Assembly: GCA_964612335.1 (NCBI GenBank)
Contig: CAZTDU010000005.1
Location: forward strand, 20,729-84,728
DNA length: 64,000 nucleotides
From: an uncultured Enterobacteriaceae bacterium
GTDB lineage: Bacteria; Pseudomonadota; Gammaproteobacteria; Burkholderiales; SG8-39
Direction of reading: 5' to 3'
Each line of letters starts with the position of its first letter. Positions within the stretch are counted from its first letter, which is position 1. The notes beneath the pieces were generated by a model. The model saw only the letters and a list, made by a program, of their open reading frames with translations. It was not told where the DNA came from and ran no database searches. This document shows, piece after piece, positions 1 through 64,000 of this stretch. A program made the translations under genes and the position numbers.

Positions 1-285
1 GCCGATCACGGCCAAACCCTGCCGGTACTGCTCGACGTGCGCGAACCCTGGGAGTTCCAGACCTGCCGCATCGGCAATTCGCTGCTGGTGCCGATGCGGG
101 AGATTCCCGCGCGCCTCGCCGAGCTGGACCCGAACGCCGAGACCGTGGTCATCTGCCACCATGGCACGCGCAGCATGCAGGTGGCGATGTTCCTCGAAAG
201 GCAGGGCTTCACCAACGTGTACAACCTCGTCGGCGGCGTCGATGCGTGGGCGCGCAGCGTCGATCGCGCCATGCCCACCTACTGA
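1..285 (+). CDS. Rhodanese-domain sulfurtransferase, C-terminal part (5' end upstream of window)
   Basis: Frame 1 is open from base 1 (..LPVLLDVREPWEF..). It has the rhodanese active-site loop CHHGTRS and a stop at 283-285. The ORF-track M at 37 is an internal GTG. Confidence 0.8.
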   Translation, partial: ADHGQTLPVLLDVREPWEFQTCRIGNSLLVPMREIPARLAELDPNAETVVICHHGTRSMQVAMFLERQGFTNVYNLVGGVDAWARSVDRAMPTY

Positions 286-306
286 ACGAACCCGGACGGA
301 CTCATC

Positions 307-1644
307 ATGGCCAGATCGCTCCTTCGCATCGCCCTGCCGGCAGCGTTCATTGCTTTCGCCGGCATCGCCGGCGCACAGGACCTGATGCAGGTCTACCAGG
401 ATGCGCTGAAGTACGACGCCCAGTATGCCGCCGCCAGGCACGCGCTGAACGCAGGCAGGGAGAAGTTGCCCCAGGGGCAGGCGCTGCTGCTGCCGAACGT
501 GAACTTGTCGGGCAGCGCCACCGGCACGACCATCGATTCCGAGCCGCGCAACTCACCGCCGCCGGCGGCGTTCAACCGCGACTTCAGCGCCTACGGCTAC
601 ACCATCGCGTTCACACAGCCGATCTACCGCCCGCAGAACCGGCTGCAGGCAACGCAGGCCGAGTACCTGGTCAAGCAGGCCGAAGCGGTGTTCGGGCAGG
701 CCGGGCAGGACCTGATCCTGCGCGTCGCGCAGGCGTACTTCGACATCCTCGCCTCGCAGGACACGCTGACGCTGGTCGGCGCGCAGAAGGCCGCCATTTC
801 GGAGCAACTCGCGCAGGCCAAGCGCAACTTCGAGGTCGGCACCGCCACCATCACCGACACGCACGAGGCGCAGGCGCGCTTTGACCTGGTCGTGGCGCAG
901 GAGATCGCCGCGCAGAACGACCTCGAGACCAAGCGCCGCGCGCTGCAGCAGCTGACCGGCAAGGAGTACACCGCGCTGAAGCCCCTGCGCGCCGACGTGA
1001 AACTCGCGCCGCCCAATCCGGCCGGCATGCAGAACTGGGCCGACCTCGCCGAGAAACAGAGCTATCCGGTGCAGATCCAGGAGGCCGGGACCGAGATCGC
1101 GCAGCTCGAAGCGAAGCGCAGCACCGCCGCGCACCTGCCCACGGTCGATTTCATCGCCAGCTACGGCTACACCTCGCAGACCGGTTCGTCGATCGCGGCT
1201 TCCGGCACCAACGTCAGCTCGGGCACCATCGGCGTGCAGCTCGGCGTGCCGCTTTACCAGGGCGGCGCGCTCTCCTCGCGCGAGCGCGAGGCGGCGGCGC
1301 TGTACGAAAAGTCGCGACAGGACCTGGAGAACGCGCGCCGCGCCAGCGTGCTCGGTTCGCGCCAGGCCTACCTCGCGGTGATCAACGGCATCGCGCAGGT
1401 GGGCGCGCTGAACCAGGCGCTGGTGTCCTCGCAGAGCGCGCTGGAATCCAACCGGCTGGGCTACGAAGTCGGCGTGCGCATCAACATCGACGTGCTGAAC
1501 GCGCAGCAGCAGCTGTTTTCGACGCGCCGGGACCTGGCGATCGCGCGCTACAACACCATCACCAACCACCTGCGCCTGAAGGCCGCCGCCGGCAGCCTGC
1601 GCGAAGACGACCTGCGCGAAGTCAACGCCGCACTGGCGCAGTAG
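307..1644 (+). CDS. tolC: TolC-family outer membrane efflux/type I secretion channel
   Basis: 445 aa. Signal peptide MARSLLRIALPAAFIAFAGIAGAQD, followed by the TolC-type N-terminus DLMQVYQDALKYDAQY. The helical halves are repeated (..NFEVGTATITDTHEAQ.. / ..GYEVGVRINIDVLNAQ..). Confidence 0.85.
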   Translation: MARSLLRIALPAAFIAFAGIAGAQDLMQVYQDALKYDAQYAAARHALNAGREKLPQGQALLLPNVNLSGSATGTTIDSEPRNSPPPAAFNRDFSAYGYTIAFTQPIYRPQNRLQATQAEYLVKQAEAVFGQAGQDLILRVAQAYFDILASQDTLTLVGAQKAAISEQLAQAKRNFEVGTATITDTHEAQARFDLVVAQEIAAQNDLETKRRALQQLTGKEYTALKPLRADVKLAPPNPAGMQNWADLAEKQSYPVQIQEAGTEIAQLEAKRSTAAHLPTVDFIASYGYTSQTGSSIAASGTNVSSGTIGVQLGVPLYQGGALSSREREAAALYEKSRQDLENARRASVLGSRQAYLAVINGIAQVGALNQALVSSQSALESNRLGYEVGVRINIDVLNAQQQLFSTRRDLAIARYNTITNHLRLKAAAGSLREDDLREVNAALAQ

Positions 1645-2887
1645 CCCGTTCCAGCAGTCGCAGCGCCACCTCGACGTGGCGCGCCGCGGCGCCGCGGTGC
1701 GCGGCGCACAAGGCCCGGCCCGCCGCCGACATGCGCTCGCGCGTCGTCGCGTCGGCAAGGATCCGGCGTGCGCTGGCCAACGCCTGCGGCGCATCCGGTA
1801 GCTGCAGCGCCGCGCCGGCAGCGACGGCAAGCCTGGTCGCCTCGCTGAAATTGAACACGCTGGGGCCGATGACCACCGGCGCGCCGCAGGCGCAGGCCTC
1901 GATCAGGTTCTGGCCACCGGTGCCGCCAAAGGAGCCGCCGATCACGGCGACGTCGGCAAGGCCGTAGTAGAACGCCATCTCGCCCATCGTGTCGCCGAGC
2001 AGCAGTCCGCGCCCCTCGCCGGGCACGGCGCCGCCGCTCCTGCGCACCACCGACCAGCCGCGCGCGCGCGCCAGCGCCTCCACCTCGTCGAAGCGCTGCG
2101 GATGCCGCGGCACCAGTACCGGCAGCGTATCCGGGTCGAGATCGGCAAGCGCATCCAGCAGCATCGCCTCCTCGCCTTCGCGCGTGCTCGCCAGCAGCAG
2201 CACCGGCCGCGCGAGCTCGCGCCGCAGGGCCTGCCCCGCGGCGAGCTTCGCGGGCTCCGGCTCGACGTCGAACTTGATATTGCCGGTCACCGTCGCTGCT
2301 GCGCCCAGCGCGCGCAGGCGCGCCGCATCCTCTTCGCTCTGCGCGCACGCCGCGGCGAGCGCGGCGAAGGCGGGGCGGAAAAGCCGCGGCCAGCGCGCAT
2401 AGCCGCGCGCGGATTTCTCCGACATGCGCGCATTGGCGAGCATCACCGGCACGCCCGATTCGGCGCAGGCGGCGATGAGGTTTGGCCACAGCTCGGTTTC
2501 CATCAGGATCGCCAGCCGCGGCCGGAAATGCCGCAGCAGGCGGCGCATGCCGCAGGGCAGGTCGTAGGGCAGGAAGCCGCCCAGCACCGCATCGCCGTAC
2601 ACCTGGGCGATAGTGTCGCGCCCGGCCGCGGTCATGCAGGTGACGAGCAACTGGTGATCTGGGCGCGCGGCGATGAGCGCGCGCACCAGCGGCGCCGCGG
2701 CGCGTACCTCGCCCACCGATACCGCGTGCACCCACAGCACCGGGCGTTCGGGCCGCGCGGCGTAGCGGCCGAAGCGCTCGGCGATCGCGCGCCGGTAGCC
2801 CGGCTCGCGCGCGCCGCGCCACCACAGCCGCGCCAGCACCAGCGGCAACGCGAGCGCGAGCAGCAGGCTGTAGAGCCATCGCGCCAT
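1622..2887 (-). CDS. waaA: 3-deoxy-D-manno-octulosonic acid (Kdo) transferase
   Basis: Start at MARWLYSLLL (ATG 2887). Blocks alignable by eye to E. coli WaaA: WVHAVSVGEV, METELWPNLI, LVPRHPQRF, LLGDTMGEMAFYYGLADVAVIGGSF, GGQNLIEA. The upstream part of ORF 1622..3649 is Arg/Ala-rich read-through. Confidence 0.93.
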   Translation of the reverse strand: MARWLYSLLLALALPLVLARLWWRGAREPGYRRAIAERFGRYAARPERPVLWVHAVSVGEVRAAAPLVRALIAARPDHQLLVTCMTAAGRDTIAQVYGDAVLGGFLPYDLPCGMRRLLRHFRPRLAILMETELWPNLIAACAESGVPVMLANARMSEKSARGYARWPRLFRPAFAALAAACAQSEEDAARLRALGAAATVTGNIKFDVEPEPAKLAAGQALRRELARPVLLLASTREGEEAMLLDALADLDPDTLPVLVPRHPQRFDEVEALARARGWSVVRRSGGAVPGEGRGLLLGDTMGEMAFYYGLADVAVIGGSFGGTGGQNLIEACACGAPVVIGPSVFNFSEATRLAVAAGAALQLPDAPQALASARRILADATTRERMSAAGRALCAAHRGAAARHVEVALRLLERATAPVRR

Positions 2888-3846
2888 CAGGCGATCGCGT
2901 CCAGCGCGGCCCACGCCTCCTGCCAGGTCGGCGACGCGCGGATGCCGCCCAGGTTCCTTGCCCTGGACGACCCGTACAGCCCGGTCAGCCCGGGGTCGGT
3001 GGCGCAGTAAATGCCGAGCACCGGCACGCCGAGCGCCACCGCCAGGTGCGACAGCCCGGTATCCACGCCCACGACCGCACGCGCCTGCGCCATCAGCGTG
3101 GCGAGCTGCTCGATCTCCATGCGCGGCGGCACGCTGGCGCGGCCTCCCGCGATCGCCGCGCCGATGCGCGCGCAGCGCACGCGCTCGGCGTCGCTGCCCC
3201 AGGGCAGCACGCTGCGCACGCCCTGTGCCGCCAGCCTGCCGCCCAGCGCGATCCAGTCCTGCTCCGGCCACAACTTCGCGGCCCGGCTGCTCATCGTAAG
3301 CAGCACGCAGTACGGTGCGGCCATGTCGACGTCCGGCGGTGGGGTTTCGGGCGCGCGCAGGCCGTAGTCGCAGGGCGTCTCCACCTTGTAGCCCAGCGCG
3401 GCCGCGGTCAGCAGGCGGTTGCGCTCGACCGCGTGCAGCCTGCGCGGCACCGGGTGCCGCGACGCGTACAGCCGCGCAACGAAGGGCTCGCGCGCGCTGC
3501 CCTTGTCGTAGCCGTGGCGCTCGCCGCGCGCCAGCCGCGAAATGAGCGCGCTCTTCAGCAGGCCCTGGGTATCGACGATGCAATCGTAGGGCTTCTCCGC
3601 CAGCAGCGCGCGGAACGCGCGGAACTCCTCGCGCACCGACGGCTTCCACGGTGCGCGGCGCCAGCGCCTGACCGCCACCGGGATCACGCGACCGACCGCG
3701 CGATGCATGGCCACGATCGGCGCGAACACGTCCTCCACCACCCAGTCGATCTCGGCGCCGGGCACCTCGCGCGCGGCGTCGCTCACCGCGGGACAGTGGT
3801 GGATCACGTCGCCGAGGGAGGAAGTCTTTACGAAGAGGATGCGCAT
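2887..3846 (-). CDS. waaC: LPS heptosyltransferase I (GT9)
   Basis: MRILFVKTSSLGDVIHHCPAV..IDWVVED..VIPVAVRRWRR..VDTGLSHLAVALGVPVLGIYCATDPGLTG closely parallels E. coli WaaC. Its stop overlaps the waaA ATG (ATGA at 2885-2889). Confidence 0.9.
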   Translation of the reverse strand: MRILFVKTSSLGDVIHHCPAVSDAAREVPGAEIDWVVEDVFAPIVAMHRAVGRVIPVAVRRWRRAPWKPSVREEFRAFRALLAEKPYDCIVDTQGLLKSALISRLARGERHGYDKGSAREPFVARLYASRHPVPRRLHAVERNRLLTAAALGYKVETPCDYGLRAPETPPPDVDMAAPYCVLLTMSSRAAKLWPEQDWIALGGRLAAQGVRSVLPWGSDAERVRCARIGAAIAGGRASVPPRMEIEQLATLMAQARAVVGVDTGLSHLAVALGVPVLGIYCATDPGLTGLYGSSRARNLGGIRASPTWQEAWAALDAIA

Positions 3847-3858
3847 GCGCGGGATAAA

Positions 3859-4659
3859 ATGCCTGGATCCGATTGTAAGGGAATGCCCTTGAACGCCCCG
3901 TCCCGGGCGCCGCTTTCCGCGGTCCTGATCACGCGCAACGCTGCCGCGCAACTCGAGCCCTGCCTCGCCAGCCTCGGCTTCGTCGACGAGATCCTCGTCG
4001 TCGACTCGGGCAGCACCGACGCGACCCGCGACATCGCCGCACGCCACGGCGCCCGCGTCATCGACAAGGAATGGCTGGGCTACGGGCCGCAGAAACGCTT
4101 TGCCGTCGCCAGCGCGCGCCACGACTGGGTGCTGTGCGTGGACGCCGACGAGCGTGTCTCGCCCGAGCTCGCCGCGAGCATCGCCGCCGCGCTCGCGAGT
4201 CCCACGTCCACGGTGTACCGCATGCCCCGGCGCAACCGCTTCCTCGGCCGCTGGCTCAAGCACGGCGAGGGCTATCCTGACTGGAGCCCGCGCCTCTTCG
4301 ACCGGCGCAGCGCGCAGTGGAGCGAGGACACGGTGCACGAGAAGGTGCTGTACGCCGCCACGCCGGGCGTGCTCGCCGGCGACCTGCTGCACGAGTCGGC
4401 CGACGACCTGGAAGCGTACCTGGACAAGCAGAACCGCTACACCACGCTTGCCGCACAGCAGCTGCACGACGCCGGCCGCGATGCAGGCACGGCGAGGCTG
4501 CTGCTGTCGCCGCTTGCGCGCTTCCTCAAGTTCTATGTTTTCCGGCTCGGCTTCCTCGACGGCACCGCCGGGCTGGTCCACATCACGATAGGCTGCATGA
4601 ACAGCTACCTGAAGTACGCCAAGCTGATCGAGCTGCGGCGCGCGAACGGCAAGCGATGA
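3859..4659 (+). CDS. Family 2 glycosyltransferase, LPS-core type (WaaE/KdtX-like)
   Basis: SAVLITRNAAAQLEPCL..VVDSGSTDAT..CVDADERV (GT-A DxD) and a C-terminal amphipathic region. The alternative start is ATG 3883. Divergent from waaC. Confidence 0.8.
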   Translation: MPGSDCKGMPLNAPSRAPLSAVLITRNAAAQLEPCLASLGFVDEILVVDSGSTDATRDIAARHGARVIDKEWLGYGPQKRFAVASARHDWVLCVDADERVSPELAASIAAALASPTSTVYRMPRRNRFLGRWLKHGEGYPDWSPRLFDRRSAQWSEDTVHEKVLYAATPGVLAGDLLHESADDLEAYLDKQNRYTTLAAQQLHDAGRDAGTARLLLSPLARFLKFYVFRLGFLDGTAGLVHITIGCMNSYLKYAKLIELRRANGKR

Positions 4660-4689
4660 GCCGCGCGGCATCCGGGCGATACTAGCGCC

Positions 4690-5286
4690 ATGCCTGACAT
4701 CGCATCGAGGGACATCCTCGCCTTCCACGACAGCCGGCTCGCCATCGCCGGGTGGGCAACATCCGCCGAGCGCGAGCATGCGCAGGGCCTGTGGCAGGCG
4801 ATCGAGGACAACCACCGCAACAACTGCGCGCTGTGGGACGAGGAAGACCTCGCGCGCCGGCGCAACGTGGCCGACGCCGAGATCGCCGCCAACAAGCGCG
4901 CCATCGACCGCTACAACCAGCAGCGCAACGACGCCATCGAGCGCATCGACGAGCACCTGCTCGCCGCGCTCGGCCCCCCGAAGGAAGGCGCGCGGCTGAA
5001 CAGCGAGACCGCGGGTTCCATGTGCGATCGACTGTCGATCCTCGCGCTGAAAATCCACCACATGCGCATCCAGACGCGGCGCACCGACGTCGACGCCGAG
5101 CACGTCGCCGCCTGCGAGGCGAAGCTTTCCCGCCTCATCGAGCAGCGCGGCGACCTCGCCGGCTGCTTCGACCGCCTGCTTGCCGAAGCCGCGCAGGGCA
5201 CGGGCTACTTCAAGGTCTATCGCCAGTTCAAGATGTACAACGACCCGAAGCTGAATCCGGCGGTGTACGGCGAACGAAAGCGCTAG
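4690..5286 (+). CDS. DUF4254-like protein (unknown function, commonly next to core heptosyltransferase genes)
   Basis: 198 aa and soluble. Motifs NCALWDEEDLARR and SETAGSMCDRLSILALKIHHM match my recollection of DUF4254. The family assignment is from memory only. Confidence 0.5.
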   Translation: MPDIASRDILAFHDSRLAIAGWATSAEREHAQGLWQAIEDNHRNNCALWDEEDLARRRNVADAEIAANKRAIDRYNQQRNDAIERIDEHLLAALGPPKEGARLNSETAGSMCDRLSILALKIHHMRIQTRRTDVDAEHVAACEAKLSRLIEQRGDLAGCFDRLLAEAAQGTGYFKVYRQFKMYNDPKLNPAVYGERKR

Positions 5287-5292
5287 CTGCCA

Positions 5293-6717
5293 GTGATGCC
5301 GCGGATCGTCCCTGTCATCCTCTGCGGCGGCGCCGGCACGCGGCTGTGGCCGATGTCGCGCAAGCTCTTGCCCAAGCAGTTCCTGCCGCTGGTGACCGGG
5401 AAGTCGCTGCTGCAGGACACCGCGCTCAGGCTGCGCGGCCTCGCCGGCGCCGGCGCGCCGGTGGTGGTGGCAAACCACGAGCACCGCTTCCTCGCCGCCG
5501 AGCAGATGCAGGCCATCGGCATGAAGCCGCGCGCGCTGCTGCTGGAACCGGTGGGCCGCAACACCGCGCCTGCCATCGCCGCCGTGGCCGCGCTGGTGGC
5601 GCAGGACGACCCCGACGCGGTGCTGCTGGTGCTGCCGTCCGACCACCGCATCGGCGACCTGCCGGCATTCCGGCGCGCGGTGCGCACGGCGCGCGCCCTG
5701 GCGGCCGAAGGGTTCCTCGCCACCTTCGGCATCGCGCCCGGCGGCCCCGCCACCGGCTACGGCTACATCGAGGCCGGCAAGGCGATCCCGCGGCGCGCGG
5801 GCGCGTACCGCATCCGGCGCTTCGTGGAAAAGCCTGCGTTGCGCACGACGAAGGCCTTCATCGCACGCGGCGGCTTCCTGTGGAACAGCGGCATGTTCGC
5901 CTTCACCGCCGCGCGCTACCTGGAGGAGATCGCGCGCCAGCGCCCCGCCATCGCCAGCGCGGCGAAGCAGTCGCTGCAGCTGGCGACGCGGGACCTCGAT
6001 TTCCTGCGCCTCGACGAAAAATCCTTCAAGGCCTGCCCCGCCGATTCCATCGACTACGCGGTGATGGAACACACCGCGCACGGCGCGGTGGTGCGCGCCG
6101 ACATGCGCTGGAGCGACGTCGGCTCCTGGTCGGCGCTGTGGGAGGTGAGCGAACGCGATGCCGCCGGCAATGCCGCGCGCGGCGACGTCGCGCTGCACGA
6201 CGCGCGCGGCTGCTACGTGCGCGCCGACAGCCGGCACGTGTCGGTGCTGGGCGCCGAGGACCTGGTCGTCGTCGAGACCAGCGACGCGGTGCTGGTGGCG
6301 AAGCGCGCGCGCGCCGAGGAAGTGAAGGACGTGGTCGAGCGGCTGCGGCGCGGCAGGCGCAGCGAACACGAGTCGCACACGCGCGTGTACCGGCCTTGGG
6401 GCTACTACGAATCGGTCGACGCCGGCGCGCGCTTCCAGGTCAAGCGCCTGATGGTGAAGCCGGGGCAGTCGCTGTCGCTGCAGCGGCACAGGAAGCGCGC
6501 CGAGCACTGGGTCGTGGTGTCGGGCACCGCGCGGGTCACGCGTGGCACTCAGCAACTCACGCTGAAGGAGAACCAGTCCACGTTCATCCCGCTGGGCGTG
6601 AAGCACCGCCTCGCGAACCCGGGCAGGAAGCCGCTTTACCTCGTCGAGGTGCAGTCCGGGTCGTACCTGGGGGAGGACGACATCGAGAGGTTCGAGGACC
6701 GCTACAACCGCCGCTAG
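5293..6717 (+). CDS. manC: Bifunctional mannose-1-phosphate guanylyltransferase / mannose-6-phosphate isomerase (type II PMI-GMP)
   Basis: The N-terminus VILCGGAGTRLWPMSRKLLPKQF, the WNSGMFAF motif, and a C-terminal cupin with QRHRKRAEHWVVVSGTARV..FIPLGVKHRLANPG. Confidence 0.92.
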   Translation: MMPRIVPVILCGGAGTRLWPMSRKLLPKQFLPLVTGKSLLQDTALRLRGLAGAGAPVVVANHEHRFLAAEQMQAIGMKPRALLLEPVGRNTAPAIAAVAALVAQDDPDAVLLVLPSDHRIGDLPAFRRAVRTARALAAEGFLATFGIAPGGPATGYGYIEAGKAIPRRAGAYRIRRFVEKPALRTTKAFIARGGFLWNSGMFAFTAARYLEEIARQRPAIASAAKQSLQLATRDLDFLRLDEKSFKACPADSIDYAVMEHTAHGAVVRADMRWSDVGSWSALWEVSERDAAGNAARGDVALHDARGCYVRADSRHVSVLGAEDLVVVETSDAVLVAKRARAEEVKDVVERLRRGRRSEHESHTRVYRPWGYYESVDAGARFQVKRLMVKPGQSLSLQRHRKRAEHWVVVSGTARVTRGTQQLTLKENQSTFIPLGVKHRLANPGRKPLYLVEVQSGSYLGEDDIERFEDRYNRR

Positions 6718-7643
6718 GCAGCCGGCTTTTCCGCGACGCCGATGACCTGCAGGCCGGCGTGGCGCAGGCCCGGCAGGTGCACCGCGACGTGGTCCGCGCG
6801 CGCGGCGAGGCGCGTGATGGCGCGGATGCCGGGCACGAAGCGGAACAGGCGGTTGAACACCAGCACGTCGCTGTTCATGAACAGGCAGAAGCCGACGAAG
6901 CCGCGCGACTTCCAGGTGCGCAGCCGCAGGCCGGCGCGCGCGAGCGGCGGCAGCGTCTCGCGCTCGCGCAGCGGCCGCTCGGTTTCGTGGTCCAGCGCCG
7001 GCGACAGCCGGTAGATCGCGCCGCGCAGCAGGCGCCAGAGCCAGAAGTCGTCCAGCGGCTCGCGAAACCAGAAGCGCCCCCCCGGCTTGAGCACACGCGC
7101 CACCTCGGCGAACAGCCTGGCGCGGTCGTTCACATGGTGGATGCCGCCGAACATCAGCACGCTGTCCAGGCTGGCGCTGGCGATCGGCAGGCGGGTGGCG
7201 TCGCCCTGCACGAACAGGTATTCGGGCAGGTCGGCGCGCGCCGCCTCGAGCATGCGCTCCGAGACGTCCACGCCGATGGCGCAGCGGACCTGCGTGCGCA
7301 GCAGGCGCAGTGCCTCGCCGCGCCCGCAGCAGATCTCCGCGGCGATCCCCAGCGGCGCCGGGCCGATCTCCGCGAGCAGTTCGTCGTCGAGGTACCTCGC
7401 GTACTCCTGGGTGTGCGGATAGCCCAGGTTCTCGATGTAGGCACGCGCGACGCGATCGTAGTGCGCCTGCTGGCGCCGCGCGTCCTCGCCGAGGAAATCC
7501 TCGGCGAACAGCGGGATGCCGGCGGCGGAAACGCGATAGCGATTGCCGCCCGATGCTGCGACCAGCGCGCCATCGCGCTCCGCGAGCGGCTCGCCGGTGC
7601 GCGGGCAGGCCAGCAGCCGCAGGTACTCCGGCGCGATGCTCAT
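6714..7643 (-). CDS. Class I SAM-dependent methyltransferase with Trm112-like N-terminal segment
   Basis: Starts at MSIAPEYLRLLACPRTGEPL (zinc-ribbon-like). Motif I is AAEICCGRGEA, followed by DSVLMFGGIHH and LKPGGRFWF. The ATG overlaps the asnB-like stop (ATGA, 7640-7643). Confidence 0.75.
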   Translation of the reverse strand: MSIAPEYLRLLACPRTGEPLAERDGALVAASGGNRYRVSAAGIPLFAEDFLGEDARRQQAHYDRVARAYIENLGYPHTQEYARYLDDELLAEIGPAPLGIAAEICCGRGEALRLLRTQVRCAIGVDVSERMLEAARADLPEYLFVQGDATRLPIASASLDSVLMFGGIHHVNDRARLFAEVARVLKPGGRFWFREPLDDFWLWRLLRGAIYRLSPALDHETERPLRERETLPPLARAGLRLRTWKSRGFVGFCLFMNSDVLVFNRLFRFVPGIRAITRLAARADHVAVHLPGLRHAGLQVIGVAEKPAA

Positions 7644-9472
7644 CGCGCGCGGTGGCGCAGCGCGAGGCTGCACCACAGGAGCTGGCGGTGGTCGGCGCGG
7701 CCTGCGCGGTGCTCGCGCCAGAAGCGCGCCAGCGCGCCGGCTCGCAGGCCGGGAAGATCCAGCGCCTCGTCCTCGCGCGGCCAGTCCCTGAGCCACGCGC
7801 CTATCGGCACGCCAAAGCCCTGCTTGCGGCGCCCGAGGATGGCGTCCGGGACCATCCCCTTCAGCGCGCGCTTCAACAGGTACTTGGTGCTGCCGCCGCG
7901 CAACTTATAGCGGTGCGGCAGGCGCCGCGCGAACTCGGCGAGGTCGTTGTCCAGGAACGGCGCGCGCACTTCCAGCGCCACCAGCATCGACGCGCGGTCG
8001 ACCTTCGCCAGCACGCCGTCCTGCAGGTAGAAGCGCGTGTAGTACTCCAGCGTGCGGTCCACCGGATCCACCGACGCGGCGCCTTCCCATGCGTCGATCG
8101 CCTCGGCGTAGAGCTCCTCCGCCGGCAGCGGCTGCTCGAACAGCTGCGCGATCTCCTCCGGCGCCGCCGGCGCAAGCCACAGCGGGTTCCACAGCGCCGG
8201 GGATCGCTCCACGCCGCGCAGCGCGCGGCCGAGGCGAAAGCCAAGGCTCATGTAGCCGTGTGAGACCGGCAGCCTCGCGCTTGCCGCGCGCGCGGCGCGG
8301 TGCAGCGGCCCGGGCACCCAGCGCGCGTACAGGCCGGCGGGCCCCAGCGCGCGGAACGGGTCGTAGCCGGCGAACAGCTCGTCGCCGCCATCGCCGCCCA
8401 GCGCCACGGTCACCGACTCGCGCGCGAACGCCGACAGCATGTGGGTCGGCAAGATAGACGCGTCGCCGGTGGGCTCGTCCAGCCTGCCGAGCAGCGCCGG
8501 CAGCAGCCTGCGCGCGGCGGCCATGTCGAGCACCCGCTCGCGATGCTCCGCGCCGCAGGCCGCGGCGGCCGCGCGCGCATGGCGCGTCTCGTCGAAGCTC
8601 GGCTCGTCGAAGCCGATGGCAAAGGTCTTCACCCGCCCGGCGCCCGCGGCGCGCGCCGCGCAGGCCAGCACCGCGCTCGAATCGATGCCGCCGGACAGGA
8701 ACACGCCCAGCGGCACGTCGGCGACCAGGCGCCGCTCGACCGCCCGCGCGAGCAGCCCGCGCAGCTCCTCGCACAGATCGTCCTCGCTGCGCGAGGTCTC
8801 CTGCGCGTCGATCTCGAAGCGCCAGTAGGCGCGCGTGCGAAGCTCGCCGCTGCCCAGCTCGTAGCGCAGCAGGTGCCCGCCGGGCAGCTTGGCGATGCCG
8901 CGGTACAGCGACCACGGCGCCGGCACGAAGCCCCAGGCGTAGAACTTCTGCAGCGCGCGCGCGTCGATCTCCGCGCCCGGGGACAGCGCCGACAGCTCGG
9001 ACGCGAAGGCGAAGCCGCGCGCGTCGGCGCGGTAGTAGAACGGCTTCTTGCCGAAGCGGTCGCGCGCGGCGAACAGGCGCCTGCGCGCCCGGTCGTAGAC
9101 GACGAAGGCGAACATGCCGTTCAGCCGCTCCGGCAGCGCCTCGCCCCATTCGCGGTAGCCGTGCACCAGCACCTCGGTGTCCGAGTGGTCGGTGCGGAAG
9201 CGGTGGCCGCGGCCTTCGAGCGCGCGGCGCAGCTCGGCATGGTTGTAGATCTCGCCGTTGAAGACCACGCCGGTCTCCCCCGTCGCGTCCCACATCGGCT
9301 GCGCGCCGTCGACAGGATCGATCACCGCCAGCCTGCGGTGCGCGAGGAACACGCGCGCCTCGCGATCGACGTGCTCGCCCGCGCCGTCCGGGCCGCGATG
9401 CGCCACCGCTTCGCTCATGCGTCGCAGGTCGCGCTCGTCGCCCGCGCCGGCGAACCCCGCCAGCCCGCACAT
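7640..9472 (-). CDS. Asparagine synthase (glutamine-hydrolysing) family amidotransferase
   Basis: The Ntn start MCGLAGF, VFNGEIYNH, and the PP-loop FLSGGIDSS. 610 aa. The upstream part of ORF 7640..10000 is rejected as read-through. Confidence 0.9.
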   Translation of the reverse strand: MCGLAGFAGAGDERDLRRMSEAVAHRGPDGAGEHVDREARVFLAHRRLAVIDPVDGAQPMWDATGETGVVFNGEIYNHAELRRALEGRGHRFRTDHSDTEVLVHGYREWGEALPERLNGMFAFVVYDRARRRLFAARDRFGKKPFYYRADARGFAFASELSALSPGAEIDARALQKFYAWGFVPAPWSLYRGIAKLPGGHLLRYELGSGELRTRAYWRFEIDAQETSRSEDDLCEELRGLLARAVERRLVADVPLGVFLSGGIDSSAVLACAARAAGAGRVKTFAIGFDEPSFDETRHARAAAAACGAEHRERVLDMAAARRLLPALLGRLDEPTGDASILPTHMLSAFARESVTVALGGDGGDELFAGYDPFRALGPAGLYARWVPGPLHRAARAASARLPVSHGYMSLGFRLGRALRGVERSPALWNPLWLAPAAPEEIAQLFEQPLPAEELYAEAIDAWEGAASVDPVDRTLEYYTRFYLQDGVLAKVDRASMLVALEVRAPFLDNDLAEFARRLPHRYKLRGGSTKYLLKRALKGMVPDAILGRRKQGFGVPIGAWLRDWPREDEALDLPGLRAGALARFWREHRAGRADHRQLLWCSLALRHRAR

Positions 9473-10419
9473 CAGGCGGCGCGGTCCAGGTTGTGCGTGC
9501 TGCCGACGACGTAGACCGGCTTGCCCTGCGCCTCGTACCAGGTGCGCATGATCAGCTCGGCGAGCAGGCCCATCAGGATGCTGGTGGCGCCGGCGAGGAA
9601 GGTCACCGCGGCCAGCAGCGGCAGCGGCGTCTGGATCAGCGCCACGCCGCTGGCCAGCTTCAGGTAGAGCGCGTACGCGCCGGCCGCGAACGACGCGCCG
9701 ATCGCGGCGATGCCGAAGCCGCCGAACACGTAGATCGGCTTGTTGGCGTAGCCGGCGAGGAACTTGATCACGATCAGGTCGAGCACCACTTTCAGCACGC
9801 GCTCGAAGCCGTACTTGGACGCGCCGAAGCGGCGCGGGCTGTGGTTCACCGGCAGTTCGGTGACGCGCGCGCCCTGCCAGTGCGCATACACCGGGATGAA
9901 GCGGTGCATCTCGCCGTACAGCCGCACGCCCTTCAGCGCGTCGCGCCGGTAGGCCTTCAGCGTGCAGCCGTAGTCGTGCAGGTGCACGCCGGAGATCCAC
10001 GAGACCAGCCGGTTGGCGATGCGGCTGGCGAAGTTGCGCTGAGCGCCGTCGCGGCGGTCCCTGCGCCAGCCCGAGACCACGTCGAAGCCCTCGTCGAGCT
10101 TCGCCAGCAGCCCCGGGATGTCCTCCGGCTCGTTCTGCAGGTCGCCGTCCATCGGCACGATCACGTCGCCCGCGGCGAAGTCGAAGCCGGCCATCAGCGC
10201 CGCGGTCTGGCCGAAGTTGCGCCGGAAGTTGATCACCCTGACGCAGGGGTCGGCGGCGGCGATCTGCGCGAGCTCCTCGTCGCTGCCGTCCTGGCTGCCG
10301 TCGTTGACGAAGATCGTCTCGTGCGGCCTGCCCAGCGACGCCAGCACGCGCGCGAGCCGCCCGTGCAGCGGCCGCAGGCTGTCGCGCTCGTTGTACACCG
10401 GGACGACGATCGACAGCAC
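9472..10419 (-). CDS. GT2 polyprenyl-phosphate glycosyltransferase (ArnC/GtrB/DPM1-like)
   Basis: LSIVVPVYNE, FVNDGSQDGS, PMDGDLQNEPEDI, and two C-terminal TM helices (IYVFGGFGIAAIG.., LLAAVTFLAGATSILMGLLA). Confidence 0.85.
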   Translation of the reverse strand: MLSIVVPVYNERDSLRPLHGRLARVLASLGRPHETIFVNDGSQDGSDEELAQIAAADPCVRVINFRRNFGQTAALMAGFDFAAGDVIVPMDGDLQNEPEDIPGLLAKLDEGFDVVSGWRRDRRDGAQRNFASRIANRLVSWISGVHLHDYGCTLKAYRRDALKGVRLYGEMHRFIPVYAHWQGARVTELPVNHSPRRFGASKYGFERVLKVVLDLIVIKFLAGYANKPIYVFGGFGIAAIGASFAAGAYALYLKLASGVALIQTPLPLLAAVTFLAGATSILMGLLAELIMRTWYEAQGKPVYVVGSTHNLDRAA

Positions 10420-10423
10420 GCCG

Positions 10424-12079
10424 CTAGCCGCCCAGCGCCGCGCGCTTGCGCTTGAACAGGTCCTTCAGCCGGTGCTCGAGCACCGTCGTCGCCGAGGACG
10501 AGGAAAAGAACACGTTGCGCAGCGTGCGCAGGATGCGCGACGGGTGCACCAGGTAGCCGACCGCGTAGTTCGCGAGCATGAAGCCGATGCGGTACAGCGC
10601 CAGCTCGCGCGGCCCCATGGCGTCGTTGCAGGTCAGCGGGTTGAGCGAGGTGTAGTCGCTGTTCAGCGACGTGAGCGACAGGAAGTACGCGTCGTCGAGC
10701 TTCACCTTGCCGGCGTCGTACAGCCGGGCGAAGATCTCGGTGCCCGGGTACGGCGAGAAGATGTTGATCGACACCTCGTCGGCGCCCTTCCAGGCCAGGT
10801 ACAGGCCGTAGCGGATGGTCTCGAACACGTTGCGGCGGGTCTCGTCGGGAAAGCCGATGATCAGGTTGGTGCGCACGACGATGCCCTGGCGCTTGGCCTC
10901 GATCACCGACTCGGTGAGCCGGTCCAGGTCGATGCGCTTGCGGATCTTCTGCAGCGTCTCGGGCGACCCGCTCTCGGGCGCGTAGACCAGGTAGTTGCAG
11001 CCGGTGGCCTTCAGCAGGCCGAGCACCTCGGCGTCCAGCGCCTCGCTGCGCGTGCCCGAGGGCAGCGACCAGTTCAGGCGAATTCCCTCGGCGAGCAGCC
11101 GCTTGCAGAACTCCACCGTCCACGCCTTCTTGGTGATCGCGGTCAAGTCATAGAACTGCAGCGAGGTGATGTCGTAGCGCGCCTGGTACGCCTTGATCTC
11201 GGCGAGCAGGTCGTCCACGCCGCGCAGCACGTAGCGCGTGGTCCACATCTGCGGGCTCGAGCAGAACGTGCACTGGTACGGGCAACCGCGCGAGGCCATG
11301 ATCGGCATGTCGCGCGCGCTCTGCACGCCGTAGGACTTGCCCGCCTGCCAGAAGGCCTCCAGGTAGCCCTCCGGCCAGCGCGGCCAGGGGATCGCGTCGA
11401 CGTCGCGCAGGCGCGGCAGGCCGCCGACCTCGACGTACGCGCCGGCGTCGTCCAGGTAGGCCACGCCATTGACGCGCGAGAAGTCGCCGCCCTCGCGGAA
11501 GGTCTCGAGGACCTCGAGGAAGGTGTGCTCGCCCTCGCCGCGCGCGCACAGGTCGATCTCCGGGCAGTCGCGCAGCGTGAACTCGGTAAGCCCGGTGACG
11601 TGCTCGCCGCCGGCGACGAAGAGCGCGTGCGGGAAGCGCGCGCGCACCGCGCGCACCAGGTCGCGCACCACCGGCCACTCGCCGGAGAACATCGCCGAGA
11701 ACCCGATCACCTCGGCGTCCGCGGGGATGCGCGCGAGGATCTCGTCGAAGGTCAGCCCCTGGCACTGGTAGCCCGGCCGGCTGGCAATCGGCCAGACGCG
11801 GTTCAGCGCCTCGGCGATCGCATCCACCACGGTGCAGCGGTAGCCGTGGCGCTCGACGTAGGCCGACAGGTAGGCGTAGGCGAGCCCCGGGGTCGCCTCG
11901 TTGTTGAAGGCCTTCAGCGTCGACACGATCGGCGCGCGCACCAGCGCCACCGCCGGCAGGCGCGCGGCGTCCGCGTGCCTGCGCGCGACGCGCTTTCCGG
12001 GCAGCGCCGCGCGCTCCATCGCGCGCCGATGCGCGTCGATCGGCCGCTGCCGCCGCGCCAACGTGACCGGCGCGCTCAT
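10424..12079 (-). CDS. B12-binding-domain (class B) radical SAM enzyme
   Basis: An N-terminal cobalamin-binding-type domain (VIGFSAMFSGEW..FVAGGEH), then the radical SAM cluster motif SRGCPYQCTFCSS. The start is taken at MSAPVTL (ATG 12079), which overlaps the stop of the upstream small membrane gene. Confidence 0.85.
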   Translation of the reverse strand: MSAPVTLARRQRPIDAHRRAMERAALPGKRVARRHADAARLPAVALVRAPIVSTLKAFNNEATPGLAYAYLSAYVERHGYRCTVVDAIAEALNRVWPIASRPGYQCQGLTFDEILARIPADAEVIGFSAMFSGEWPVVRDLVRAVRARFPHALFVAGGEHVTGLTEFTLRDCPEIDLCARGEGEHTFLEVLETFREGGDFSRVNGVAYLDDAGAYVEVGGLPRLRDVDAIPWPRWPEGYLEAFWQAGKSYGVQSARDMPIMASRGCPYQCTFCSSPQMWTTRYVLRGVDDLLAEIKAYQARYDITSLQFYDLTAITKKAWTVEFCKRLLAEGIRLNWSLPSGTRSEALDAEVLGLLKATGCNYLVYAPESGSPETLQKIRKRIDLDRLTESVIEAKRQGIVVRTNLIIGFPDETRRNVFETIRYGLYLAWKGADEVSINIFSPYPGTEIFARLYDAGKVKLDDAYFLSLTSLNSDYTSLNPLTCNDAMGPRELALYRIGFMLANYAVGYLVHPSRILRTLRNVFFSSSSATTVLEHRLKDLFKRKRAALGG

Positions 12080-12426
12080 GCCGGCCGGTAGTTCCAGCCG
12101 GTGACGAGGATGCCCACGGCGATGAGCGCGATGCCGAGCCACTGCATCGGGTTGATCTGCTCGGACAGGATCAGCCAGGACGCGAGGATCACGCCGATGA
12201 ACTGCGCGGCGACGATCGCCTGCGCGAGGTGCAGCGGGATCCACTTCAGCACCCACGCGTACGTCAGCCCCGCGACGGCGTAGAAGCACAGCCCGGCGAC
12301 GCTCATCCATCCGAGCAGGCGGAAAAAGAGCTTGTGCGAATCGGGCACCGCGGCGCCCAGCTTCAGCAGCACGTTCGCGCACACCGTGCACGCCACGATC
12401 GCGCCCATCGCCAGCAGCAGCTTCAT
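12076..12426 (-). CDS. Small 4-TM EamA/SMR-like membrane protein (ArnE/ArnF-like candidate lipid-linked sugar flippase subunit)
   Basis: 116 aa with four hydrophobic helices. The C-terminal part (QFIGVILASWLILSEQINPMQWLGIALIAVGILV) resembles ArnE/F-type proteins. Sits between the GT-C-like and radical SAM genes. Confidence 0.6.
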   Translation of the reverse strand: MKLLLAMGAIVACTVCANVLLKLGAAVPDSHKLFFRLLGWMSVAGLCFYAVAGLTYAWVLKWIPLHLAQAIVAAQFIGVILASWLILSEQINPMQWLGIALIAVGILVTGWNYRPA

Positions 12427-14027
12427 GGCCCGATCTTACCTTCGTTCCCTGCGAACAGATACGCGAGCTGGGGCATCCAGCGCAGCACCAGCGCGCCGAT
12501 CCAGGGCGCGTCGACGAGCTGGATCCAGTGCCGCGGCGGCGGGCGCGCGCGCGCCGCGATCGCCGCCAGCTCGTCGCGCGCGACCACCCTCAGCGCGTCC
12601 TCCTCGACGAAGTACACGCTCGCGCGCTCGCCGACCCGGTACACGTGGCCGTGCTTGGTGTCGAGCAGGCCCCCGGGCGTGTCGCGAAAGCGCGCCGACA
12701 GCGGCACCACGGCGTAGTCCTTGTGCTCTCCCAGCGCGAGCCTGAACACCGCGTCCGCCATCCAGGTCTCGGTGAACAGCGCGACGTGCGCGAGCCGGCC
12801 GAGCCGGCTGTAGTCCCGGCCGACGACGAACAGCGTGCCCTCGATGGCGTTGCCGCGGCCCAGCCCCGGGTGCGCGCGGATCGCGTCCATGGTGCGGTCC
12901 TGCACGCCGCGCCAGGCGCGCCAGTGGTCCGCCGCGCCGACGGTGGCGAGCACCAGCAGCGCGGTCGCCGCGGCGTAGGCGGCGCGCGGCAGGGGCAGCG
13001 CCGCGATGGCGAGCGCGACCGGGAAGCTCGCGTAGATGGTCACGCGGTTGCCCAGCCCGAACGGCGACTGCGGGTAGCCGCCGGTCAGCGCGAACATGCC
13101 GAAGCCGCCCAGCGCCACCGCCGCCGCGCCCAGCCACAGCGCGCGCGGCAGGCGCACCGCGACCGGGTCGGGGCGCACCCGCATCGCCAGCAGCCAGATC
13201 GCCGCGGCGACGATCGCCGACACCAGCGTGACGCTCCCCACGGACCACCACAGCTTGAGAGCGAACGACGGGCCGAGCACGGAATCGACGCCGCCCGCCA
13301 CCTGCAGCGCGAACTGCTTCGCCAGCGCAATGACATCGAGGCTGCCTGGCAGGCGCTTGCTGCCGATGCCGTGCAGCACGGTCAGCACCACGTAGTAGGC
13401 CACGTAGGCGAGCTGCGGCAGCGCGAGCGCGGCGGCTTCGCGGAACTTGCGCTGCACGAGGAACACCAGCGCCAGCCCGAAGCCCCAGGGCGGCGAGCCG
13501 TAGGACACGAACGCGGCGAGCGTGCCCATCGCCACCGCGGCCGCGAGCCGCCCGCGCGCGGCGAGCCAGTACGCGAAAAGGAAGAACGACGAGGTGAGCA
13601 TCAGGTACTGGTTCGAGTACCAGAACACCGTGCTTTCGTGCGCCGGGTAGAGCAGGAACAGCGCCGAGAACAGCGCCGCCCGCGCCGGCGTGAACCACAG
13701 CGTACCGAAGCGGTACGCCATCGCGTAGGCGAGCGCCACCCAGCCGATCTTCAGCAGGTCGTAGAGCCAGAATTTCTGGTAGCCGATCCACGCGTACGCA
13801 AGGCCGTGCGTGGCGATCAGCACCGGCGTCGCGGTCCAGGTCTCCACCGGCGGCACCGAGGTGCGCTGCACGATCTCTGGAAAGTCGTCGCAGCACACGC
13901 CGACGCCGAGGAGCGCGTAGACGATCAGCGCGAGGTAGGCGAAATGCGGCACGCGCGCACCATACACGACGGACACGACACTCGGGCAACGCAAGTGGCA
14001 GTACAGCTTCGCGGTGCCCGCGCGCAC
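12423..14027 (-). CDS. Polytopic membrane protein with C-terminal soluble domain; candidate GT-C-type (ArnT/PMT-like) glycosyltransferase
   Basis: About 380 aa of repeated TM helices, then a soluble domain of about 150 aa. Operonic with ArnC-like and ArnE/F-like genes. The fold assignment is inferred only, and the exact start is uncertain. Confidence 0.5.
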   Translation of the reverse strand: MRAGTAKLYCHLRCPSVVSVVYGARVPHFAYLALIVYALLGVGVCCDDFPEIVQRTSVPPVETWTATPVLIATHGLAYAWIGYQKFWLYDLLKIGWVALAYAMAYRFGTLWFTPARAALFSALFLLYPAHESTVFWYSNQYLMLTSSFFLFAYWLAARGRLAAAVAMGTLAAFVSYGSPPWGFGLALVFLVQRKFREAAALALPQLAYVAYYVVLTVLHGIGSKRLPGSLDVIALAKQFALQVAGGVDSVLGPSFALKLWWSVGSVTLVSAIVAAAIWLLAMRVRPDPVAVRLPRALWLGAAAVALGGFGMFALTGGYPQSPFGLGNRVTIYASFPVALAIAALPLPRAAYAAATALLVLATVGAADHWRAWRGVQDRTMDAIRAHPGLGRGNAIEGTLFVVGRDYSRLGRLAHVALFTETWMADAVFRLALGEHKDYAVVPLSARFRDTPGGLLDTKHGHVYRVGERASVYFVEEDALRVVARDELAAIAARARPPPRHWIQLVDAPWIGALVLRWMPQLAYLFAGNEGKIGP

Positions 14028-14042
14028 GCGGTCAGCGCACGC

Positions 14043-14981
14043 TCAATGCGACCGAGGCAGGGCTGCCCTGATCCGGTCCCAGAGTCTGTTGCTGCGCTTC
14101 CAGGGTAGGAGACCATACCGAGTGCCGTCGCCGACCCAATCGATCTTCGTCGGCCCAGCGGCCCTGCATGCCTCGATGGAAATCAGCGGGCTCTTGCGGG
14201 CCGTGCACAGCTCGGTGGTGGCCGGGTTGTTCGCCAGGAAACGGATCTCTATCGAATAGCGTGGCTTGGTATGCGAGTCCCGCACGAACGTGCGGTGCAG
14301 ATTGAATCGGGTAAAGATCAGCGCGTCTCCCCGGAAAACGCGCGGAGCCCAGAGCGTACTCCCGGATTGCAGGAGCTTGTCGATGCCCAGATTCTCCGCT
14401 TGGGCATGCTTGAAAAGCTCGCTCACAGGGTTGGGCTCGAGTTGCAGCGTTCGGTCGACGAATCCGGCGACGAACTCCACGTTGGGCGCGCTGGCGCCAC
14501 ACTCCTCAGGATCCAGGAGCAGCCATACACTCACCATGTCGAATTCCGGACCTTCCGGCAAGCCGAAACCGTCCTGATGGAATGGGATGGCGATGTCCAC
14601 GCGTTCCCTAGTCACCTTCCTGACGCTGCTGATCGGGATCAGGCAATACACACGGGTCGATCGAAGGTAGCCGGTAACAATGTCCCAGATCGCGGATCGG
14701 CGAATGGCTTCGACCAGCGGAAACGCCAGGTCGTCCTCCTTCTCTTCCAGCATGGATATGTTTGCCATCTGCTGTACGGCACTGAACGGGACGCCGGCCG
14801 GGACCTCTCCCTGATCCCTGAATCGCGCATGCTCCTCAAAGACTGCGCGCGCCCGATTGCCGTAAGCGGCGAGCTGGTCCGCCGGGATCGCGCCGCGCAG
14901 GAGCATGCATTGGTCGGTCCGCAGGGCCTTGATCGCCGGCCGTGCGCTACGCAGCGACGACGCTTCCACATCTAGGGGCAT
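14043..14981 (-). CDS. PhyH-like Fe(II)/2-oxoglutarate-dependent oxygenase
   Basis: HxD in IPFHQDGFG, a distal His in RFNLHRTF, and an Arg-x-Ser in PRYSIEIRF. 312 aa in a region of lower GC. Confidence 0.55.
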   Translation of the reverse strand: MPLDVEASSLRSARPAIKALRTDQCMLLRGAIPADQLAAYGNRARAVFEEHARFRDQGEVPAGVPFSAVQQMANISMLEEKEDDLAFPLVEAIRRSAIWDIVTGYLRSTRVYCLIPISSVRKVTRERVDIAIPFHQDGFGLPEGPEFDMVSVWLLLDPEECGASAPNVEFVAGFVDRTLQLEPNPVSELFKHAQAENLGIDKLLQSGSTLWAPRVFRGDALIFTRFNLHRTFVRDSHTKPRYSIEIRFLANNPATTELCTARKSPLISIEACRAAGPTKIDWVGDGTRYGLLPWKRSNRLWDRIRAALPRSH

Positions 14982-15171
14982 GGTCCAGTCGGACTGTACC
15001 GGATTTTCCGCGCGGCGCGCGACCCTCGTCGCCGGCTGATTTGCGGGCTATCGCACCGGCCAAAGAGGAGCGAGCAAGCCTTGCCTGGAGCAAGCGCCCA
15101 GCCCAGCATGCGGATCGGAGAACCAAGACGCGCCACGCCAATGACGGTACGATATGCGAAGGGGGTACAGA
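14982..15171. promoter_or_regulatory. Divergent intergenic region (promoters inferred)
   Basis: A 190-bp non-coding gap between minus-strand 14043..14981 and plus-strand 15172... A Shine-Dalgarno-like GAAGGGGG lies at 15158-15165, ahead of ATG 15172. No clear -35/-10 pair was identified. Confidence 0.3.
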
Positions 15172-16791
15172 ATGAAAGCTCGCCTTCAACGTTTTGCGCG
15201 TCGTGCCGCCGGGTTCGCCGCGCGGAAGCTGAATGCACTGGCCCACGGTCAGCGCCAGACCGGCGCCACGGGGAGGACGCATGTCGATGGAATCGACCAC
15301 GGCGACCCGATCAACAACACGCTGGAGCAGGAGTCGTCACGGCAGCGTCGGGCACGTTCGGGGGGCGATCCCGAAGCGGCGCTCCACCTCGCGAACGCTC
15401 TTGCCGCGCGGCAAGAGTATACGGCCGCGATCAAGGTCCTGGACGACGCCATCGGGCGCACGCCTGAACCCGACATCGCGCTCTTTCTGACCAAGGGGCA
15501 GATCGCGGCGCATACGGGAAATCACACCGACGCGCTTGCCTCCATCGAGGCTGCGCTCCGCATCGACCCACGCAATACCGTGGCGCTGCGAAGCATGCTG
15601 GTGCTGCTCGCGGGCGACTCACCGCGCCGCGACGAGATCCTTCGCGTGCTGTGCCAGGTCGAGCCCAGCAATCCGGAGAACTGGGAAGCTGTCGGCGCCC
15701 GCGCCTGGGAGCTGGATTCGCACGCCTCCGCGACGACCATTCAGGACAGCGGCAGCAACCGGCTCGCGCGCCTTGCCGACCGATTCGAGGCGGAGGAATC
15801 GGCGCTGGCCACGGAAATCGGTACCCTCGAACGCTCGCTGGAATCCCTGGAACGCGAGTCGGTTGCGTGGGCGCGGCAAGGGTCTGCGCAGAATCACATG
15901 CTCGGCCTGCTCGACAGCCACGATACCGTATGGCAGTACAGCCACGGTTCCTTTCATGTACGCAACATGAGCCTGTTCGCGAAGCTGCACGGCGTGCGGC
16001 AGCGCTATCGCGAGTCTCCAGCTTCGATACCCGCAGGAATGCTCGACGCGTTCACCATGTCCGGGAAGATGGCGCTCACCGAATGCGTACTGAACGGCGC
16101 GCACGAGCCGGAGTTCCGCGACATCCTGGACGACCAGGATCTGGAGATGAGTGCGCGCTTGTTGCCGGGCGCCTCCGCCGAGGGGAAAGTCGCCCTTACG
16201 AACCTAGAACTACGCGCGTACCACAGCCCCTTCGGCGCCACGGGCCAGTGTATTCACGAAGCGCTGTCCGGGCTGGATGCCCGCGGCAAGCGCGTTGGCG
16301 TGGTCGGCAGCAGCGGGTTTCATTTCGAGGCCTGGGCCCTGTCGCAGAGCCGGCAGGTCGACGCCATCCGCCTGCGGCCGATCGACAACCGAACCACGGC
16401 CGTGAAAACGTTCACGTACGACGAGGTCGCTGATCGCTCCGGACAGTATGACCTGCTTATCGCGCCAGGATTCGTTGACGAGCACGGCCTCGGCCTGCTG
16501 GGCGAAGCACTGAATCCGGACGGCGACCTTGCGGCCATGGCAATGCTGCGCCGCCTGCTGGCGGACGACGGGACGCTCGTGCTTGCAGTTCCCGTAGGGG
16601 TCGATCGGCTGGTCTTCAACGTGGCGCGGATCTACGGTCGGCACCGCCTGCCGTTACTGCTGTCAGGCTGGCATGTCCGTGGCCGGATCGGATATTCCGA
16701 GTCGCTGCTCGAAGACGCCGGCACGGTTCGTCCGGCGTTCGTCCTCGAGAAAGCTATCGACCAGCGCTTGACCACGCAGGAGACGCGATGA
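15172..16791 (+). CDS. TPR repeat + coiled-coil + divergent DUF268 (methyltransferase-fold) domain protein
   Basis: The start is preferred at MKARLQRF (SD upstream). TPR-like AALHLANALAARQEYTAAIKVLDDAI.. The C-terminus (LNPDGDLAAMAMLRRLLADDGTLVLAVPVGVDRLVFNVARIYGRHRLPLL) is paralogous to the next gene. Confidence 0.6.
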   Translation: MKARLQRFARRAAGFAARKLNALAHGQRQTGATGRTHVDGIDHGDPINNTLEQESSRQRRARSGGDPEAALHLANALAARQEYTAAIKVLDDAIGRTPEPDIALFLTKGQIAAHTGNHTDALASIEAALRIDPRNTVALRSMLVLLAGDSPRRDEILRVLCQVEPSNPENWEAVGARAWELDSHASATTIQDSGSNRLARLADRFEAEESALATEIGTLERSLESLERESVAWARQGSAQNHMLGLLDSHDTVWQYSHGSFHVRNMSLFAKLHGVRQRYRESPASIPAGMLDAFTMSGKMALTECVLNGAHEPEFRDILDDQDLEMSARLLPGASAEGKVALTNLELRAYHSPFGATGQCIHEALSGLDARGKRVGVVGSSGFHFEAWALSQSRQVDAIRLRPIDNRTTAVKTFTYDEVADRSGQYDLLIAPGFVDEHGLGLLGEALNPDGDLAAMAMLRRLLADDGTLVLAVPVGVDRLVFNVARIYGRHRLPLLLSGWHVRGRIGYSESLLEDAGTVRPAFVLEKAIDQRLTTQETR

Positions 16792-17777
16792 CCATTGTCC
16801 AAGCCGAGTCGGTATCCCGAGGCCCCGAGTTCGACCCGTACCTGGGTGGCTTGGCGCGAACGGCCGTGCTACACGAACGCGCCGCCGCACTCAGGGTGCG
16901 ATACAAGGCGATGCTCGGCGTCCGGGACGAACTGCGCAGGCGCGCATTGGCGCAGGCCGAGCGGGTGGCGTCGTTGCGCGCCGCCGTCGGCGCGACAGCC
17001 GTCGAGGCTTCCAGGCTCTTCTGGAGGCACCACTCTTTGTGCAGGCATGCATTCGGCCCGCCGAATCGCTGCCCGGTACCGCCCAAAGAGTTTCCACCGG
17101 AGATGCTCGACGGATTCACCATGGGGGGCCGGGTGCCGATCGAGTATATCTACGGGAATTCGACGTATCCCGACAACTGGCCGCTCGTCTATACGGACTA
17201 CGAGATCGACAAGTACCTGCAGAGGATCGCCGCACGCAAGTACTTTGTCTACGGAATGACGGACGTATGGCTGTGGGAGGCGCTCGAGCGATTCCCGGTC
17301 AAGGGTCTGCACGTCGTCAACATGGGCTCGCTGACCCCCTGGTACGAAGCCAACTGCCTGCACCACGGCGCGCGGTCGACGACGATCGACTACAACCGCA
17401 TCATCACGCTGACCGACCGCATCAGCACCATGACCACGTCCGAGTGGGAGCAGGCCCGGCCGAAGTTCGACGTCGCGTGGTCGATTTCCTCCTTCGAGCA
17501 CGATGGACTGGGGATGTACGGCGATCCGCTCGACCCGGATGGCGATCTCAAGGCAATGAAAAGGATGAAGTCAGTCGTCAAGCCAGGCGGGCTCCTGTTC
17601 CTTTCCGTACCGGTCGGAAAGGACAAGGTTCTGTTCAACAACGCCAGGATCTATGGCCGCCTGCGGCTGCCGGTGCTGTGCAGCGAATGGGAGCAGTTGG
17701 CGACGTTCGGTCTCCAGGACGTGCACCTGGAAGGGCCGGGGCATATCCAGCCGATCATCGTGCTTCGCAATACCTAG
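16788..17777 (+). CDS. DUF268 family protein (SAM-methyltransferase-like fold)
   Basis: SISSFEHDGLGMYGDPLDPDGDLKAMKRMKSVVKPGGLLFLSVPVGKDKVLFNNARIYGRLRLP matches the DUF268 signature as I recall it. ATGA overlap with the preceding gene. Confidence 0.7.
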   Translation: MTIVQAESVSRGPEFDPYLGGLARTAVLHERAAALRVRYKAMLGVRDELRRRALAQAERVASLRAAVGATAVEASRLFWRHHSLCRHAFGPPNRCPVPPKEFPPEMLDGFTMGGRVPIEYIYGNSTYPDNWPLVYTDYEIDKYLQRIAARKYFVYGMTDVWLWEALERFPVKGLHVVNMGSLTPWYEANCLHHGARSTTIDYNRIITLTDRISTMTTSEWEQARPKFDVAWSISSFEHDGLGMYGDPLDPDGDLKAMKRMKSVVKPGGLLFLSVPVGKDKVLFNNARIYGRLRLPVLCSEWEQLATFGLQDVHLEGPGHIQPIIVLRNT

Positions 17778-17791
17778 CTGCGATAGGCAGA

Positions 17792-18931
17792 CTACCGTGA
17801 CCTACACGCCGCAAGCTCTTTGCGGACGTGCCTTGCAATAACCGCGCCGACGGTTGCGGCCCCTTTCTCGGAGAAATGAAAGTCGTCGTAGAAGTACGTT
17901 GCCTCGCGCGGCAAGGCAGCCGCGGCGTCTACGCACGTGAGCCCGTTTGCCTCGCAGACCGAAAGAAGCGCGGCGTTGTAGCTCGATAGGCCTTGTTCGA
18001 GCGCAGCCGTCGTGTACCACCGAGTCTCGGGCGAGTCCAGCTCATGGCCGATGAACCCGGCGTAGATCTGCGCGCGCGCCTCGTCCGACATCCGGTTCGA
18101 CCAGACGTACGGCTGCGTGACGAACACCATCGGCGCGCCGTACGCGTCGGCATAGGCCTTCAATGCCAGGATCGTTCGTCGATACCTGTCGAGGTGCGGC
18201 CCCATCTCCGGCAACTCGGCGACCCATCGATCCGGGCGGACTCTGGCGTAGGCATCCCGCAGGTGCTTCTGGTAGAGGCCAAAGTCCGAGGCTGCCGCGG
18301 CTTTGGTGCCGTCCGGGAAGTACCTTCCATACAGGCGCCTTCCGATCGCCAGCAGGGCAGACCGGCCCTCGTCGCCCGGCAGGGACATGAATGCCTGCTT
18401 CTTCCACCAGTCGTCGGGAATGTCGAAAGGGTGATGGATGCGAAAGTCGAACAGGAAGTCGTTCAACCCCAGCAGCACGATGAACATGTCGAACCGGGGC
18501 ATGTATTGCTCGATTTCCGGCAGTTGCAGCAGGTGGTGGCGCGCGTTGACGCCACCCTTACCCAGGTTGCCCACCCACACGCTGGGCGCGCAATCGCGCA
18601 GCCTGGCCGCCAGCTGCTGCGCCCAGGTTTCATCCTCCGACAGCACCCAGTCCTCGGCGGTGCTGCCTCCAAGTACGGCGATTCTCGGTGCCGCGCCCAA
18701 CGGTGGCATGGCACGGCGAATACCCAGGCGATTGACCGTCAGGACATGGTCACCCGAAACGTGGGGCAGCAGTCCGTTGGTCCTCACGGCGATGCCCCAC
18801 CCCGGAGTCCGGATGTAGGCCGCGCTCGGGTCGAACACGTACTGGCGCAGGAGCCATTCGAGGCCCGCAAGGCAAGCCGTGCTGACGACCAGCGCCAGCA
18901 GCGCGTTCGCGAGTACCGCCCGATACCTCAC
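17792..18931 (-). CDS. Membrane-anchored SGNH-hydrolase-like protein (subfamily B, GGST type)
   Basis: GTG start at 18931 (VRYRAVLANALLALVV, a TM anchor) overlapping the FkbM stop (GTGA). Blocks VLGGSTAED, NLGKGG, LLGLNDF, and DDFHFS (DxxH). Confidence 0.6.
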   Translation of the reverse strand: MRYRAVLANALLALVVSTACLAGLEWLLRQYVFDPSAAYIRTPGWGIAVRTNGLLPHVSGDHVLTVNRLGIRRAMPPLGAAPRIAVLGGSTAEDWVLSEDETWAQQLAARLRDCAPSVWVGNLGKGGVNARHHLLQLPEIEQYMPRFDMFIVLLGLNDFLFDFRIHHPFDIPDDWWKKQAFMSLPGDEGRSALLAIGRRLYGRYFPDGTKAAAASDFGLYQKHLRDAYARVRPDRWVAELPEMGPHLDRYRRTILALKAYADAYGAPMVFVTQPYVWSNRMSDEARAQIYAGFIGHELDSPETRWYTTAALEQGLSSYNAALLSVCEANGLTCVDAAAALPREATYFYDDFHFSEKGAATVGAVIARHVRKELAACRSR

Positions 18932-20094
18932 CCGCCAGCGCCGGCCCTGGCAGGGGCATGCGGACCGAGGGGCGCCCACCCGCCGAGGAAGGCACGATAC
19001 CGCGACTCCGCCTCTGCGAGCACGGACTGAACGAGCGCTTCCCCGATGGGATCGCCCATTCGCCGCTGGCGAGCAACGAGCCACTCGAGGAGTTCGAATG
19101 CGTACTCGTTCTGCCCGAACATCTCCGCGAAGGCGGCAAGCTTCAGCAGCTTCGCGACGGAAAACTGTTCCGTTGGCATACCGCGGGCTTCAAGCTCGAT
19201 CGGATCCTTGAAATAGATTCCGTGCCCTTCGATCAGCTGCCCCCACAGCGGGTACAGGCCCGGCGCATGGCGCGCGGTGATCGGCGAGCGCGCCCGCCCC
19301 ATGTAGTGATGGCCGATGAGGTCGAAGAACGAAAAGCGATGCTGCCGCAGGAACGCATCGATGTCGGCGAAGAACGGACGATCCTTGTACGACTCCACGA
19401 ACGACACCTCGACCATCAATCCGATGGTGGCGTCGAGAAGCGGCCCAGAACCCTTCAGGATCTCCAGTTCGGAGCCCTGGACGTTCAGCTTCATGAAATC
19501 AAGGTCGTCGATGCCGTTCTCGGCGGCCCAGGCCTCCAGGCTGGTGACCTTCCACGTCGCGCGGGCGGTCGGGTAGAAGATGTCCATAGACAGGAACTTC
19601 TGCTCGCTGTTGGCGAACTTCCACCTGTCGGTCAGGCCGGTGTTCTGCTCGTAGAACGCACCGCCCCCCGGACTCTTGTTCTCGTAGAACGTCAGGTTGC
19701 CCGGCTTGCTCCACAGGCCCGCCGCGAAGTAGCGGTAGTCCAGGCCTCGCTCGGCGGCGATGCGATTGAGTTCCGCGACCTCCTTTTCGTCGGGCTCGAA
19801 CCCGTACAGGCGCACGCGTCGCGGTTCCAGCGACTGCCATCGCGGATCGGCAAGCGCTTCACGCGCCCCACCGTCCAGGATGATGAAGCGCTCTCGCGGG
19901 TCCACGGCGTCGGACACCAGGTCAGCGATGATGAAGCCTGCTCTGCGCGTGTAGCGGTCACGGAGCGCCTCTTGCGTTCCCTGTGCCGCAGTCAGGCGGG
20001 CTTCCGGCGTTGCCGGCGCAGGCGCGACGGCCTGTGCCGCGCTACCGCCGAACGCACGCCCCAGCCGACCTGCAAGCTTTGCAATCAATCCCAA
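18928..20094 (-). CDS. FkbM-family methyltransferase
   Basis: DDLDFMKLNVQGSELEILKG is the hallmark FkbM block. There is an N-terminal Rossmann-like region with ILDGGARE. Confidence 0.75.
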   Translation of the reverse strand: MGLIAKLAGRLGRAFGGSAAQAVAPAPATPEARLTAAQGTQEALRDRYTRRAGFIIADLVSDAVDPRERFIILDGGAREALADPRWQSLEPRRVRLYGFEPDEKEVAELNRIAAERGLDYRYFAAGLWSKPGNLTFYENKSPGGGAFYEQNTGLTDRWKFANSEQKFLSMDIFYPTARATWKVTSLEAWAAENGIDDLDFMKLNVQGSELEILKGSGPLLDATIGLMVEVSFVESYKDRPFFADIDAFLRQHRFSFFDLIGHHYMGRARSPITARHAPGLYPLWGQLIEGHGIYFKDPIELEARGMPTEQFSVAKLLKLAAFAEMFGQNEYAFELLEWLVARQRRMGDPIGEALVQSVLAEAESRYRAFLGGWAPLGPHAPARAGAGG

Positions 20095-20131
20095 GGAATT
20101 CCCCTTGCGGCGCCGGTCAACGTTGCCGAAA

Positions 20132-20944
20132 TCACCGATGCGCCGACAAACCCACCACCAGCAGCCGTCGAACGAACTTCACGCATGACCACGCATGGAG
20201 TATAGCGAGCAGCGGCCGGCCGATCGCTCCCTCGCGATGCAGCCAAGCGTAGTTGGCCAGCTCGGCCCGCTCCATCGCCCACAGCTGCGCGCTCAGCCCG
20301 CCGGCGCCGAAGTCCGCCTTGTGGTGCGCGGCGAGCGCCGCTTCGAGGCGCGCGGCGCGCGTGCCGCCGCGCGTGATGTCCAGCCACAGCCGGTGATCCT
20401 CCATGTGGCGCTGGCCTTCCGGGAATCGCCACGCGCAGTCGCGGCGCAGCATCGCCGCGCTAGTGACGAAGCGGTTACGCCACAGGAAGTCGCGGAACAC
20501 GAACATGCGCACCGGCGGCGCGTCCTGCACCGGGGCGGCGGCGATAGAGCCAGGGGTGACGACATGCAGATGGCCGCTCACGCAAGCCTGCGGGTGTGCG
20601 GACATCCATGCCGCCTGCAGTTCCAGCTTCCGCGGGTGCCAGGAATCGTCCGCGTCGAGGAAGGCGACGTACTCGCCGCTCGCCGCCTCCCAGCCGGCGT
20701 TGCGCGCGCTCGCGGCGCCGAGGTTCTCCGGCAGCGGGAGCACCCGCAATGCCGGGGTCTCCGTATGGCGGGCAGCGAAGGCCCGCAGCACGGCGAGCGT
20801 GCCGTCTCCGCTCGCGTCGTCCACCAGGATCACCTCGCGAGGGCGCGCGGTCTGCGCGAGAACCGACTCGAGCGCGCGCCCGATGGTGTCCGCGCAGCGG
20901 TAGCAGGGGATGACGACCGAAACCGGCACTTCGCGCGGCGGCAT
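20132..20944 (-). CDS. Family 2 glycosyltransferase
   Basis: VSVVIPCYRCADTIGRALESVLAQT, ILVDDASGDGT, NLGAASARNAGW, and AFLDADDSW (DxD). Confidence 0.85.
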   Translation of the reverse strand: MPPREVPVSVVIPCYRCADTIGRALESVLAQTARPREVILVDDASGDGTLAVLRAFAARHTETPALRVLPLPENLGAASARNAGWEAASGEYVAFLDADDSWHPRKLELQAAWMSAHPQACVSGHLHVVTPGSIAAAPVQDAPPVRMFVFRDFLWRNRFVTSAAMLRRDCAWRFPEGQRHMEDHRLWLDITRGGTRAARLEAALAAHHKADFGAGGLSAQLWAMERAELANYAWLHREGAIGRPLLAILHAWSCVKFVRRLLVVGLSAHR

Positions 20945-20950
20945 GTCGGC

Positions 20951-21871
20951 TCAGCCCGGCGGCGCCCCGGGTTCCATCTCGACGATCGACGCCGCGCCGC
21001 GCAAGGGCGCCCGGCCGGAACCGAGCCCGAGGCGGCCGAGCAGTCCCTTGAACCAGCCCGCCGCCGGCGCTCCCCCCTGCGTTGCCGCGAGCTGCGCCGC
21101 GGTCGCCGGCAGCATGTGCGCGGGCAGCTTCCAGTACAGGTTGTTCCAGAACACCACGCCCGCACCGTCGGCGGTCTCGTGGATGGTGTCCAGCGCCTCC
21201 GGCGCCGGCGCGGCCGCCGGCGCGGCGTGCAGCGGCGGCAGCACGAACTCGGAGAAGTAGCGATGGCTGTAGCCCATCATGCGCTCGAAGTGCGGGATCG
21301 ATTCCTCGACCATGCCGCGCGCGCGCAGGAAGCGCGCGTAGCGCACGTGGTGCACGCCGAAGCTGTCGCAGCGCGACACCGCCTCGCGGTAGTGCGCGAG
21401 CGCCTCGTCGCCGCGCCCCAGGTCCTCGAGCAGCGTCGCGCAATGCCAGTGCGCGTTCGCCGCGAGCTGCGCGTGCGGCTGCGCGCGCGGGTGCGCGGGA
21501 AGCGCCAGCGCCCGCCGGAAGGCGTCGATCGCCTCATCTACCGCGCCGGCAGACTGGCGCAGCCGCGCCAGGCCGAACCAGGCTTCGGCCAGGCGCTCGT
21601 CCGCGCGCAGCGCGTCGCGGTAGTGCCGCTCGGCGACCGCACGCGGCGGCTCGCCGGCTGACAGAGCGCGCAAGCCTTCCAGGTATGCCGGCTCGCCCGC
21701 CGGCAGATCCGCGTTGCGCGCATAGGCCTCGACCGTATCCAGCAGCAGCGCCAGGCGGTGGAACGCCGCTCCGGCGTGCAGCTCGACGAGCGCCGGCTGC
21801 GTCGCGTCCGGCGCCGGGTAGCCCAGCGCCGCCAGCAGCGGATCGACGGGCGCGTCCGGCACGCCGCTCAC
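20951..21871 (-). CDS. TPR-repeat protein, unknown function
   Basis: GTG start 21871 overlaps the upstream stop (GTGA). TPR-like repeats (AEAWFGLARLRQSAGAVDEAIDAFRRAL.., GRGDEALAHYREAV). The C-terminal motif VVFWNNLYWKLP is shared with 27191..28135. Confidence 0.5.
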   Translation of the reverse strand: MSGVPDAPVDPLLAALGYPAPDATQPALVELHAGAAFHRLALLLDTVEAYARNADLPAGEPAYLEGLRALSAGEPPRAVAERHYRDALRADERLAEAWFGLARLRQSAGAVDEAIDAFRRALALPAHPRAQPHAQLAANAHWHCATLLEDLGRGDEALAHYREAVSRCDSFGVHHVRYARFLRARGMVEESIPHFERMMGYSHRYFSEFVLPPLHAAPAAAPAPEALDTIHETADGAGVVFWNNLYWKLPAHMLPATAAQLAATQGGAPAAGWFKGLLGRLGLGSGRAPLRGAASIVEMEPGAPPG

Positions 21872-23124
21872 GGCGCCCGCGCGACCAGCCCGCGCTCCTG
21901 CACCGCGTCCGCGATCAGCACGGCGATGCGGCGCGACATGGGCGCGGTGTAGTGGAAGGCATCCACGTACAGGGGTTCGGCGAGGTCCTGCTGCATGTCC
22001 GCCGCCCACACGAAGGCGTCGCCCAGCGGCGCGGCGGCGCCGGATTCGCGCATCATCGGGTAGCCGAGCTTGGAGTTGACGTGGCAGTGCAGCCGGTCCG
22101 GGTTGAACACGTGGTGGCGCAGGTCGTACTTGTAGGTCGGGATCGGCTGCCACACGAACACCGGCACGATGCCGTAGTCCCGCGCGATCGCCTTCGCCTG
22201 GCGCATATTGTTCACGTAGCGCTGGATCACCGCGCGCCGCGTCGATTCCGGTTCCGGCACGTCCGGCGTCGCCGCCACCGGCGCGGCGACGTACTGCGGC
22301 ACCGCTTCGCCAAAGGCGCGGTCCAGCGCCGCGTTGGTCAGGCGCATCAGCGGCATGGTACGCACGAACTCGGTCAGGTTCTCCCACCTGGTCACGGCGC
22401 CGTGACCCGCCACCTCGCGCTGATACCTGGTATTGCTTTCATTGAAGTAGGTGGCGAGCGCCTGCCAGCTGGACGGCTGGCCGTCGTGATAGCAAAAGTC
22501 GTTCAGGCCGTCGAGGAACACCGCCATGTCCGGGCGATGGCCGGCGGAGAGCAGCCGCTGGAACAGGATCAGTTCCTGCGTCGACTGGTAGCCCGAGCGG
22601 CCGAAGTTGTACACCCGCGCCGGCTTCGCTGCGAGCCCGCGGCGGTTCATCTCCTGCTGCAGGTAGGACGCCACCGTCGCCCAGTACGGGCCGACGCCGA
22701 ACGAAGTCGAGCCGCCAAAGAAGAACACGTTGTAGTGCTCGCCCGACAGCGGCCAGGGCCCGTTGTCGCGCACCTTGCGGTAGCCTTCCTCGGCGACGCC
22801 GTAGTAGCGCCCGTCCAGCGCGTGGGAACGAAAGTGGACGTAGCTCTCGAAGCGCGCGCCGGCTTTGTAGAACTCGTCCCACATCGGCTTCACCTCGTCG
22901 GCCGATTGCAGGTCGTACCACAGCACGGCGTTCGCCGGGCTGATCATCGCCTCGCGCACCGCGCGCGTGTTCTCGTTGATGCGGTCCTGCGGTGTCATGA
23001 GCAAATCCGGATTGGCGCGCAGCCACCTGCCGGCCGCCGCGTTCAGCAACAGCACGACGATCACTGCCATCAGCAGGCTCACGCTGATGGATACCACGGC
23101 TGCCGTGAACCAGTTGCGCTTCAA
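21868..23124 (-). CDS. Membrane-anchored SGNH-hydrolase-like protein (subfamily B)
   Basis: TTG start with TM anchor (MKRNWFTAAVVSISVSLLMAVIVVLLL). Blocks FFGGSTSFG, NFGRSGYQSTQ, FLDGLNDF, and VDAFHYT (DxxH). Confidence 0.55.
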   Translation of the reverse strand: MKRNWFTAAVVSISVSLLMAVIVVLLLNAAAGRWLRANPDLLMTPQDRINENTRAVREAMISPANAVLWYDLQSADEVKPMWDEFYKAGARFESYVHFRSHALDGRYYGVAEEGYRKVRDNGPWPLSGEHYNVFFFGGSTSFGVGPYWATVASYLQQEMNRRGLAAKPARVYNFGRSGYQSTQELILFQRLLSAGHRPDMAVFLDGLNDFCYHDGQPSSWQALATYFNESNTRYQREVAGHGAVTRWENLTEFVRTMPLMRLTNAALDRAFGEAVPQYVAAPVAATPDVPEPESTRRAVIQRYVNNMRQAKAIARDYGIVPVFVWQPIPTYKYDLRHHVFNPDRLHCHVNSKLGYPMMRESGAAAPLGDAFVWAADMQQDLAEPLYVDAFHYTAPMSRRIAVLIADAVQERGLVARAP

Positions 23125-24473
23125 GCGAGTAGCCTGTCGATCACGCGCACCGCGACGCCGTCGACGTCCCGCGCCGCGCCGGTGGCCGCGGCGCCGACCG
23201 GCGCTTCCCTTCCGTCCAGCATCCGCCGCCTGCCCGGCAGCGCGTCCACGCCGCCTCGCGCGACGTGCGCGCGCAGGAACGCCGACAGCGCGGCTTCGGC
23301 GCCAGGCGCCAGCAGGCGCGCGACGCGCGCCCGCGCCGCTTCGTCGAACGCGGCGTCCGCCGGCGCGAACACGGTGAGCGGCACGTCCTCACGCCATCGC
23401 GAGGCGAGCGGCGTCGCCTCCAGCGCCAGCGCGAGGATGCCGGCTGCGCGCGCGCAGCCGAGCTCGCGCAGCGCGGCCCACAGCCGCTGCGCGATGCGGC
23501 GCACCTCGACTTCGCGCATGGCGCGGTCGGAAGCCACCCGCGCGCGCCGCCACGCGCGGCCGCGTGCGGTGCCGCAGCGCCAGGTCACGCGCCGGCGCGC
23601 GAAGGTACGCGTCTGCGTGGTGTCGTTCCACGGGTGCAGCGTCGAGCGCGCGAGGTCTGCGGGCGCTACTTCGTGGTCGACGATGATGTTGCCGAAGTAC
23701 TTGGGCAGCGCGTCCACGCTCAGCATGCCCATGTCTTCTGGCCCGCTGGAGAAGTGAATGCCTTCGCGGTCCTCGGCGCCGCCGGCATACCACAGGAAGG
23801 TGATCGGGCAGCGGCGCGGGTCGAACGCGAACAGCTCGCGCACCGCGAAGCGCGACACGAAGCCCTCAGGCCCCGCCGGCCAGTAGCCTTCCAGCGCCGG
23901 GCGCCCGTGCGGGCTGCCGGGCATGGCCAGCGCGGTCAGCGGGTGCAGGTGGCGGCGCCCGAGCTCGGCCAGTCCCTCGGCCGGGATGCGGATGCTGTCG
24001 TCCCCGGCCACGCGAAAGCGCGCCTGCGCCTCCGGCAGGCATGTTTCCTTCGCCACCTGCAGGAAGGGCACGGCGATCGCCTTGCTGCGGCCCTCAGCCA
24101 TGACTTCGCCGCAGCGCCGGAACGTGCCGTCCGACCACAGCGTGTCCGGCGGCACGAACACCGCTACCGCGCCCGCGCGCAGCGCCTCGGCCGCGGTCTT
24201 GTGGAACCAGTGCACGTGGTACGAAACGTCCGGCGTGCGCTCGCCCAGCGGGGAAACGAACTCGGTCTGCACCAGCCGGGCCAGCCGCTGCCAGTGCGCA
24301 CTCGCCTCGACGCGCGCGCGGTCGCGCCGTGTGGTGTGGACGCGGTAGCTCACCTGGTGCGCGGCGGCGAGCGCGGGCAGGTTGCCGGCCGACAGCAGGT
24401 TAGGCAAGGTCATGTCGAGGAACAGGCCGGTGTGCTCCTCGCCCCAGACGTTGGTGATGACGTGGAAGAGCAC
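23121..24473 (-). CDS. Uncharacterised protein: novel VWG(E/D) N-terminal domain + FAS1 (fasciclin)-like C-terminal domain (paralogue 1)
   Basis: GTG start. HVITNVWGEEH..LPNLLSAGNLPAL..VFVPPDTLWSDGTF..HLHPL, and the C-terminal PLTVFAPADAAFDE..FLRAHV (FAS1-like H1/H-box). No signal peptide or TM is evident. Confidence 0.6.
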   Translation of the reverse strand: MLFHVITNVWGEEHTGLFLDMTLPNLLSAGNLPALAAAHQVSYRVHTTRRDRARVEASAHWQRLARLVQTEFVSPLGERTPDVSYHVHWFHKTAAEALRAGAVAVFVPPDTLWSDGTFRRCGEVMAEGRSKAIAVPFLQVAKETCLPEAQARFRVAGDDSIRIPAEGLAELGRRHLHPLTALAMPGSPHGRPALEGYWPAGPEGFVSRFAVRELFAFDPRRCPITFLWYAGGAEDREGIHFSSGPEDMGMLSVDALPKYFGNIIVDHEVAPADLARSTLHPWNDTTQTRTFARRRVTWRCGTARGRAWRRARVASDRAMREVEVRRIAQRLWAALRELGCARAAGILALALEATPLASRWREDVPLTVFAPADAAFDEAARARVARLLAPGAEAALSAFLRAHVARGGVDALPGRRRMLDGREAPVGAAATGAARDVDGVAVRVIDRLLA

Positions 24474-24488
24474 CGCGCGCGCCCGGCC

Positions 24489-27062
24489 TCAGTCCGTGTA
24501 CGGCGGCTTCCAGCCGTAGTTCCATGCGGCGAGGTCCACGTCCAGCGGCGCCTCGCTGCGCTTCAGCGCCATCACCGCGTTGGCGTCGAAGTCGCCGCCG
24601 CGCCCGGACGGGTCGTAGAACGGGATGCCGGCGGCGAACGCGTCGCGGATCGGCGCCGGATCGCGCCCCTCGGGCACGTAGGCGATGAAGGGCTCCTGCA
24701 TCGCCTGCACGAACCCCGCCTGCGCGAAAGCCGCGGCGATCTGCTCCGGGGAATTCTGCGCGGTCATGCCGGTGCTGAAATACGCGAACACGCCCACCGG
24801 GGAACCTTCCAGCATCCTGCGCGAGATGTGCAGCACGTGCTTCAGCGCGAGCGGGCTCATCTCGCCGAGGTTGGAATTCGAGTACACCACGTCGGCGCGC
24901 ACCGGGCAGCGCTGCAGAAAGCGCACGTACTGCCACCACGGCAGGTGCACGATGCGCGCGTCGCGCGACGGCGCGAACTCCGACTGCGCGGCAGTTTCGG
25001 CGAAGTCGCCGCCGGCAACCGCCTGCAACAGGTAGTGCTGCCACAGGTACAGCGACTGCGTGATGTCGTAGGCCATGTAACGATGGCCCGCCACCGCCAT
25101 CATCGCGCCGATGTAGGCGGCGCCCGGCCCCACCTCGAACAGCGACAGCGGCGTGCGCCGGTAAGCCTTCGCGATCTGCGACATGACGCGGAACGGCCCG
25201 ATCTGCACCAGCAGGTTGGTCACCGGCTTGATCGCGCGGCCGAAATCCGCCAGCAGCGCCGAGGCGACGCGTTGTCGCAGCGTGGCCAGCAGCGCGCGCT
25301 CATCGGCGGTGAAGCGGTTGACGTAGCCCACCGGCGCGAAGGTCGCGCCCGGCTCGAACAGGCCGGGCACCTCGGCCTCGGAGTTGTGGTCGGCGTAACG
25401 CAGCACGGCGCGCATGGTGTCGATGCGCGTCGGGTACGAGTGCCGCTCGAAGGTCACCGGCTGGAACGCCATCAGCACCGGGATCGGCAGCTCCTCGACG
25501 CCCCGGCGCTCGAGCGCGTCGTAGCGCGCGGGCGTCAGGTCGCGCGCGTCGGCTTCCTCCGCCGGGGGCACGAGCGCAGCAGGGGCGGCGCGCGGCGTCG
25601 GCGCGGAAGCGGTCGCTGCGGGCGCCGCGCGGCTCGCCGGTGCCGCCAGCAGGCCGTCGAGCAGGTAGACCAGTTGCTTGCCGCTCTGGAACGGGCCGCC
25701 GGCCACCCGCAGGTCGTTGACCGTCAGGCTGCCGCCGGCACGCAACACGACCCTGGACCCGTCCGCCATGCGCAGCTCGGCGCTGGTGCGCAGGCCCAGC
25801 AGCTCCTCCAGCTTGCGCGGCCGCCCTGTGCCCTCGTTCGGCACCAGGTGCGCGCGCAGGAAGCGGCCCAGCGACACCGCGCCGTTGGGGCCGTGCATGC
25901 GCTCGATCTCGCCGGTCGGGATGTCCCAGTAGGCGCGATTCACCGGCAGGAACACCACGCCGCCGCCGCGGCCGGCCGCCGCGCGCGACATCACGCCGCT
26001 CGCTGCCGCGGTGGCGATCAGGCGCGCGGACACGCCGCAGGATTGCGAGCGCGCGGTGCGCCACAGGTAGCGCGCCTCGCGCAGCACCGCGGCGCGGTGC
26101 AGGAACAGGTCGGACCCCGCCTCCCTGGCCCGCCATGCGCGCTCGGTGACGGGGCGCTCGTGCCAGCGCAGCTTGGCGGCCGTGATGAAATCGTTCGCCC
26201 AGCTGTCGTAGCCGTGCCACCAGTCGGCTACCTCGTCGGGGTCAGCCGAGCGCGGCCAGCGGTACCACGCGAACTCCTTGTCCCCCGGCGCGAGGCTGAC
26301 GCCGAACAGGTCGTCCGAATCCTCGATGACGTGCATCTCCGCCGGATCCATCGGGGAATCGAGCAGGTTCGATTCGTTCAGCTTCACGCGCGCCGGGTCG
26401 TAGACGAACATCTCGCGCGCCAGCATGCGGCACAGCAGGCCCTCGCCCGGCACCGCCCACAGCATCATCTCGGGATGGATGGGAAAGTGCTCGCTGTCGC
26501 GCAGGTACGCGGCCATCAGCGGGTGCAGCGTGCGCAGCGCGATGCCGACCAGCTCCTGCCCGGTGAGGGACAAGGCAAGGCCGTCCCCGCTGCGCCGCGC
26601 GCCGAGCGCGGCCGAGAAGCTCTCGCTCTCGGCGCGCAGGTAGGTCATGAAGATCGCGCTCTTGCCCGCCTCAAGCAGGCGGCCGACGTGCGCGAACGAA
26701 CCGTCCGACCAGGCGACGTCCGGCGGCATCAGCAGGATGTAGCTGCCGGCGCGCTTGGCGCGCTCGTTGGCATCGGCCCAGTACTCGTGGTGCGCCTCGA
26801 TCGGCGCCTGCAGCGCCCGCGCCGAGATGGTCTGGAACTCCAGCTTTGCGAGCGACTGCAGCGCCTGCACCTGGGGCGCCGCGCGCAGGCGCGGCAGGTC
26901 GGCCGCACTGGTGTAGATGACGTACTCGAGCTCGCAGGTACGCGCCAGGGCGGGGAAGTTCCCGCGCGCCAGCAGCGTCGGGAGGTTCAGCTCGAGCAGC
27001 CGCGAAATGTGCCAGTCGCCCCACACCGCGGTGGCGACGAGAAGCCGGTTCTTGTTTGCCAT
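24489..27062 (-). CDS. 857-aa multidomain protein: VWG(D) domain + FAS1-like domain + Ala/Pro linker + methyltransferase-fold domain (paralogue 2)
   Basis: Starts at MANKNRLLVATAVWGDWH. LPTLLARGNFPAL, LLMPPDVAWSDGSF, LHPL. The middle region has VVFLPVNRAYWDI..FLRAHLVP, the linker is APASRAAPAATASAPTPRAAPAA, and the C-terminus has LFEVGPGAAYIG..HLPWWQY..VYSNSNLGEMS. Confidence 0.6.
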   Translation of the reverse strand: MANKNRLLVATAVWGDWHISRLLELNLPTLLARGNFPALARTCELEYVIYTSAADLPRLRAAPQVQALQSLAKLEFQTISARALQAPIEAHHEYWADANERAKRAGSYILLMPPDVAWSDGSFAHVGRLLEAGKSAIFMTYLRAESESFSAALGARRSGDGLALSLTGQELVGIALRTLHPLMAAYLRDSEHFPIHPEMMLWAVPGEGLLCRMLAREMFVYDPARVKLNESNLLDSPMDPAEMHVIEDSDDLFGVSLAPGDKEFAWYRWPRSADPDEVADWWHGYDSWANDFITAAKLRWHERPVTERAWRAREAGSDLFLHRAAVLREARYLWRTARSQSCGVSARLIATAAASGVMSRAAAGRGGGVVFLPVNRAYWDIPTGEIERMHGPNGAVSLGRFLRAHLVPNEGTGRPRKLEELLGLRTSAELRMADGSRVVLRAGGSLTVNDLRVAGGPFQSGKQLVYLLDGLLAAPASRAAPAATASAPTPRAAPAALVPPAEEADARDLTPARYDALERRGVEELPIPVLMAFQPVTFERHSYPTRIDTMRAVLRYADHNSEAEVPGLFEPGATFAPVGYVNRFTADERALLATLRQRVASALLADFGRAIKPVTNLLVQIGPFRVMSQIAKAYRRTPLSLFEVGPGAAYIGAMMAVAGHRYMAYDITQSLYLWQHYLLQAVAGGDFAETAAQSEFAPSRDARIVHLPWWQYVRFLQRCPVRADVVYSNSNLGEMSPLALKHVLHISRRMLEGSPVGVFAYFSTGMTAQNSPEQIAAAFAQAGFVQAMQEPFIAYVPEGRDPAPIRDAFAAGIPFYDPSGRGGDFDANAVMALKRSEAPLDVDLAAWNYGWKPPYTD

Positions 27063-27190
27063 CAACCTTGCCAGAGCGGCCGGGCCGCGGCGCCATCCCT
27101 CTGAGAGTGTGCGGCGATGATAACATCGCGCCTTCGGGGGAACGCAGTGCGCTGCATCCCCGCCCACCCGATACCCGAGCAGAAGCCCGC
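27063..27190. promoter_or_regulatory. Divergent intergenic region (promoters inferred)
   Basis: A 128-bp gap between the minus-strand operon starting at 27062 and the plus-strand operon starting at 27191. No consensus boxes were identified by eye. Confidence 0.25.
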
Positions 27191-28135
27191 ATGGACAACG
27201 CACTGGAGCTTGCAGATACCTCGCGCGAGGTGATGCGCGGCTTCCTGCGCGCCATGGGGTGGCGGCGCGAGGACTGCCGCTCGCTGGACGTCGGGGACGG
27301 GCCGCTGGCGCGGCCCGAGCCGCGGCTCGCGATTGCGGCCGACCTGGCGCGGCGCGAGGGCGCGGGCCGGCTCGCCATCGAGACCATGCTGCAGGTCGCG
27401 CTGAGGCTGGACCAGCGCGGCGCACCGACCGCAGACCTGGAGACTGCGCTGCCGGAATGGTTGCTCAACACGCATGCGCACGCCTGCCTGCTGCTCGCCC
27501 GCGCGCTGCTGCGCGACGGCAGGGCAACCGAGGCTGAGGCGCTGCTGCGCAAGGCGCTGGTGCTCAACGACGCCTTCGGCGCGGCGCAGCGCGAGCTCGG
27601 GCTGCTGCTGCGCGCGCAGGACCGGCTTGAGGACGCTTCCGCCGCGCTGGAATCCGCGCTGGCGACGCGCCGGCGCATCGCCTTCGACGGCAGGATCGAT
27701 TCCCGGGACCCGGTGCTGGTGGCGCAGCCGAACGACGCGGTCGAGATCTTCTACTACGCGGGCACGTTCTACGTCGTGCCGCGCGACGCGAGCCTGGCCG
27801 GCGCGCGGGCGATCGCCGGCGAGCTGTACGCGGTCAGGCGCAACGCCAGCTACCGAGTGGTGCGCGAGCTGGTCCACCTGCCGCTGCTGCGCTCGCTGTA
27901 CCGCCTGCGGCACGGCAAGGGCAAGGGCAAGGGCGAGGACGAGGCGCGCCGCGCCCGGCTGCCGGGCTTCCTGCGCCCGCTTGCGCGCGCGGCGAGGCAC
28001 GGCGTGCGCAGCGGGCTGCGCCGCGCGGCGCTGGCACTGTTCGCCGAGCCTATCGAGCACCGGGCCGCCACCCTGATCGAGGCGATCGAGCTGGCCGAGC
28101 AGCGCTTGCCGCGCCGTGGCGGCACCGCGGCCTGA
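27191..28135 (+). CDS. TPR-like repeat protein, unknown function
   Basis: Starts at MDNALELAD. TPR-like LLLARALLRDGRATEAEALLRKALVLND.. and LLLRAQDRLEDASAALESAL. The C-terminal motif VEIFYYAGTFYVVP and a KGKGKGEDE stretch. Confidence 0.5.
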   Translation: MDNALELADTSREVMRGFLRAMGWRREDCRSLDVGDGPLARPEPRLAIAADLARREGAGRLAIETMLQVALRLDQRGAPTADLETALPEWLLNTHAHACLLLARALLRDGRATEAEALLRKALVLNDAFGAAQRELGLLLRAQDRLEDASAALESALATRRRIAFDGRIDSRDPVLVAQPNDAVEIFYYAGTFYVVPRDASLAGARAIAGELYAVRRNASYRVVRELVHLPLLRSLYRLRHGKGKGKGEDEARRARLPGFLRPLARAARHGVRSGLRRAALALFAEPIEHRAATLIEAIELAEQRLPRRGGTAA

Positions 28136-28157
28136 TCCGGCCGGGCCGCGGAACACC

Positions 28158-28583
28158 ATGAGCGAATCCCACGAGAACCTGGCGCGCACGGACGACACCA
28201 AGGCCGGCTCCGAGCGCGGCTTCGGCTTCGTGTTCGCCGCGGTGTGCGCGCTCGTCGGCATCTGGCTGCTGTGGCGCGGCCGCGAGGCGTTCTGGTACTG
28301 GGCCTGGGCGGCGGTGGCGTTCGCGCTGCTGGCGATCGCCGCGCCGAAGGTTCTGCGGCCGCTGAACCTGCTGTGGTTCAAGTTCGGCATGCTGCTGCAC
28401 CACATCGTCACGCCGGTCGTGCTCGGGCTGATGTTCTACACCGTGTTCCTGCCGATCGGCCTGTGGATGCGCCTGATCGGCAAGCGGCCGCTCGGGCTGC
28501 GCTTCGATCCGGGCGCGAAGAGCTACTGGGTGGAGCGCAAGCCCCCCGGCCCGCCGCCGGAATCCTTCAACAACCAGTTCTGA
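28158..28583 (+). CDS. SxtJ-like small membrane protein
   Basis: About 141 aa with hydrophobic helices (FGFVFAAVCALVGIWLL, AVAFALLAIAAP, VVLGLMFYTVFLPIGLWM). Its position immediately upstream of a carbamoyltransferase resembles the sxtI-J-K neighbourhood. Confidence 0.55.
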   Translation: MSESHENLARTDDTKAGSERGFGFVFAAVCALVGIWLLWRGREAFWYWAWAAVAFALLAIAAPKVLRPLNLLWFKFGMLLHHIVTPVVLGLMFYTVFLPIGLWMRLIGKRPLGLRFDPGAKSYWVERKPPGPPPESFNNQF

Positions 28584-28594
28584 GTCGAACCTAC

Positions 28595-28744
28595 ATGTCG
28601 TTTCTGCGCGAAGTCTGGGCCTTCATGCGGGCCCGCAAGAAATACTGGCTGGTGCCCATCATCGTCATGATGGTGGTGTTCGGCGGCCTCGTCGTCCTGA
28701 GCAAGGGCTCGGCGGTGGCGCCGTTCATCTACACGATCTTCTGA
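28595..28744 (+). CDS. DUF5989 (SxtK-like) single-TM micro-protein
   Basis: 49 aa, MSFLREVWAFMRARKKYWLVPIIVMMVVFGGLVVLSKGSAVAPFIYTIF. This is the typical companion of NodU/CmcH carbamoyltransferases. Confidence 0.6.
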   Translation: MSFLREVWAFMRARKKYWLVPIIVMMVVFGGLVVLSKGSAVAPFIYTIF

Positions 28745-28755
28745 GGGCTGCCCGC

Positions 28756-30591
28756 TTGCGCATCCTCGGGCTATCAGCCTACTACCACGACAGCGCCGCG
28801 GCGCTGGTCGCCGACGGGCACATCGTCGCCGCTGCGCAGGAGGAGCGCTTCACGCGCAAGAAGCACGACTCGGGCTTCCCCGACAACGCCATCCGCTACT
28901 GCCTCGCCGAAGCCCGCGTATCGCTCGCGGACGTGGACCAGGTGGTGTTCTACGACAAGCCTTTCCTCAAGTTCGAGCGGCTGCTGGAGACCTACCTCGC
29001 GTTCGCGCCGAAGGGATTCCGCTCGTTTCGCATGGCCATCCCGGTGTGGCTGCGCGAGAAGCTGTTCCAGAAGGACCTGCTGGCAACCGAATTGCGCCGC
29101 TACGACCCGGCGTTCAAGGTCGAGGAACGGCTGCGTTTCTCGGAGCACCACCTGAGCCATGCGGCCAGCGCGTTCTTCGCCTCGCCGTACGAGGAAGCGC
29201 TGGTGCTCACCATGGACGGCGTGGGCGAGTGGGCGACCACCTCGGCGGCCATCGGCCGCGGCAACACGCTGGAGGTGATACGCGAGCTGCACTTCCCGCA
29301 TTCGCTCGGCTTGCTGTACTCGGCGTTCACCTACTACACCGGCTTCAAGGTGAATTCGGGCGAGTACAAGCTGATGGGCCTCGCGCCCTACGGCGAACCG
29401 AAGTACGTCGATCGCATCCTCGGCACGCTCATCGACCTCAAGCCCGACGGCACGTTCCGCCTCGACCAGCAGTACTTCGACTACTGCACCGGGCTGCGCA
29501 TGACGAACGCGAAGTTCGACGCGCTGTTCGGCCAGCCGGCGCGCAAGGCCGAGGAGCTGCTGACGCAGTTCCACATGGACATCGCGGCGTCGATCCAGGC
29601 GGTCACCGAAGAGGCAGTGCTCAGGCTGACGCGCTCGCTGCGCGCCGAGACCGGGCTGAAGCACCTGTGCCTCGCGGGCGGCGTGGCGCTGAACTGCGTC
29701 GCCAACGGCAAGGTGCTGCGCGACGGCGGCTTCGACGGCATCTGGATCCAGCCGGCGTCCGGCGACGCGGGCGGCGCGCTGGGCGCCGCGCTCGCGCTGA
29801 ACTACCTGCACCTGAAGCAGCCGCGCGCGCTGCCTTCGGGCGGCGATGCCATGGGCGGCAGCTACCTTGGCCCGCGCTTTGCGCAGGCCGACGTGGCGCA
29901 GCGGCTGCGCGCGGCCGGGGCGAAGTTCGAGGAACTGGGCGACGACGCGGTGCTGGACGCGACCGCGGACGCGCTCGCCGCCGAGAAGGCGGTGGGCTGG
30001 TTCCAGGGACGCATGGAGTTCGGCCCGCGCGCGCTAGGCGGGCGCTCGATCCTTGGCGATCCGCGCTCGCCGACGATGCAGAAGCTGCTGAACCTGAAGG
30101 TCAAGTACCGGGAGAGCTTCCGCCCGTTCGCGCCGTCCGTGCTGCGCGAGGACGTGGCCGACTGGTTCGAGCTGGACGGCGACAGCCCCTACATGCTGCT
30201 GGTGGCGGACGTGGTGAAGCGCCGCCGACGCGAGATGACCGACGCCGAGAAGGCGCTGTTCGGCATCGACAAGCTGAACGTGCCGCGCTCCGACATCCCG
30301 GCGGTCACGCACGTGGACTATTCCGCCCGCGTGCAGACGGTGCACGCGGACACCAACCCGCGCTACCACGCGCTGATCGGCCGCTTCAAGGCGCGCACCG
30401 GGTGCCCGGTGATCGTGAACACCAGCTTCAACGTCCGCGGCGAGCCTATCGTCTGCACGCCCGAAGACGCGTTCCGCTGTTTCATGGGCTCGGAGATCGA
30501 GGTGCTGGTGGTGGAGAACTGCTTCCTGCGCAAGGAAGACCAGGACCCCGCGCTGAAGCTCGACTACAAGAACGCCTTCGAGCTCGACTGA
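28756..30591 (+). CDS. NodU/CmcH-family O-carbamoyltransferase
   Basis: TTG start. RILGLSAYYHDSAAALVADGHIVAAAQEERFTRKKHD, HHLSHAASAF, GGVALNCVANG, and the C-terminal YrdC/Kae1-like half VNTSFNVRGEPIV. Confidence 0.9.
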   Translation: MRILGLSAYYHDSAAALVADGHIVAAAQEERFTRKKHDSGFPDNAIRYCLAEARVSLADVDQVVFYDKPFLKFERLLETYLAFAPKGFRSFRMAIPVWLREKLFQKDLLATELRRYDPAFKVEERLRFSEHHLSHAASAFFASPYEEALVLTMDGVGEWATTSAAIGRGNTLEVIRELHFPHSLGLLYSAFTYYTGFKVNSGEYKLMGLAPYGEPKYVDRILGTLIDLKPDGTFRLDQQYFDYCTGLRMTNAKFDALFGQPARKAEELLTQFHMDIAASIQAVTEEAVLRLTRSLRAETGLKHLCLAGGVALNCVANGKVLRDGGFDGIWIQPASGDAGGALGAALALNYLHLKQPRALPSGGDAMGGSYLGPRFAQADVAQRLRAAGAKFEELGDDAVLDATADALAAEKAVGWFQGRMEFGPRALGGRSILGDPRSPTMQKLLNLKVKYRESFRPFAPSVLREDVADWFELDGDSPYMLLVADVVKRRRREMTDAEKALFGIDKLNVPRSDIPAVTHVDYSARVQTVHADTNPRYHALIGRFKARTGCPVIVNTSFNVRGEPIVCTPEDAFRCFMGSEIEVLVVENCFLRKEDQDPALKLDYKNAFELD

Positions 30592-30608
30592 GCGCCAGGG
30601 GCCGCGGG

Positions 30609-31757
30609 CTAGGCAGCCTCGCCCAGCCGGTTCCTGACGAGCGCGAACAGCTCCTCGCGCGTAGGTCGCCGCCTCGGGTCCCCGGACCGGTACAGGGACT
30701 CCAGCGGCTTGAACTCGACGGCGAAGCCATGGCGGTAGTTGCGGCGATCCCAGGCGCCGAAGAACAGCGGGTGCGTCTCCTTCACGAGCAGGATGGTGTT
30801 GAGGGCGAACTGCCTGCGGTCGAACCCCATCGCACGGAACGCATCGGTCTGGCCGGCCAGGCCCTCCGGCGTCACGTTCTCGTGCGCCAGCGCGCACAGC
30901 ACCGGGGCCAGCCGGAACTCGTGCAGTGCATCGAATATCTGTTCGAGGTTCGAATGGCCGGGAAACCCGGTGCACTGGACGACGAACACCGCGTCGTCCT
31001 TCATCGTCTGCCCGAAGATCGTCAGGTAGTCGTGCAACGCGGGCCGCGAGAACTCGGACAGGTTGGCGTTCGACGTCACCACGTCGAACTTCCTGTCGAG
31101 CAGGGCCTTCAGCTTCCACCACGGGAAGTGCAGGCATTTCGGACTCGGGAGGTCCGCCTCCTCGACCAGCAAAGGGGGCTCCACGTCCTTGCGCACATGG
31201 AGCGCCTGGTCCCGCGGCGACTCGTCGAGCACGAGGTCCCGGAAGCGGTGGCCGAACAGGTAGGAATCGATCATGCTCTGCAGGACGTAGAAGCTCTCGC
31301 AGGCCTCCACCTGGCTGTACTCCACGAGCAGCGGGTTCGGCGCCAGGAAGAACGGCAGGTATCCGCAACCGGCACCGACCTCGAGGATGGAACCGATCGT
31401 CGGCTTCACTGCGGCGATCTTCCTGTAGAGCATCAGCGCGGAGGCCATCGTGGAAACCGGCACGAGGGGCTGCCGTCGCGGCAGCCGGGCGCGCTGGAAG
31501 AGCACCGACTGCACGAGGGCGCGCACGAGCAGCTCGAGATCGTCTTCCGACAGGCCTCCTGCTTCCTCGAGGAAGCGCGCGTAACGGTTCTCCTGCATGG
31601 TGTCGATCAGCTGGCCCACCTCGTGGATCGATTCGATGCGGACCGGGAAGCCGATCCGTGCGAAGACGTCGACCTGGTGCGACTCGGCGATCCACCAGCT
31701 GGGGATCGCCGAGCGGGCGATCCTCTCGCTCAGCCGATAGTCCTGGATCTCGATCAT
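30609..31757 (-). CDS. Methyltransferase-fold protein, paralogous to the C-terminal domain of 24489..27062
   Basis: Starts at MIEIQDYRL. Motif I is ILEVGAGCGYL. HFPWWKL and VVTSNANLSEFS parallel HLPWWQY and VYSNSNLGEMS in the 857-aa protein. Confidence 0.6.
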   Translation of the reverse strand: MIEIQDYRLSERIARSAIPSWWIAESHQVDVFARIGFPVRIESIHEVGQLIDTMQENRYARFLEEAGGLSEDDLELLVRALVQSVLFQRARLPRRQPLVPVSTMASALMLYRKIAAVKPTIGSILEVGAGCGYLPFFLAPNPLLVEYSQVEACESFYVLQSMIDSYLFGHRFRDLVLDESPRDQALHVRKDVEPPLLVEEADLPSPKCLHFPWWKLKALLDRKFDVVTSNANLSEFSRPALHDYLTIFGQTMKDDAVFVVQCTGFPGHSNLEQIFDALHEFRLAPVLCALAHENVTPEGLAGQTDAFRAMGFDRRQFALNTILLVKETHPLFFGAWDRRNYRHGFAVEFKPLESLYRSGDPRRRPTREELFALVRNRLGEAA

Positions 31758-33433
31758 CCCGCAGTCGCTTCCAGTTTCGGGGCGCCGGACATGCCGCGCC
31801 CCGACGCGGCGAGGCCGCGTCGGAGTGCGGTTACGTAAGGCCCCTCCGGGATGCGAGGGAACAGGTTGGCCTTGCTCATGACCGCGGCATCGGCGGCCTC
31901 CATCGCTCCGCGGATGTCCCCCTTGCGCCAGCGCAGCAGGGCCATCCGCCGGGCGACCACGGCGTTCTCCTCGACCTGCATCGTCCTGCCGTACATGGAC
32001 AGCGCCTGCTCCGGGTTTCCCGCGCGTTCGTCGCGGCGGCCGACGATCTCGCCGGAGCGGACCAGCGCTTCCTTCGCGAACCGGTCGTCCGCCGCCGCCG
32101 CGGGCAGCGCCGGGTCGTCGGCAACCGTCCTCAGCAGTGCGATGCTCCTGTCGCGTTCGCCTGCCAGGTACAGGTACCACCCAGCCTCGAAGCGCAGCAG
32201 GGGCCAGGCCGATCCTGCGGCTTCGTCCAGGTCCGGCGAGCCGAGGGATTCCCGCGCGCCAGCCAGGAACTCCACCAAGGGCGCCGAGCCTGCATCGCAG
32301 CCGAGTTCGCGGTAGAAGCGCCGGACGATCCTGTCGATAGTCGCGACGACGTTGATGGCTACCAGCCGGTCATAGGCGTCCTGCGCGGCGCCGCTCGGCG
32401 CGACGAGCAGGCTTCGCGCGCCGGCGATGTCGGCGGACCGATGCTCCTGATCCGCGAGCAGGCGACGGACGTGCTCGCGGAGCCGGTGGGAATCCGGGAG
32501 GGAACCCAGCGCGCCTTCGGCGGCCGCCACCGCCGCCATTGCGCCCCCGGTGCGCACCAGCGCGTCGACCCAGTGAACGAGGCAGGCGACGCCCGGCACG
32601 CTTTCGCCACTGGCCACGAGGTGGCGCGCCAGCGCATCGCCCGCGTCGTTCAGCCGATGCGCGCCGCGCAGCCGTTGCAGGATCGTTGCGAGACTGGCGA
32701 CCAGCGCATCGCTCGCCGGTTCTTCGTCGAGGGCGCCAAGGCAAATGTCGAGCGCGTCGGCGTGCCGCCGCTCCGCGATCCGCAGGTGGATCAGGCCGAT
32801 CCGGACCGCGGTGGATTCCGGGACCAGCGCCTCGCAGCGCTGCAGACGCTCGGCGGCCGCCGCGAGAGAACCCGCTGCGATCATCTCTTCCACGCGGCGG
32901 ACGAACACCGGCATCAGCTCGGCGGCAGCTGCGCGCTTCGCGGCTGCCCGCGTCGCATCGCTGCGACGCGGGTCGAGCCGCCGCAATGCATCATCGTGCC
33001 GGTGATATAGCGCTGGGTTCAACAGGAGCTCGTTCAGGCTCGGCCGGACCTGGCTGCACGAAGGATCCAGCTCCAGGACGAGCAGGCCGGTATCGAGCGC
33101 GTCGTCGTGGAGCTGCAGGTGCGCTTCGATCTGCAGCTTCGTAAGTAGCGCCTGCAGGTCTCCCGGCACGAGCCCGAGGTATTCCGAGAGCTCGCGCAGC
33201 GCTTCTTCGTGCCGATGCTCCGCTGCCAGCCGGCTTGCGCTGGCGAACAGCGCCGAGGCCCGCGCGGCAAGGGGGTTATCGCGACGAAAACCCAGCGAAC
33301 GAAGAAGCCGCGACGCAACCGATCGCGCGCTGGCATTTCGCATGCGCGACCATATGCGCCGGTAGGGTCGTGCCGCAGCCTGCAACGCGATCTCCGTTCG
33401 TGGAACCAGGGGGGATGCGCCGATCCTCTGCAT
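31754..33433 (-). CDS. Helical-repeat (TPR-like) protein, unknown function
   Basis: 559-aa ORF, Ala/Leu/Arg-rich and helical. ATGA-coupled to the downstream methyltransferase-fold gene. The start is uncertain (alternative ATG 33343). I recognise no catalytic motif. Confidence 0.45.
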   Translation of the reverse strand: MQRIGASPLVPRTEIALQAAARPYRRIWSRMRNASARSVASRLLRSLGFRRDNPLAARASALFASASRLAAEHRHEEALRELSEYLGLVPGDLQALLTKLQIEAHLQLHDDALDTGLLVLELDPSCSQVRPSLNELLLNPALYHRHDDALRRLDPRRSDATRAAAKRAAAAELMPVFVRRVEEMIAAGSLAAAAERLQRCEALVPESTAVRIGLIHLRIAERRHADALDICLGALDEEPASDALVASLATILQRLRGAHRLNDAGDALARHLVASGESVPGVACLVHWVDALVRTGGAMAAVAAAEGALGSLPDSHRLREHVRRLLADQEHRSADIAGARSLLVAPSGAAQDAYDRLVAINVVATIDRIVRRFYRELGCDAGSAPLVEFLAGARESLGSPDLDEAAGSAWPLLRFEAGWYLYLAGERDRSIALLRTVADDPALPAAAADDRFAKEALVRSGEIVGRRDERAGNPEQALSMYGRTMQVEENAVVARRMALLRWRKGDIRGAMEAADAAVMSKANLFPRIPEGPYVTALRRGLAASGRGMSGAPKLEATAG

Positions 33434-33494
33434 CGGCGCGTGCTAGAGTCCATGGTCCAACAACCGCCTTGACCTTGTCAAACGTGACGCTCGC
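33434..33494. promoter_or_regulatory. Divergent intergenic region with 13-bp palindrome TTGAC-CTT-GTCAA
   Basis: A 61-bp gap between divergent genes. A perfect inverted repeat lies at 33469-33481, 14 nt upstream of ATG 33495. Confidence 0.3.
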
Positions 33495-35000
33495 ATGTCG
33501 GTACCCGCACGGGACACCAGCGTTCGCCGGAGAACGATCGGCCTGATCTGCTCGGTCTGGGGCGACGAGTTCACCGGCTTCTTCTGCCGGTACGTGATTC
33601 CAACCATTCTCGCCAGGCAGAACCTGCCATGGCTCGCCGAGCACCACGACGTCGGCCTGCTGCTCTACACGACCGCCGCCGACCTCGCGACGATGGAAGA
33701 AGACCCGGGATTCCAGGAGGTGAAGCGCCTCGCGGCCGTGCGCTGCGTCGGCATCGAGTCGTTCGTCGCGGGTGCGCGCAACCACTGGGCCTACTGGCAA
33801 CACGGCGTGGCGGAGTTCAAGGATGACTACGAGGACTTCATCCTGCTGATCCCGGATTGCCTGTACGCGAACGATTGCCTGCGTCGGGTCGCGACGGCGC
33901 TCGAGACCAGCAAGGTCGTCTACTACGCCGTTCCGCAGGTCTGCCGCGAGCTGGTCGTGGGGCAACTGGAACGATCGACCGTCCGCGCACCGGGCGATCC
34001 GGCGATCCGGCTGCTCGAGCTGTCCGTCCGCGACCTGTCGGAGATCTTCGTCAGGTACATCAACCCCAAGCACGCCGCGGCGGTTCGCCGCCCCGACTTC
34101 TTCCTGACACATCCGGAGTACGTCCTGGACGTCGGCCCGGGAAGCGTGGGGATCATCGAGCAGATCTCGCACCCGCTTGCGCTGCGCAGCACCTTGGGCA
34201 GCATCACGCAATCGTTCAGCGCCGCGGACGAGCGCCAGGATGCCGCGCACCTGGGCCTGCTCGGACTCGGCTGCGAGTTCACCCTGAAGTTCATCGAGCA
34301 GTACTACCGATGGCCCGCCGAATCGATGTCGGCGTCGCGCTTCCCCAGCCTCGGCAGCTGGTGCCATACGTTTCTGGATCGCGGCATGACGCGCTATGCG
34401 CACACACAGGCGCGAGTGACGTTGCGCGGATCGGAAGTCGTCGCGACCGAGCGGCTGCCGTCGACGGGTCGGCGCAATCGCTACGCCTGTATAGCGCACT
34501 CCGTGCTCCAGTCGCAGTTCGCGGTCTTCGAGTTCGCCAACGCGGCAGGCAACGCGGATGCGCGACGCTGCATCGCGCTGGCGATGTGCCTGCCCGGGCT
34601 GCGCCGGCGGATCATGGAACTCGGCGAGCTCGTCACCGTGCTGATCCCCGCGCCGCGCGACCTGACCGCGATGCTGGGCGCATTGGAGAAAGCCGGCTCG
34701 CCCGGTGCCTTGGTCGAGTTCTGCCTGATGCACGTCCTGCCCGGCCACCTGCGGCTCCGGCGCGGGGAAACGTTCCGCCTCTGGCCGGCCGACGCTGCCT
34801 CGCGCCGCGTGCAGCACGTTCAGCTGGTCTCCCCCGCGGTTCCCGATCCCCGCATGTCGGTGGCGAGCGGAACGGTGCGCTCGTACGCCGCGCGCGTCAG
34901 CGCGCATGCCATCGTCTACGAGGTGGACCTGGACTACGGGAACGTCGATGCGATGCTGGCGCGCCTGGATCGGCGTCCGGCCGCACAGCGTCCTCACTGA
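33495..35000 (+). CDS. Uncharacterised protein: VWG(D) N-terminal domain + FAS1-like C-terminal domain (paralogue 3)
   Basis: IGLICSVWGDEF..IPTILARQNLPWL..LLLYTT..ILLIPDCLYANDC, and the C-terminal VTVLIPAPRDLTAML..FCLMHVLPGHL. The only plus-strand member of the family. Confidence 0.6.
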   Translation: MSVPARDTSVRRRTIGLICSVWGDEFTGFFCRYVIPTILARQNLPWLAEHHDVGLLLYTTAADLATMEEDPGFQEVKRLAAVRCVGIESFVAGARNHWAYWQHGVAEFKDDYEDFILLIPDCLYANDCLRRVATALETSKVVYYAVPQVCRELVVGQLERSTVRAPGDPAIRLLELSVRDLSEIFVRYINPKHAAAVRRPDFFLTHPEYVLDVGPGSVGIIEQISHPLALRSTLGSITQSFSAADERQDAAHLGLLGLGCEFTLKFIEQYYRWPAESMSASRFPSLGSWCHTFLDRGMTRYAHTQARVTLRGSEVVATERLPSTGRRNRYACIAHSVLQSQFAVFEFANAAGNADARRCIALAMCLPGLRRRIMELGELVTVLIPAPRDLTAMLGALEKAGSPGALVEFCLMHVLPGHLRLRRGETFRLWPADAASRRVQHVQLVSPAVPDPRMSVASGTVRSYAARVSAHAIVYEVDLDYGNVDAMLARLDRRPAAQRPH

Positions 35001-35007
35001 GCGTGCT

Positions 35008-35877
35008 TCAGGCGTTCTCGGCGACGAACTTGCGCACCATGGCGCCGATCTCCATCGGCGCGTAGCCATGGCGCTCGCTGGCTCGCGCGCTGGAGATCAC
35101 GTAGCCGCGCCGCGCGGGCCCGCCCCGCAGCACCCGCGAACCCCGCCCGCCCGCCTGCGCGAGCATCTGCGCGACCTCGCCGGCGGGGAGCTGGCCGGCG
35201 GCACCGAGCGGGAAGGCGTCGAATCCATCCCACCCGGCTACGAGCACGCGATCGATGAAGCACGCGAGGTCGTCCACGTGCACCGCGTTGTTGAACGGGG
35301 CATCCGGGTCGGCCACGGTGATGTCCCGGCCCTCGCGCGCCGCGGCAAGCGAGGTGGTCAGCCAGTTGCGCACCGAGCCGGGCCCAAGCACGCCCGGCAG
35401 CCGCAGCGCGAGCGCGCGCAGGCCGCGTGTCGCCTCCTCCTCCAGCATCAGCTCGCACAGGCGCTTGCTGACGCCGTACGCGTCCGGGTCGACGATGGGC
35501 GTGCGTTCGTCCACCACCGGGACGTCGATCCTCCCATGCACCGACAGGCTGGAGAAGAGTACGAAGCTGCGCGCGCCGACGCGCCTGGCGGCCGCGAGCA
35601 GGTTGCGCGTCGCGAGCACGTTGTCGCGCACCATGTCGTCGACCCCGACGCCCGGCCAGGCAGAGCGCGCGGCGGCGTGCACCACCGCGTCCAGGGCGCC
35701 CGGCAGCTCGATGCCGGCGGCGAGGTCAAGCGAGATGCAGCCGAAGGGCGCGCCTTCGGCAAGGCGCGACGCGCCTGCCGGGCCGATGACCGCGGTGACC
35801 GCGTGCCCCGCGCGCGCGAGCGCATGCGCGAGATGGCGCCCGCTGAACCCGCTCGCCCCTGTGACGAGGATGCGCAT
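35008..35877 (-). CDS. NAD-dependent epimerase/dehydratase-family SDR
   Basis: MRILVTGASGFSGRHL (Rossmann), YGVSK (YxxxK), and FNNAVHVDDLA. Paralogous to 37217..38086. Confidence 0.8.
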   Translation of the reverse strand: MRILVTGASGFSGRHLAHALARAGHAVTAVIGPAGASRLAEGAPFGCISLDLAAGIELPGALDAVVHAAARSAWPGVGVDDMVRDNVLATRNLLAAARRVGARSFVLFSSLSVHGRIDVPVVDERTPIVDPDAYGVSKRLCELMLEEEATRGLRALALRLPGVLGPGSVRNWLTTSLAAAREGRDITVADPDAPFNNAVHVDDLACFIDRVLVAGWDGFDAFPLGAAGQLPAGEVAQMLAQAGGRGSRVLRGGPARRGYVISSARASERHGYAPMEIGAMVRKFVAENA

Positions 35878-35885
35878 CGCGCGCC

Positions 35886-37220
35886 TCAGCGCCCCTGCCG
35901 CAGCTCGCGGGCAAGCCGCTCAGCCACCAGCAGGTTCCCGGCCCCGGACATGTGTCCGAAACTGGTGCCGTCGAACGACACCCAGAGGCCCGTGTATTCG
36001 TCGAAGCCGCGGCGGCGCGCGGCGACCAGGTCGACCCACAGGTCCACCGCGCGGATGCCCGCCTCGCGCGCGCACCCCAGCACGCGCACCGCGTGCGAGT
36101 GGCGCTCGATCCGGTCATGCGACGGGTGGCCGGGATACTGCATCAGGAAGAGCATGCGCGCGCCGCGCGCATCGGCCAAGCGCTTGAGCCGCCGGAGCAG
36201 CAGGCAGGAGACTTCGACCGGGTCGTTGTCGACGCGCACGTAGGCGACGCTCGCGCGCCGCCACCAGTCGGACACGCCGAGCCTGTCGGTCGCCCACTGG
36301 AACAGGTACGAGTAGCTCGGCGCGAGCAGGTACGCGGGCGTCTCCGCGACGGTGCCGCGGTACAGCGGCACCGGGTTGTGATGGTGGACGAGCGCGCCGT
36401 CCGCCACCGTGAAGTAGGGCTTGTTCGCGCCGCCGTAGACGCGGAAGCCCGCGCGCCCGATGTCGTCGTCGAGGAACGAGACGATCACCAGCTTGGGCGC
36501 GAACTCATCCAGCAGCTGCTCCGCGCGCAGCACGATCTGGTCGGCACCCCAGCCACCGGTGGCGGCGTTGATCACCTGCTCGCCCAGCAGCCGCTCGAGG
36601 TGTGCCGGCCAGGCGTGACGGTCGCCGACTTCCGAGCCGGCGGTAAAGCTGTCGCCGACCGCCAGGATCCCGCCCGGCGCGGGCTGCCGGCCGTCCGGCG
36701 CACTGAGCCGCACGCCGCGCCGCCCGGTCGTGAACGAGCCTTCCGCGCTGTCCGGGCTTAGCCGCTGGCCTTCGCGCAGCACCCAGCCGAGCAACGGATC
36801 GTAGGCGTTCAGCGTCTGCGTGGTCAGCAGCGCGTTGCGCTCCGCGAGGAAGTTCTGCCAGGAGAACACCGGTATGCCGTGTGCGAGCCGCAGCCCCGCC
36901 TCCAGCGCGCCAAGGCTCAGCAGCACGGAACCCAGTACCAGGGCGAGGTTCGCCAGCACCGCCGCCACGCGCCCGGGCGCCGCGTCGAGCGCCCAGAACA
37001 GCGCGGCGAGCGCGAGGCCGCAGAGCGCGGCCGCCAGCGCCGCGAAGAAGAACGCGCGGCGCGCGAGGCCGAACAGCGCGTGGCTCGGGAAGTTCTCGCC
37101 GGTGCCCAGGCCGAGGATCGGCGCGGCGGCGGCGAACGCGGCAAGGGCGAACGCGAGTGCCGCGAAGCACAGCGCCGCGATGCGCGGCAGCCGCCAGCCC
37201 TTCGCCGGTCGCGCGCTCAT
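35886..37220 (-). CDS. Membrane-anchored SGNH/GDSL hydrolase (subfamily A)
   Basis: Starts at MSARPAKGW with several N-terminal TM helices. Block I is ILAVGDSFTAGSEV, followed by NAATGGWGADQ. Paralogous to 46385..47488. Confidence 0.7.
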   Translation of the reverse strand: MSARPAKGWRLPRIAALCFAALAFALAAFAAAAPILGLGTGENFPSHALFGLARRAFFFAALAAALCGLALAALFWALDAAPGRVAAVLANLALVLGSVLLSLGALEAGLRLAHGIPVFSWQNFLAERNALLTTQTLNAYDPLLGWVLREGQRLSPDSAEGSFTTGRRGVRLSAPDGRQPAPGGILAVGDSFTAGSEVGDRHAWPAHLERLLGEQVINAATGGWGADQIVLRAEQLLDEFAPKLVIVSFLDDDIGRAGFRVYGGANKPYFTVADGALVHHHNPVPLYRGTVAETPAYLLAPSYSYLFQWATDRLGVSDWWRRASVAYVRVDNDPVEVSCLLLRRLKRLADARGARMLFLMQYPGHPSHDRIERHSHAVRVLGCAREAGIRAVDLWVDLVAARRRGFDEYTGLWVSFDGTSFGHMSGAGNLLVAERLARELRQGR

Positions 37221-38086
37221 GGCCGCGGCGCCCCGGCACCGAATCGGGCCACGCTGTCGGCCACGCTGGCCGGGCGAAAGCCGAGCGCGCGCGCGCGCGC
37301 GAAGTCGATCAGGAACGACCGGCCGCCCGACTCGCGCCATTCGACCCGCAGCGGCCTGGCGGCGGCGGCGGCGAGCCGCGCCAGCACGTCCGCGACCGGC
37401 AGCGGATCGTCGGCACCCAGCGTCAGCGCGGCGTGGCCGGCCGGCATGCGCCCCGCGAGGTGCACGGCGAAGGACGCGAGGTCCTCGACATGCACGACGT
37501 TGTTGAACAATGCATGGGGATTGCGCGCCACGACGCTTTGCCCGGCTAGGATCGCGGCGAGCGCGTCGCTGAGGAAGTTGTCGTGGCTGCCGGCGCCGAC
37601 GATGCCCGGCAGCCGCAGCGAGATCGCGCCGACGGGGCGCTGCGCCGCCCACGCGGCCACCTGCCGCTCGCCTTCGGCCTTCGAGCGACCATAGGCGTCC
37701 GTGGCGTTCAGCGGCGAGCGCTCGTCGACGACAGGGGCGTCGATCGGCCCATAGACCGCCATGGAAGACATGTACAGCACGCGCGTTGCGCCGGCCGCGG
37801 CGGCCTGCTGGAGCAGGCTGGCGGTCGCCGCAACGTTCCCCGCATACAGCGCGTCCGGGTCGGGGCAGCGCGCCGGGATCTCCGCCGCGCAGTGCGCCAG
37901 CACGTCGTACGCTTGCGGCAGGCCGCGCGGCTCGCGCAGGTCGGTGCGCACCACGTCCACGCCGGGCGGCAGGGCCGCGGGCGCCGCCGCGCGCAGCACG
38001 CCGGTAACGCGCCAACCGGCGCCGAGGAAAGCGGCCGCGAGGTGTCGCCCGATGAAGCCTCCGACGCCGGTGATCAGCGCGTGCAC
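37217..38086 (-). CDS. NAD-dependent epimerase/dehydratase-family SDR
   Basis: MHALITGVGGFIGRHL, YGRSK, and FNNVVHVEDLA. ATGA overlap with the downstream SGNH gene. Confidence 0.8.
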   Translation of the reverse strand: MHALITGVGGFIGRHLAAAFLGAGWRVTGVLRAAAPAALPPGVDVVRTDLREPRGLPQAYDVLAHCAAEIPARCPDPDALYAGNVAATASLLQQAAAAGATRVLYMSSMAVYGPIDAPVVDERSPLNATDAYGRSKAEGERQVAAWAAQRPVGAISLRLPGIVGAGSHDNFLSDALAAILAGQSVVARNPHALFNNVVHVEDLASFAVHLAGRMPAGHAALTLGADDPLPVADVLARLAAAAARPLRVEWRESGGRSFLIDFARARALGFRPASVADSVARFGAGAPRP

Positions 38087-38104
38087 GGCTCGTCGCGCCT
38101 CGCG

Positions 38105-38551
38105 CTACCAGTCCGGACCGACCAGGTCCTCCGGGATGCGCTCCGGGCACAGCGGCAGGCGGACCGCCGCCGACAGCACGTCCTCCACGGCGGCGGTGTC
38201 CGCCATGCTTCGCAGCACGATGTCCTCGAGCACCAGGTGCAGCGTGGCACCTTGCCCGAAGATCGCCTCGTAGATCGCCGCGCGCCGCGACGCGCGCTGC
38301 GGCAGCATGTACATGCTGCACATCAGCACGCCCTCGAACTCCGACAGGTCGCGCACGATCCCCTCCAGCACGAGGTAGGAGTGCGGGAACATGTTCTCGT
38401 TCAGGTGCAGCTTGTACACGTAGCCCTTGCGCACGCAGTAGTCGCGCAGCACCAGCGACTGCACCGGCACCGGGATGCGCGCGCCGCCGAACTCGCGCGA
38501 CGTGACGTAGCCGCGATAGCCGTGGCGCACCGGCGTTGCCGCCGCGCTCAC
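38105..38551 (-). CDS. Small soluble protein resembling the 'sporadic carbohydrate cluster' LIC12192-type family
   Basis: GTG start. GYRGYVTSREFGGARIPVPVQSLVLRDYCVRKGYVYKL matches my recollection of that family. It is translationally coupled (GTGA) to the adjacent 2OG oxygenase, as described for the family pair. Confidence 0.5.
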   Translation of the reverse strand: MSAAATPVRHGYRGYVTSREFGGARIPVPVQSLVLRDYCVRKGYVYKLHLNENMFPHSYLVLEGIVRDLSEFEGVLMCSMYMLPQRASRRAAIYEAIFGQGATLHLVLEDIVLRSMADTAAVEDVLSAAVRLPLCPERIPEDLVGPDW

Positions 38552-39363
38552 TCCTCGAACCCCCCGGGCTGCTCGTAGCGCATGCCGACGCGGCTGGCCG
38601 CGCGCGTGGTGATCGGCAGGTAGAACGAGCCGAGCTTCTTCTCGTAGCTGGTGTAGGGCGTAAAGAGGCCCGTGAACCGGCAGTTGAGCGACCAGCGCGT
38701 GGTCGGCGTGTCGTTGACGACGTTACCGTGCAGGCAGCTCGAATCGAAGATCAGCACCTTGCCGTAGGGGATGTCGAGCCAGACGAGGTCGCGCTCGACG
38801 TGCGCATAAAGCGCGCGCATGTCGCCGAGCTTCTTCAGGTCCTTCGCCACCTCCTTCGTCTTCGCCTGGGGAAGGATGAACATCGACTTCCTGCCGGACA
38901 CGTCCACCAGCGGCAGCCACTGCACGACCTGGAACGGCGTCTCGCCGCCGTAGACGTCGGAATGGATGTCGAGCAGCGAGCTGTTGTCGTTGGACATCTG
39001 GATCGACAGGTTGACCCGGTTCTGCATCGCGAGCTCGTTGCCGACCAGCGCGGCGAGCAGGCTGCGGCCGAGAGCGTGGTACGTCGGCCGCAGCCAGGGG
39101 AAATCGTTCATCGAGCGGAACACGAACAGGCGCAACTCGTTCAACTTCTCGGGCGTCACGCGTTCGTGGATCGTGTCAAGGAACGCGCCGTGGTCGGCGG
39201 GCTCGGCGCACTGCAGGTGGCGGCAGGCGAGGCCGACCAGGGCGGCGCGAAGCTCGTCGAGCGCTGCGCGGTCGTCCACGTCGCGTATGACGTAGCCGTC
39301 GCGCATGAAGTCGCGGCTGAGCGCCGCTTCCTCCGGGGTGAAGAAACTCTCGACTACCGCCAT
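38548..39363 (-). CDS. Fe(II)/2-oxoglutarate oxygenase (PhyH-like; 'sporadic carbohydrate cluster' type)
   Basis: Starts at MAVVESFF. HxD in LDIHSDVYGG, a distal His in SSCLHGNV, and an Arg-x-Ser in TRWSLNCRF. Confidence 0.6.
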   Translation of the reverse strand: MAVVESFFTPEEAALSRDFMRDGYVIRDVDDRAALDELRAALVGLACRHLQCAEPADHGAFLDTIHERVTPEKLNELRLFVFRSMNDFPWLRPTYHALGRSLLAALVGNELAMQNRVNLSIQMSNDNSSLLDIHSDVYGGETPFQVVQWLPLVDVSGRKSMFILPQAKTKEVAKDLKKLGDMRALYAHVERDLVWLDIPYGKVLIFDSSCLHGNVVNDTPTTRWSLNCRFTGLFTPYTSYEKKLGSFYLPITTRAASRVGMRYEQPGGFEE

Positions 39364-39385
39364 CTCCCTGCTCCTCTCGCGTCGA

Positions 39386-39880
39386 TCATGCCGGCAACAG
39401 CATGCGTTGATAGTAGTGCAGCCACAGCGCGAACGCATCGTACGGCACCAGGCGCATCCGGTGCAGCGCGTCGTGGCCATCGACCAGGCGCAGGCCGGCG
39501 CCCTCGCCCAGGCGCATCGCGCCCACGCTTGCCGGCTCGATGCGCACCTCGAAGTACTCCCGGCACACCGAGCCGATGCCGACCGGGTCTACGCCGAAGC
39601 TGACATGGCCGAAGCGCACCGCGGCGGCCGCGCCGAGCTCGAGCGCCAGTTCCTCGCGCAGTTCGCGGCGCAGGGCATCGATGGCGCTTTCGCCGGGTTC
39701 GAGCGCGCCGCCGAAAAAGCCCCAGTGGTCCGGGTAGAAGATCGTCGGGATGGCATCGCGCTGCTGCATCAGGTAGCGCCCATCCCCGGTGTGCAGTATC
39801 GCCACCGCCGCGTCACCCGGCTTCAGCGGGCGCGCCGGCGCGAGGTCGAAGGCCGCCACGGGCAACGCGTCAGCCTGCAT
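39386..39880 (-). CDS. NUDIX hydrolase
   Basis: Nudix box [24 protein letters not shown]. 164 aa, overlapping the wzt stop by 11 nt. Confidence 0.8.
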
Positions 39881-40664
39881 GGGTCCTCCGCTCGTAGGCG
39901 TGGAGCACCGCGTCCACGTCGCCGAACTCCGCCATGCGGCCGTGCTCGAGCAGCAACGCCTTGTTGCACCACTGGCGCACCAAGCCGGGGCTGTGCGTGG
40001 CGAGCACCAGGACGCTCGCGCGCTCGATGAAGCGCTTCAGGCGCTCCTGCGCGCGGTCGAAGAACGCGGCGTCGCCCGCGCCGATGAACTCGTCCATCAC
40101 CAGGATCTCGGAACTCAGCGCGGTCGTGATGGCGAACATCAGCCGCACCAGCATGCCGGTGCTGTAGGTTCGCACCGGCATGCGGATGTAGTCGCCGAGC
40201 TCGCAGAACGCCTCGATCTCGTCCATGTGCTCGGCGATCTCGCGCTCGTCCAGCCCGAGCAGCGCGCCGCGCAGGCGAACCAGCTCGTAACCGGTCGCAT
40301 CCGGCGCCATGCCTTCCATGATGTTGAACAGCGGCATGATCCGGCCCGCCGTGGCGATCTCGCCCTCGGTCGGCTCGTAGATCCCCGCGATGACCCTGAG
40401 CAGAGTGGTCTTCCCCGCGCCGTTGTGCCCGACCAGGCCGATGCGGTCGCCGTCCTGCAGCGAGAAGCCGATCCTGTCGAGCGCGCGGACCACGACGACG
40501 CTGCCGGCGTCCTCGTGGAACGTGCCGCCGACGTTGGCGGCGTTCCTGCGCCCCACCAGCCCCGAGACCTTGTTCAGCACCAGACGGTGGCGCAGCGAGC
40601 GCGCGTTGACGCCGTAGATGGGGAAATCCACTGTCACGTCCTTCAGGTGCACGCGCGTCGTCAT
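39870..40664 (-). CDS. wzt: Polysaccharide ABC exporter ATP-binding protein (Wzt/KpsT/TagH type), short form
   Basis: Walker [11 protein letters not shown], signature YSTGMLVRL, and Walker B ILVMDEF. At only 264 aa there is no C-terminal carbohydrate-binding extension. Confidence 0.85.
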
Positions 40665-40673
40665 CGTTTCGCG

Positions 40674-41483
40674 CTACAGCCAGTAGGCGATTCTGGCCCT
40701 GGCGCGGGCAAAGAGCGCGAACGCCATCGCCCAGCCCGCCACCGCGAGCGCGGACGCGATCGCCCACGCCTGGGCGGATGGCACTTCGTTCATGAAGGGG
40801 GCGCGCGCAACCTCCATGACGTAGGCGAGCGGATTCAGCTCGATGATCCTGCGCGCGGTGCCGTCGCCGAGCTGGCTGGGGTGGTAGAACACCGGCGTCA
40901 GCCACATCAGCACGTTGAACGCGTTCTGCACCAGCAGCGGGATGTCGCGGAAGCGCGCCGACACCACCCCTGCGGCGAGCGCCATCCAGGCCACGTTGGC
41001 GACGAGCAGCGCGAGCCCGGCCGGGATCAGCAGGTAGGTCGCGCTCGGCACCATGCCGAACGCGAACGCGGCGATGAAGAAGATGACGACGGTATGCAGG
41101 TAGATCAGCGCGTTGCGCCAGAGGAGCAGCATCATGTACGTCCAGTACGGCCGCTTGATCTGCAGGATCGTCGGGCCCTGCTGGATGAAGCAGTTCGCGC
41201 CCTCGTTGACGCTGGTGGAGATGAAGGTCCACGTCACCAGGCTGATGCAGATGAAAGGCAGGTAGCGCCCGACGTCGATGCGGAACAGGAAGGCAAGCAG
41301 GAATCCCGTGACGGCGGCCTGCACGCCCATGCTGATCGTGACCCAGAACGGCCCGAGTACGGACCGGCGATAGCGCTGGCGGACTTCGGACAGCCCGAGC
41401 ACGTACCAGAGCCACCAGTTGCGCAGGCCGGCGACGAGGTCCGCCGCGGCGAGCCGGGCCTGCCGGCGCGCATCGAAGCTCAT
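40674..41483 (-). CDS. wzm: ABC-2 type polysaccharide exporter permease (Wzm/KpsM type)
   Basis: Starts at MSFDARRQ. EVRQRYRRSVLGPFWVTI is typical of ABC-2 permeases. About six TM helices. Confidence 0.8.
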   Translation of the reverse strand: MSFDARRQARLAAADLVAGLRNWWLWYVLGLSEVRQRYRRSVLGPFWVTISMGVQAAVTGFLLAFLFRIDVGRYLPFICISLVTWTFISTSVNEGANCFIQQGPTILQIKRPYWTYMMLLLWRNALIYLHTVVIFFIAAFAFGMVPSATYLLIPAGLALLVANVAWMALAAGVVSARFRDIPLLVQNAFNVLMWLTPVFYHPSQLGDGTARRIIELNPLAYVMEVARAPFMNEVPSAQAWAIASALAVAGWAMAFALFARARARIAYWL

Positions 41484-42637
41484 CGGGGCGCCTCCAGCAC
41501 GTCGTGCATGCCGGCGAACTCGCGCCTGATCGCGAGCAGGTCGTCCGCCTCCCAAACCCAGCGCTGCCACGGCCGCGCGAACGGCAGCTGCCCGCCTACC
41601 TCGAAGCCCTCGCGGCCGAGCACTTCCTCGGTCGTGAGCGCCGCGGTGTTCACCGGGCAGAAGAGCAGGTAGCGGCAGTGCTCGTTGTACCAGCACAGTT
41701 CCATCGGGCCGTGCACGACCGCCAGGTTCAGGTACGCGCGCTCGTATAGCGCCATGCGCAGGTGCACGTTCCACGCGGCGGCATCGAGCACGAGATGCCG
41801 TCGAAGGCCTTCGGGCAGCGGGTCGAGCGACTTCTCCGTATCCGGAACGAAGATCGCGGCGTAGCGCCGGGCATCGAGGCCGTCGGCAAATGCGACCCAC
41901 GCGTCGACGTTGCTGTTGCGCGCAGGCGTGTACGCATATTCGCGCAGCGTGATGACCACCGGTTCGCGGCCGGCAGCATGCGCGGCCAGGTACCTGTCTG
42001 CCTGGCCCAGCGCGGCGGCCGGCGCCTGCAGCAGCGGGAATACCGGCTCGCCGGCGCGCGCGGCGTCGCGCACCGCACGCGCGACCGGGGCCACCGGCAA
42101 GCCCGGGCGCCAGGCTCCGGGGTAGACGTGTCGCGTGCGGTCGCGGAACAGCGCCTCTGCCTCGGTGCGCGAGCCGCAGAGGGTGTAGCCGGAGCAGGCC
42201 GGAAGCAGTCCGGTCACCGGCACGACGAGGTTGTGCAGGCGCGAGCGCCGCGCGTCCGCGTCGACCGCGGCGTCATAGGCGGGCAGCTCGAGGCGCAGGC
42301 CGTCCACCTGTCCGGGCACGAACACGACGTGCACGCTGGCAAGCCCCAGCCGCCGGCGCTCGAGCTCCGCGCCGGCCATGTACGTGGCGATGTCGTAGGC
42401 CAGCGGACACAGGTGCAGGTCGAAGAAGAAGTACAGGGTACGTTCGTCCGCACCCGCGGGTGCGGACGCGAGGCTGCCGCGCAGGCCGCGCAGCAGCTTC
42501 GAGCGCGGCGCGACCAGCTCGTCCCGGATCCGCCGCACCAGCCAGCCGGCGCCGCGCTGCCGATACCAGTCCAGCGCCTGTCGCAGTCGACTGGTCAGGG
42601 CCGGCCTCGGCGCCTGCGTGGCCAGCGCGCCGCGCAT
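41480..42637 (-). CDS. Hypothetical protein (385 aa), translationally coupled to wzm
   Basis: A long ORF with ATGA overlaps at both ends. I see no recognisable motif. It is soluble and has a regular (non-Arg/Pro-biased) composition in its central part (LYFFFDLHLCPLAYDIATYM..). Confidence 0.5.
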   Translation of the reverse strand: MRGALATQAPRPALTSRLRQALDWYRQRGAGWLVRRIRDELVAPRSKLLRGLRGSLASAPAGADERTLYFFFDLHLCPLAYDIATYMAGAELERRRLGLASVHVVFVPGQVDGLRLELPAYDAAVDADARRSRLHNLVVPVTGLLPACSGYTLCGSRTEAEALFRDRTRHVYPGAWRPGLPVAPVARAVRDAARAGEPVFPLLQAPAAALGQADRYLAAHAAGREPVVITLREYAYTPARNSNVDAWVAFADGLDARRYAAIFVPDTEKSLDPLPEGLRRHLVLDAAAWNVHLRMALYERAYLNLAVVHGPMELCWYNEHCRYLLFCPVNTAALTTEEVLGREGFEVGGQLPFARPWQRWVWEADDLLAIRREFAGMHDVLEAPR

Positions 42638-43551
42638 CAGGACGCGGCGGCCAGGATCCGTTCGACCGACAGTCCGTGCGACGCGAGCAGGTCGTCGTGG
42701 CTGCCGTAGTTGTGGATGAACTCGTCCTGCAGCGTGAACGTCTTCAGGTCACAAGTTGCGCGGGAGTCCCATGCAATCTGCTTGGCCTGCGGCGCGAGGC
42801 CGCCCTGCGGCACGTGTTCCTCTATGACGATCACCTGCTTGTGCGTGCGCAGGGCCTGTTCGATTCCCGCGCGGTCCAGTGGCTTCACGGTGTGGCAGGA
42901 GACCAGCGACACCGACTTGCCCGCCGCCTGCAGCCTGTCGGCGACCTGCGCCGCCATCTTCATGATCACGCCATAGGACAGGATGCAGACGTCCGAACCA
43001 CGCCGGAGGTACCGCAGCTTGCCGAACACGAAGGGCTCGACGGCGTTCTCGGTGAGCCGGGGTTCCCCGGCCTTGCCGATCCTCAGGTAGACCGGCCCCT
43101 TGTCCTGGGTTGCGCAATGGCGCGTGGCGTCGATCGTCTCGAGCGGGTCGCAGGGCGCGAGGATCTGCATGTTGGGGATCGCGCCGGCGATGGCGATGTC
43201 TTCCATCGTGTGGTGCGTGCCGCCGAGCGTGGAATAGATGACGCCTGCGCCCATGCCGACCACGGTGACCGGAAGGTTCTGGTAGCCGAGGTCGTCCCGC
43301 ACCATCTCGAACGGCCGGTAGAGGGAGAACGTGGCGATCGTGTACGCGAATGGACGGCAGCCCTTGAGCGCCAGCCCCGCCGCCATGCCGATCATCACCT
43401 GCTCGGCCACGCCGACGTTGATGAAGCGCTCGGGATACTCCGCCTGGAACTTCGCCATCGAGCCCGCGGGCGAGATGTCGGCGACGACGATGTAGATGCG
43501 CGGATCGGCCTTCGCGCATTCGTACAGGGTCTCGGAGAACGTATTCCTCAT
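42637..43551 (-). CDS. Transketolase, C-terminal (pyrimidine-binding) subunit of split enzyme
   Basis: Starts at MRNTFSETL. FINVGVAEQVMIGMAAGLAL, GGTHHTMEDIAI, and NMQILAPCD. Confidence 0.85.
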   Translation of the reverse strand: MRNTFSETLYECAKADPRIYIVVADISPAGSMAKFQAEYPERFINVGVAEQVMIGMAAGLALKGCRPFAYTIATFSLYRPFEMVRDDLGYQNLPVTVVGMGAGVIYSTLGGTHHTMEDIAIAGAIPNMQILAPCDPLETIDATRHCATQDKGPVYLRIGKAGEPRLTENAVEPFVFGKLRYLRRGSDVCILSYGVIMKMAAQVADRLQAAGKSVSLVSCHTVKPLDRAGIEQALRTHKQVIVIEEHVPQGGLAPQAKQIAWDSRATCDLKTFTLQDEFIHNYGSHDDLLASHGLSVERILAAAS

Positions 43552-44372
43552 GCCAGTGCCTTGCCGAGCTCGTCCAGCGCCTGCCTGTACTCGTCCGGGC
43601 TCGGCGAGCGGTAGTGCCAGATCGGCACGTTCTCCATGTAGCTCACCCCCCTGCCCTTGGTGGTCTTCGCCACCACCATCATCGGGCGATCGCCCTTGCG
43701 CGACGCGACCGCATCGACGATGGCCGCGCTGTCGTGCCCGTCCACCTGCACCGACTCCCAGCCGAAGGCGGTGTACTTCTCCACCACCGGGTAGAAGCTC
43801 GGGTGCGTGACGCTGGTACGGCCCAGACTCTGGAAATCGTTGTTGTCGACGAAGGCAACGAGGTTGGACACGCCAAGCGACGATGCCATCATCGTCGCCT
43901 CCCAGGTCGAGCCCTCCTGCACTTCGCCGTCGGACAGCACGCAGTAGACGATGCCGCCGGTGCCGCGCGTCTTCTCCGCGTAGGCCATGCCGACGGCCAT
44001 CGACAGGCCGTGGCCGAGTGCGCCGGTGGACGCGGCGATGCCGGGATTGCCGTAGTCCGGATGGCAGCCCAGGCGGCCGTCGCTCTTGCAGTAGCGGTCC
44101 ATGTCGTGGCGGCTGAGCACGCCGAGCTCCTCGAGGATCACGTACTGGATCATGCAGCCGTGCCCCTTCGACATCAGGAAGGTATCCGGCGAGGCCCCGT
44201 CGGCACCGCGGCGCATCAGTTCGAAATACACCGCGTCGACGATCTCGGTGCACGAGTACGCCGAGCCGATGTGCAGCGCCTGCACCTGCTGCGAGATCTC
44301 CAGGATCCGCCGGCGGAACCGGTTGCAGCGCTCCCGGGCCGCCCGCGCGTCGATCTTCTTGCCTGCTTTCAA
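43548..44372 (-). CDS. Transketolase, N-terminal (ThDP diphosphate-binding) subunit of split enzyme
   Basis: HIGSAYSCTEIV, MSKGHG, GALGHGLSMAVGMA, and LSDGEVQEGSTWEA..VDNN (ThDP motif). Confidence 0.85.
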   Translation of the reverse strand: MKAGKKIDARAARERCNRFRRRILEISQQVQALHIGSAYSCTEIVDAVYFELMRRGADGASPDTFLMSKGHGCMIQYVILEELGVLSRHDMDRYCKSDGRLGCHPDYGNPGIAASTGALGHGLSMAVGMAYAEKTRGTGGIVYCVLSDGEVQEGSTWEATMMASSLGVSNLVAFVDNNDFQSLGRTSVTHPSFYPVVEKYTAFGWESVQVDGHDSAAIVDAVASRKGDRPMMVVAKTTKGRGVSYMENVPIWHYRSPSPDEYRQALDELGKALA

Positions 44373-44384
44373 GTCCCGCCTCGC

Positions 44385-45047
44385 TTATCCGGTGATGAAC
44401 GTCCAGTAATAGTCGCCGGTGTAGCCGGCTTCCGCGAATATTTTCTTCCAGCCGTCGGGGTAGTCGTGCGTATACGCCGTGAGCACCCAGTCCTCGAAAA
44501 GCTCTTTCTCCTCGGGCGTGCGGTAGCTGTCCACCTGGATGTAGGCCTTGCCGCCGCGCGCGACGCGCTCGATCTCGCGGATCGCGCCGACGCATTCGGC
44601 ACGCTCGAGGTTGTGCGCGGTGTTGATGCACACGACCGCGTCGAAGCTCTTGTCGGGGAAGGGCAGCTTCTTCATGTTGCCCAGGTGCAACCGGCCGACG
44701 ACCTCGGGTTCGCAATGCATCATCGCGTACTCGGAGATGTCGAGCCCGAACGCTTCGAGCCCCGGGCAGGCCTTCATGAAGTCCTTGACGAGGAAACCCT
44801 TTGCACAGCCGACGTCGAGCACCCGCATGCCGGGCTTCAGGCCCCAGTGCGCGACCATGTCCTCGGCGATCGCCACCCAGCGGCCATCGTAGCGATAGCC
44901 GCCGTAGCCGTATTCGCGCGCGCCGTCGAAATACTCCTGGCCGTACTGGCGCGAGATGCGGATGTGCTCGTCGGACTTGGCGCTCGCGCGCTTCTGGATG
45001 CTGCGCTTCGACGCCGGGTAGCGCCGCAGCAGGTTCACTTCTGCCAT
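44385..45047 (-). CDS. Class I SAM-dependent methyltransferase
   Basis: Starts at MAEVNLLRR. Motif I is VLDVGCAKGFLV, followed by FDAVVCINTAHNL and ARGGKAYIQV. Confidence 0.8.
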   Translation of the reverse strand: MAEVNLLRRYPASKRSIQKRASAKSDEHIRISRQYGQEYFDGAREYGYGGYRYDGRWVAIAEDMVAHWGLKPGMRVLDVGCAKGFLVKDFMKACPGLEAFGLDISEYAMMHCEPEVVGRLHLGNMKKLPFPDKSFDAVVCINTAHNLERAECVGAIREIERVARGGKAYIQVDSYRTPEEKELFEDWVLTAYTHDYPDGWKKIFAEAGYTGDYYWTFITG

Positions 45048-45108
45048 GTCGGTTCCGTCAGGGGCTGTAGCGGACTCAGAAACAGCCGCGATTATAGCTT
45101 CAGTAGGC

Positions 45109-46425
45109 TCAGCGCCCCCGCGAGCCGGCCAGCTCGCGTACGCGCGCGGCGATCGCCTCGCCGAGCATGGCGTTGCCCGCGTCGGTGTAGTGGCAGCAGT
45201 CGTCGACGTAGACGTCGCGCGAGGCGCGGCCGCGAAAGATGGCGGTTGCGTCCAGAACCGCGACGCCCGCGCGCGCGAGCTCCGGCGCCCTCGCGACGAG
45301 CTCCGGGTAGCCGGACTCAATGAGTGGAACCACCCATTTGTAGATGTGATCGCGCGCGATCGGCTCGTATTCGCCGGCTGCCGCCTTCCACCACTGGTTG
45401 GGCTGGATCACGTGCAGGTACAGGCTGCCGGCATCTCGCGCCTGCGCTGCCATGGCCCGCGACGCCGCGGCCCACTGCGCCGCGGTGTTGCGGTGGATCG
45501 CAGCCGCGTCGGCCGGCATCGGCGAGCGCGCGGCGGCAGGAAAGAGCGATCGCTTGTCCTCGCTGGCGCGAATGCCGGCTGCGAGCTTCTCGCCCCGGCT
45601 GCCGGAAAGGTCGGCGACCAGCCGGGCAGCCACGTAACAGGATGCGAGGCGGCACGATTCCGCCCTGGAACGCCACTCACGCGCGGCGATGCCGTAGTAC
45701 GCGGCGAGGTAGCGGGTGCCGGCATGCGGATGGTTCGGCGAACCCAGGCGCTCTATCTGCCGGCCCCAGGCGCCCCACAGTTCGTCAGACGGAAAGCTCG
45801 GCTCGACGCCGGAGGCCCAGTTGCGATGGCTGGTGACGATCTCGTTGAAGCCGTCGATGTTGAGCACCAGGTCGAAGTGCTGGCCGAGCGTCAGCGCGTA
45901 CGTGAGGGCATTCAACTGCTGGGGCTGCTTGAAGCCCGGCATGCCGAAGTTGAGGATGCGCACCCGCCTGCCTTCCCAGCCCGGGATGCGCGCGAGGAGC
46001 TCGCCGAACGCCGGCGACTTCTGCGTAGCCAGCGAGAACCCGCCGGCGACCGAGCCGCCGAACACGCCGACGATCAGCTCGCCGTTCTTCTTCGCCAGCG
46101 GAACGTCGCAGCAGCCTGGGTCGGCCTCGACGGCACTGGTCAGGACCTGGAAACCGAGGTTGTTGGTCGTCCACCAGCCGCCGCTGCGGCCGACGCGATG
46201 GATGAACGCGTAGTAGGGGTGGAACACTGCCTCGGCGGCGGTGTAGGGCTGGTCGGGCGCAGGCGCCACGCGACCAGCGACGTAGAACAGCGTCCCGTGC
46301 CGGTACAGGTAGATCGCGTTGGCCAGCAGTTCGATCGCCAGCGCGAGCCCGATCGCGCTGATTGCCGCTGCCGCGGCGACCAACCTAGCCTTTGTCACCC
46401 TGCCCGCCACGAGCACCCGAGGCAC
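45109..46425 (-). CDS. Membrane-anchored SGNH-hydrolase-like protein (subfamily B)
   Basis: VFGGSVAGG, NFGMPGFKQPQQ, LNIDGFNE, and VDDCCHYT (DxxH). N-terminal TM anchor. The start is ambiguous (ATG 46425 or GTG 46398). It overlaps the upstream gene end. Confidence 0.55.
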   Translation of the reverse strand: MPRVLVAGRVTKARLVAAAAAISAIGLALAIELLANAIYLYRHGTLFYVAGRVAPAPDQPYTAAEAVFHPYYAFIHRVGRSGGWWTTNNLGFQVLTSAVEADPGCCDVPLAKKNGELIVGVFGGSVAGGFSLATQKSPAFGELLARIPGWEGRRVRILNFGMPGFKQPQQLNALTYALTLGQHFDLVLNIDGFNEIVTSHRNWASGVEPSFPSDELWGAWGRQIERLGSPNHPHAGTRYLAAYYGIAAREWRSRAESCRLASCYVAARLVADLSGSRGEKLAAGIRASEDKRSLFPAAARSPMPADAAAIHRNTAAQWAAASRAMAAQARDAGSLYLHVIQPNQWWKAAAGEYEPIARDHIYKWVVPLIESGYPELVARAPELARAGVAVLDATAIFRGRASRDVYVDDCCHYTDAGNAMLGEAIAARVRELAGSRGR

Positions 46426-47488
46426 GCTGGATTAGCGGGCGGAGCAGTTCGGCCGTCAATGCGTGGCCTTCCGCACTGGGATGGCCCAGCACCCCGCCCT
46501 CGTCCAGCCACAAGCGCTCGAATCGACGCGGGTCGTCGCGATGGATCGCGTGCAGCGCGCCGTGAAGATCCAGCGTGGCATGGCCCGCCCTGCGAGCGCA
46601 CTCGACCACTTCTGCGCCGTACCAGTGGGGTTCCGGAACGGTCGACTCCTGCGCGCCCCACAGCATGACGACCACGACCTCGGCCCCATGCCTGGACCGG
46701 AAGTCCTTCAGGCGCTCCATCAGCGCGCAGGACACGCGCACGCCGTCCTTGTCCGACATCACGCGGTGGTACTGCCCGCCGTGGTCGATCCAGTAGGAAA
46801 TCAGCGGCGGGCGCGTCATTGTCCAGTGCACCAGGTACGAATGGCCGAGCAGCCTGCGCGCCAGGCCAAGGCTGCGGGACGAACCTTCGAGCCTCTGGAC
46901 CGGGACGCCGCGCAGCACCGCGCGCCCGCCTTCCAGCGCAAACCACGGCTTCGCGCCTCCGCCATAGACGTCGTAGCTGTTGCGGAAGCTGTCCTGCGCC
47001 AGGATGCCGACGATCAGCGCCGATGGCTTGACGACCGGCGCCAGAGCTTCGGCACGCAGCACCATCTGGTCTACGCCCCACGCGCCGGCGGCGGCATTCA
47101 GCACCGGGCGCCCTGCCAGGCGCTCGAGCTGGGCGGGCCAGGTCTCTGCATCCCGCACGCCGGAGCCGGCCGTGAACGAATCGCCGACCGCCAGGATCGC
47201 GCCCGCAGGCAATGCCGCGAGCGGGGGGCCATTCGTCCGTATGCCGTGCGGTCCGGTCGTCAAGCCCGAGCCAGGAGTGCCCGAACCCTCCTTCAGGCGC
47301 CAGCCGAGCTGCGGATCGAAGTCGAGCGCCCCGCTGTTGGTGCGCACCAGGTCGAGCGCCTGGGACAGGAAGTTCGTGCCGCTGAAAACCGGAACTCCGT
47401 TGGCGACGCGGAGTCCGACTTCGAGCACCAGGCACATGCTGGCGACAGTCGCCGCCGCCAGTGCGATGTTCTGCAGCGCGCGCTTCAT
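46385..47488 (-). CDS. Membrane-anchored SGNH/GDSL hydrolase (subfamily A)
   Basis: MKRALQNIALAAATVASMCLVL (anchor), ILAVGDSFTAGSGV, and NAAAGAWGVDQ. A clear paralogue of 35886..37220. Confidence 0.7.
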   Translation of the reverse strand: MKRALQNIALAAATVASMCLVLEVGLRVANGVPVFSGTNFLSQALDLVRTNSGALDFDPQLGWRLKEGSGTPGSGLTTGPHGIRTNGPPLAALPAGAILAVGDSFTAGSGVRDAETWPAQLERLAGRPVLNAAAGAWGVDQMVLRAEALAPVVKPSALIVGILAQDSFRNSYDVYGGGAKPWFALEGGRAVLRGVPVQRLEGSSRSLGLARRLLGHSYLVHWTMTRPPLISYWIDHGGQYHRVMSDKDGVRVSCALMERLKDFRSRHGAEVVVVMLWGAQESTVPEPHWYGAEVVECARRAGHATLDLHGALHAIHRDDPRRFERLWLDEGGVLGHPSAEGHALTAELLRPLIQRASGARGGQGDKG

Positions 47489-47534
47489 CGCCGAGCCGGA
47501 CGTGCCCGCGGCCGGGACGCGCAGGCGCGGATGC

Positions 47535-48251
47535 TCACGCCCTTGTCATCATCATGATGCCGTTCGCCAGCGGCAGCGCGATGCGCTGGTAGTCGTTGCG
47601 CGTCGCGGCGTAGTCGAGGAAGGCCCTGGTGCCGGCGCCTTTCTCGTTGGTCGGCTTCGCGTTCACGACGTCGCCGTGGAAGAAGCAGTCGTCCACCAGC
47701 GAGATGCCGCGCGGCGACAGCAGCGGCTCGGTCATGACGAAGTAGTCCTTGTAGCGCTCCTTGTTGCCGTCGATGAAGATCATGTCGAACTTGCGGTCCT
47801 TCGGCAGCTTCTCGATGATCTCGAACGCGTCGCCCTCGTGCAGCGTGATGCGCTTGTCCAGGCCGTTCGCGGCGAAGTTGCGGCGCGCGATGGCCGCGAA
47901 GTGGTCGAACTTCTCGATGGTGACGACTTCGCCGCCCTCGGGCAGGGCCCTGGCGAAGTACATGGCCGAAACGCCGATGAACGCGCCGATCTCGAGCACG
48001 CGCTTCACGCCGGAGACCTGGATCAGGAACTGCAGGAATCGCAGGCTGACCGGGTTCGAGGCCATCTCCTCGACCGTGAACTTGTCGGTCTTCTCGAGCT
48101 TGAACTCCTGGTCGGGGCTGAGGATGCCGCTCGAGCGGCAGATGGTGTCGTACAGGCCGGAGACGTAGTCGCCGCCGTCCTTGTAGTGGTAAGTGTGCTC
48201 CTTCTGGTCGGGAAGGAGCTTGTCGCAGAAGCGCACGGGCGTGGTGGTCAT
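47535..48251 (-). CDS. Family 3 (caffeoyl-CoA/cation-dependent type) O-methyltransferase
   Basis: VLEIGAFIGVSAMYFA, VVTIEKFDH, and FDMIFIDGNKERYKDYF. Confidence 0.8.
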   Translation of the reverse strand: MTTTPVRFCDKLLPDQKEHTYHYKDGGDYVSGLYDTICRSSGILSPDQEFKLEKTDKFTVEEMASNPVSLRFLQFLIQVSGVKRVLEIGAFIGVSAMYFARALPEGGEVVTIEKFDHFAAIARRNFAANGLDKRITLHEGDAFEIIEKLPKDRKFDMIFIDGNKERYKDYFVMTEPLLSPRGISLVDDCFFHGDVVNAKPTNEKGAGTRAFLDYAATRNDYQRIALPLANGIMMMTRA

Positions 48252-48270
48252 GGTTCTTTCCGGGGTGAAT

Positions 48271-49434
48271 TCAGACGATCGATTTCTGGTAACAGCCTTC
48301 GCAGATCCTGGGCAGCCTGCCCTGCAGGTGCGCCTCGCGGAACGCCGCGTATTCGCTGCCGTGCCAGACGTCGGTGAACGTGCGCGTGTCGCCCAGGCCG
48401 CCGTCGACCTGGTAGACGTCCGGGTTGCCGATGTAGCAGCAGGGGACGATGCGGCTGTCGGAGGATACGTAGGCGCGCTCGAACGGCCACGCGCAGAGCC
48501 TGTCGCGGTCGCCGAGCTGGTAGCGCTCGGTCGCGTTCCAGAAGCTCACCCGAACGCCGAGGCGCGCGCCCCGCTCGATCAGCGGCATCAGTTCCTCGGC
48601 GCCCAGCGCGCCTTCGGCAGTCGCGGCGTCGTTGCGCTCGCGCATGTCCTCCAGCCCCCAGTCGCTCAGCTCGAGGGAGAACACCTGGTTGGTGAAGCCG
48701 AGGTCGGCCGCCAGGTCGACCAGCGCCTCGAGCTGGTGGCGGTTCGAGCGCTGCACCACGGTCCACATCTTGGTGCGCTCGATGCCGAGCGACCGGCAGT
48801 AGGCATTGATCGTGCGGCAGTTCTCGGTGACGCGGCGGAACACCGAACCGACGCGGATGGCCTCGAACACCTCGGCGGTGGCGCCGTCGATCGATATCTG
48901 CAGCTCGTTGACGCCGCTGTCGATCAGGTGGCGGTAGTTGTCCTTCAGGTGCAGCAGGGACGCGTTGGTGGTGGTCCGCACCCAGATGTGCCGGGCGCGG
49001 GCGTAGCGGATCATGGCGAAGAAATCCTCGCGCTGCAGCAGCGGCTCGCCGATGCCCTGCAGCTTGATCTCGAGGAGGCCGTACTGGTCGTCGATCAGCT
49101 GCCGGAACGCTTCCAGCGGCATGTCTTCCGCGCGCTGGCCCTTGTTCCAGCCGGGCACCACGCACATGGTGCAGCGGAAGTTGCAGCGGCTGACGTTCTC
49201 GATGTCCAGCTTGATCGGCAGGTAGTCGACCGTTGCCGACCGGCGGCGCGACGCGAGGTAGCGCTCGTAGTTCTCGCGCTTGCGCGGGTCGGAGGCCAGC
49301 GCGAGCTCGCGCTCGCGCGCATAGGCGGCGGCGCCGGCGGCAGGCTCGGGCGCGGGCAGCGCGCGCAGCGCCCGGCGGCGCCGCTCCGCGGCGGCGTCCT
49401 GGGGTGCTGACGGGGCGTGGATCGCGCCGCCCAC
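48271..49434 (-). CDS. Radical SAM enzyme with C-terminal SPASM-type domain
   Basis: CNFRCTMC (CxxxCxxC), GIGEPLL, and the C-terminal Cys pattern CAWPF..VPCCYIG..CEGCY. The N-terminal limit is uncertain. Confidence 0.8.
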   Translation of the reverse strand: MGGAIHAPSAPQDAAAERRRRALRALPAPEPAAGAAAYARERELALASDPRKRENYERYLASRRRSATVDYLPIKLDIENVSRCNFRCTMCVVPGWNKGQRAEDMPLEAFRQLIDDQYGLLEIKLQGIGEPLLQREDFFAMIRYARARHIWVRTTTNASLLHLKDNYRHLIDSGVNELQISIDGATAEVFEAIRVGSVFRRVTENCRTINAYCRSLGIERTKMWTVVQRSNRHQLEALVDLAADLGFTNQVFSLELSDWGLEDMRERNDAATAEGALGAEELMPLIERGARLGVRVSFWNATERYQLGDRDRLCAWPFERAYVSSDSRIVPCCYIGNPDVYQVDGGLGDTRTFTDVWHGSEYAAFREAHLQGRLPRICEGCYQKSIV

Positions 49435-49438
49435 GGGA

Positions 49439-50218
49439 TCAGAGCACGCCGTCCGGCGCGTTCTTGTCCAGGTACACGATGTAGGAGCGGCCCCACCAGC
49501 CGATGTCCAGGTGCCGGAGGAACTTCCAGCGCGTGGTCTTCTGGTATTCCAGGAACGCGCGGGCCACCCCCTTGCTGGGCGAGCCCTTGTAGCCCGCGAA
49601 CAGGTCGTCGACGTAGATGACGGTGCCTTCCTGCAGCAGCGGCTCGAGGAACCTGAACACCGGCACCGCGGATTCGTAGAGGTCGCAGTCGATGTTCACC
49701 AGCATCGCCTTGCGCCCGGACTCGACGAGCTCCTTCTGCAGGCCCGCGGTGAGGCTCTCGGAGTAGAAACCCTTGACCGTGCGCACGTTGTCCACGTAGT
49801 GCCCCTGCTCGCGCACCATGCGCATGAACTCGTCCTCTGCGGTGGTCAGCGCACCGCGCTTCCAGATCTCGACGCTGGTGTCGGAGGTCGGCTCGGGCAG
49901 GCCCTCGAAGCTGTCGAAGGCGAGGAACTTCATGCTCGAAAGGTTGTGGCGGCGCGCCTCGGTGAGCGACATGCGGAACGTCCTGCAGCGATGGCAGCCG
50001 AACTCGTAGTAGTCGCCGACGACGCGGTTGTCGGTGAGAAAATCGTAGGTACGGCGGAAGAAGAGCGCCTTCTCGGTCTGGCGGTTCGCCTGGTTGTAGG
50101 AGATCTCGTCCTCGCGTCCCCACGCCGCGAGCGCGCGCGCGTCCGGGAGCACCACCCAGGGCTCGCCCTGCATGCCTTCGATGCCGGCGATCGGCGAGGG
50201 TTTCTTTGCGTTTGCCAT
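49439..50218 (-). CDS. TylF/MycF-family (macrocin-type) sugar O-methyltransferase
   Basis: GDYYEFGCHRCRTF, AFDSFEGLP, and NIDCDLYESAVPVF are typical TylF blocks. Confidence 0.75.
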   Translation of the reverse strand: MANAKKPSPIAGIEGMQGEPWVVLPDARALAAWGREDEISYNQANRQTEKALFFRRTYDFLTDNRVVGDYYEFGCHRCRTFRMSLTEARRHNLSSMKFLAFDSFEGLPEPTSDTSVEIWKRGALTTAEDEFMRMVREQGHYVDNVRTVKGFYSESLTAGLQKELVESGRKAMLVNIDCDLYESAVPVFRFLEPLLQEGTVIYVDDLFAGYKGSPSKGVARAFLEYQKTTRWKFLRHLDIGWWGRSYIVYLDKNAPDGVL

Positions 50219-50284
50219 GCCTGGTTCCTCTCTGCTTTCCGCTTGCGCGTCGGTTGGGATTGTAATGCCGTACCCGGTGCCGCC

Positions 50285-51469
50285 TCAGGACCTGAGCTTC
50301 TCCGCCACGCCCATGGCGTGGTCGATGGTGTCGTCGATGTCGACGTTGTAAAGGTAGCTTCCCGCCCGCCCGATGGAGAAGACGCCGTCCGGCATCAGGT
50401 CGAAGTAGCGCTTGGCCTTCGCCTTCTCCGACTCGAAAGGCATCGGGTAGTACTTGCTCTTCGACGACGGGATCTCGATGGTGATGAGCGTCGTCGGCGC
50501 CTTGTGCAGGGTGAACTTCTTGTACTCGACGATGCGCGTGTACTTCTCGGCCCCGGCGTAGTAGATGAAGTACACGTCCGGCGGCAGCGCAAACTCCACC
50601 GGGAGCACGACCGGGATCAGGTCGCGGCCCACGTAGGGCAGTTCGCCGTAGCACGACTCGAAAAGGTAGTCGGGCGAGATGGTGTTGACGATGATGTCGA
50701 AGCGCTTCTTCTCGCCGGCGATGACCACCGTCTTCTTCGGGATGTCGTACTTCTCGATCCGGGTGCCGAGGTGCACCTTGATGCCCGCCGTGGCGATCTT
50801 GAAGTAGTCGTCGTAGCCGTTGTGGGCGATCGGGTAGGCGCTGATGGCGGTGTCCCAGGCCGCGCGCGGCCCCTCCTTGATGGTGACGCCCTTGGGCGAC
50901 CACGTGAAATCGTCGATCTTCCTGTTGTCGTCGATGAGCCACATCTTCTTCGAGTACTCGTTGACGAACTTCTGGTACAGCGTTTTGCCGATCGAGTAGA
51001 TCCAGTACTCCTCGAAATCCTTTGCCTGGGAAGCCTTGTTCAGGCGCATCAGCTCGCCCGGCTTCAGGGCGGCGACCGCCTCCGGCGACATCCCGGCGAG
51101 CGCGCCCACGCTGAGGGCATTCAGCTCCTCCTGGATCTGGCGCGCCTCGGGCATCTTCGGCAGGTCGTCGCGGTGGATCGGGTATCCGTAGAAGGTGCCG
51201 TCGCTCTCCACGTAGGTGAGGAACTGGTGCTCGGCGCAGCGCCGCATCGGGCAGTAGGTGTTGAGGTAGTGGAAGATGTGTTCCTTCGGCGTAAGGAAGT
51301 GCCGCGGCCCGAAGGTGTAAGGGTGCCCGCCCAGGTAGCGGGTCTTGACGCCGGCGCCGAGGAACGGCGCAGCCTCGACCAGGGTCACGTCCCAGCCGCC
51401 CATCAGCGAAAGCTGATGCGCGCTGGCGCAGCCGGCGAACCCGCCGCCGATGATCAATGCAGTCTTCAT
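50285..51469 (-). CDS. UDP-galactopyranose mutase-like flavoenzyme (nucleotide-sugar pyranose/furanose mutase candidate)
   Basis: FAD fingerprint ALIIGGGFAGCASA, NEYSKKMW, and the C-terminal GRAGSYLYNVDIDDTIDHAM (compare Glf GRxGxYxYxDMD). The substrate is unknown. Confidence 0.7.
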   Translation of the reverse strand: MKTALIIGGGFAGCASAHQLSLMGGWDVTLVEAAPFLGAGVKTRYLGGHPYTFGPRHFLTPKEHIFHYLNTYCPMRRCAEHQFLTYVESDGTFYGYPIHRDDLPKMPEARQIQEELNALSVGALAGMSPEAVAALKPGELMRLNKASQAKDFEEYWIYSIGKTLYQKFVNEYSKKMWLIDDNRKIDDFTWSPKGVTIKEGPRAAWDTAISAYPIAHNGYDDYFKIATAGIKVHLGTRIEKYDIPKKTVVIAGEKKRFDIIVNTISPDYLFESCYGELPYVGRDLIPVVLPVEFALPPDVYFIYYAGAEKYTRIVEYKKFTLHKAPTTLITIEIPSSKSKYYPMPFESEKAKAKRYFDLMPDGVFSIGRAGSYLYNVDIDDTIDHAMGVAEKLRS

Positions 51470-51482
51470 GTTTCGCAGTCCC

Positions 51483-52355
51483 TCATGCTTGTCGGGCGAG
51501 TTGCAGCCCCTGATCGAGGCTGGTGTAGCGGAAATCGGGAAACGCGGAACGGCATCCCGATACGTCGAATGGCCGCAGCCCGTTGTGGGGCATGGGTCCG
51601 GTGCGCGGGCTGCCCTTGATGGCCACCACCTTGCCCGACAGTTTCACGACCTTCTCGGCGATGCTGCGGAACGAGTGGACCTCGCCGGTCGCGACGTTCA
51701 GCTCGCCCTCGCTGCGGCGCATCAGCACCCGGGCGGCGAGCTCGGCGACGTCGTCGATGTAGACATGGTCGCGCTGTTCCTCGCCTTCGCCAAAGAGCAC
51801 GATGTCCTCGCCCTTCTCCGCGAGGCGACGGAAGCGGTTGGGCCCGTAGCCGTTGTGGGGATCCTGCGCGCCGTACAGCAGGCTGGGCCGCAGCATCGCG
51901 ATCGGCGCCTTCACTTCGGCGCGGAACATCACTTCGCGCGCCAGATGCATCACGCCATGCAGGCTGCCGGGCGCCGCGCAGGATGCCTCGGTCAGCGGCG
52001 CGGCGCTGTCGGCGTACACCGCATCGGAGCTGATGTTGACGACGTGCGAAAGGGAGGCGGAAGCGGCCGCCTGGACCATCGCCCGCGCGATGACCATGTT
52101 CTGCACCAGCATCGCGCTGTCCTTGCACGGCGCGATCGCGGACACCGCGACGAAGGCATCGCCGTCGCGCAGCAGCGCGGCGAGGCGGCCGGACGCATCC
52201 GGCGAGAGGAGATCCACGTCCCGGCGCCCCAGCGCCAGCACATCCACGCCGTCGCGCGCCAGCCGCCGCCGGATCGCACCGCCGACGAAGCTGCCGGCGC
52301 CCATGATCACCACGCGGCGCGGTGCAACGGGCGCGGGGGTCAGGTGCTTCAGCAT
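51483..52355 (-). CDS. Extended-SDR-fold NAD-binding protein with atypical active-site region
   Basis: Starts at MLKHLTP. Rossmann VVIMGAGSFVGGAI and ISSDAVY. At the position where paralogues have YGxSK, this protein reads HGVMH (by-eye alignment). Confidence 0.7.
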   Translation of the reverse strand: MLKHLTPAPVAPRRVVIMGAGSFVGGAIRRRLARDGVDVLALGRRDVDLLSPDASGRLAALLRDGDAFVAVSAIAPCKDSAMLVQNMVIARAMVQAAASASLSHVVNISSDAVYADSAAPLTEASCAAPGSLHGVMHLAREVMFRAEVKAPIAMLRPSLLYGAQDPHNGYGPNRFRRLAEKGEDIVLFGEGEEQRDHVYIDDVAELAARVLMRRSEGELNVATGEVHSFRSIAEKVVKLSGKVVAIKGSPRTGPMPHNGLRPFDVSGCRSAFPDFRYTSLDQGLQLARQA

Positions 52356-53635
52356 GCGCCGCGCACCGTGGCGCGCCCCAGCGTATGCATGTCCAGGCCC
52401 GCGGCTGCGGCCAGCTTGAGGTCGAGCACGGAATACGGATCGAGCACGGTGCGCCCTTTCATGACGTTGGCAATCTCCTGCGGCGGGATCCGGCGATACT
52501 GCGGCCACGGCGTGAGGATCATCAGCGCATCCGCGCCGCGCGCCGCATCGAGCGCCTCGGGCAGCGCGGTGAGGTGCGCGTGCCGGACCGCGGAGGCCGG
52601 GACCACCGGATCGTGCACGCGCAGCGCGACGTCCGGCAGCGCGGCGATGGTCGCGACGGACGGCGAATTCTTCACCGAGTGCGTGTTTTCCTTGTACGCC
52701 AGCCCCCAGACCGCGACGACGGCACCGGGGTTGTCTCGCAGCACGGCCTCGCGCAGCGTGCGCGCCGCCCAGCCCTTGCGATGGGCGCTGTTGGCAACCC
52801 ACGCCTTGACGACGCCGGCGTCGGTTCCCTGTGCATCGGCGAACCGGATGACGGTGGCGAGGTCGCGCTCGAGGTTGCCCCCCGCGATGCCGAGGCCAGG
52901 GGCCAGGTACGCGTACTGGCCGATGCGCCGGTCGAGCTTGAGGGCCGGGACGATCTCGGCCCAGTCGGCGCCGATCTTCTCGCACAGCTCGGCCAGCGTG
53001 TTGGCCGTGCTGACGGACGCGACCAGGCACATGTTGATCGAGATCTTGGCAAGCTCGGCGCTCTCGAAGCGCATCGGCAGCACCGGGCAGCCGTGCGCGG
53101 CGAGGAAGGCGGCATACGACGGCGGCAACGGCGCCGCGGGGTCGGCGCAGCCGACGATGTAGCGCTCGGGCTGCAGCGCCCTTTCCACCGCGCGGCCGAA
53201 GACGAGCGTCTCGACCTGGTAGATGATCGTGCGGCCCGCGCGCTGCCGGCTGCGCGTGAATCCCGGGGGAACCTGCGACAGGACCACGATGACCGCGTCG
53301 TGTCGCGTCGCGCCCAGAACCAGCTCAAGCAGGTCGCCGATCGGACCGAGGTCGCTGCGCCCCGCGTCGTCGGTCGGGACGTCCGGCGCCACATAGACGA
53401 CGTCGCAGGCCGACAGTTCTGCCGCGCTCGCGGCGAAGGAAAGGCGCGCCGCGTTTCGCGCGACAAGCTCGTCCAGTTGCGGCTCGGAGACTGGGAGTTC
53501 GGCCCTGCGCAATGCATCGATCCGGGCGCCATCCGGGTCGAAGCAGACGGTGCGAAAGCCCTTCTCGGCTGCGCAGACGCCGGACACCAGGCCCAGGTGG
53601 GTCATGCCCGCGAATCCGATCACCGGGTTCGTCAT
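52349..53635 (-). CDS. UDP-glucose/GDP-mannose dehydrogenase-family protein (catalytic Cys apparently replaced)
   Basis: Starts at MTNPVIGFAGMTHLGLV (Rossmann). ESAELAKISINMCLV, LDRRIG.., and GLAYKENT. The canonical GGSC(F/L)PKD loop reads IAGGNLERD. Confidence 0.8.
   Translation of the reverse strand: MTNPVIGFAGMTHLGLVSGVCAAEKGFRTVCFDPDGARIDALRRAELPVSEPQLDELVARNAARLSFAASAAELSACDVVYVAPDVPTDDAGRSDLGPIGDLLELVLGATRHDAVIVVLSQVPPGFTRSRQRAGRTIIYQVETLVFGRAVERALQPERYIVGCADPAAPLPPSYAAFLAAHGCPVLPMRFESAELAKISINMCLVASVSTANTLAELCEKIGADWAEIVPALKLDRRIGQYAYLAPGLGIAGGNLERDLATVIRFADAQGTDAGVVKAWVANSAHRKGWAARTLREAVLRDNPGAVVAVWGLAYKENTHSVKNSPSVATIAALPDVALRVHDPVVPASAVRHAHLTALPEALDAARGADALMILTPWPQYRRIPPQEIANVMKGRTVLDPYSVLDLKLAAAAGLDMHTLGRATVRGAC

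Positions 53636-64000: not shown

Follow-up and report, generated by a model that had tools for sequence, protein, structure and literature searches.

The assembly of O-polysaccharides that depend on ABC transporters for export relies on multiprotein complexes, and has repeatedly been a source of new glycosyltransferase families (PMC11231755). Described cases include WbdA/WbdD, WbbB, WbbM and the ORF7 protein of the Klebsiella pneumoniae O4 system, which bears a TPR-like bundle (PMC11231755). The locus analyzed here, contained in a window of 64,000 nucleotides (the whole stretch of DNA under study), is of the same Wzm/Wzt pathway type and likewise appears to combine glycosyltransferase, methyltransferase and helical interaction modules in soluble or peripheral cytoplasmic enzymes. 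As opposed to these systems, the helical partners in the window are separate, clade-specific TPR proteins, no long coiled-coil ruler is evident, and the three proteins that we designate A, B and C have no sequence match to any of the above families.

GT-A glycosyltransferases are characterized by a set of core motifs (DxD, G-loop, xED and C-His), and their fold shares its topology with UDP-sugar pyrophosphorylases (PMC9364030). The family comprising A, B and C resembles the GT8/GT6-type and LARGE1/K4CP-type enzymes, its top Foldseek matches, in its predicted Rossmann-like topology, in the presence of an acidic residue right after β4 with a histidine motif downstream, and in its cytoplasmic, nucleotide-sugar-type fold; like the dual-domain polymerases LARGE1 and K4CP, it also has frequent members with two or three domains in tandem. 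On the other hand, it has PPD in place of DxD, a VWG(D/E)xH...NLPAL signature at the nucleotide end that is unique to it, an obligatory helical linker and FAS1 extension, and no detectable sequence relationship to known GT-A families (Pfam and NCBIfam, E≤1; hhalign of the family against a GT2, E 0.21). Coupling to TPR repeats is also seen in the GT41 enzyme OGT and in FlmG-type flagellin glycosyltransferases. In the latter two the catalytic fold is GT-B and the acceptors are proteins, whereas the family studied here has a predicted GT-A fold and its context is a polysaccharide export cluster. With a probability of roughly 0.6, we propose that A, B and C function in the cytoplasm as metal-dependent GT-A glycosyltransferases and build an ABC-exported O-polysaccharide.

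Gene cluster and export route

The three genes belong to a lipopolysaccharide O-antigen cluster flanked by LPS core genes (WaaA, GT9) on one side and by rmlACD on the other. Genes B and A open an operon with the order B-A-GDSL-TPR1-GT2, the remainder of which (20132..23124, minus strand; Pfam) encodes a membrane-anchored GDSL/SGNH protein (21868..23124), TPR1 and a GT2 glycosyltransferase (20132..20929); a similar order, B-A-GDSL-GDSL-TPR-GT2, is found at the P0004 locus. The pathway type is set by the exporter, which comprises a Wzt-like ABC ATPase (39870..40664, minus strand; Pfam ABC_tran) and a Wzm-like permease with six TM segments by hydropathy (40674..41483, minus strand). At 264 aa, and judging from length alone, the Wzt protein apparently lacks the terminal-cap-binding domain. 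All the neighbourhoods examined are glycan clusters with methyl-, acyl- and carbamoyltransferases and NDP-sugar enzymes, and among them a Wzm/Wzt-type transporter adjoins family genes in the window and in locus L010 (ABC2_membrane and ABC_tran) only. The cluster further encodes the nucleotidyltransferases ManC, RmlA and an HldE-like protein, as well as a NUDIX gene. Between 14 and 60 kb of the window there is a single canonical glycosyltransferase gene, and a polymer needs several.

This context bears on the possibility that A, B and C are protein glycosyltransferases acting on flagellin or another surface protein, with the TPR protein reading the substrate and the GT-A domain glycosylating Ser/Thr. 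TPR modules do typically bind proteins or peptides, and a fusion with both TPR and a GT41 (OGT-like) domain occurs in one family member. Moreover, pDCAR1 of Solidesulfovibrio carbinolicus has two family members in the company of pseB/pseC and of a protein with the annotation MptE-like, which we take to be Maf-like in a presumably flagellin-glycosylation-like locus; the pseudaminic-acid/Maf-type setting of one distant relative suggests protein rather than lipid-linked acceptors. For the window itself such a role seems unlikely, given the Wzm/Wzt exporter, the NUDIX gene, the NDP-sugar pathways and the LPS core flanks, the absence of any recognized flagellin, pilin or S-layer gene in Pfam scans that covered all but a few of the window genes, and the resemblance of tandem multi-copy members to polymerases.

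Three anciently diverged paralogues

The ORFs of A (23121..24473, minus strand, 450 aa), B (24489..27062, minus strand, 857 aa) and C (33495..35000, plus strand, 501 aa) were found where the original prediction had placed them. Their codon-position composition (GC3 of 0.92, 0.94 and 0.87, respectively; GC2 of about 0.5) matches that of real genes in a genome with a GC content of about 70%, and the same three products already figure among the gene calls of a public NCBI assembly (233-kb contig), that of gene A being identical. The ORF around B extends upstream to 27425, and its start at 27062 is supported by the coding signal and by the public gene call. As predicted, the three share an N-terminal domain as paralogues: BLASTP aligns A with B at 2e-32 (28% identity over 404 aa), A with C at 6e-17 and B with C at 1e-16. 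A, B and C are hence real genes and true paralogues, with a similarity far beyond chance. They had also been described as thrice duplicated, and a recent local triplication can be rejected, because they represent anciently diverged clades with orthologues of each in other lineages. No TM-like segments or signal-peptide-like N-termini were detected by hydropathy in any of them, in agreement with the initial reading, and the catalytic-type domain begins at residues 2-13. Most likely, all three are soluble cytoplasmic proteins.

An exhaustive profile search, with counts given as cluster representatives, identified 4,010 family members at E≤1e-3 and 1,114 at E≤1e-30. Two or three tandem copies occur in 29 of the 189 members sampled, an arrangement shared with polymerising dual glycosyltransferases, and fusions of family members with GT2, GT41, FkbM or class-I methyltransferases, as well as with TPR, also occur. 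Their public names are only "hypothetical" or "fasciclin domain-containing".

The N-terminal domain and its predicted fold

Gene A encodes a GT-A-like domain of the VWG...PPD...HP type (aa 2-294; 23592..24470, minus strand; family HMM 1.5e-137, Foldseek and conservation) followed by a helical linker and a FAS1 domain. B couples its GT-A-like domain (aa 5-296; 26175..27050, minus strand; 2e-112) to a FAS1-like module, an Ala/Pro-rich linker and a SAM-methyltransferase-like domain, and C joins a divergent GT-A-like domain (aa 13-300; 33531..34394, plus strand; 5.8e-81) to a degenerate FAS1-like module. The shared domain spans about 295 aa. Its inability to be placed in known families was borne out: in addition to the lack of Pfam-A and NCBIfam matches for A, B and C, no Pfam match was obtained for 43 further family members, nor any match in a PDB sequence search with the family profile. 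The motif blocks reported for it are real, with the qualification that in C the LHPL block is replaced by INPK and the first Tyr of YxVHT is missing.

The AlphaFold model of A (pLDDT 91.5, pTM 0.88) follows the β1-α-β2-α-β3-α-β4 order of GT-A enzymes, and the invariant D110 sits directly after β4 (strand 103-106). The 50 best-listed Foldseek matches in the PDB are nearly all GT-A glycosyltransferases (among them LARGE1, ppGalNAc-T2/T10, GTA/GTB, BoGT6a, K4CP, TarP/TarS, RmlT, glycogenin, XXYLT1 and COLGALT1) or sugar nucleotidyltransferases of related topology, apart from two FAS1-linker chains that match the C-terminal module. The full protein and the N-terminal domain alone agree in this respect, even if the isolated domain models poorly past residue 189. 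Probabilities are mostly 0.9-1.0, and the matches are distant (8-17% identity, E of about 1e-4), with TM-scores of 0.2-0.4 because only a core of about 150 residues superposes. In BFVD, most matches are either unnamed or carry a GT-A glycosyltransferase annotation, and one is a true family member at 4e-24. The resemblance to GT-A enzymes first suggested from sequence layout is therefore sustained by this check, in which the domain matched the GT-A superfamily only and the strand order fits, and the models support a GT-A (nucleotide-diphospho-sugar transferase) fold. Those of the originally suggested checks that were run all favoured the initial reading. The family is a new one, with a new architecture, inside the known GT-A superfamily, and is absent from Pfam and NCBIfam models.

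Glycosyltransferases and sugar nucleotidyltransferases cannot be told apart by fold alone. The best-scoring matches in Foldseek include RmlA, UDP-glucose pyrophosphorylase and GMPPA/B, and the canonical DxD is incomplete, as might be expected if the domain were a GT-A-like non-glycosyltransferase, such as a sugar-1-phosphate nucleotidyltransferase (pyrophosphorylase) or an enzyme transferring a non-sugar group from a nucleotide donor. We regard this as distinctly unlikely. The β1-α1 loop, VWG(D/E)xH, is devoid of the basic residues of the GxGTRxxPxT-type signature of nucleotidyltransferases, ManC, RmlA and the HldE-like protein already fill that role in the cluster, and a glycosyltransferase role accounts better for the tandem copies and for the fusions with GT2 and GT41. 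Cross-matches are, besides, to be expected, since GT-A enzymes and pyrophosphorylases share a cassette topology (PMC9364030).

Conservation offers further insight into function. In 215 aligned family domains W10, G11, N31, P33, T47, D110 (98%), G128 and H177 (94%) are near-invariant, the position of E143 is acidic in 87%, and N31, T47, H175/H177, R208 and the acidic stretch 244-247 stand out as near-invariant polar positions, as one would expect for an active enzyme. Of the DxD motif only one invariant Asp is left, D110 of PPD, and Pro occupies the first position; when the family profile is aligned locally with the GT2 encoded in the window, the best alignment, which is not significant by itself, places FVPPD on the FLDAD (DxD) motif. 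The proteins might instead be non-catalytic pseudo-enzymes, that is, scaffolds or chain-length-regulating subunits built on a GT-A shell. Their many interaction modules (FAS1, long helices, TPR partners) and the replacement of H177 by Asn in C lend themselves to such a view, and ABC-dependent systems do have non-polymerase regulators with helical rulers (PMC11231755). This nonetheless appears very unlikely, as the retention of D110 (98-99%) and of W10, G11, N31, T47 and H177 in more than 200 domains, and in both copies where these occur in tandem, is what active sites typically show, and the cluster would be left short of glycosyltransferases.

FAS1 modules

The original prediction assigned a FAS1-like segment to each copy, and this is confirmed for A. 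In A, a linker (aa 295-340; 23454..23591, minus strand) with a long helix at aa 306-337 precedes a clear FAS1 (fasciclin) domain (aa ~341-450; 23124..23453, minus strand), identified by Pfam PF02469 (29.1 bits, above the cut-off at 22), by phmmer to PDB 1w7d (7.7e-6) and by Foldseek to the phycobilisome linker LRC6 (5y6p; 126 columns, rmsd 3.3-3.4). The module of B (aa 366-472; 25647..25967, minus strand) is homologous to that of A and falls below the Pfam threshold (15.3 bits, E 0.024). That of C (aa 342-429; 34518..34781, plus strand) has no Pfam match and is degenerate, yet homologous to the other two (local jackhmmer, 8e-12; hhalign of the C-clade C-terminus against the A-clade FAS1 region, probability 92%, E 6.8e-7). 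When compared with known FAS1 domains (PF02469; 1w7d, TGFBIp, periostin), A retains an H1-like LTVFAPADAAF and a YH-like FLRAHV. Classical FAS1 proteins, however, are secreted or surface adhesion modules, whereas here the module lacks a signal peptide, is joined to a cytoplasmic enzyme and has degenerated in B and C. By location its nearest analogues are LRC6 and the NDH-1 subunit CupS, both matched by the C-terminal region of A and both presumably intracellular. An intracellular FAS1 domain is thus unusual, yet with precedents.

Cognate TPR proteins and methyltransferase-like domains

A new observation is that each clade is paired with its own family of TPR proteins across distant genomes, sometimes as a fusion. 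TPR1 (20951..21871, minus strand, 306 aa, soluble; Pfam TPR) belongs to the partner family of the A clade, with orthologues that adjoin A-clade genes in loci L001, L005 and L009 and are fused to one in L010. TPR2 (27191..28135, plus strand, 314 aa, soluble; weak TPR matches) is transcribed divergently from B, as are its orthologues from B-clade genes in L001 and L005, and the same holds for TPR3 (31754..33169, minus strand, 471 aa, soluble; Pfam TPR_19) with respect to C and to C-clade genes in L009 and L010.

Also new is the class-I SAM-methyltransferase-like domain of B (aa 535-782; 24717..25460, minus strand), which carries a FEVGPGAAY motif and weakly matches NanM (TIGR04371, E 0.008) and CalS10 (0.058). 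Its paralogue (BLASTP 2e-11, with an ExGxGxG motif in both) is a stand-alone protein of 382 aa, encoded downstream of TPR3 next to C (30609..31757, minus strand), with orthologues in L001, L003, L005 and L008. Both this domain and the cognate TPR partners had been overlooked in the initial description of the locus.

Proposed mechanism

If A, B and C are indeed glycosyltransferases, each would bind an NDP-sugar in the Rossmann-like half of its N-terminal domain, with a divalent metal and the diphosphate held by D110, which takes the place of the second Asp in a DxD motif, and by the HxHP histidines H175/H177. A conserved acidic residue, either E143 or the DSDD cluster at 244-247, may act as base or acceptor ligand. 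The sugar would be passed to a growing O-polysaccharide linked to undecaprenyl diphosphate at the cytoplasmic face of the membrane, and the finished chain would leave through the Wzm/Wzt transporter of the same cluster. Most likely, the three clades add three different residues or form three different linkages. The long linker helix and the FAS1 module are predicted to pack on the C-terminal, acceptor-side half of the catalytic domain, with FAS1 serving as an intracellular binding or assembly module rather than as an adhesion domain, and the TPR protein that accompanies each enzyme is probably a scaffold for the assembly of a multi-enzyme polymerase complex. B might in addition O-methylate through its fused methyltransferase-like domain, a function for which C would depend on the separate paralogous gene beside it. 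More generally, our results suggest a large family, as yet uncharacterised, of enzymes that probably build sugar polymers.

Three paralogues with an N-terminal domain outside the Pfam and NCBIfam models

The window has a GC content of about 70%, and codon-position analysis yields a clean gene map that includes the three genes called here A (23121..24473, reverse strand; 450 aa, GC3 0.92), B (24489..27062, reverse strand; 857 aa, GC3 0.94) and C (33495..35000, forward strand; 501 aa, GC3 0.87). The open frame of B extends upstream to 27425 and its coding signal ends near 27065. Exact copies of all three products are encoded on a 233-kb contig of a public NCBI assembly. The original prediction described A, B and C as paralogues, and pairwise BLASTP comparison bears this out (A and B, 2e-32 with 28% identity over 404 residues; A and C, 6e-17; B and C, 1e-16). 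It follows from these values that the blocks common to the three proteins reflect homology and not composition. Together with the family searches, they exclude the concern that the motif matches had arisen by chance in sequence of biased composition, and a chance or artefactual origin of the similarity is ruled out. The predicted motif blocks are nonetheless incomplete in C, which has INPK in place of LHPL and lacks the first Tyr of YxVHT. The N-terminal domain starts at residues 2-13 in the three proteins, and within the window its HMM matches these alone. As anticipated from the lack of an obvious signal peptide or transmembrane helix, no hydrophobic segment or signal-like N-terminus was found in A, B or C.

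Searches of the first ~295 residues of A, B and C against Pfam-A and NCBIfam returned no match at E<=1, and Pfam coverage of the N-terminal domain is nil in 43 other family members. Named GT-A models (Glycos_transf_2, Glyco_transf_8, DUF4422/GT111 and others from Pfam, and those of NCBIfam) gave no significant match for the three proteins, while precomputed Pfam annotation of relatives consists of PF02469, of TPR families in TPR-fused members (PF13424, PF13181, PF07719), or of nothing. The sole match of the family profile to all PDB sequences, a designed TIM barrel with an E-value of 0.12, was dismissed as chance. By these sequence comparisons, the domain belongs to no family modelled by Pfam or NCBIfam and has no solved relative, in line with its original placement outside known families.

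When 1.84 billion cluster representatives were searched exhaustively (hmmsearch) with a 16-sequence profile of the N-terminal domain, the yield was 4,010 representatives at E<=1e-3, 3,086 at E<=1e-10 and 1,114 at E<=1e-30. About 155 of the 189 sequences retrieved also match the linker/FAS1 region, and 29 carry two or three N-terminal domains in tandem. Among the single-domain members listed, the domain usually begins within the first ~30 residues; it can begin much later in fused or tandem proteins. The 43 largest members include fusions to fasciclin (9 of 43 with PF02469 at E<=0.001, best E 4.4e-11), TPR (at least five), GT2 (two), GT41 (one), FkbM and class-I methyltransferase domains. Only three public names are in use for relatives ("hypothetical protein", [quoted passage not shown] and "fasciclin domain-containing protein [Bradyrhizobium sp.]"), and word-indexed homologue searches with two alignments provided no informative name among the ~50 near relatives reached. 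A profile scan of genome contigs with the A-clade alignment detected four loci only, in Kiloniellaceae, Parvibaculaceae (twice) and a Burkholderiales MAG, and tblastn against plasmids gave one distant match. The literature searched contained no architecture combining GT-A, a linker helix and an intracellular FAS1 module, no PPD variant of the metal motif and no clade-specific TPR partners. The GT-A/FAS1 proteins thus appear to constitute a new family and a new architecture within the known GT-A superfamily.

A predicted GT-A fold with active-site-like conservation

The AlphaFold model of full-length A (24-sequence alignment) has a pLDDT of 91.5 and a pTM of 0.88. Its N-terminal half runs through beta1 (2-8), a helix, beta2 (40-46), helices, beta3 (69-73), a helix and beta4 (103-106), with an invariant PPD directly after beta4 followed by a short strand (111-113), and is predicted to be one Rossmann-like alpha/beta/alpha domain whose strands follow the GT-A order. 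Foldseek comparison with the PDB at E<=1e-3 gave 73 matches for whole A and 114 for the N-terminal domain alone. In both searches the best 50 listed fall within the nucleotide-diphospho-sugar-transferase superfamily, save two FAS1-linker chains that match the C-terminal module of A, and the GT-A-like fold suspected from the sequence is therefore upheld. The GT-A matches include LARGE1, ppGalNAc-T2/T10, GTA/GTB, alpha3GalT, BoGT6a, K4CP, TarP/TarS, RmlT, glycogenin, XXYLT1 and COLGALT1. Members of the superfamily other than glycosyltransferases also appear (RmlA, UGPase, GMPPA/B), and such cross-matches are expected, since GT-As share the topology of the phosphate-binding cassette with pyrophosphorylases (PMC9364030). 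Identities range from 8 to 17% and superposition is good only over a core of ~150 residues; on the predicted model, kinship with GT-A enzymes is at the level of fold and not of family.

Most matches in BFVD were either annotated GT-A glycosyltransferases or proteins without a name, and one was a true relative. This relative, A0A6J5PWU5, is an "uncharacterized protein" of 342 aa recorded for an uncultured Caudovirales and is clearly a structural member of the family (E 4e-24, TM 0.78). Its entire chain aligns with the opening ~340 residues of the query, which makes it too short to include a complete FAS1 module. Its source may be a phage or a bacterial fragment that was binned wrongly.

Over 215 aligned domains (residues numbered as in A), near-invariant positions comprise W10, G11, N31, P33, T47, G128, R208 and an acidic D-S-D-D cluster at 244-247. 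Position 110 is Asp in 98% and acidic in 99%, H177 is kept in 94%, H175 in 80%, and position 143 (Glu in A) is acidic in 87%. The site of the metal motif reads P-P-D and not D-x-D, with a second acidic residue at 115 (79%). In the best local alignment of the family profile with the window GT2, FVPPD falls on FLDAD, a match that is not significant (E 0.21) and serves only as a pointer to the DxD position. The core motifs of GT-A enzymes include DxD, xED, which supplies the catalytic base on the F-helix, and a metal-binding C-terminal His (PMC9364030). The conservation of the domain is compatible with this scheme, the candidate residues being D110 for a DxD reduced to P-P-D, E143 for xED and H175/H177 for the C-terminal His. 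Judged from the alignment, the pattern is that of an active site. The near-invariance of D110 and H177 likewise makes it very improbable that A, B and C are pseudo-enzymes acting as scaffolds.

Enzymes that act on nucleotides without being glycosyltransferases present a further alternative, which we consider improbable. Sugar-1-phosphate nucleotidyltransferases of the RmlA/UGPase type carry a Gly-rich, basic G-x-G-T-R-type loop after beta1. In contrast, the corresponding loop reads N-V-W-G-E-E-H in A, A-V-W-G-D-W-H in B and S-V-W-G-D-E-F in C, devoid of Arg and Lys. Moreover, dedicated nucleotidyltransferases are already present in the cluster, and the tandem copies and glycosyltransferase fusions of the family are better suited to glycosyltransferases.

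Modules and partners

The fasciclin module foreseen at the C-terminus of each protein is clear in A, which scores 29.1 bits against PF02469 (gathering threshold 22), matches the fasciclin domain 1w7d in phmmer (7.7e-6, with the TVFAP.DAAF (H1) and YHV (YH) regions aligned) and superposes in Foldseek on the FAS1-containing phycobilisome linker LRC6 (5y6p; 126 columns, rmsd 3.3-3.4, 24-25% identity). B remains below threshold at 15.3 bits and C has no Pfam match, but over residues 342-429 C shares homology with the A/B module (jackhmmer 8e-12; hhalign between clade alignments, Prob 92%, E 6.8e-7). In A the two domains are joined by a 32-residue helix (306-337) bearing a near-invariant Trp (W308). 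When the N-terminal domain is modelled alone, pLDDT falls to 78 and residues 189-294 are of low confidence, which is consistent with a packing of the linker/FAS1 region on this half of the domain but may also stem from an alignment shallower than that of the full-length run.

Orthologues of A, B and C in other lineages are 35-48% identical, as opposed to 20-33% between clades, and two or three clades are commonly present per locus; by this measure the three genes are not a recent local triplication. Across unrelated assemblies, each clade is accompanied by a soluble TPR protein family of its own, three distinct families in all. TPR1 (20951..21871, reverse strand) accompanies the A clade, its counterparts being adjacent to or divergent from A-clade genes at three loci of other assemblies (L001, L005 and L009) and fused to one in L010, where a single 823-aa protein (12890..15361) joins both. 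TPR2 (27191..28135, forward strand) has counterparts divergent from B-clade genes in L001 and L005, and TPR3 (31754..33169, reverse strand) from C-clade genes in L009 and L010. Additional TPR fusions occur in family proteins P0045, P0211 and P0106. Since adjacency is kept and fusion occurs, there is strong evidence, drawn from gene order, that the enzyme of each clade and its own TPR family are a cognate pair, be it physical or functional.

A further module is found in B, where residues 535-782 (24717..25460) are paralogous (BLASTP 2e-11) to a stand-alone, methyltransferase-like gene of 382 aa (30609..31757, reverse strand) with no Pfam match. Both carry an ExGxGxG motif of the SAM-binding type, LEVGAGCGY in the 382-aa protein and FEVGPGAAY in B, with YMAYD further on; in class-I methyltransferases motif I is followed by an acidic residue where beta2 ends. 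The weak matches of the B domain to TIGR04371 NanM (E 0.008, below its cut-off) and CalS10 (0.058) would point to sugar O/N-methyltransferases. The module is fused in B and in an 893-aa protein at the locus of family protein P0004, and is a separate gene in L001, L003, L005 and L008 and beside C in the window. The 382-aa gene and the B domain are likely to represent a sugar methyltransferase family lacking an existing model.

Glycan clusters around the family

The window corresponds to an LPS locus, with WaaA, a GT9 heptosyltransferase, a GT2 and ManC at its left end (1.6-6.7 kb). At 9472..14027 (reverse strand) there follow a GT2 of 315 aa, a small EamA-like membrane protein of 116 aa and a multi-TM protein of 534 aa without Pfam match; these three look like a periplasmic glycosylation module of polyprenyl-phosphate-sugar synthase, flippase and GT-C type. 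A B12-binding radical SAM gene (10424..12079) sits inside this group. Next come DUF268, FkbM and other methyltransferases, four GDSL/SGNH proteins and an SxtJ/DUF5989/carbamoyltransferase triad (28158..30591). The triad opens with an SxtJ-like membrane protein (28158..28583, forward strand) and closes with the carbamoyltransferase (28756..30591, forward strand). Between them lies an unannotated 49-codon ORF (28595..28744, forward strand; MSFLREVWAFMRARKKYWLVPIIV...), in the position held by a 49-aa DUF5989 protein in the P0004 locus, which has the same three-gene order. RmlD-like reductases, a NUDIX gene and Wzt/Wzm lie further right, and then a split transketolase, radical-SAM enzymes, a GLF mutase and a UDP-Glc/GDP-Man-dehydrogenase-family enzyme. 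Near NUDIX and Wzt/Wzm, two proteins of 141 and 271 aa without Pfam match are encoded at 38105..39363 (reverse strand); unannotated genes of 144 and 273 aa adjoin the ABC transporter of L010, a likeness of length alone. PDB sequence searches of three neighbouring unknown proteins were uninformative. The heptose-nucleotide pathway is complete (GmhA, GmhB, HldE-like, transaldolase), with rmlACD at the right. The HldE-like protein (54572..56119, reverse strand) has its cytidylyltransferase-like domain N-terminal and its PfkB kinase domain C-terminal; L001 shows this arrangement too, and in E. coli HldE the two domains stand the other way round. The stretch from 14 to 60 kb contains a single canonical glycosyltransferase, a 265-aa GT2 (20132..20929), so that the chain-building enzymes otherwise missing have their obvious candidates in A, B and C.

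Relatives in the other assemblies examined always lie in comparable clusters. The P0004 locus shares the operon B-A-GDSL-GDSL-TPR-GT2, with the carbamoyltransferase triad divergent, and a Parvibaculaceae MAG has the heptose/GLF gene set of the window. The remaining loci all hold methyl- and acyltransferases and NDP-sugar enzymes, with a carbamoyltransferase in some. A Wzm/Wzt-type ABC exporter context is present in the window and in L010, where an ABC2_membrane/ABC_tran pair accompanies NUDIX. In the Parvibaculaceae MAG (CAZEHX010000005.1), two copies of a stretch at least 13.7 kb long, 100% identical to each other, lie 22,450 bp apart (L001/L002). The stretch contains the two GT-A/FAS1 genes together with the TPR partners of both, and its repetition is either a real tandem duplication or an artefact of co-assembly. 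Bradyrhizose, considered as a cluster product on account of the Bradyrhizobium relative, was dropped, as one relevant paper offered no link.

Plasmid pDCAR1 of Solidesulfovibrio carbinolicus (L011) bears a distant family pair with pseB/pseC, a transketolase, a radical SAM gene and a protein with an MptE-like annotation, which we take to be Maf-like. The split transketolase, class-I methyltransferases and radical SAM/SPASM enzyme of the window (42637..44372, reverse strand, 44385..45038 and 47535..49434) also recur there, a hint of a common pathway towards a sugar that is branched or extended. Protein glycosyltransferases that rely on a TPR partner for substrate recognition would be in keeping with the context in pDCAR1 and with the fusion to GT41; set against the Wzm/Wzt and LPS context of the window, this reading seems unlikely.

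Proposed function and implications

A, B and C are cytoplasmic soluble proteins with a predicted GT-A fold, active-site-like conservation, a fasciclin module, cognate TPR partners and a glycan-cluster context. We propose, with a probability of about 0.6, that they are NDP-sugar-using GT-A glycosyltransferases acting on a lipid-linked polymer. Each would bind an NDP-sugar, with metal and diphosphate held by D110 and the HxH histidines, and would pass the sugar to the polymer on the inner side of the membrane. Linkages would differ from clade to clade, the FAS1 and TPR modules might organise the complex or hold the acceptor, and B might also methylate. This proposal fits established biology, because ABC-transporter-dependent O-polysaccharide systems use multiprotein complexes and have repeatedly yielded new glycosyltransferase families (GT99, GT102, GT103, GT137; PMC11231755).

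The GT-A/FAS1 group would be a solid, sizeable and unannotated enzyme family inside a well-understood superfamily. More tentatively, and with somewhat less than even confidence, we suggest that the domain founds a new glycosyltransferase family of thousands of members and that, with its constant companions, an intracellular FAS1 module and a clade-specific TPR protein, it may compose a modular machine, so far unrecognised, that assembles heavily decorated glycans in bacteria. In that case FAS1 would bind glycans, lipids or partners in the cytoplasm, a role that differs from all those described for fasciclins. Should the proposed activity hold true, it would give a function to at least ~4,000 sequence clusters now publicly "hypothetical" or, misleadingly, "surface protein with fasciclin repeats", add one more GT-A family with an atypical metal motif, place FAS1 for the first time in an enzymatic, cytoplasmic context, and provide a recurrent class of O-antigen/glycan clusters with the polymerising enzymes that these apparently lack. 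The clade-specific pairing of enzymes and TPR proteins, in turn, provides a testable model for the organisation of multi-enzyme glycan assembly complexes.

Follow-up and report, generated by a model that had tools for sequence, protein, structure and literature searches.

The two adjacent redox-fold proteins P0001 and P0002, encoded in a window of 64,000 nucleotides (the whole stretch of DNA that was analysed), have altered active sites that, as read from their sequences, define two uncharacterised protein families. P0001 is related to the UDP-glucose dehydrogenases (UGDH) and has lost the catalytic cysteine; P0002 is an extended SDR with two histidines in place of the Tyr/Lys pair. By analogy with the lincomycin pathway, the cassette to which they belong probably makes a keto or deoxy surface sugar of seven or eight carbons, not a sugar acid, and we think that there is an even chance that P0001, P0002 and a neighbouring Gfo/Idh/MocA oxidoreductase constitute a redox module tailoring the side chain of an NDP-heptose or NDP-octose made by the same operon.

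The active site of P0001

The open reading frame of P0001 is a clean translation, and the protein matches PF03721, PF00984 and PF03720, that is, the full three-domain UDPG_MGDP_dh architecture of Pfam. It passes the TIGR03026 model (206.4 bits for a cut-off of 189.8), and its fold superposes on UGDHs with TM values of 0.85-0.88, although Foldseek retrieved only this generic UGDH fold and no closer solved relative. P0001 falls far under every equivalog cut-off for UGDH and ManNAc dehydrogenases, failing TuaD (176.6 bits, cut-off 700), AglM (130.8 bits, cut-off 670) and PRK15057 (50, cut-off 757). Proteins of this type are labelled "UDP-glucose 6-dehydrogenase" in databases, which is a mis-annotation.

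The first-pass annotation, working by eye, had read the loop cysteine as replaced by asparagine, and its register turns out to be right. In phmmer alignments to the solved UGDHs 4a7p, 3gg2 and 2y0e, GIAGGNLERD of P0001 falls on G(y/c)GGSCFPKD, with Asn254 aligned to the catalytic Cys nucleophile of GGxCxxKD, Arg257 in place of Lys and Asp258 kept, while AELAKISINMCLV matches sELiKYaaNafLA, with Lys197 and Asn201 kept. These alignments place no Cys at the equivalent site, and the sole Cys after residue 254 is the C-terminal Cys428, as had also been claimed. Going by the sequence, then, P0001 cannot form the thioester, and the classical four-electron route to a uronic acid is left without its nucleophile, as was first supposed. 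A substitute nucleophilic Cys elsewhere in the protein was considered and rejected, since each of the 8 Cys columns varies within the clade. A Ser120 to Cys variant is present in only 23 of 82 loci.

Compared with HasB of S. pyogenes, BceC of B. cepacia and human UGDH, P0001 shares the three-domain fold, the residues of the first step (Glu142, Lys197, Asn201 and Asp258, corresponding to Glu141, Lys204, Asn208 and Asp264 in S. pyogenes) and Asp33, which fits NAD+ binding. It differs from them not only by Asn (His in some relatives) for Cys, but also at further residues of the second half-reaction, where Tyr10 (BceC numbering) becomes His13, Thr118 becomes Gln121, Glu145 becomes Phe146 and Lys263 becomes Arg257. 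The dinucleotide-binding motif GxGYVG is likewise not matched, since P0001 reads G-M-T-H-L-G, in line with a consensus of G-x-[ST]-H-L-G for its clade. The signature of P0001 can thus be written G-M-T-H13-L-G, Q121, E142-T-L, K197, N201, GGN254-L-E-R257-D258.

One could imagine that the four-electron oxidation still takes place in P0001, noncovalently and via the hydrated aldehyde (gem-diol), with Asn or His254 and His13 positioning the water. Histidinol dehydrogenase, which oxidises such a gem-diol, provides a model, and both the retention of Glu142, Lys197, Asn201 and Asp258 and the presence of His for Asn in 15 of 150 representatives would fit. We nevertheless find this distinctly improbable: the residues of the UGDH second half-reaction and hydrolysis have all changed together, and a constant second oxidoreductase partner would be superfluous.

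The new residues are remarkably stable. Asn occupies the Cys position in 120/120 close homologues, with the loop GGN[LI]ERD. When the 150 best 50%-cluster representatives, with identities down to 33%, are aligned without filtering, the same position holds 125 Asn, 15 His and a single Cys. In a clade alignment whose members had been chosen for having N/H and RD in the loop, Lys197, Asn201 and Asp258 never vary, 97 of 99 sequences have Glu142, and His13, Gln121, Glu142, Lys197 and Asn201 are each at least 97% conserved. Finally, P0001, P0002 and the canonical Gfo gene are alike under purifying selection, with dN/dS ranging from 0.08 to 0.42 (mostly 0.14-0.30). These comparisons indicate that P0001 is a real and strongly conserved enzyme, not a decaying pseudo-enzyme.

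P0002 and its His-x3-His motif

The P0002 reading frame is also a clean translation, matching PF01370 at 84.7 bits. The substitution of HGVMH for YxxxK, proposed in the first-pass annotation, is confirmed by phmmer alignments to 6kv9, 6wjb and 6zl6, in which, at high posterior probability, His133 takes the position of the catalytic Tyr and His137 that of the Lys; the Tyr-x3-Lys pair of extended SDRs is absent, whereas the SDR paralogues elsewhere in the window do carry the canonical motif (YGRSK, YGVSK or YALSK), as had been noted. The catalytic Ser is kept in an SSDAVY motif that is conserved in homologues, and the N-terminal glycine motif reads GAGSFVG (GxxGFVG in most orthologues). Arg43 and Arg44 follow beta-2, Arg44 being nearly invariant.

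The predicted model (pLDDT 93.2) has a TM of about 0.8 (0.75-0.84) to NDP-sugar epimerases and reductases, and the structure search returned only the generic extended-SDR fold, with no closer solved relative. P0002 fails the equivalogs for GDP-L-fucose synthase (Fcl; 53 bits, cut-off 500) and RmlD (47.5 bits, cut-off 224). It resembles these enzymes and the NDP-sugar 4-epimerases in fold and in the conserved Ser, and differs from them by the His-x3-His of its family (Tyr-x3-His in a minority). NADPH-dependent reductases are typically as short as P0002 (about 290 aa) and typically share its Arg after beta-2. The databases label this protein type, too, wrongly, as "UDP-glucose 4-epimerase".

HxxxH was found in 119/119 close homologues. 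Among syntenic SDR loci it is present in 63 of 70, the other 7, a diverged minority, having YxxxH. Because Tyr and His alternate at the first position, the sequences suggest that this residue still serves as a catalytic acid.

The possibility that P0001, P0002 or both are non-catalytic, serving the Gfo enzyme as scaffolds or regulatory subunits, has to be weighed here. It is true that the canonical catalytic residues are gone, and that a few distant representatives of the P0001 family (P0150, P0155, P0181 and P0205) look truly degenerate, having also lost Lys197 and Gln121. We consider this reading most improbable, because sequences of 33-80% identity hardly vary in their replacement residues, cofactor-binding motifs and remaining catalytic residues, because dN/dS is the same as for the canonical Gfo gene, and because the Tyr/His alternation in the SDR suggests a retained acid/base role. 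The idea of simply unconserved sites in a degenerate protein, raised in the first-pass annotation, is thus not borne out.

Gene order and companions of the pair

The genes are transcribed in the order Gfo/Idh/MocA, P0001, P0002; the Gfo gene had been described as following the pair, but it precedes it in the direction of transcription. The 7-nt overlap already noticed between P0001 and P0002 is ATGCTGA (52349-52355), and the Gfo stop and the P0001 start share 4 nt (ATGA, 53632-53635). We count these overlaps, which suggest translational coupling of the three genes, in favour of a redox module.

Table 1. Features of the cassette and its companions in the window
Feature	Position	Strand	Evidence or remark
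Split transketolase-like ThDP enzyme	42637..44372	minus	N part 43548-44372, C part 42637-43551
Class I SAM methyltransferase	44385..45320	minus	
Variable accessory block between SDR and methyltransferase	45109..51469	minus	shared in part by loci L019, L034 and L063
P0002, extended SDR with His133-x3-His137, 290 aa	51483..52355	minus	ORF, Pfam, phmmer, model, conservation
P0001, Cys-less UGDH-fold protein, 428 aa	52349..53635	minus	ORF, Pfam, phmmer, conservation, structure searches
Gfo/Idh/MocA oxidoreductase, canonical EKP motif	53632..54555	minus	constant partner of the Cys-less dehydrogenase
Bifunctional protein: N-terminal nucleotidyltransferase (cytidylyltransferase-like), C-terminal PfkB sugar kinase	54572..56119	minus	
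Canonical extended SDR, YALSK, GalE/4,6-dehydratase-like	56122..57126	minus	
Canonical extended SDR, Tyr-x3-Lys as YNKYK, GalE-like	57123..58130	minus	read from translation
Short transaldolase	58159..58893	minus	TIGR02134, 362.7 bits, passes cut-off of 281.95
GmhB-like HAD-IIIA phosphatase	58918..59502	minus	117.6 bits, cut-off 178
SIS-domain sugar-phosphate isomerase, weakly GmhA-like	59448..60029	minus	51.5 bits, cut-off 209

Upstream lie the genes of a sugar activation module, and downstream a methyltransferase and the split transketolase (Table 1). The phosphatase gene probably starts further downstream than the listed GTG. The nucleotidyltransferase-PfkB fusion has its domains in reversed order with respect to HldE and scores 152 bits for an HldE cut-off of 521. 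Since isomerase, phosphatase and kinase are all far under the GmhA, GmhB and HldE equivalog cut-offs while the transaldolase is above its own, the module points to a non-standard higher sugar. The accessory block comprises a UDP-galactopyranose-mutase-like flavoprotein, a TylF-like methyltransferase, a radical SAM/SPASM enzyme, an O-methyltransferase, a GDSL hydrolase and a 438-aa unknown protein, and the whole cassette is surrounded by an O-antigen/ABC-exporter cluster.

The signature peptide of the dehydrogenase is present in at least 588 species genomes, and P0001-type genes are co-inherited with the higher-sugar activation module across phyla, the carriers including Bradyrhizobium, Labrys, Azospirillum, Polynucleobacter and many uncultured Proteobacteria, Nitrospirae and Acidobacteria. 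A lead towards bradyrhizose was tried and rejected. The order nucleotidyltransferase-kinase, Gfo, dehydrogenase is kept at 41-52% identity. The Gfo gene lies directly upstream of the Cys-less dehydrogenase in 61/65 loci, and a natural Gfo-dehydrogenase fusion exists (P0160). The SDR adjoins the dehydrogenase in 57/65 loci, in two gene orders, and is missing from the other 8, Bradyrhizobium among them. This supports the earlier suggestion of non-standard sugar redox chemistry, with the three adjacent redox-fold genes forming one unit. A search for sequencing runs containing this locus found no RNA run, and the single DNA run, a sludge metagenome, held 6% of its words.

Other companions leave room for a different interpretation. 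A methyltransferase directly follows the SDR/dehydrogenase pair in 68 of 82 loci, a split transketolase is a frequent companion of the cassette and follows in many of them, and DegT aminotransferase genes occur in loci L001 and L084 (there is none beside the redox module in this window). P0001 might accordingly be a stand-alone dehydrogenase forming a ketone, or a C7 aldehyde, whose carbonyl is the electrophile for the split transketolase-like enzyme, the methyltransferase or, in other loci, an aminotransferase, with no dehydratase couple with Gfo, the latter and the His-His SDR acting at other ring positions. Transketolase-type enzymes do require carbonyl acceptors. We regard this as possible but doubtful, since the linkage to Gfo (61/65 loci, the 4-nt overlap, the fusion) is far tighter than that to the transketolase. 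A more daring proposal, which we think unlikely, is that the side-chain carbonyl formed by P0001 on an NDP-heptose or NDP-octose accepts a two-carbon unit from the split transketolase-like enzyme, with methylation to follow. The cassette would then extend or branch the chain to give C9-C12 "higher" O-antigen sugars, and the His-x3-His SDR would be a new SDR catalytic variant controlling the configuration at the newly made centre. If this were true, it would provide a new route to such sugars, whose biosynthesis is so far unexplained, together with a new SDR variant.

Proposed role and comparison with known systems

In the scenario that we prefer, that of a redox module acting on the side chain, the transaldolase, the SIS isomerase, the reversed HldE-like kinase/nucleotidyltransferase and the HAD phosphatase would build a nucleotide-activated C7 or C8 sugar. 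P0001 would then oxidise the secondary C6 hydroxyl of this NDP-heptose or NDP-octose to a ketone, and its Gfo partner would act on the carbon next to it in a redox step coupled to the first. Since C6 of a C7/C8 sugar is a secondary alcohol, a two-electron oxidation would end at the ketone, and the thioester Cys would therefore not be needed. Between them the two steps would leave a keto or deoxy side chain, the outcome reported for LmbL with LmbZ/CcbZ; with a heptose, side-chain beta-elimination is unavailable and only ketone formation would apply. The His-x3-His SDR would complete the product as a ketoreductase or epimerase, probably one that depends on NADPH, with His133 replacing Tyr as proton donor. 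Its role is the weakest inference of the proposal, given that it has no counterpart in the lincomycin pathway and is absent from 8/65 loci. As an O-antigen/ABC-exporter cluster surrounds the genes, the product would enter a surface polysaccharide.

The first-pass annotation had instead envisaged that P0001 may stop at an aldehyde, with UDP-Glc or GDP-Man as possible substrates. A hexose nucleotide-sugar 6-dehydrogenase of this type, halting at the 6-aldehyde for want of the Cys, would indeed be consistent with the retained fold and first-step residues. We find it quite unlikely: the gene sits within a dedicated higher-sugar activation module and is inherited together with it across phyla, P0001 is far under every UGDH and ManNAc dehydrogenase equivalog cut-off, free sugar 6-aldehydes are reactive, and we know of no pathway that proceeds via one. 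Ketone formation at a secondary C6 alcohol explains the loss of the Cys better, and the presence of the activation module makes the cassette's own seven- or eight-carbon NDP-sugar the likelier substrate.

If the redox-module proposal is correct, hundreds of bacterial species bear an undescribed C7/C8 keto or deoxy surface sugar, made by a side-chain chemistry known so far from one antibiotic pathway only. It would also mean that two enzyme classes have re-tooled their active sites, with a UGDH fold making a ketone rather than an acid and an SDR using His-His rather than Tyr-Lys.

A similar gene set has been described in the O-antigen region of Coxiella burnetii (cbu0674-cbu0678), with a phosphoheptose isomerase, two genes of the epimerase/dehydratase family and the reversed-domain HldE-like CBU0678, and cbu0678 is needed for full-length (phase I) LPS (PMC5843353; PMC13552124). 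Matched by published annotation only, the two systems are alike in their unusual, reversed kinase/adenylyltransferase domain order and in the types of neighbouring genes. That a published cassette of the same architecture is needed for full-length LPS in the agent of Q fever would give the proposed chemistry medical relevance as an antigen.

The closest studied analogue appears to be LmbL with LmbZ/CcbZ, which act with LmbM and LmbS/CcbS on GDP-octose in lincomycin/celesticetin biosynthesis; the likeness is drawn from published gene types and not from the LmbL sequence, and Lmb names are absent from the member lists of ten actinobacteria-like cluster representatives. Wang et al. are said to have reported in PNAS in 2020 that LmbL and LmbZ/CcbZ perform the 6,8-dehydration of GDP-octose. 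LmbM, LmbL, CcbZ and CcbS turn GDP-octose into GDP-lincosamide (PMC12945683), and a list of the gene functions gives LmbL that of C8 dehydrogenase and LmbZ that of C8 oxidoreductase (PMC4351081). Both systems pair a UGDH-family protein with a Gfo/Idh/MocA oxidoreductase, in both the pair comes later in the pathway than the transaldolase, SIS isomerase, kinase, HAD phosphatase and nucleotidyltransferase that build an activated higher-carbon sugar, and both clusters contain one or more GalE-like SDRs. They differ in that the kinase and nucleotidyltransferase of the lincomycin pathway, LmbP and LmbO, are of another type than the reversed HldE-type fusion (PfkB plus cytidylyltransferase-like) of the cassette, and in that this window has no aminotransferase next to the cassette's redox genes. 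The cassette adds the His-x3-His SDR, the methyltransferase and the split transketolase, and whereas the lincomycin genes form an actinomycete antibiotic cluster, those described here are Gram-negative and polysaccharide-linked.

Active sites of P0001 and P0002

The two overlapping reading frames of the first-pass annotation, a UDP-glucose dehydrogenase (UGDH)-fold protein without the catalytic Cys (P0001, the Cys-less dehydrogenase) and an extended SDR with HGVMH at the YxxxK site (P0002, the His-His SDR), are both recovered on translation at the positions it assigned, together with the 7-nt overlap between them (ATGCTGA). The start of P0001 shares 4 nt (ATGA) with the stop of a Gfo/Idh/MocA oxidoreductase gene (Gfo), and these overlaps and positions therefore indicate transcription in the order Gfo, P0001, P0002. 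GC3 is about 0.88 in all three genes, as is usual for coding sequence here (genome about 69% GC).

Features of the window and their coordinates
Feature	Position	Strand	Length	Remark
P0001	52349-53635	minus	428 aa	
P0002	51483-52355	minus	290 aa	
P0002 residues 19-25, GAGSFVG	52292-52300			Ser at second glycine of GxxGxxG
Gfo/Idh/MocA gene	53632-54555	minus		stop overlaps P0001 start
Trio, order Gfo-dehydrogenase-SDR	53632-51483			
Genes scored with NCBIfam	54572-60029			
HAD phosphatase	58918-59502		194 aa	from listed GTG start
SIS gene	59448-60029			
Variable block	45109-51469		six genes	GLF-like flavoprotein, TylF-like methyltransferase, radical SAM/SPASM enzyme, O-methyltransferase, GDSL hydrolase, 438-aa protein
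Sizeable ORFs of the polysaccharide cluster	40674-42637, 38105-39480, 33495-35000		385, ~308, 310, 148, 501 aa	coding-type GC3; no Pfam match

P0001 contains all three UDPG_MGDP_dh Pfam domains. With 206 bits (cut-off 190) it also passes TIGR03026, a subfamily model for nucleotide-sugar dehydrogenases, but it falls far under all the UGDH and ManNAc-DH equivalog models. The catalytic-loop change, first read by eye, holds when P0001 is aligned by phmmer with UGDHs of solved structure (4a7p, 3gg2 and 2y0e), GIAGGNLERD falling on GyGGSCFPKD.

Active-site elements of UGDH and their equivalents in P0001
UGDH	P0001	Outcome
catalytic Cys	Asn254	replaced
following Lys (Lys263)	Arg257	replaced
Asp264	Asp258	kept
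KSTVP	LSQVP, Thr to Gln121	replaced
PEFLREG	VETLVFG	first Glu kept (Glu142); second replaced (Phe146)
ELiKYaaN	ELAKISIN	Lys197, Asn201 kept
GxGYVG	GMTHLG, Tyr to His13	replaced

Enzymology of UGDHs (S. pyogenes, BceC, human) assigns the residues kept in P0001 to the first hydride transfer, and those replaced to thiohemiacetal and thioester formation and hydrolysis; a Cys-independent formation of the acid by P0001, which is one of the less likely readings, would have to proceed with this second set lost. The AlphaFold model is confident (pLDDT 89.5) and superposes on UGDHs with TM 0.85-0.88. The residue preceding Gln121 is Cys (LCQVP, residue 120) in 23 of 82 related loci and, not being universal, this Cys does not serve the family as a substitute nucleophile.

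The loss of YxxxK in P0002 is likewise borne out: in alignments to 6kv9, 6wjb and 6zl6 the catalytic Tyr corresponds to His133 and the Lys to His137. P0002 keeps the Ser that precedes them (SSDAVY), and other SDRs of the window read YGRSK, YGVSK or YALSK, as had been noticed. The model of P0002 is also confident (pLDDT 93.2) and resembles NDP-sugar 4-epimerases, GDP-fucose synthases and Campylobacter heptose reductases (TM about 0.75-0.84). Among solved structures, the structure search returned members of neither variant family. The Ser of GAGSFVG is common to just 11 of 119 close homologues, most having GxxGFVG, and judging from the sequence the window's copy could bind its cofactor less well or differently.

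Conservation and pairing of the variant enzymes

The first-pass annotation had considered that the substitutions might be unconserved traces of a degenerate pseudo-enzyme. They are, on the contrary, conserved: GGN[LI]ERD is present in 120/120 closest P0001 homologues (67-81% identity) and HxxxH in 119/119 closest P0002 homologues. In syntenic P0002 orthologues from 70 loci (HGxMH in 63, YGxMH in 7) the second His is fixed and the first position varies between His and Tyr, the two residues able to act as general acid. Pairwise dN/dS (0.08-0.42, mostly 0.14-0.30) is alike for P0001, P0002 and the canonical Gfo gene, these figures being rough because dS is near saturation.

For P0001 this picture is extended by HMMER, run exhaustively on 1.84 billion cluster representatives. 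Among the best 150 hits, reaching down to 33% identity, the Cys position holds Asn in 125, His in 15 and Cys in 1 (unfiltered alignment), and a handful appear truly degenerate. None of the 150 scores under 245 bits, whereas the top canonical UGDH in the PDB reaches 163 bits, so that the Cys-less proteins form a distinct, large clade; its signature peptide is encoded in at least 588 species (scan with one genome per species). Within the clade, His13, Gln121, Glu142, Lys197, Asn201, Arg257 and Asp258 are 97-100% conserved, although the alignment was pre-selected for Asn or His and for Arg-Asp at the loop, to which the conservation of Arg257/Asp258 and the Asn/His split are partly due. No invariant Cys column was found in this alignment.

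The sugar-building cassette recurs in the window's order in 82 loci: SIS isomerase, HAD phosphatase, transaldolase and two canonical SDRs, a nucleotidyltransferase fused to a PfkB kinase (the reverse of the HldE order), Gfo, Cys-less dehydrogenase, His-His SDR, methyltransferase, and then often a split transketolase. P0001 might be a stand-alone former of a ketone or aldehyde supplying a ThDP enzyme; in the 65 loci with sufficient flanking sequence, Gfo lies immediately upstream of it in 61 and the SDR adjoins it in 57 (downstream in 46, upstream in 10, downstream but farther in 1). The upstream SDR sits between Gfo and dehydrogenase, for example in Gallionella. Moreover, P0160 (719 aa) is a natural fusion of a Gfo/Idh/MocA protein to a Cys-less dehydrogenase (43% and 46% identical to the two proteins in the window), and P0234 (722 aa) joins a classical adh_short SDR (YAVSK) to one. 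The order nucleotidyltransferase-kinase, Gfo, dehydrogenase is kept in relatives at only 41-52% identity, whose SDR still reads HGAAH or HGAMH.

The His-His SDR is missing from 8 of the 65 loci, including three Bradyrhizobium species. In these three (L059, L069, L073) the dehydrogenase is directly followed by the methyltransferase and split transketolase, with GLF-, TylF- and rSAM-like genes close by. The window's trio order is shared by 42 loci, and the order Gfo-SDR-dehydrogenase (as in L001, 8182-11290) is found in Gallionella and nine other loci; the SDR gene has therefore moved yet stayed within the unit.

The setting of the trio is a polysaccharide export cluster. In the window the variable block intervenes between the SDR and its usual next gene, the methyltransferase. 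L019, L034 and L063 contain parts of this block; its 438-aa protein has no Pfam match, and GC at codon positions 1+2 is lower in its first four genes than in P0001/P0002, but not in the genes for the GDSL hydrolase and the 438-aa protein. Downstream come an ABC-transporter ATPase and more SDRs. Read from its listed start, the HAD phosphatase shares 55 nt with the SIS gene and is longer than its Gallionella counterpart (177 aa); translation probably begins about 17 codons further on.

Proposed chemistry and known systems

The short transaldolase passes the equivalog TIGR02134. The other enzymes score far short of the NCBIfam cut-offs (SIS/GmhA 51 bits, cut-off 209; HAD/GmhB 118, cut-off 178; kinase-nucleotidyltransferase/HldE 152, cut-off 521), which fits, without proving, that the substrate is not the ordinary heptose; the sugar may be either a heptose or an octose. 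Less probably, P0001 forms an aldehyde from a hexose. The reading we favour, to which we give roughly an even chance, is that P0001 forms a C6 ketone, Gfo performs a coupled redox step and P0002 finishes the product. P0001, with NAD+ and the retained Lys, Asn, Asp and Glu, would oxidise the secondary alcohol at C6 of an NDP-heptose or NDP-octose made by the cassette; we propose that selection removed the thioester apparatus because a ketone allows no further oxidation, and that Asn/His254, His13, Gln121 and Arg257 came in to accommodate the longer side chain. Gfo would act at the adjacent carbon and, with an octose, the two steps would amount to a net dehydration that leaves the side chain keto-deoxy. 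Arg43/Arg44 after beta-2 make it probable that P0002 depends on NADPH, and it would then reduce or epimerise the product with His133 as acid. Of this scheme, the data establish the conservation, the pairing and the loss of the second-step residues; substrate, regiochemistry and the parts played by Gfo and P0002 are inferred.

A literature search found no described counterpart of the His-x3-His SDR partner or of the whole polysaccharide cassette. In Coxiella burnetii, cbu0678, a reversed-domain HldE-like gene needed for phase I LPS, adjoins a phosphoheptose isomerase and two epimerase-family genes (PMC5843353; PMC13552124), and from its published description this region has the same architecture as the cassette.

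The lincosamide sugar pathway is the only studied system with the cassette's logic. LmbR (transaldolase), LmbN (isomerase), LmbP, LmbK (phosphatase) and LmbO lead to GDP-octose, which LmbM, LmbL, LmbZ/CcbZ and LmbS/CcbS convert to GDP-lincosamide; LmbL is a 'C8 dehydrogenase' of the UGDH family and LmbZ/CcbZ an NAD(P)-dependent oxidoreductase (PMC4351081; PMC12945683).

By analogy, the mechanism of this single antibiotic pathway, in which LmbL and CcbZ reportedly carry out a 6,8-dehydration jointly (a result credited to Wang et al. in 2020), probably has a widespread relative in the couple of Cys-less dehydrogenase and Gfo.
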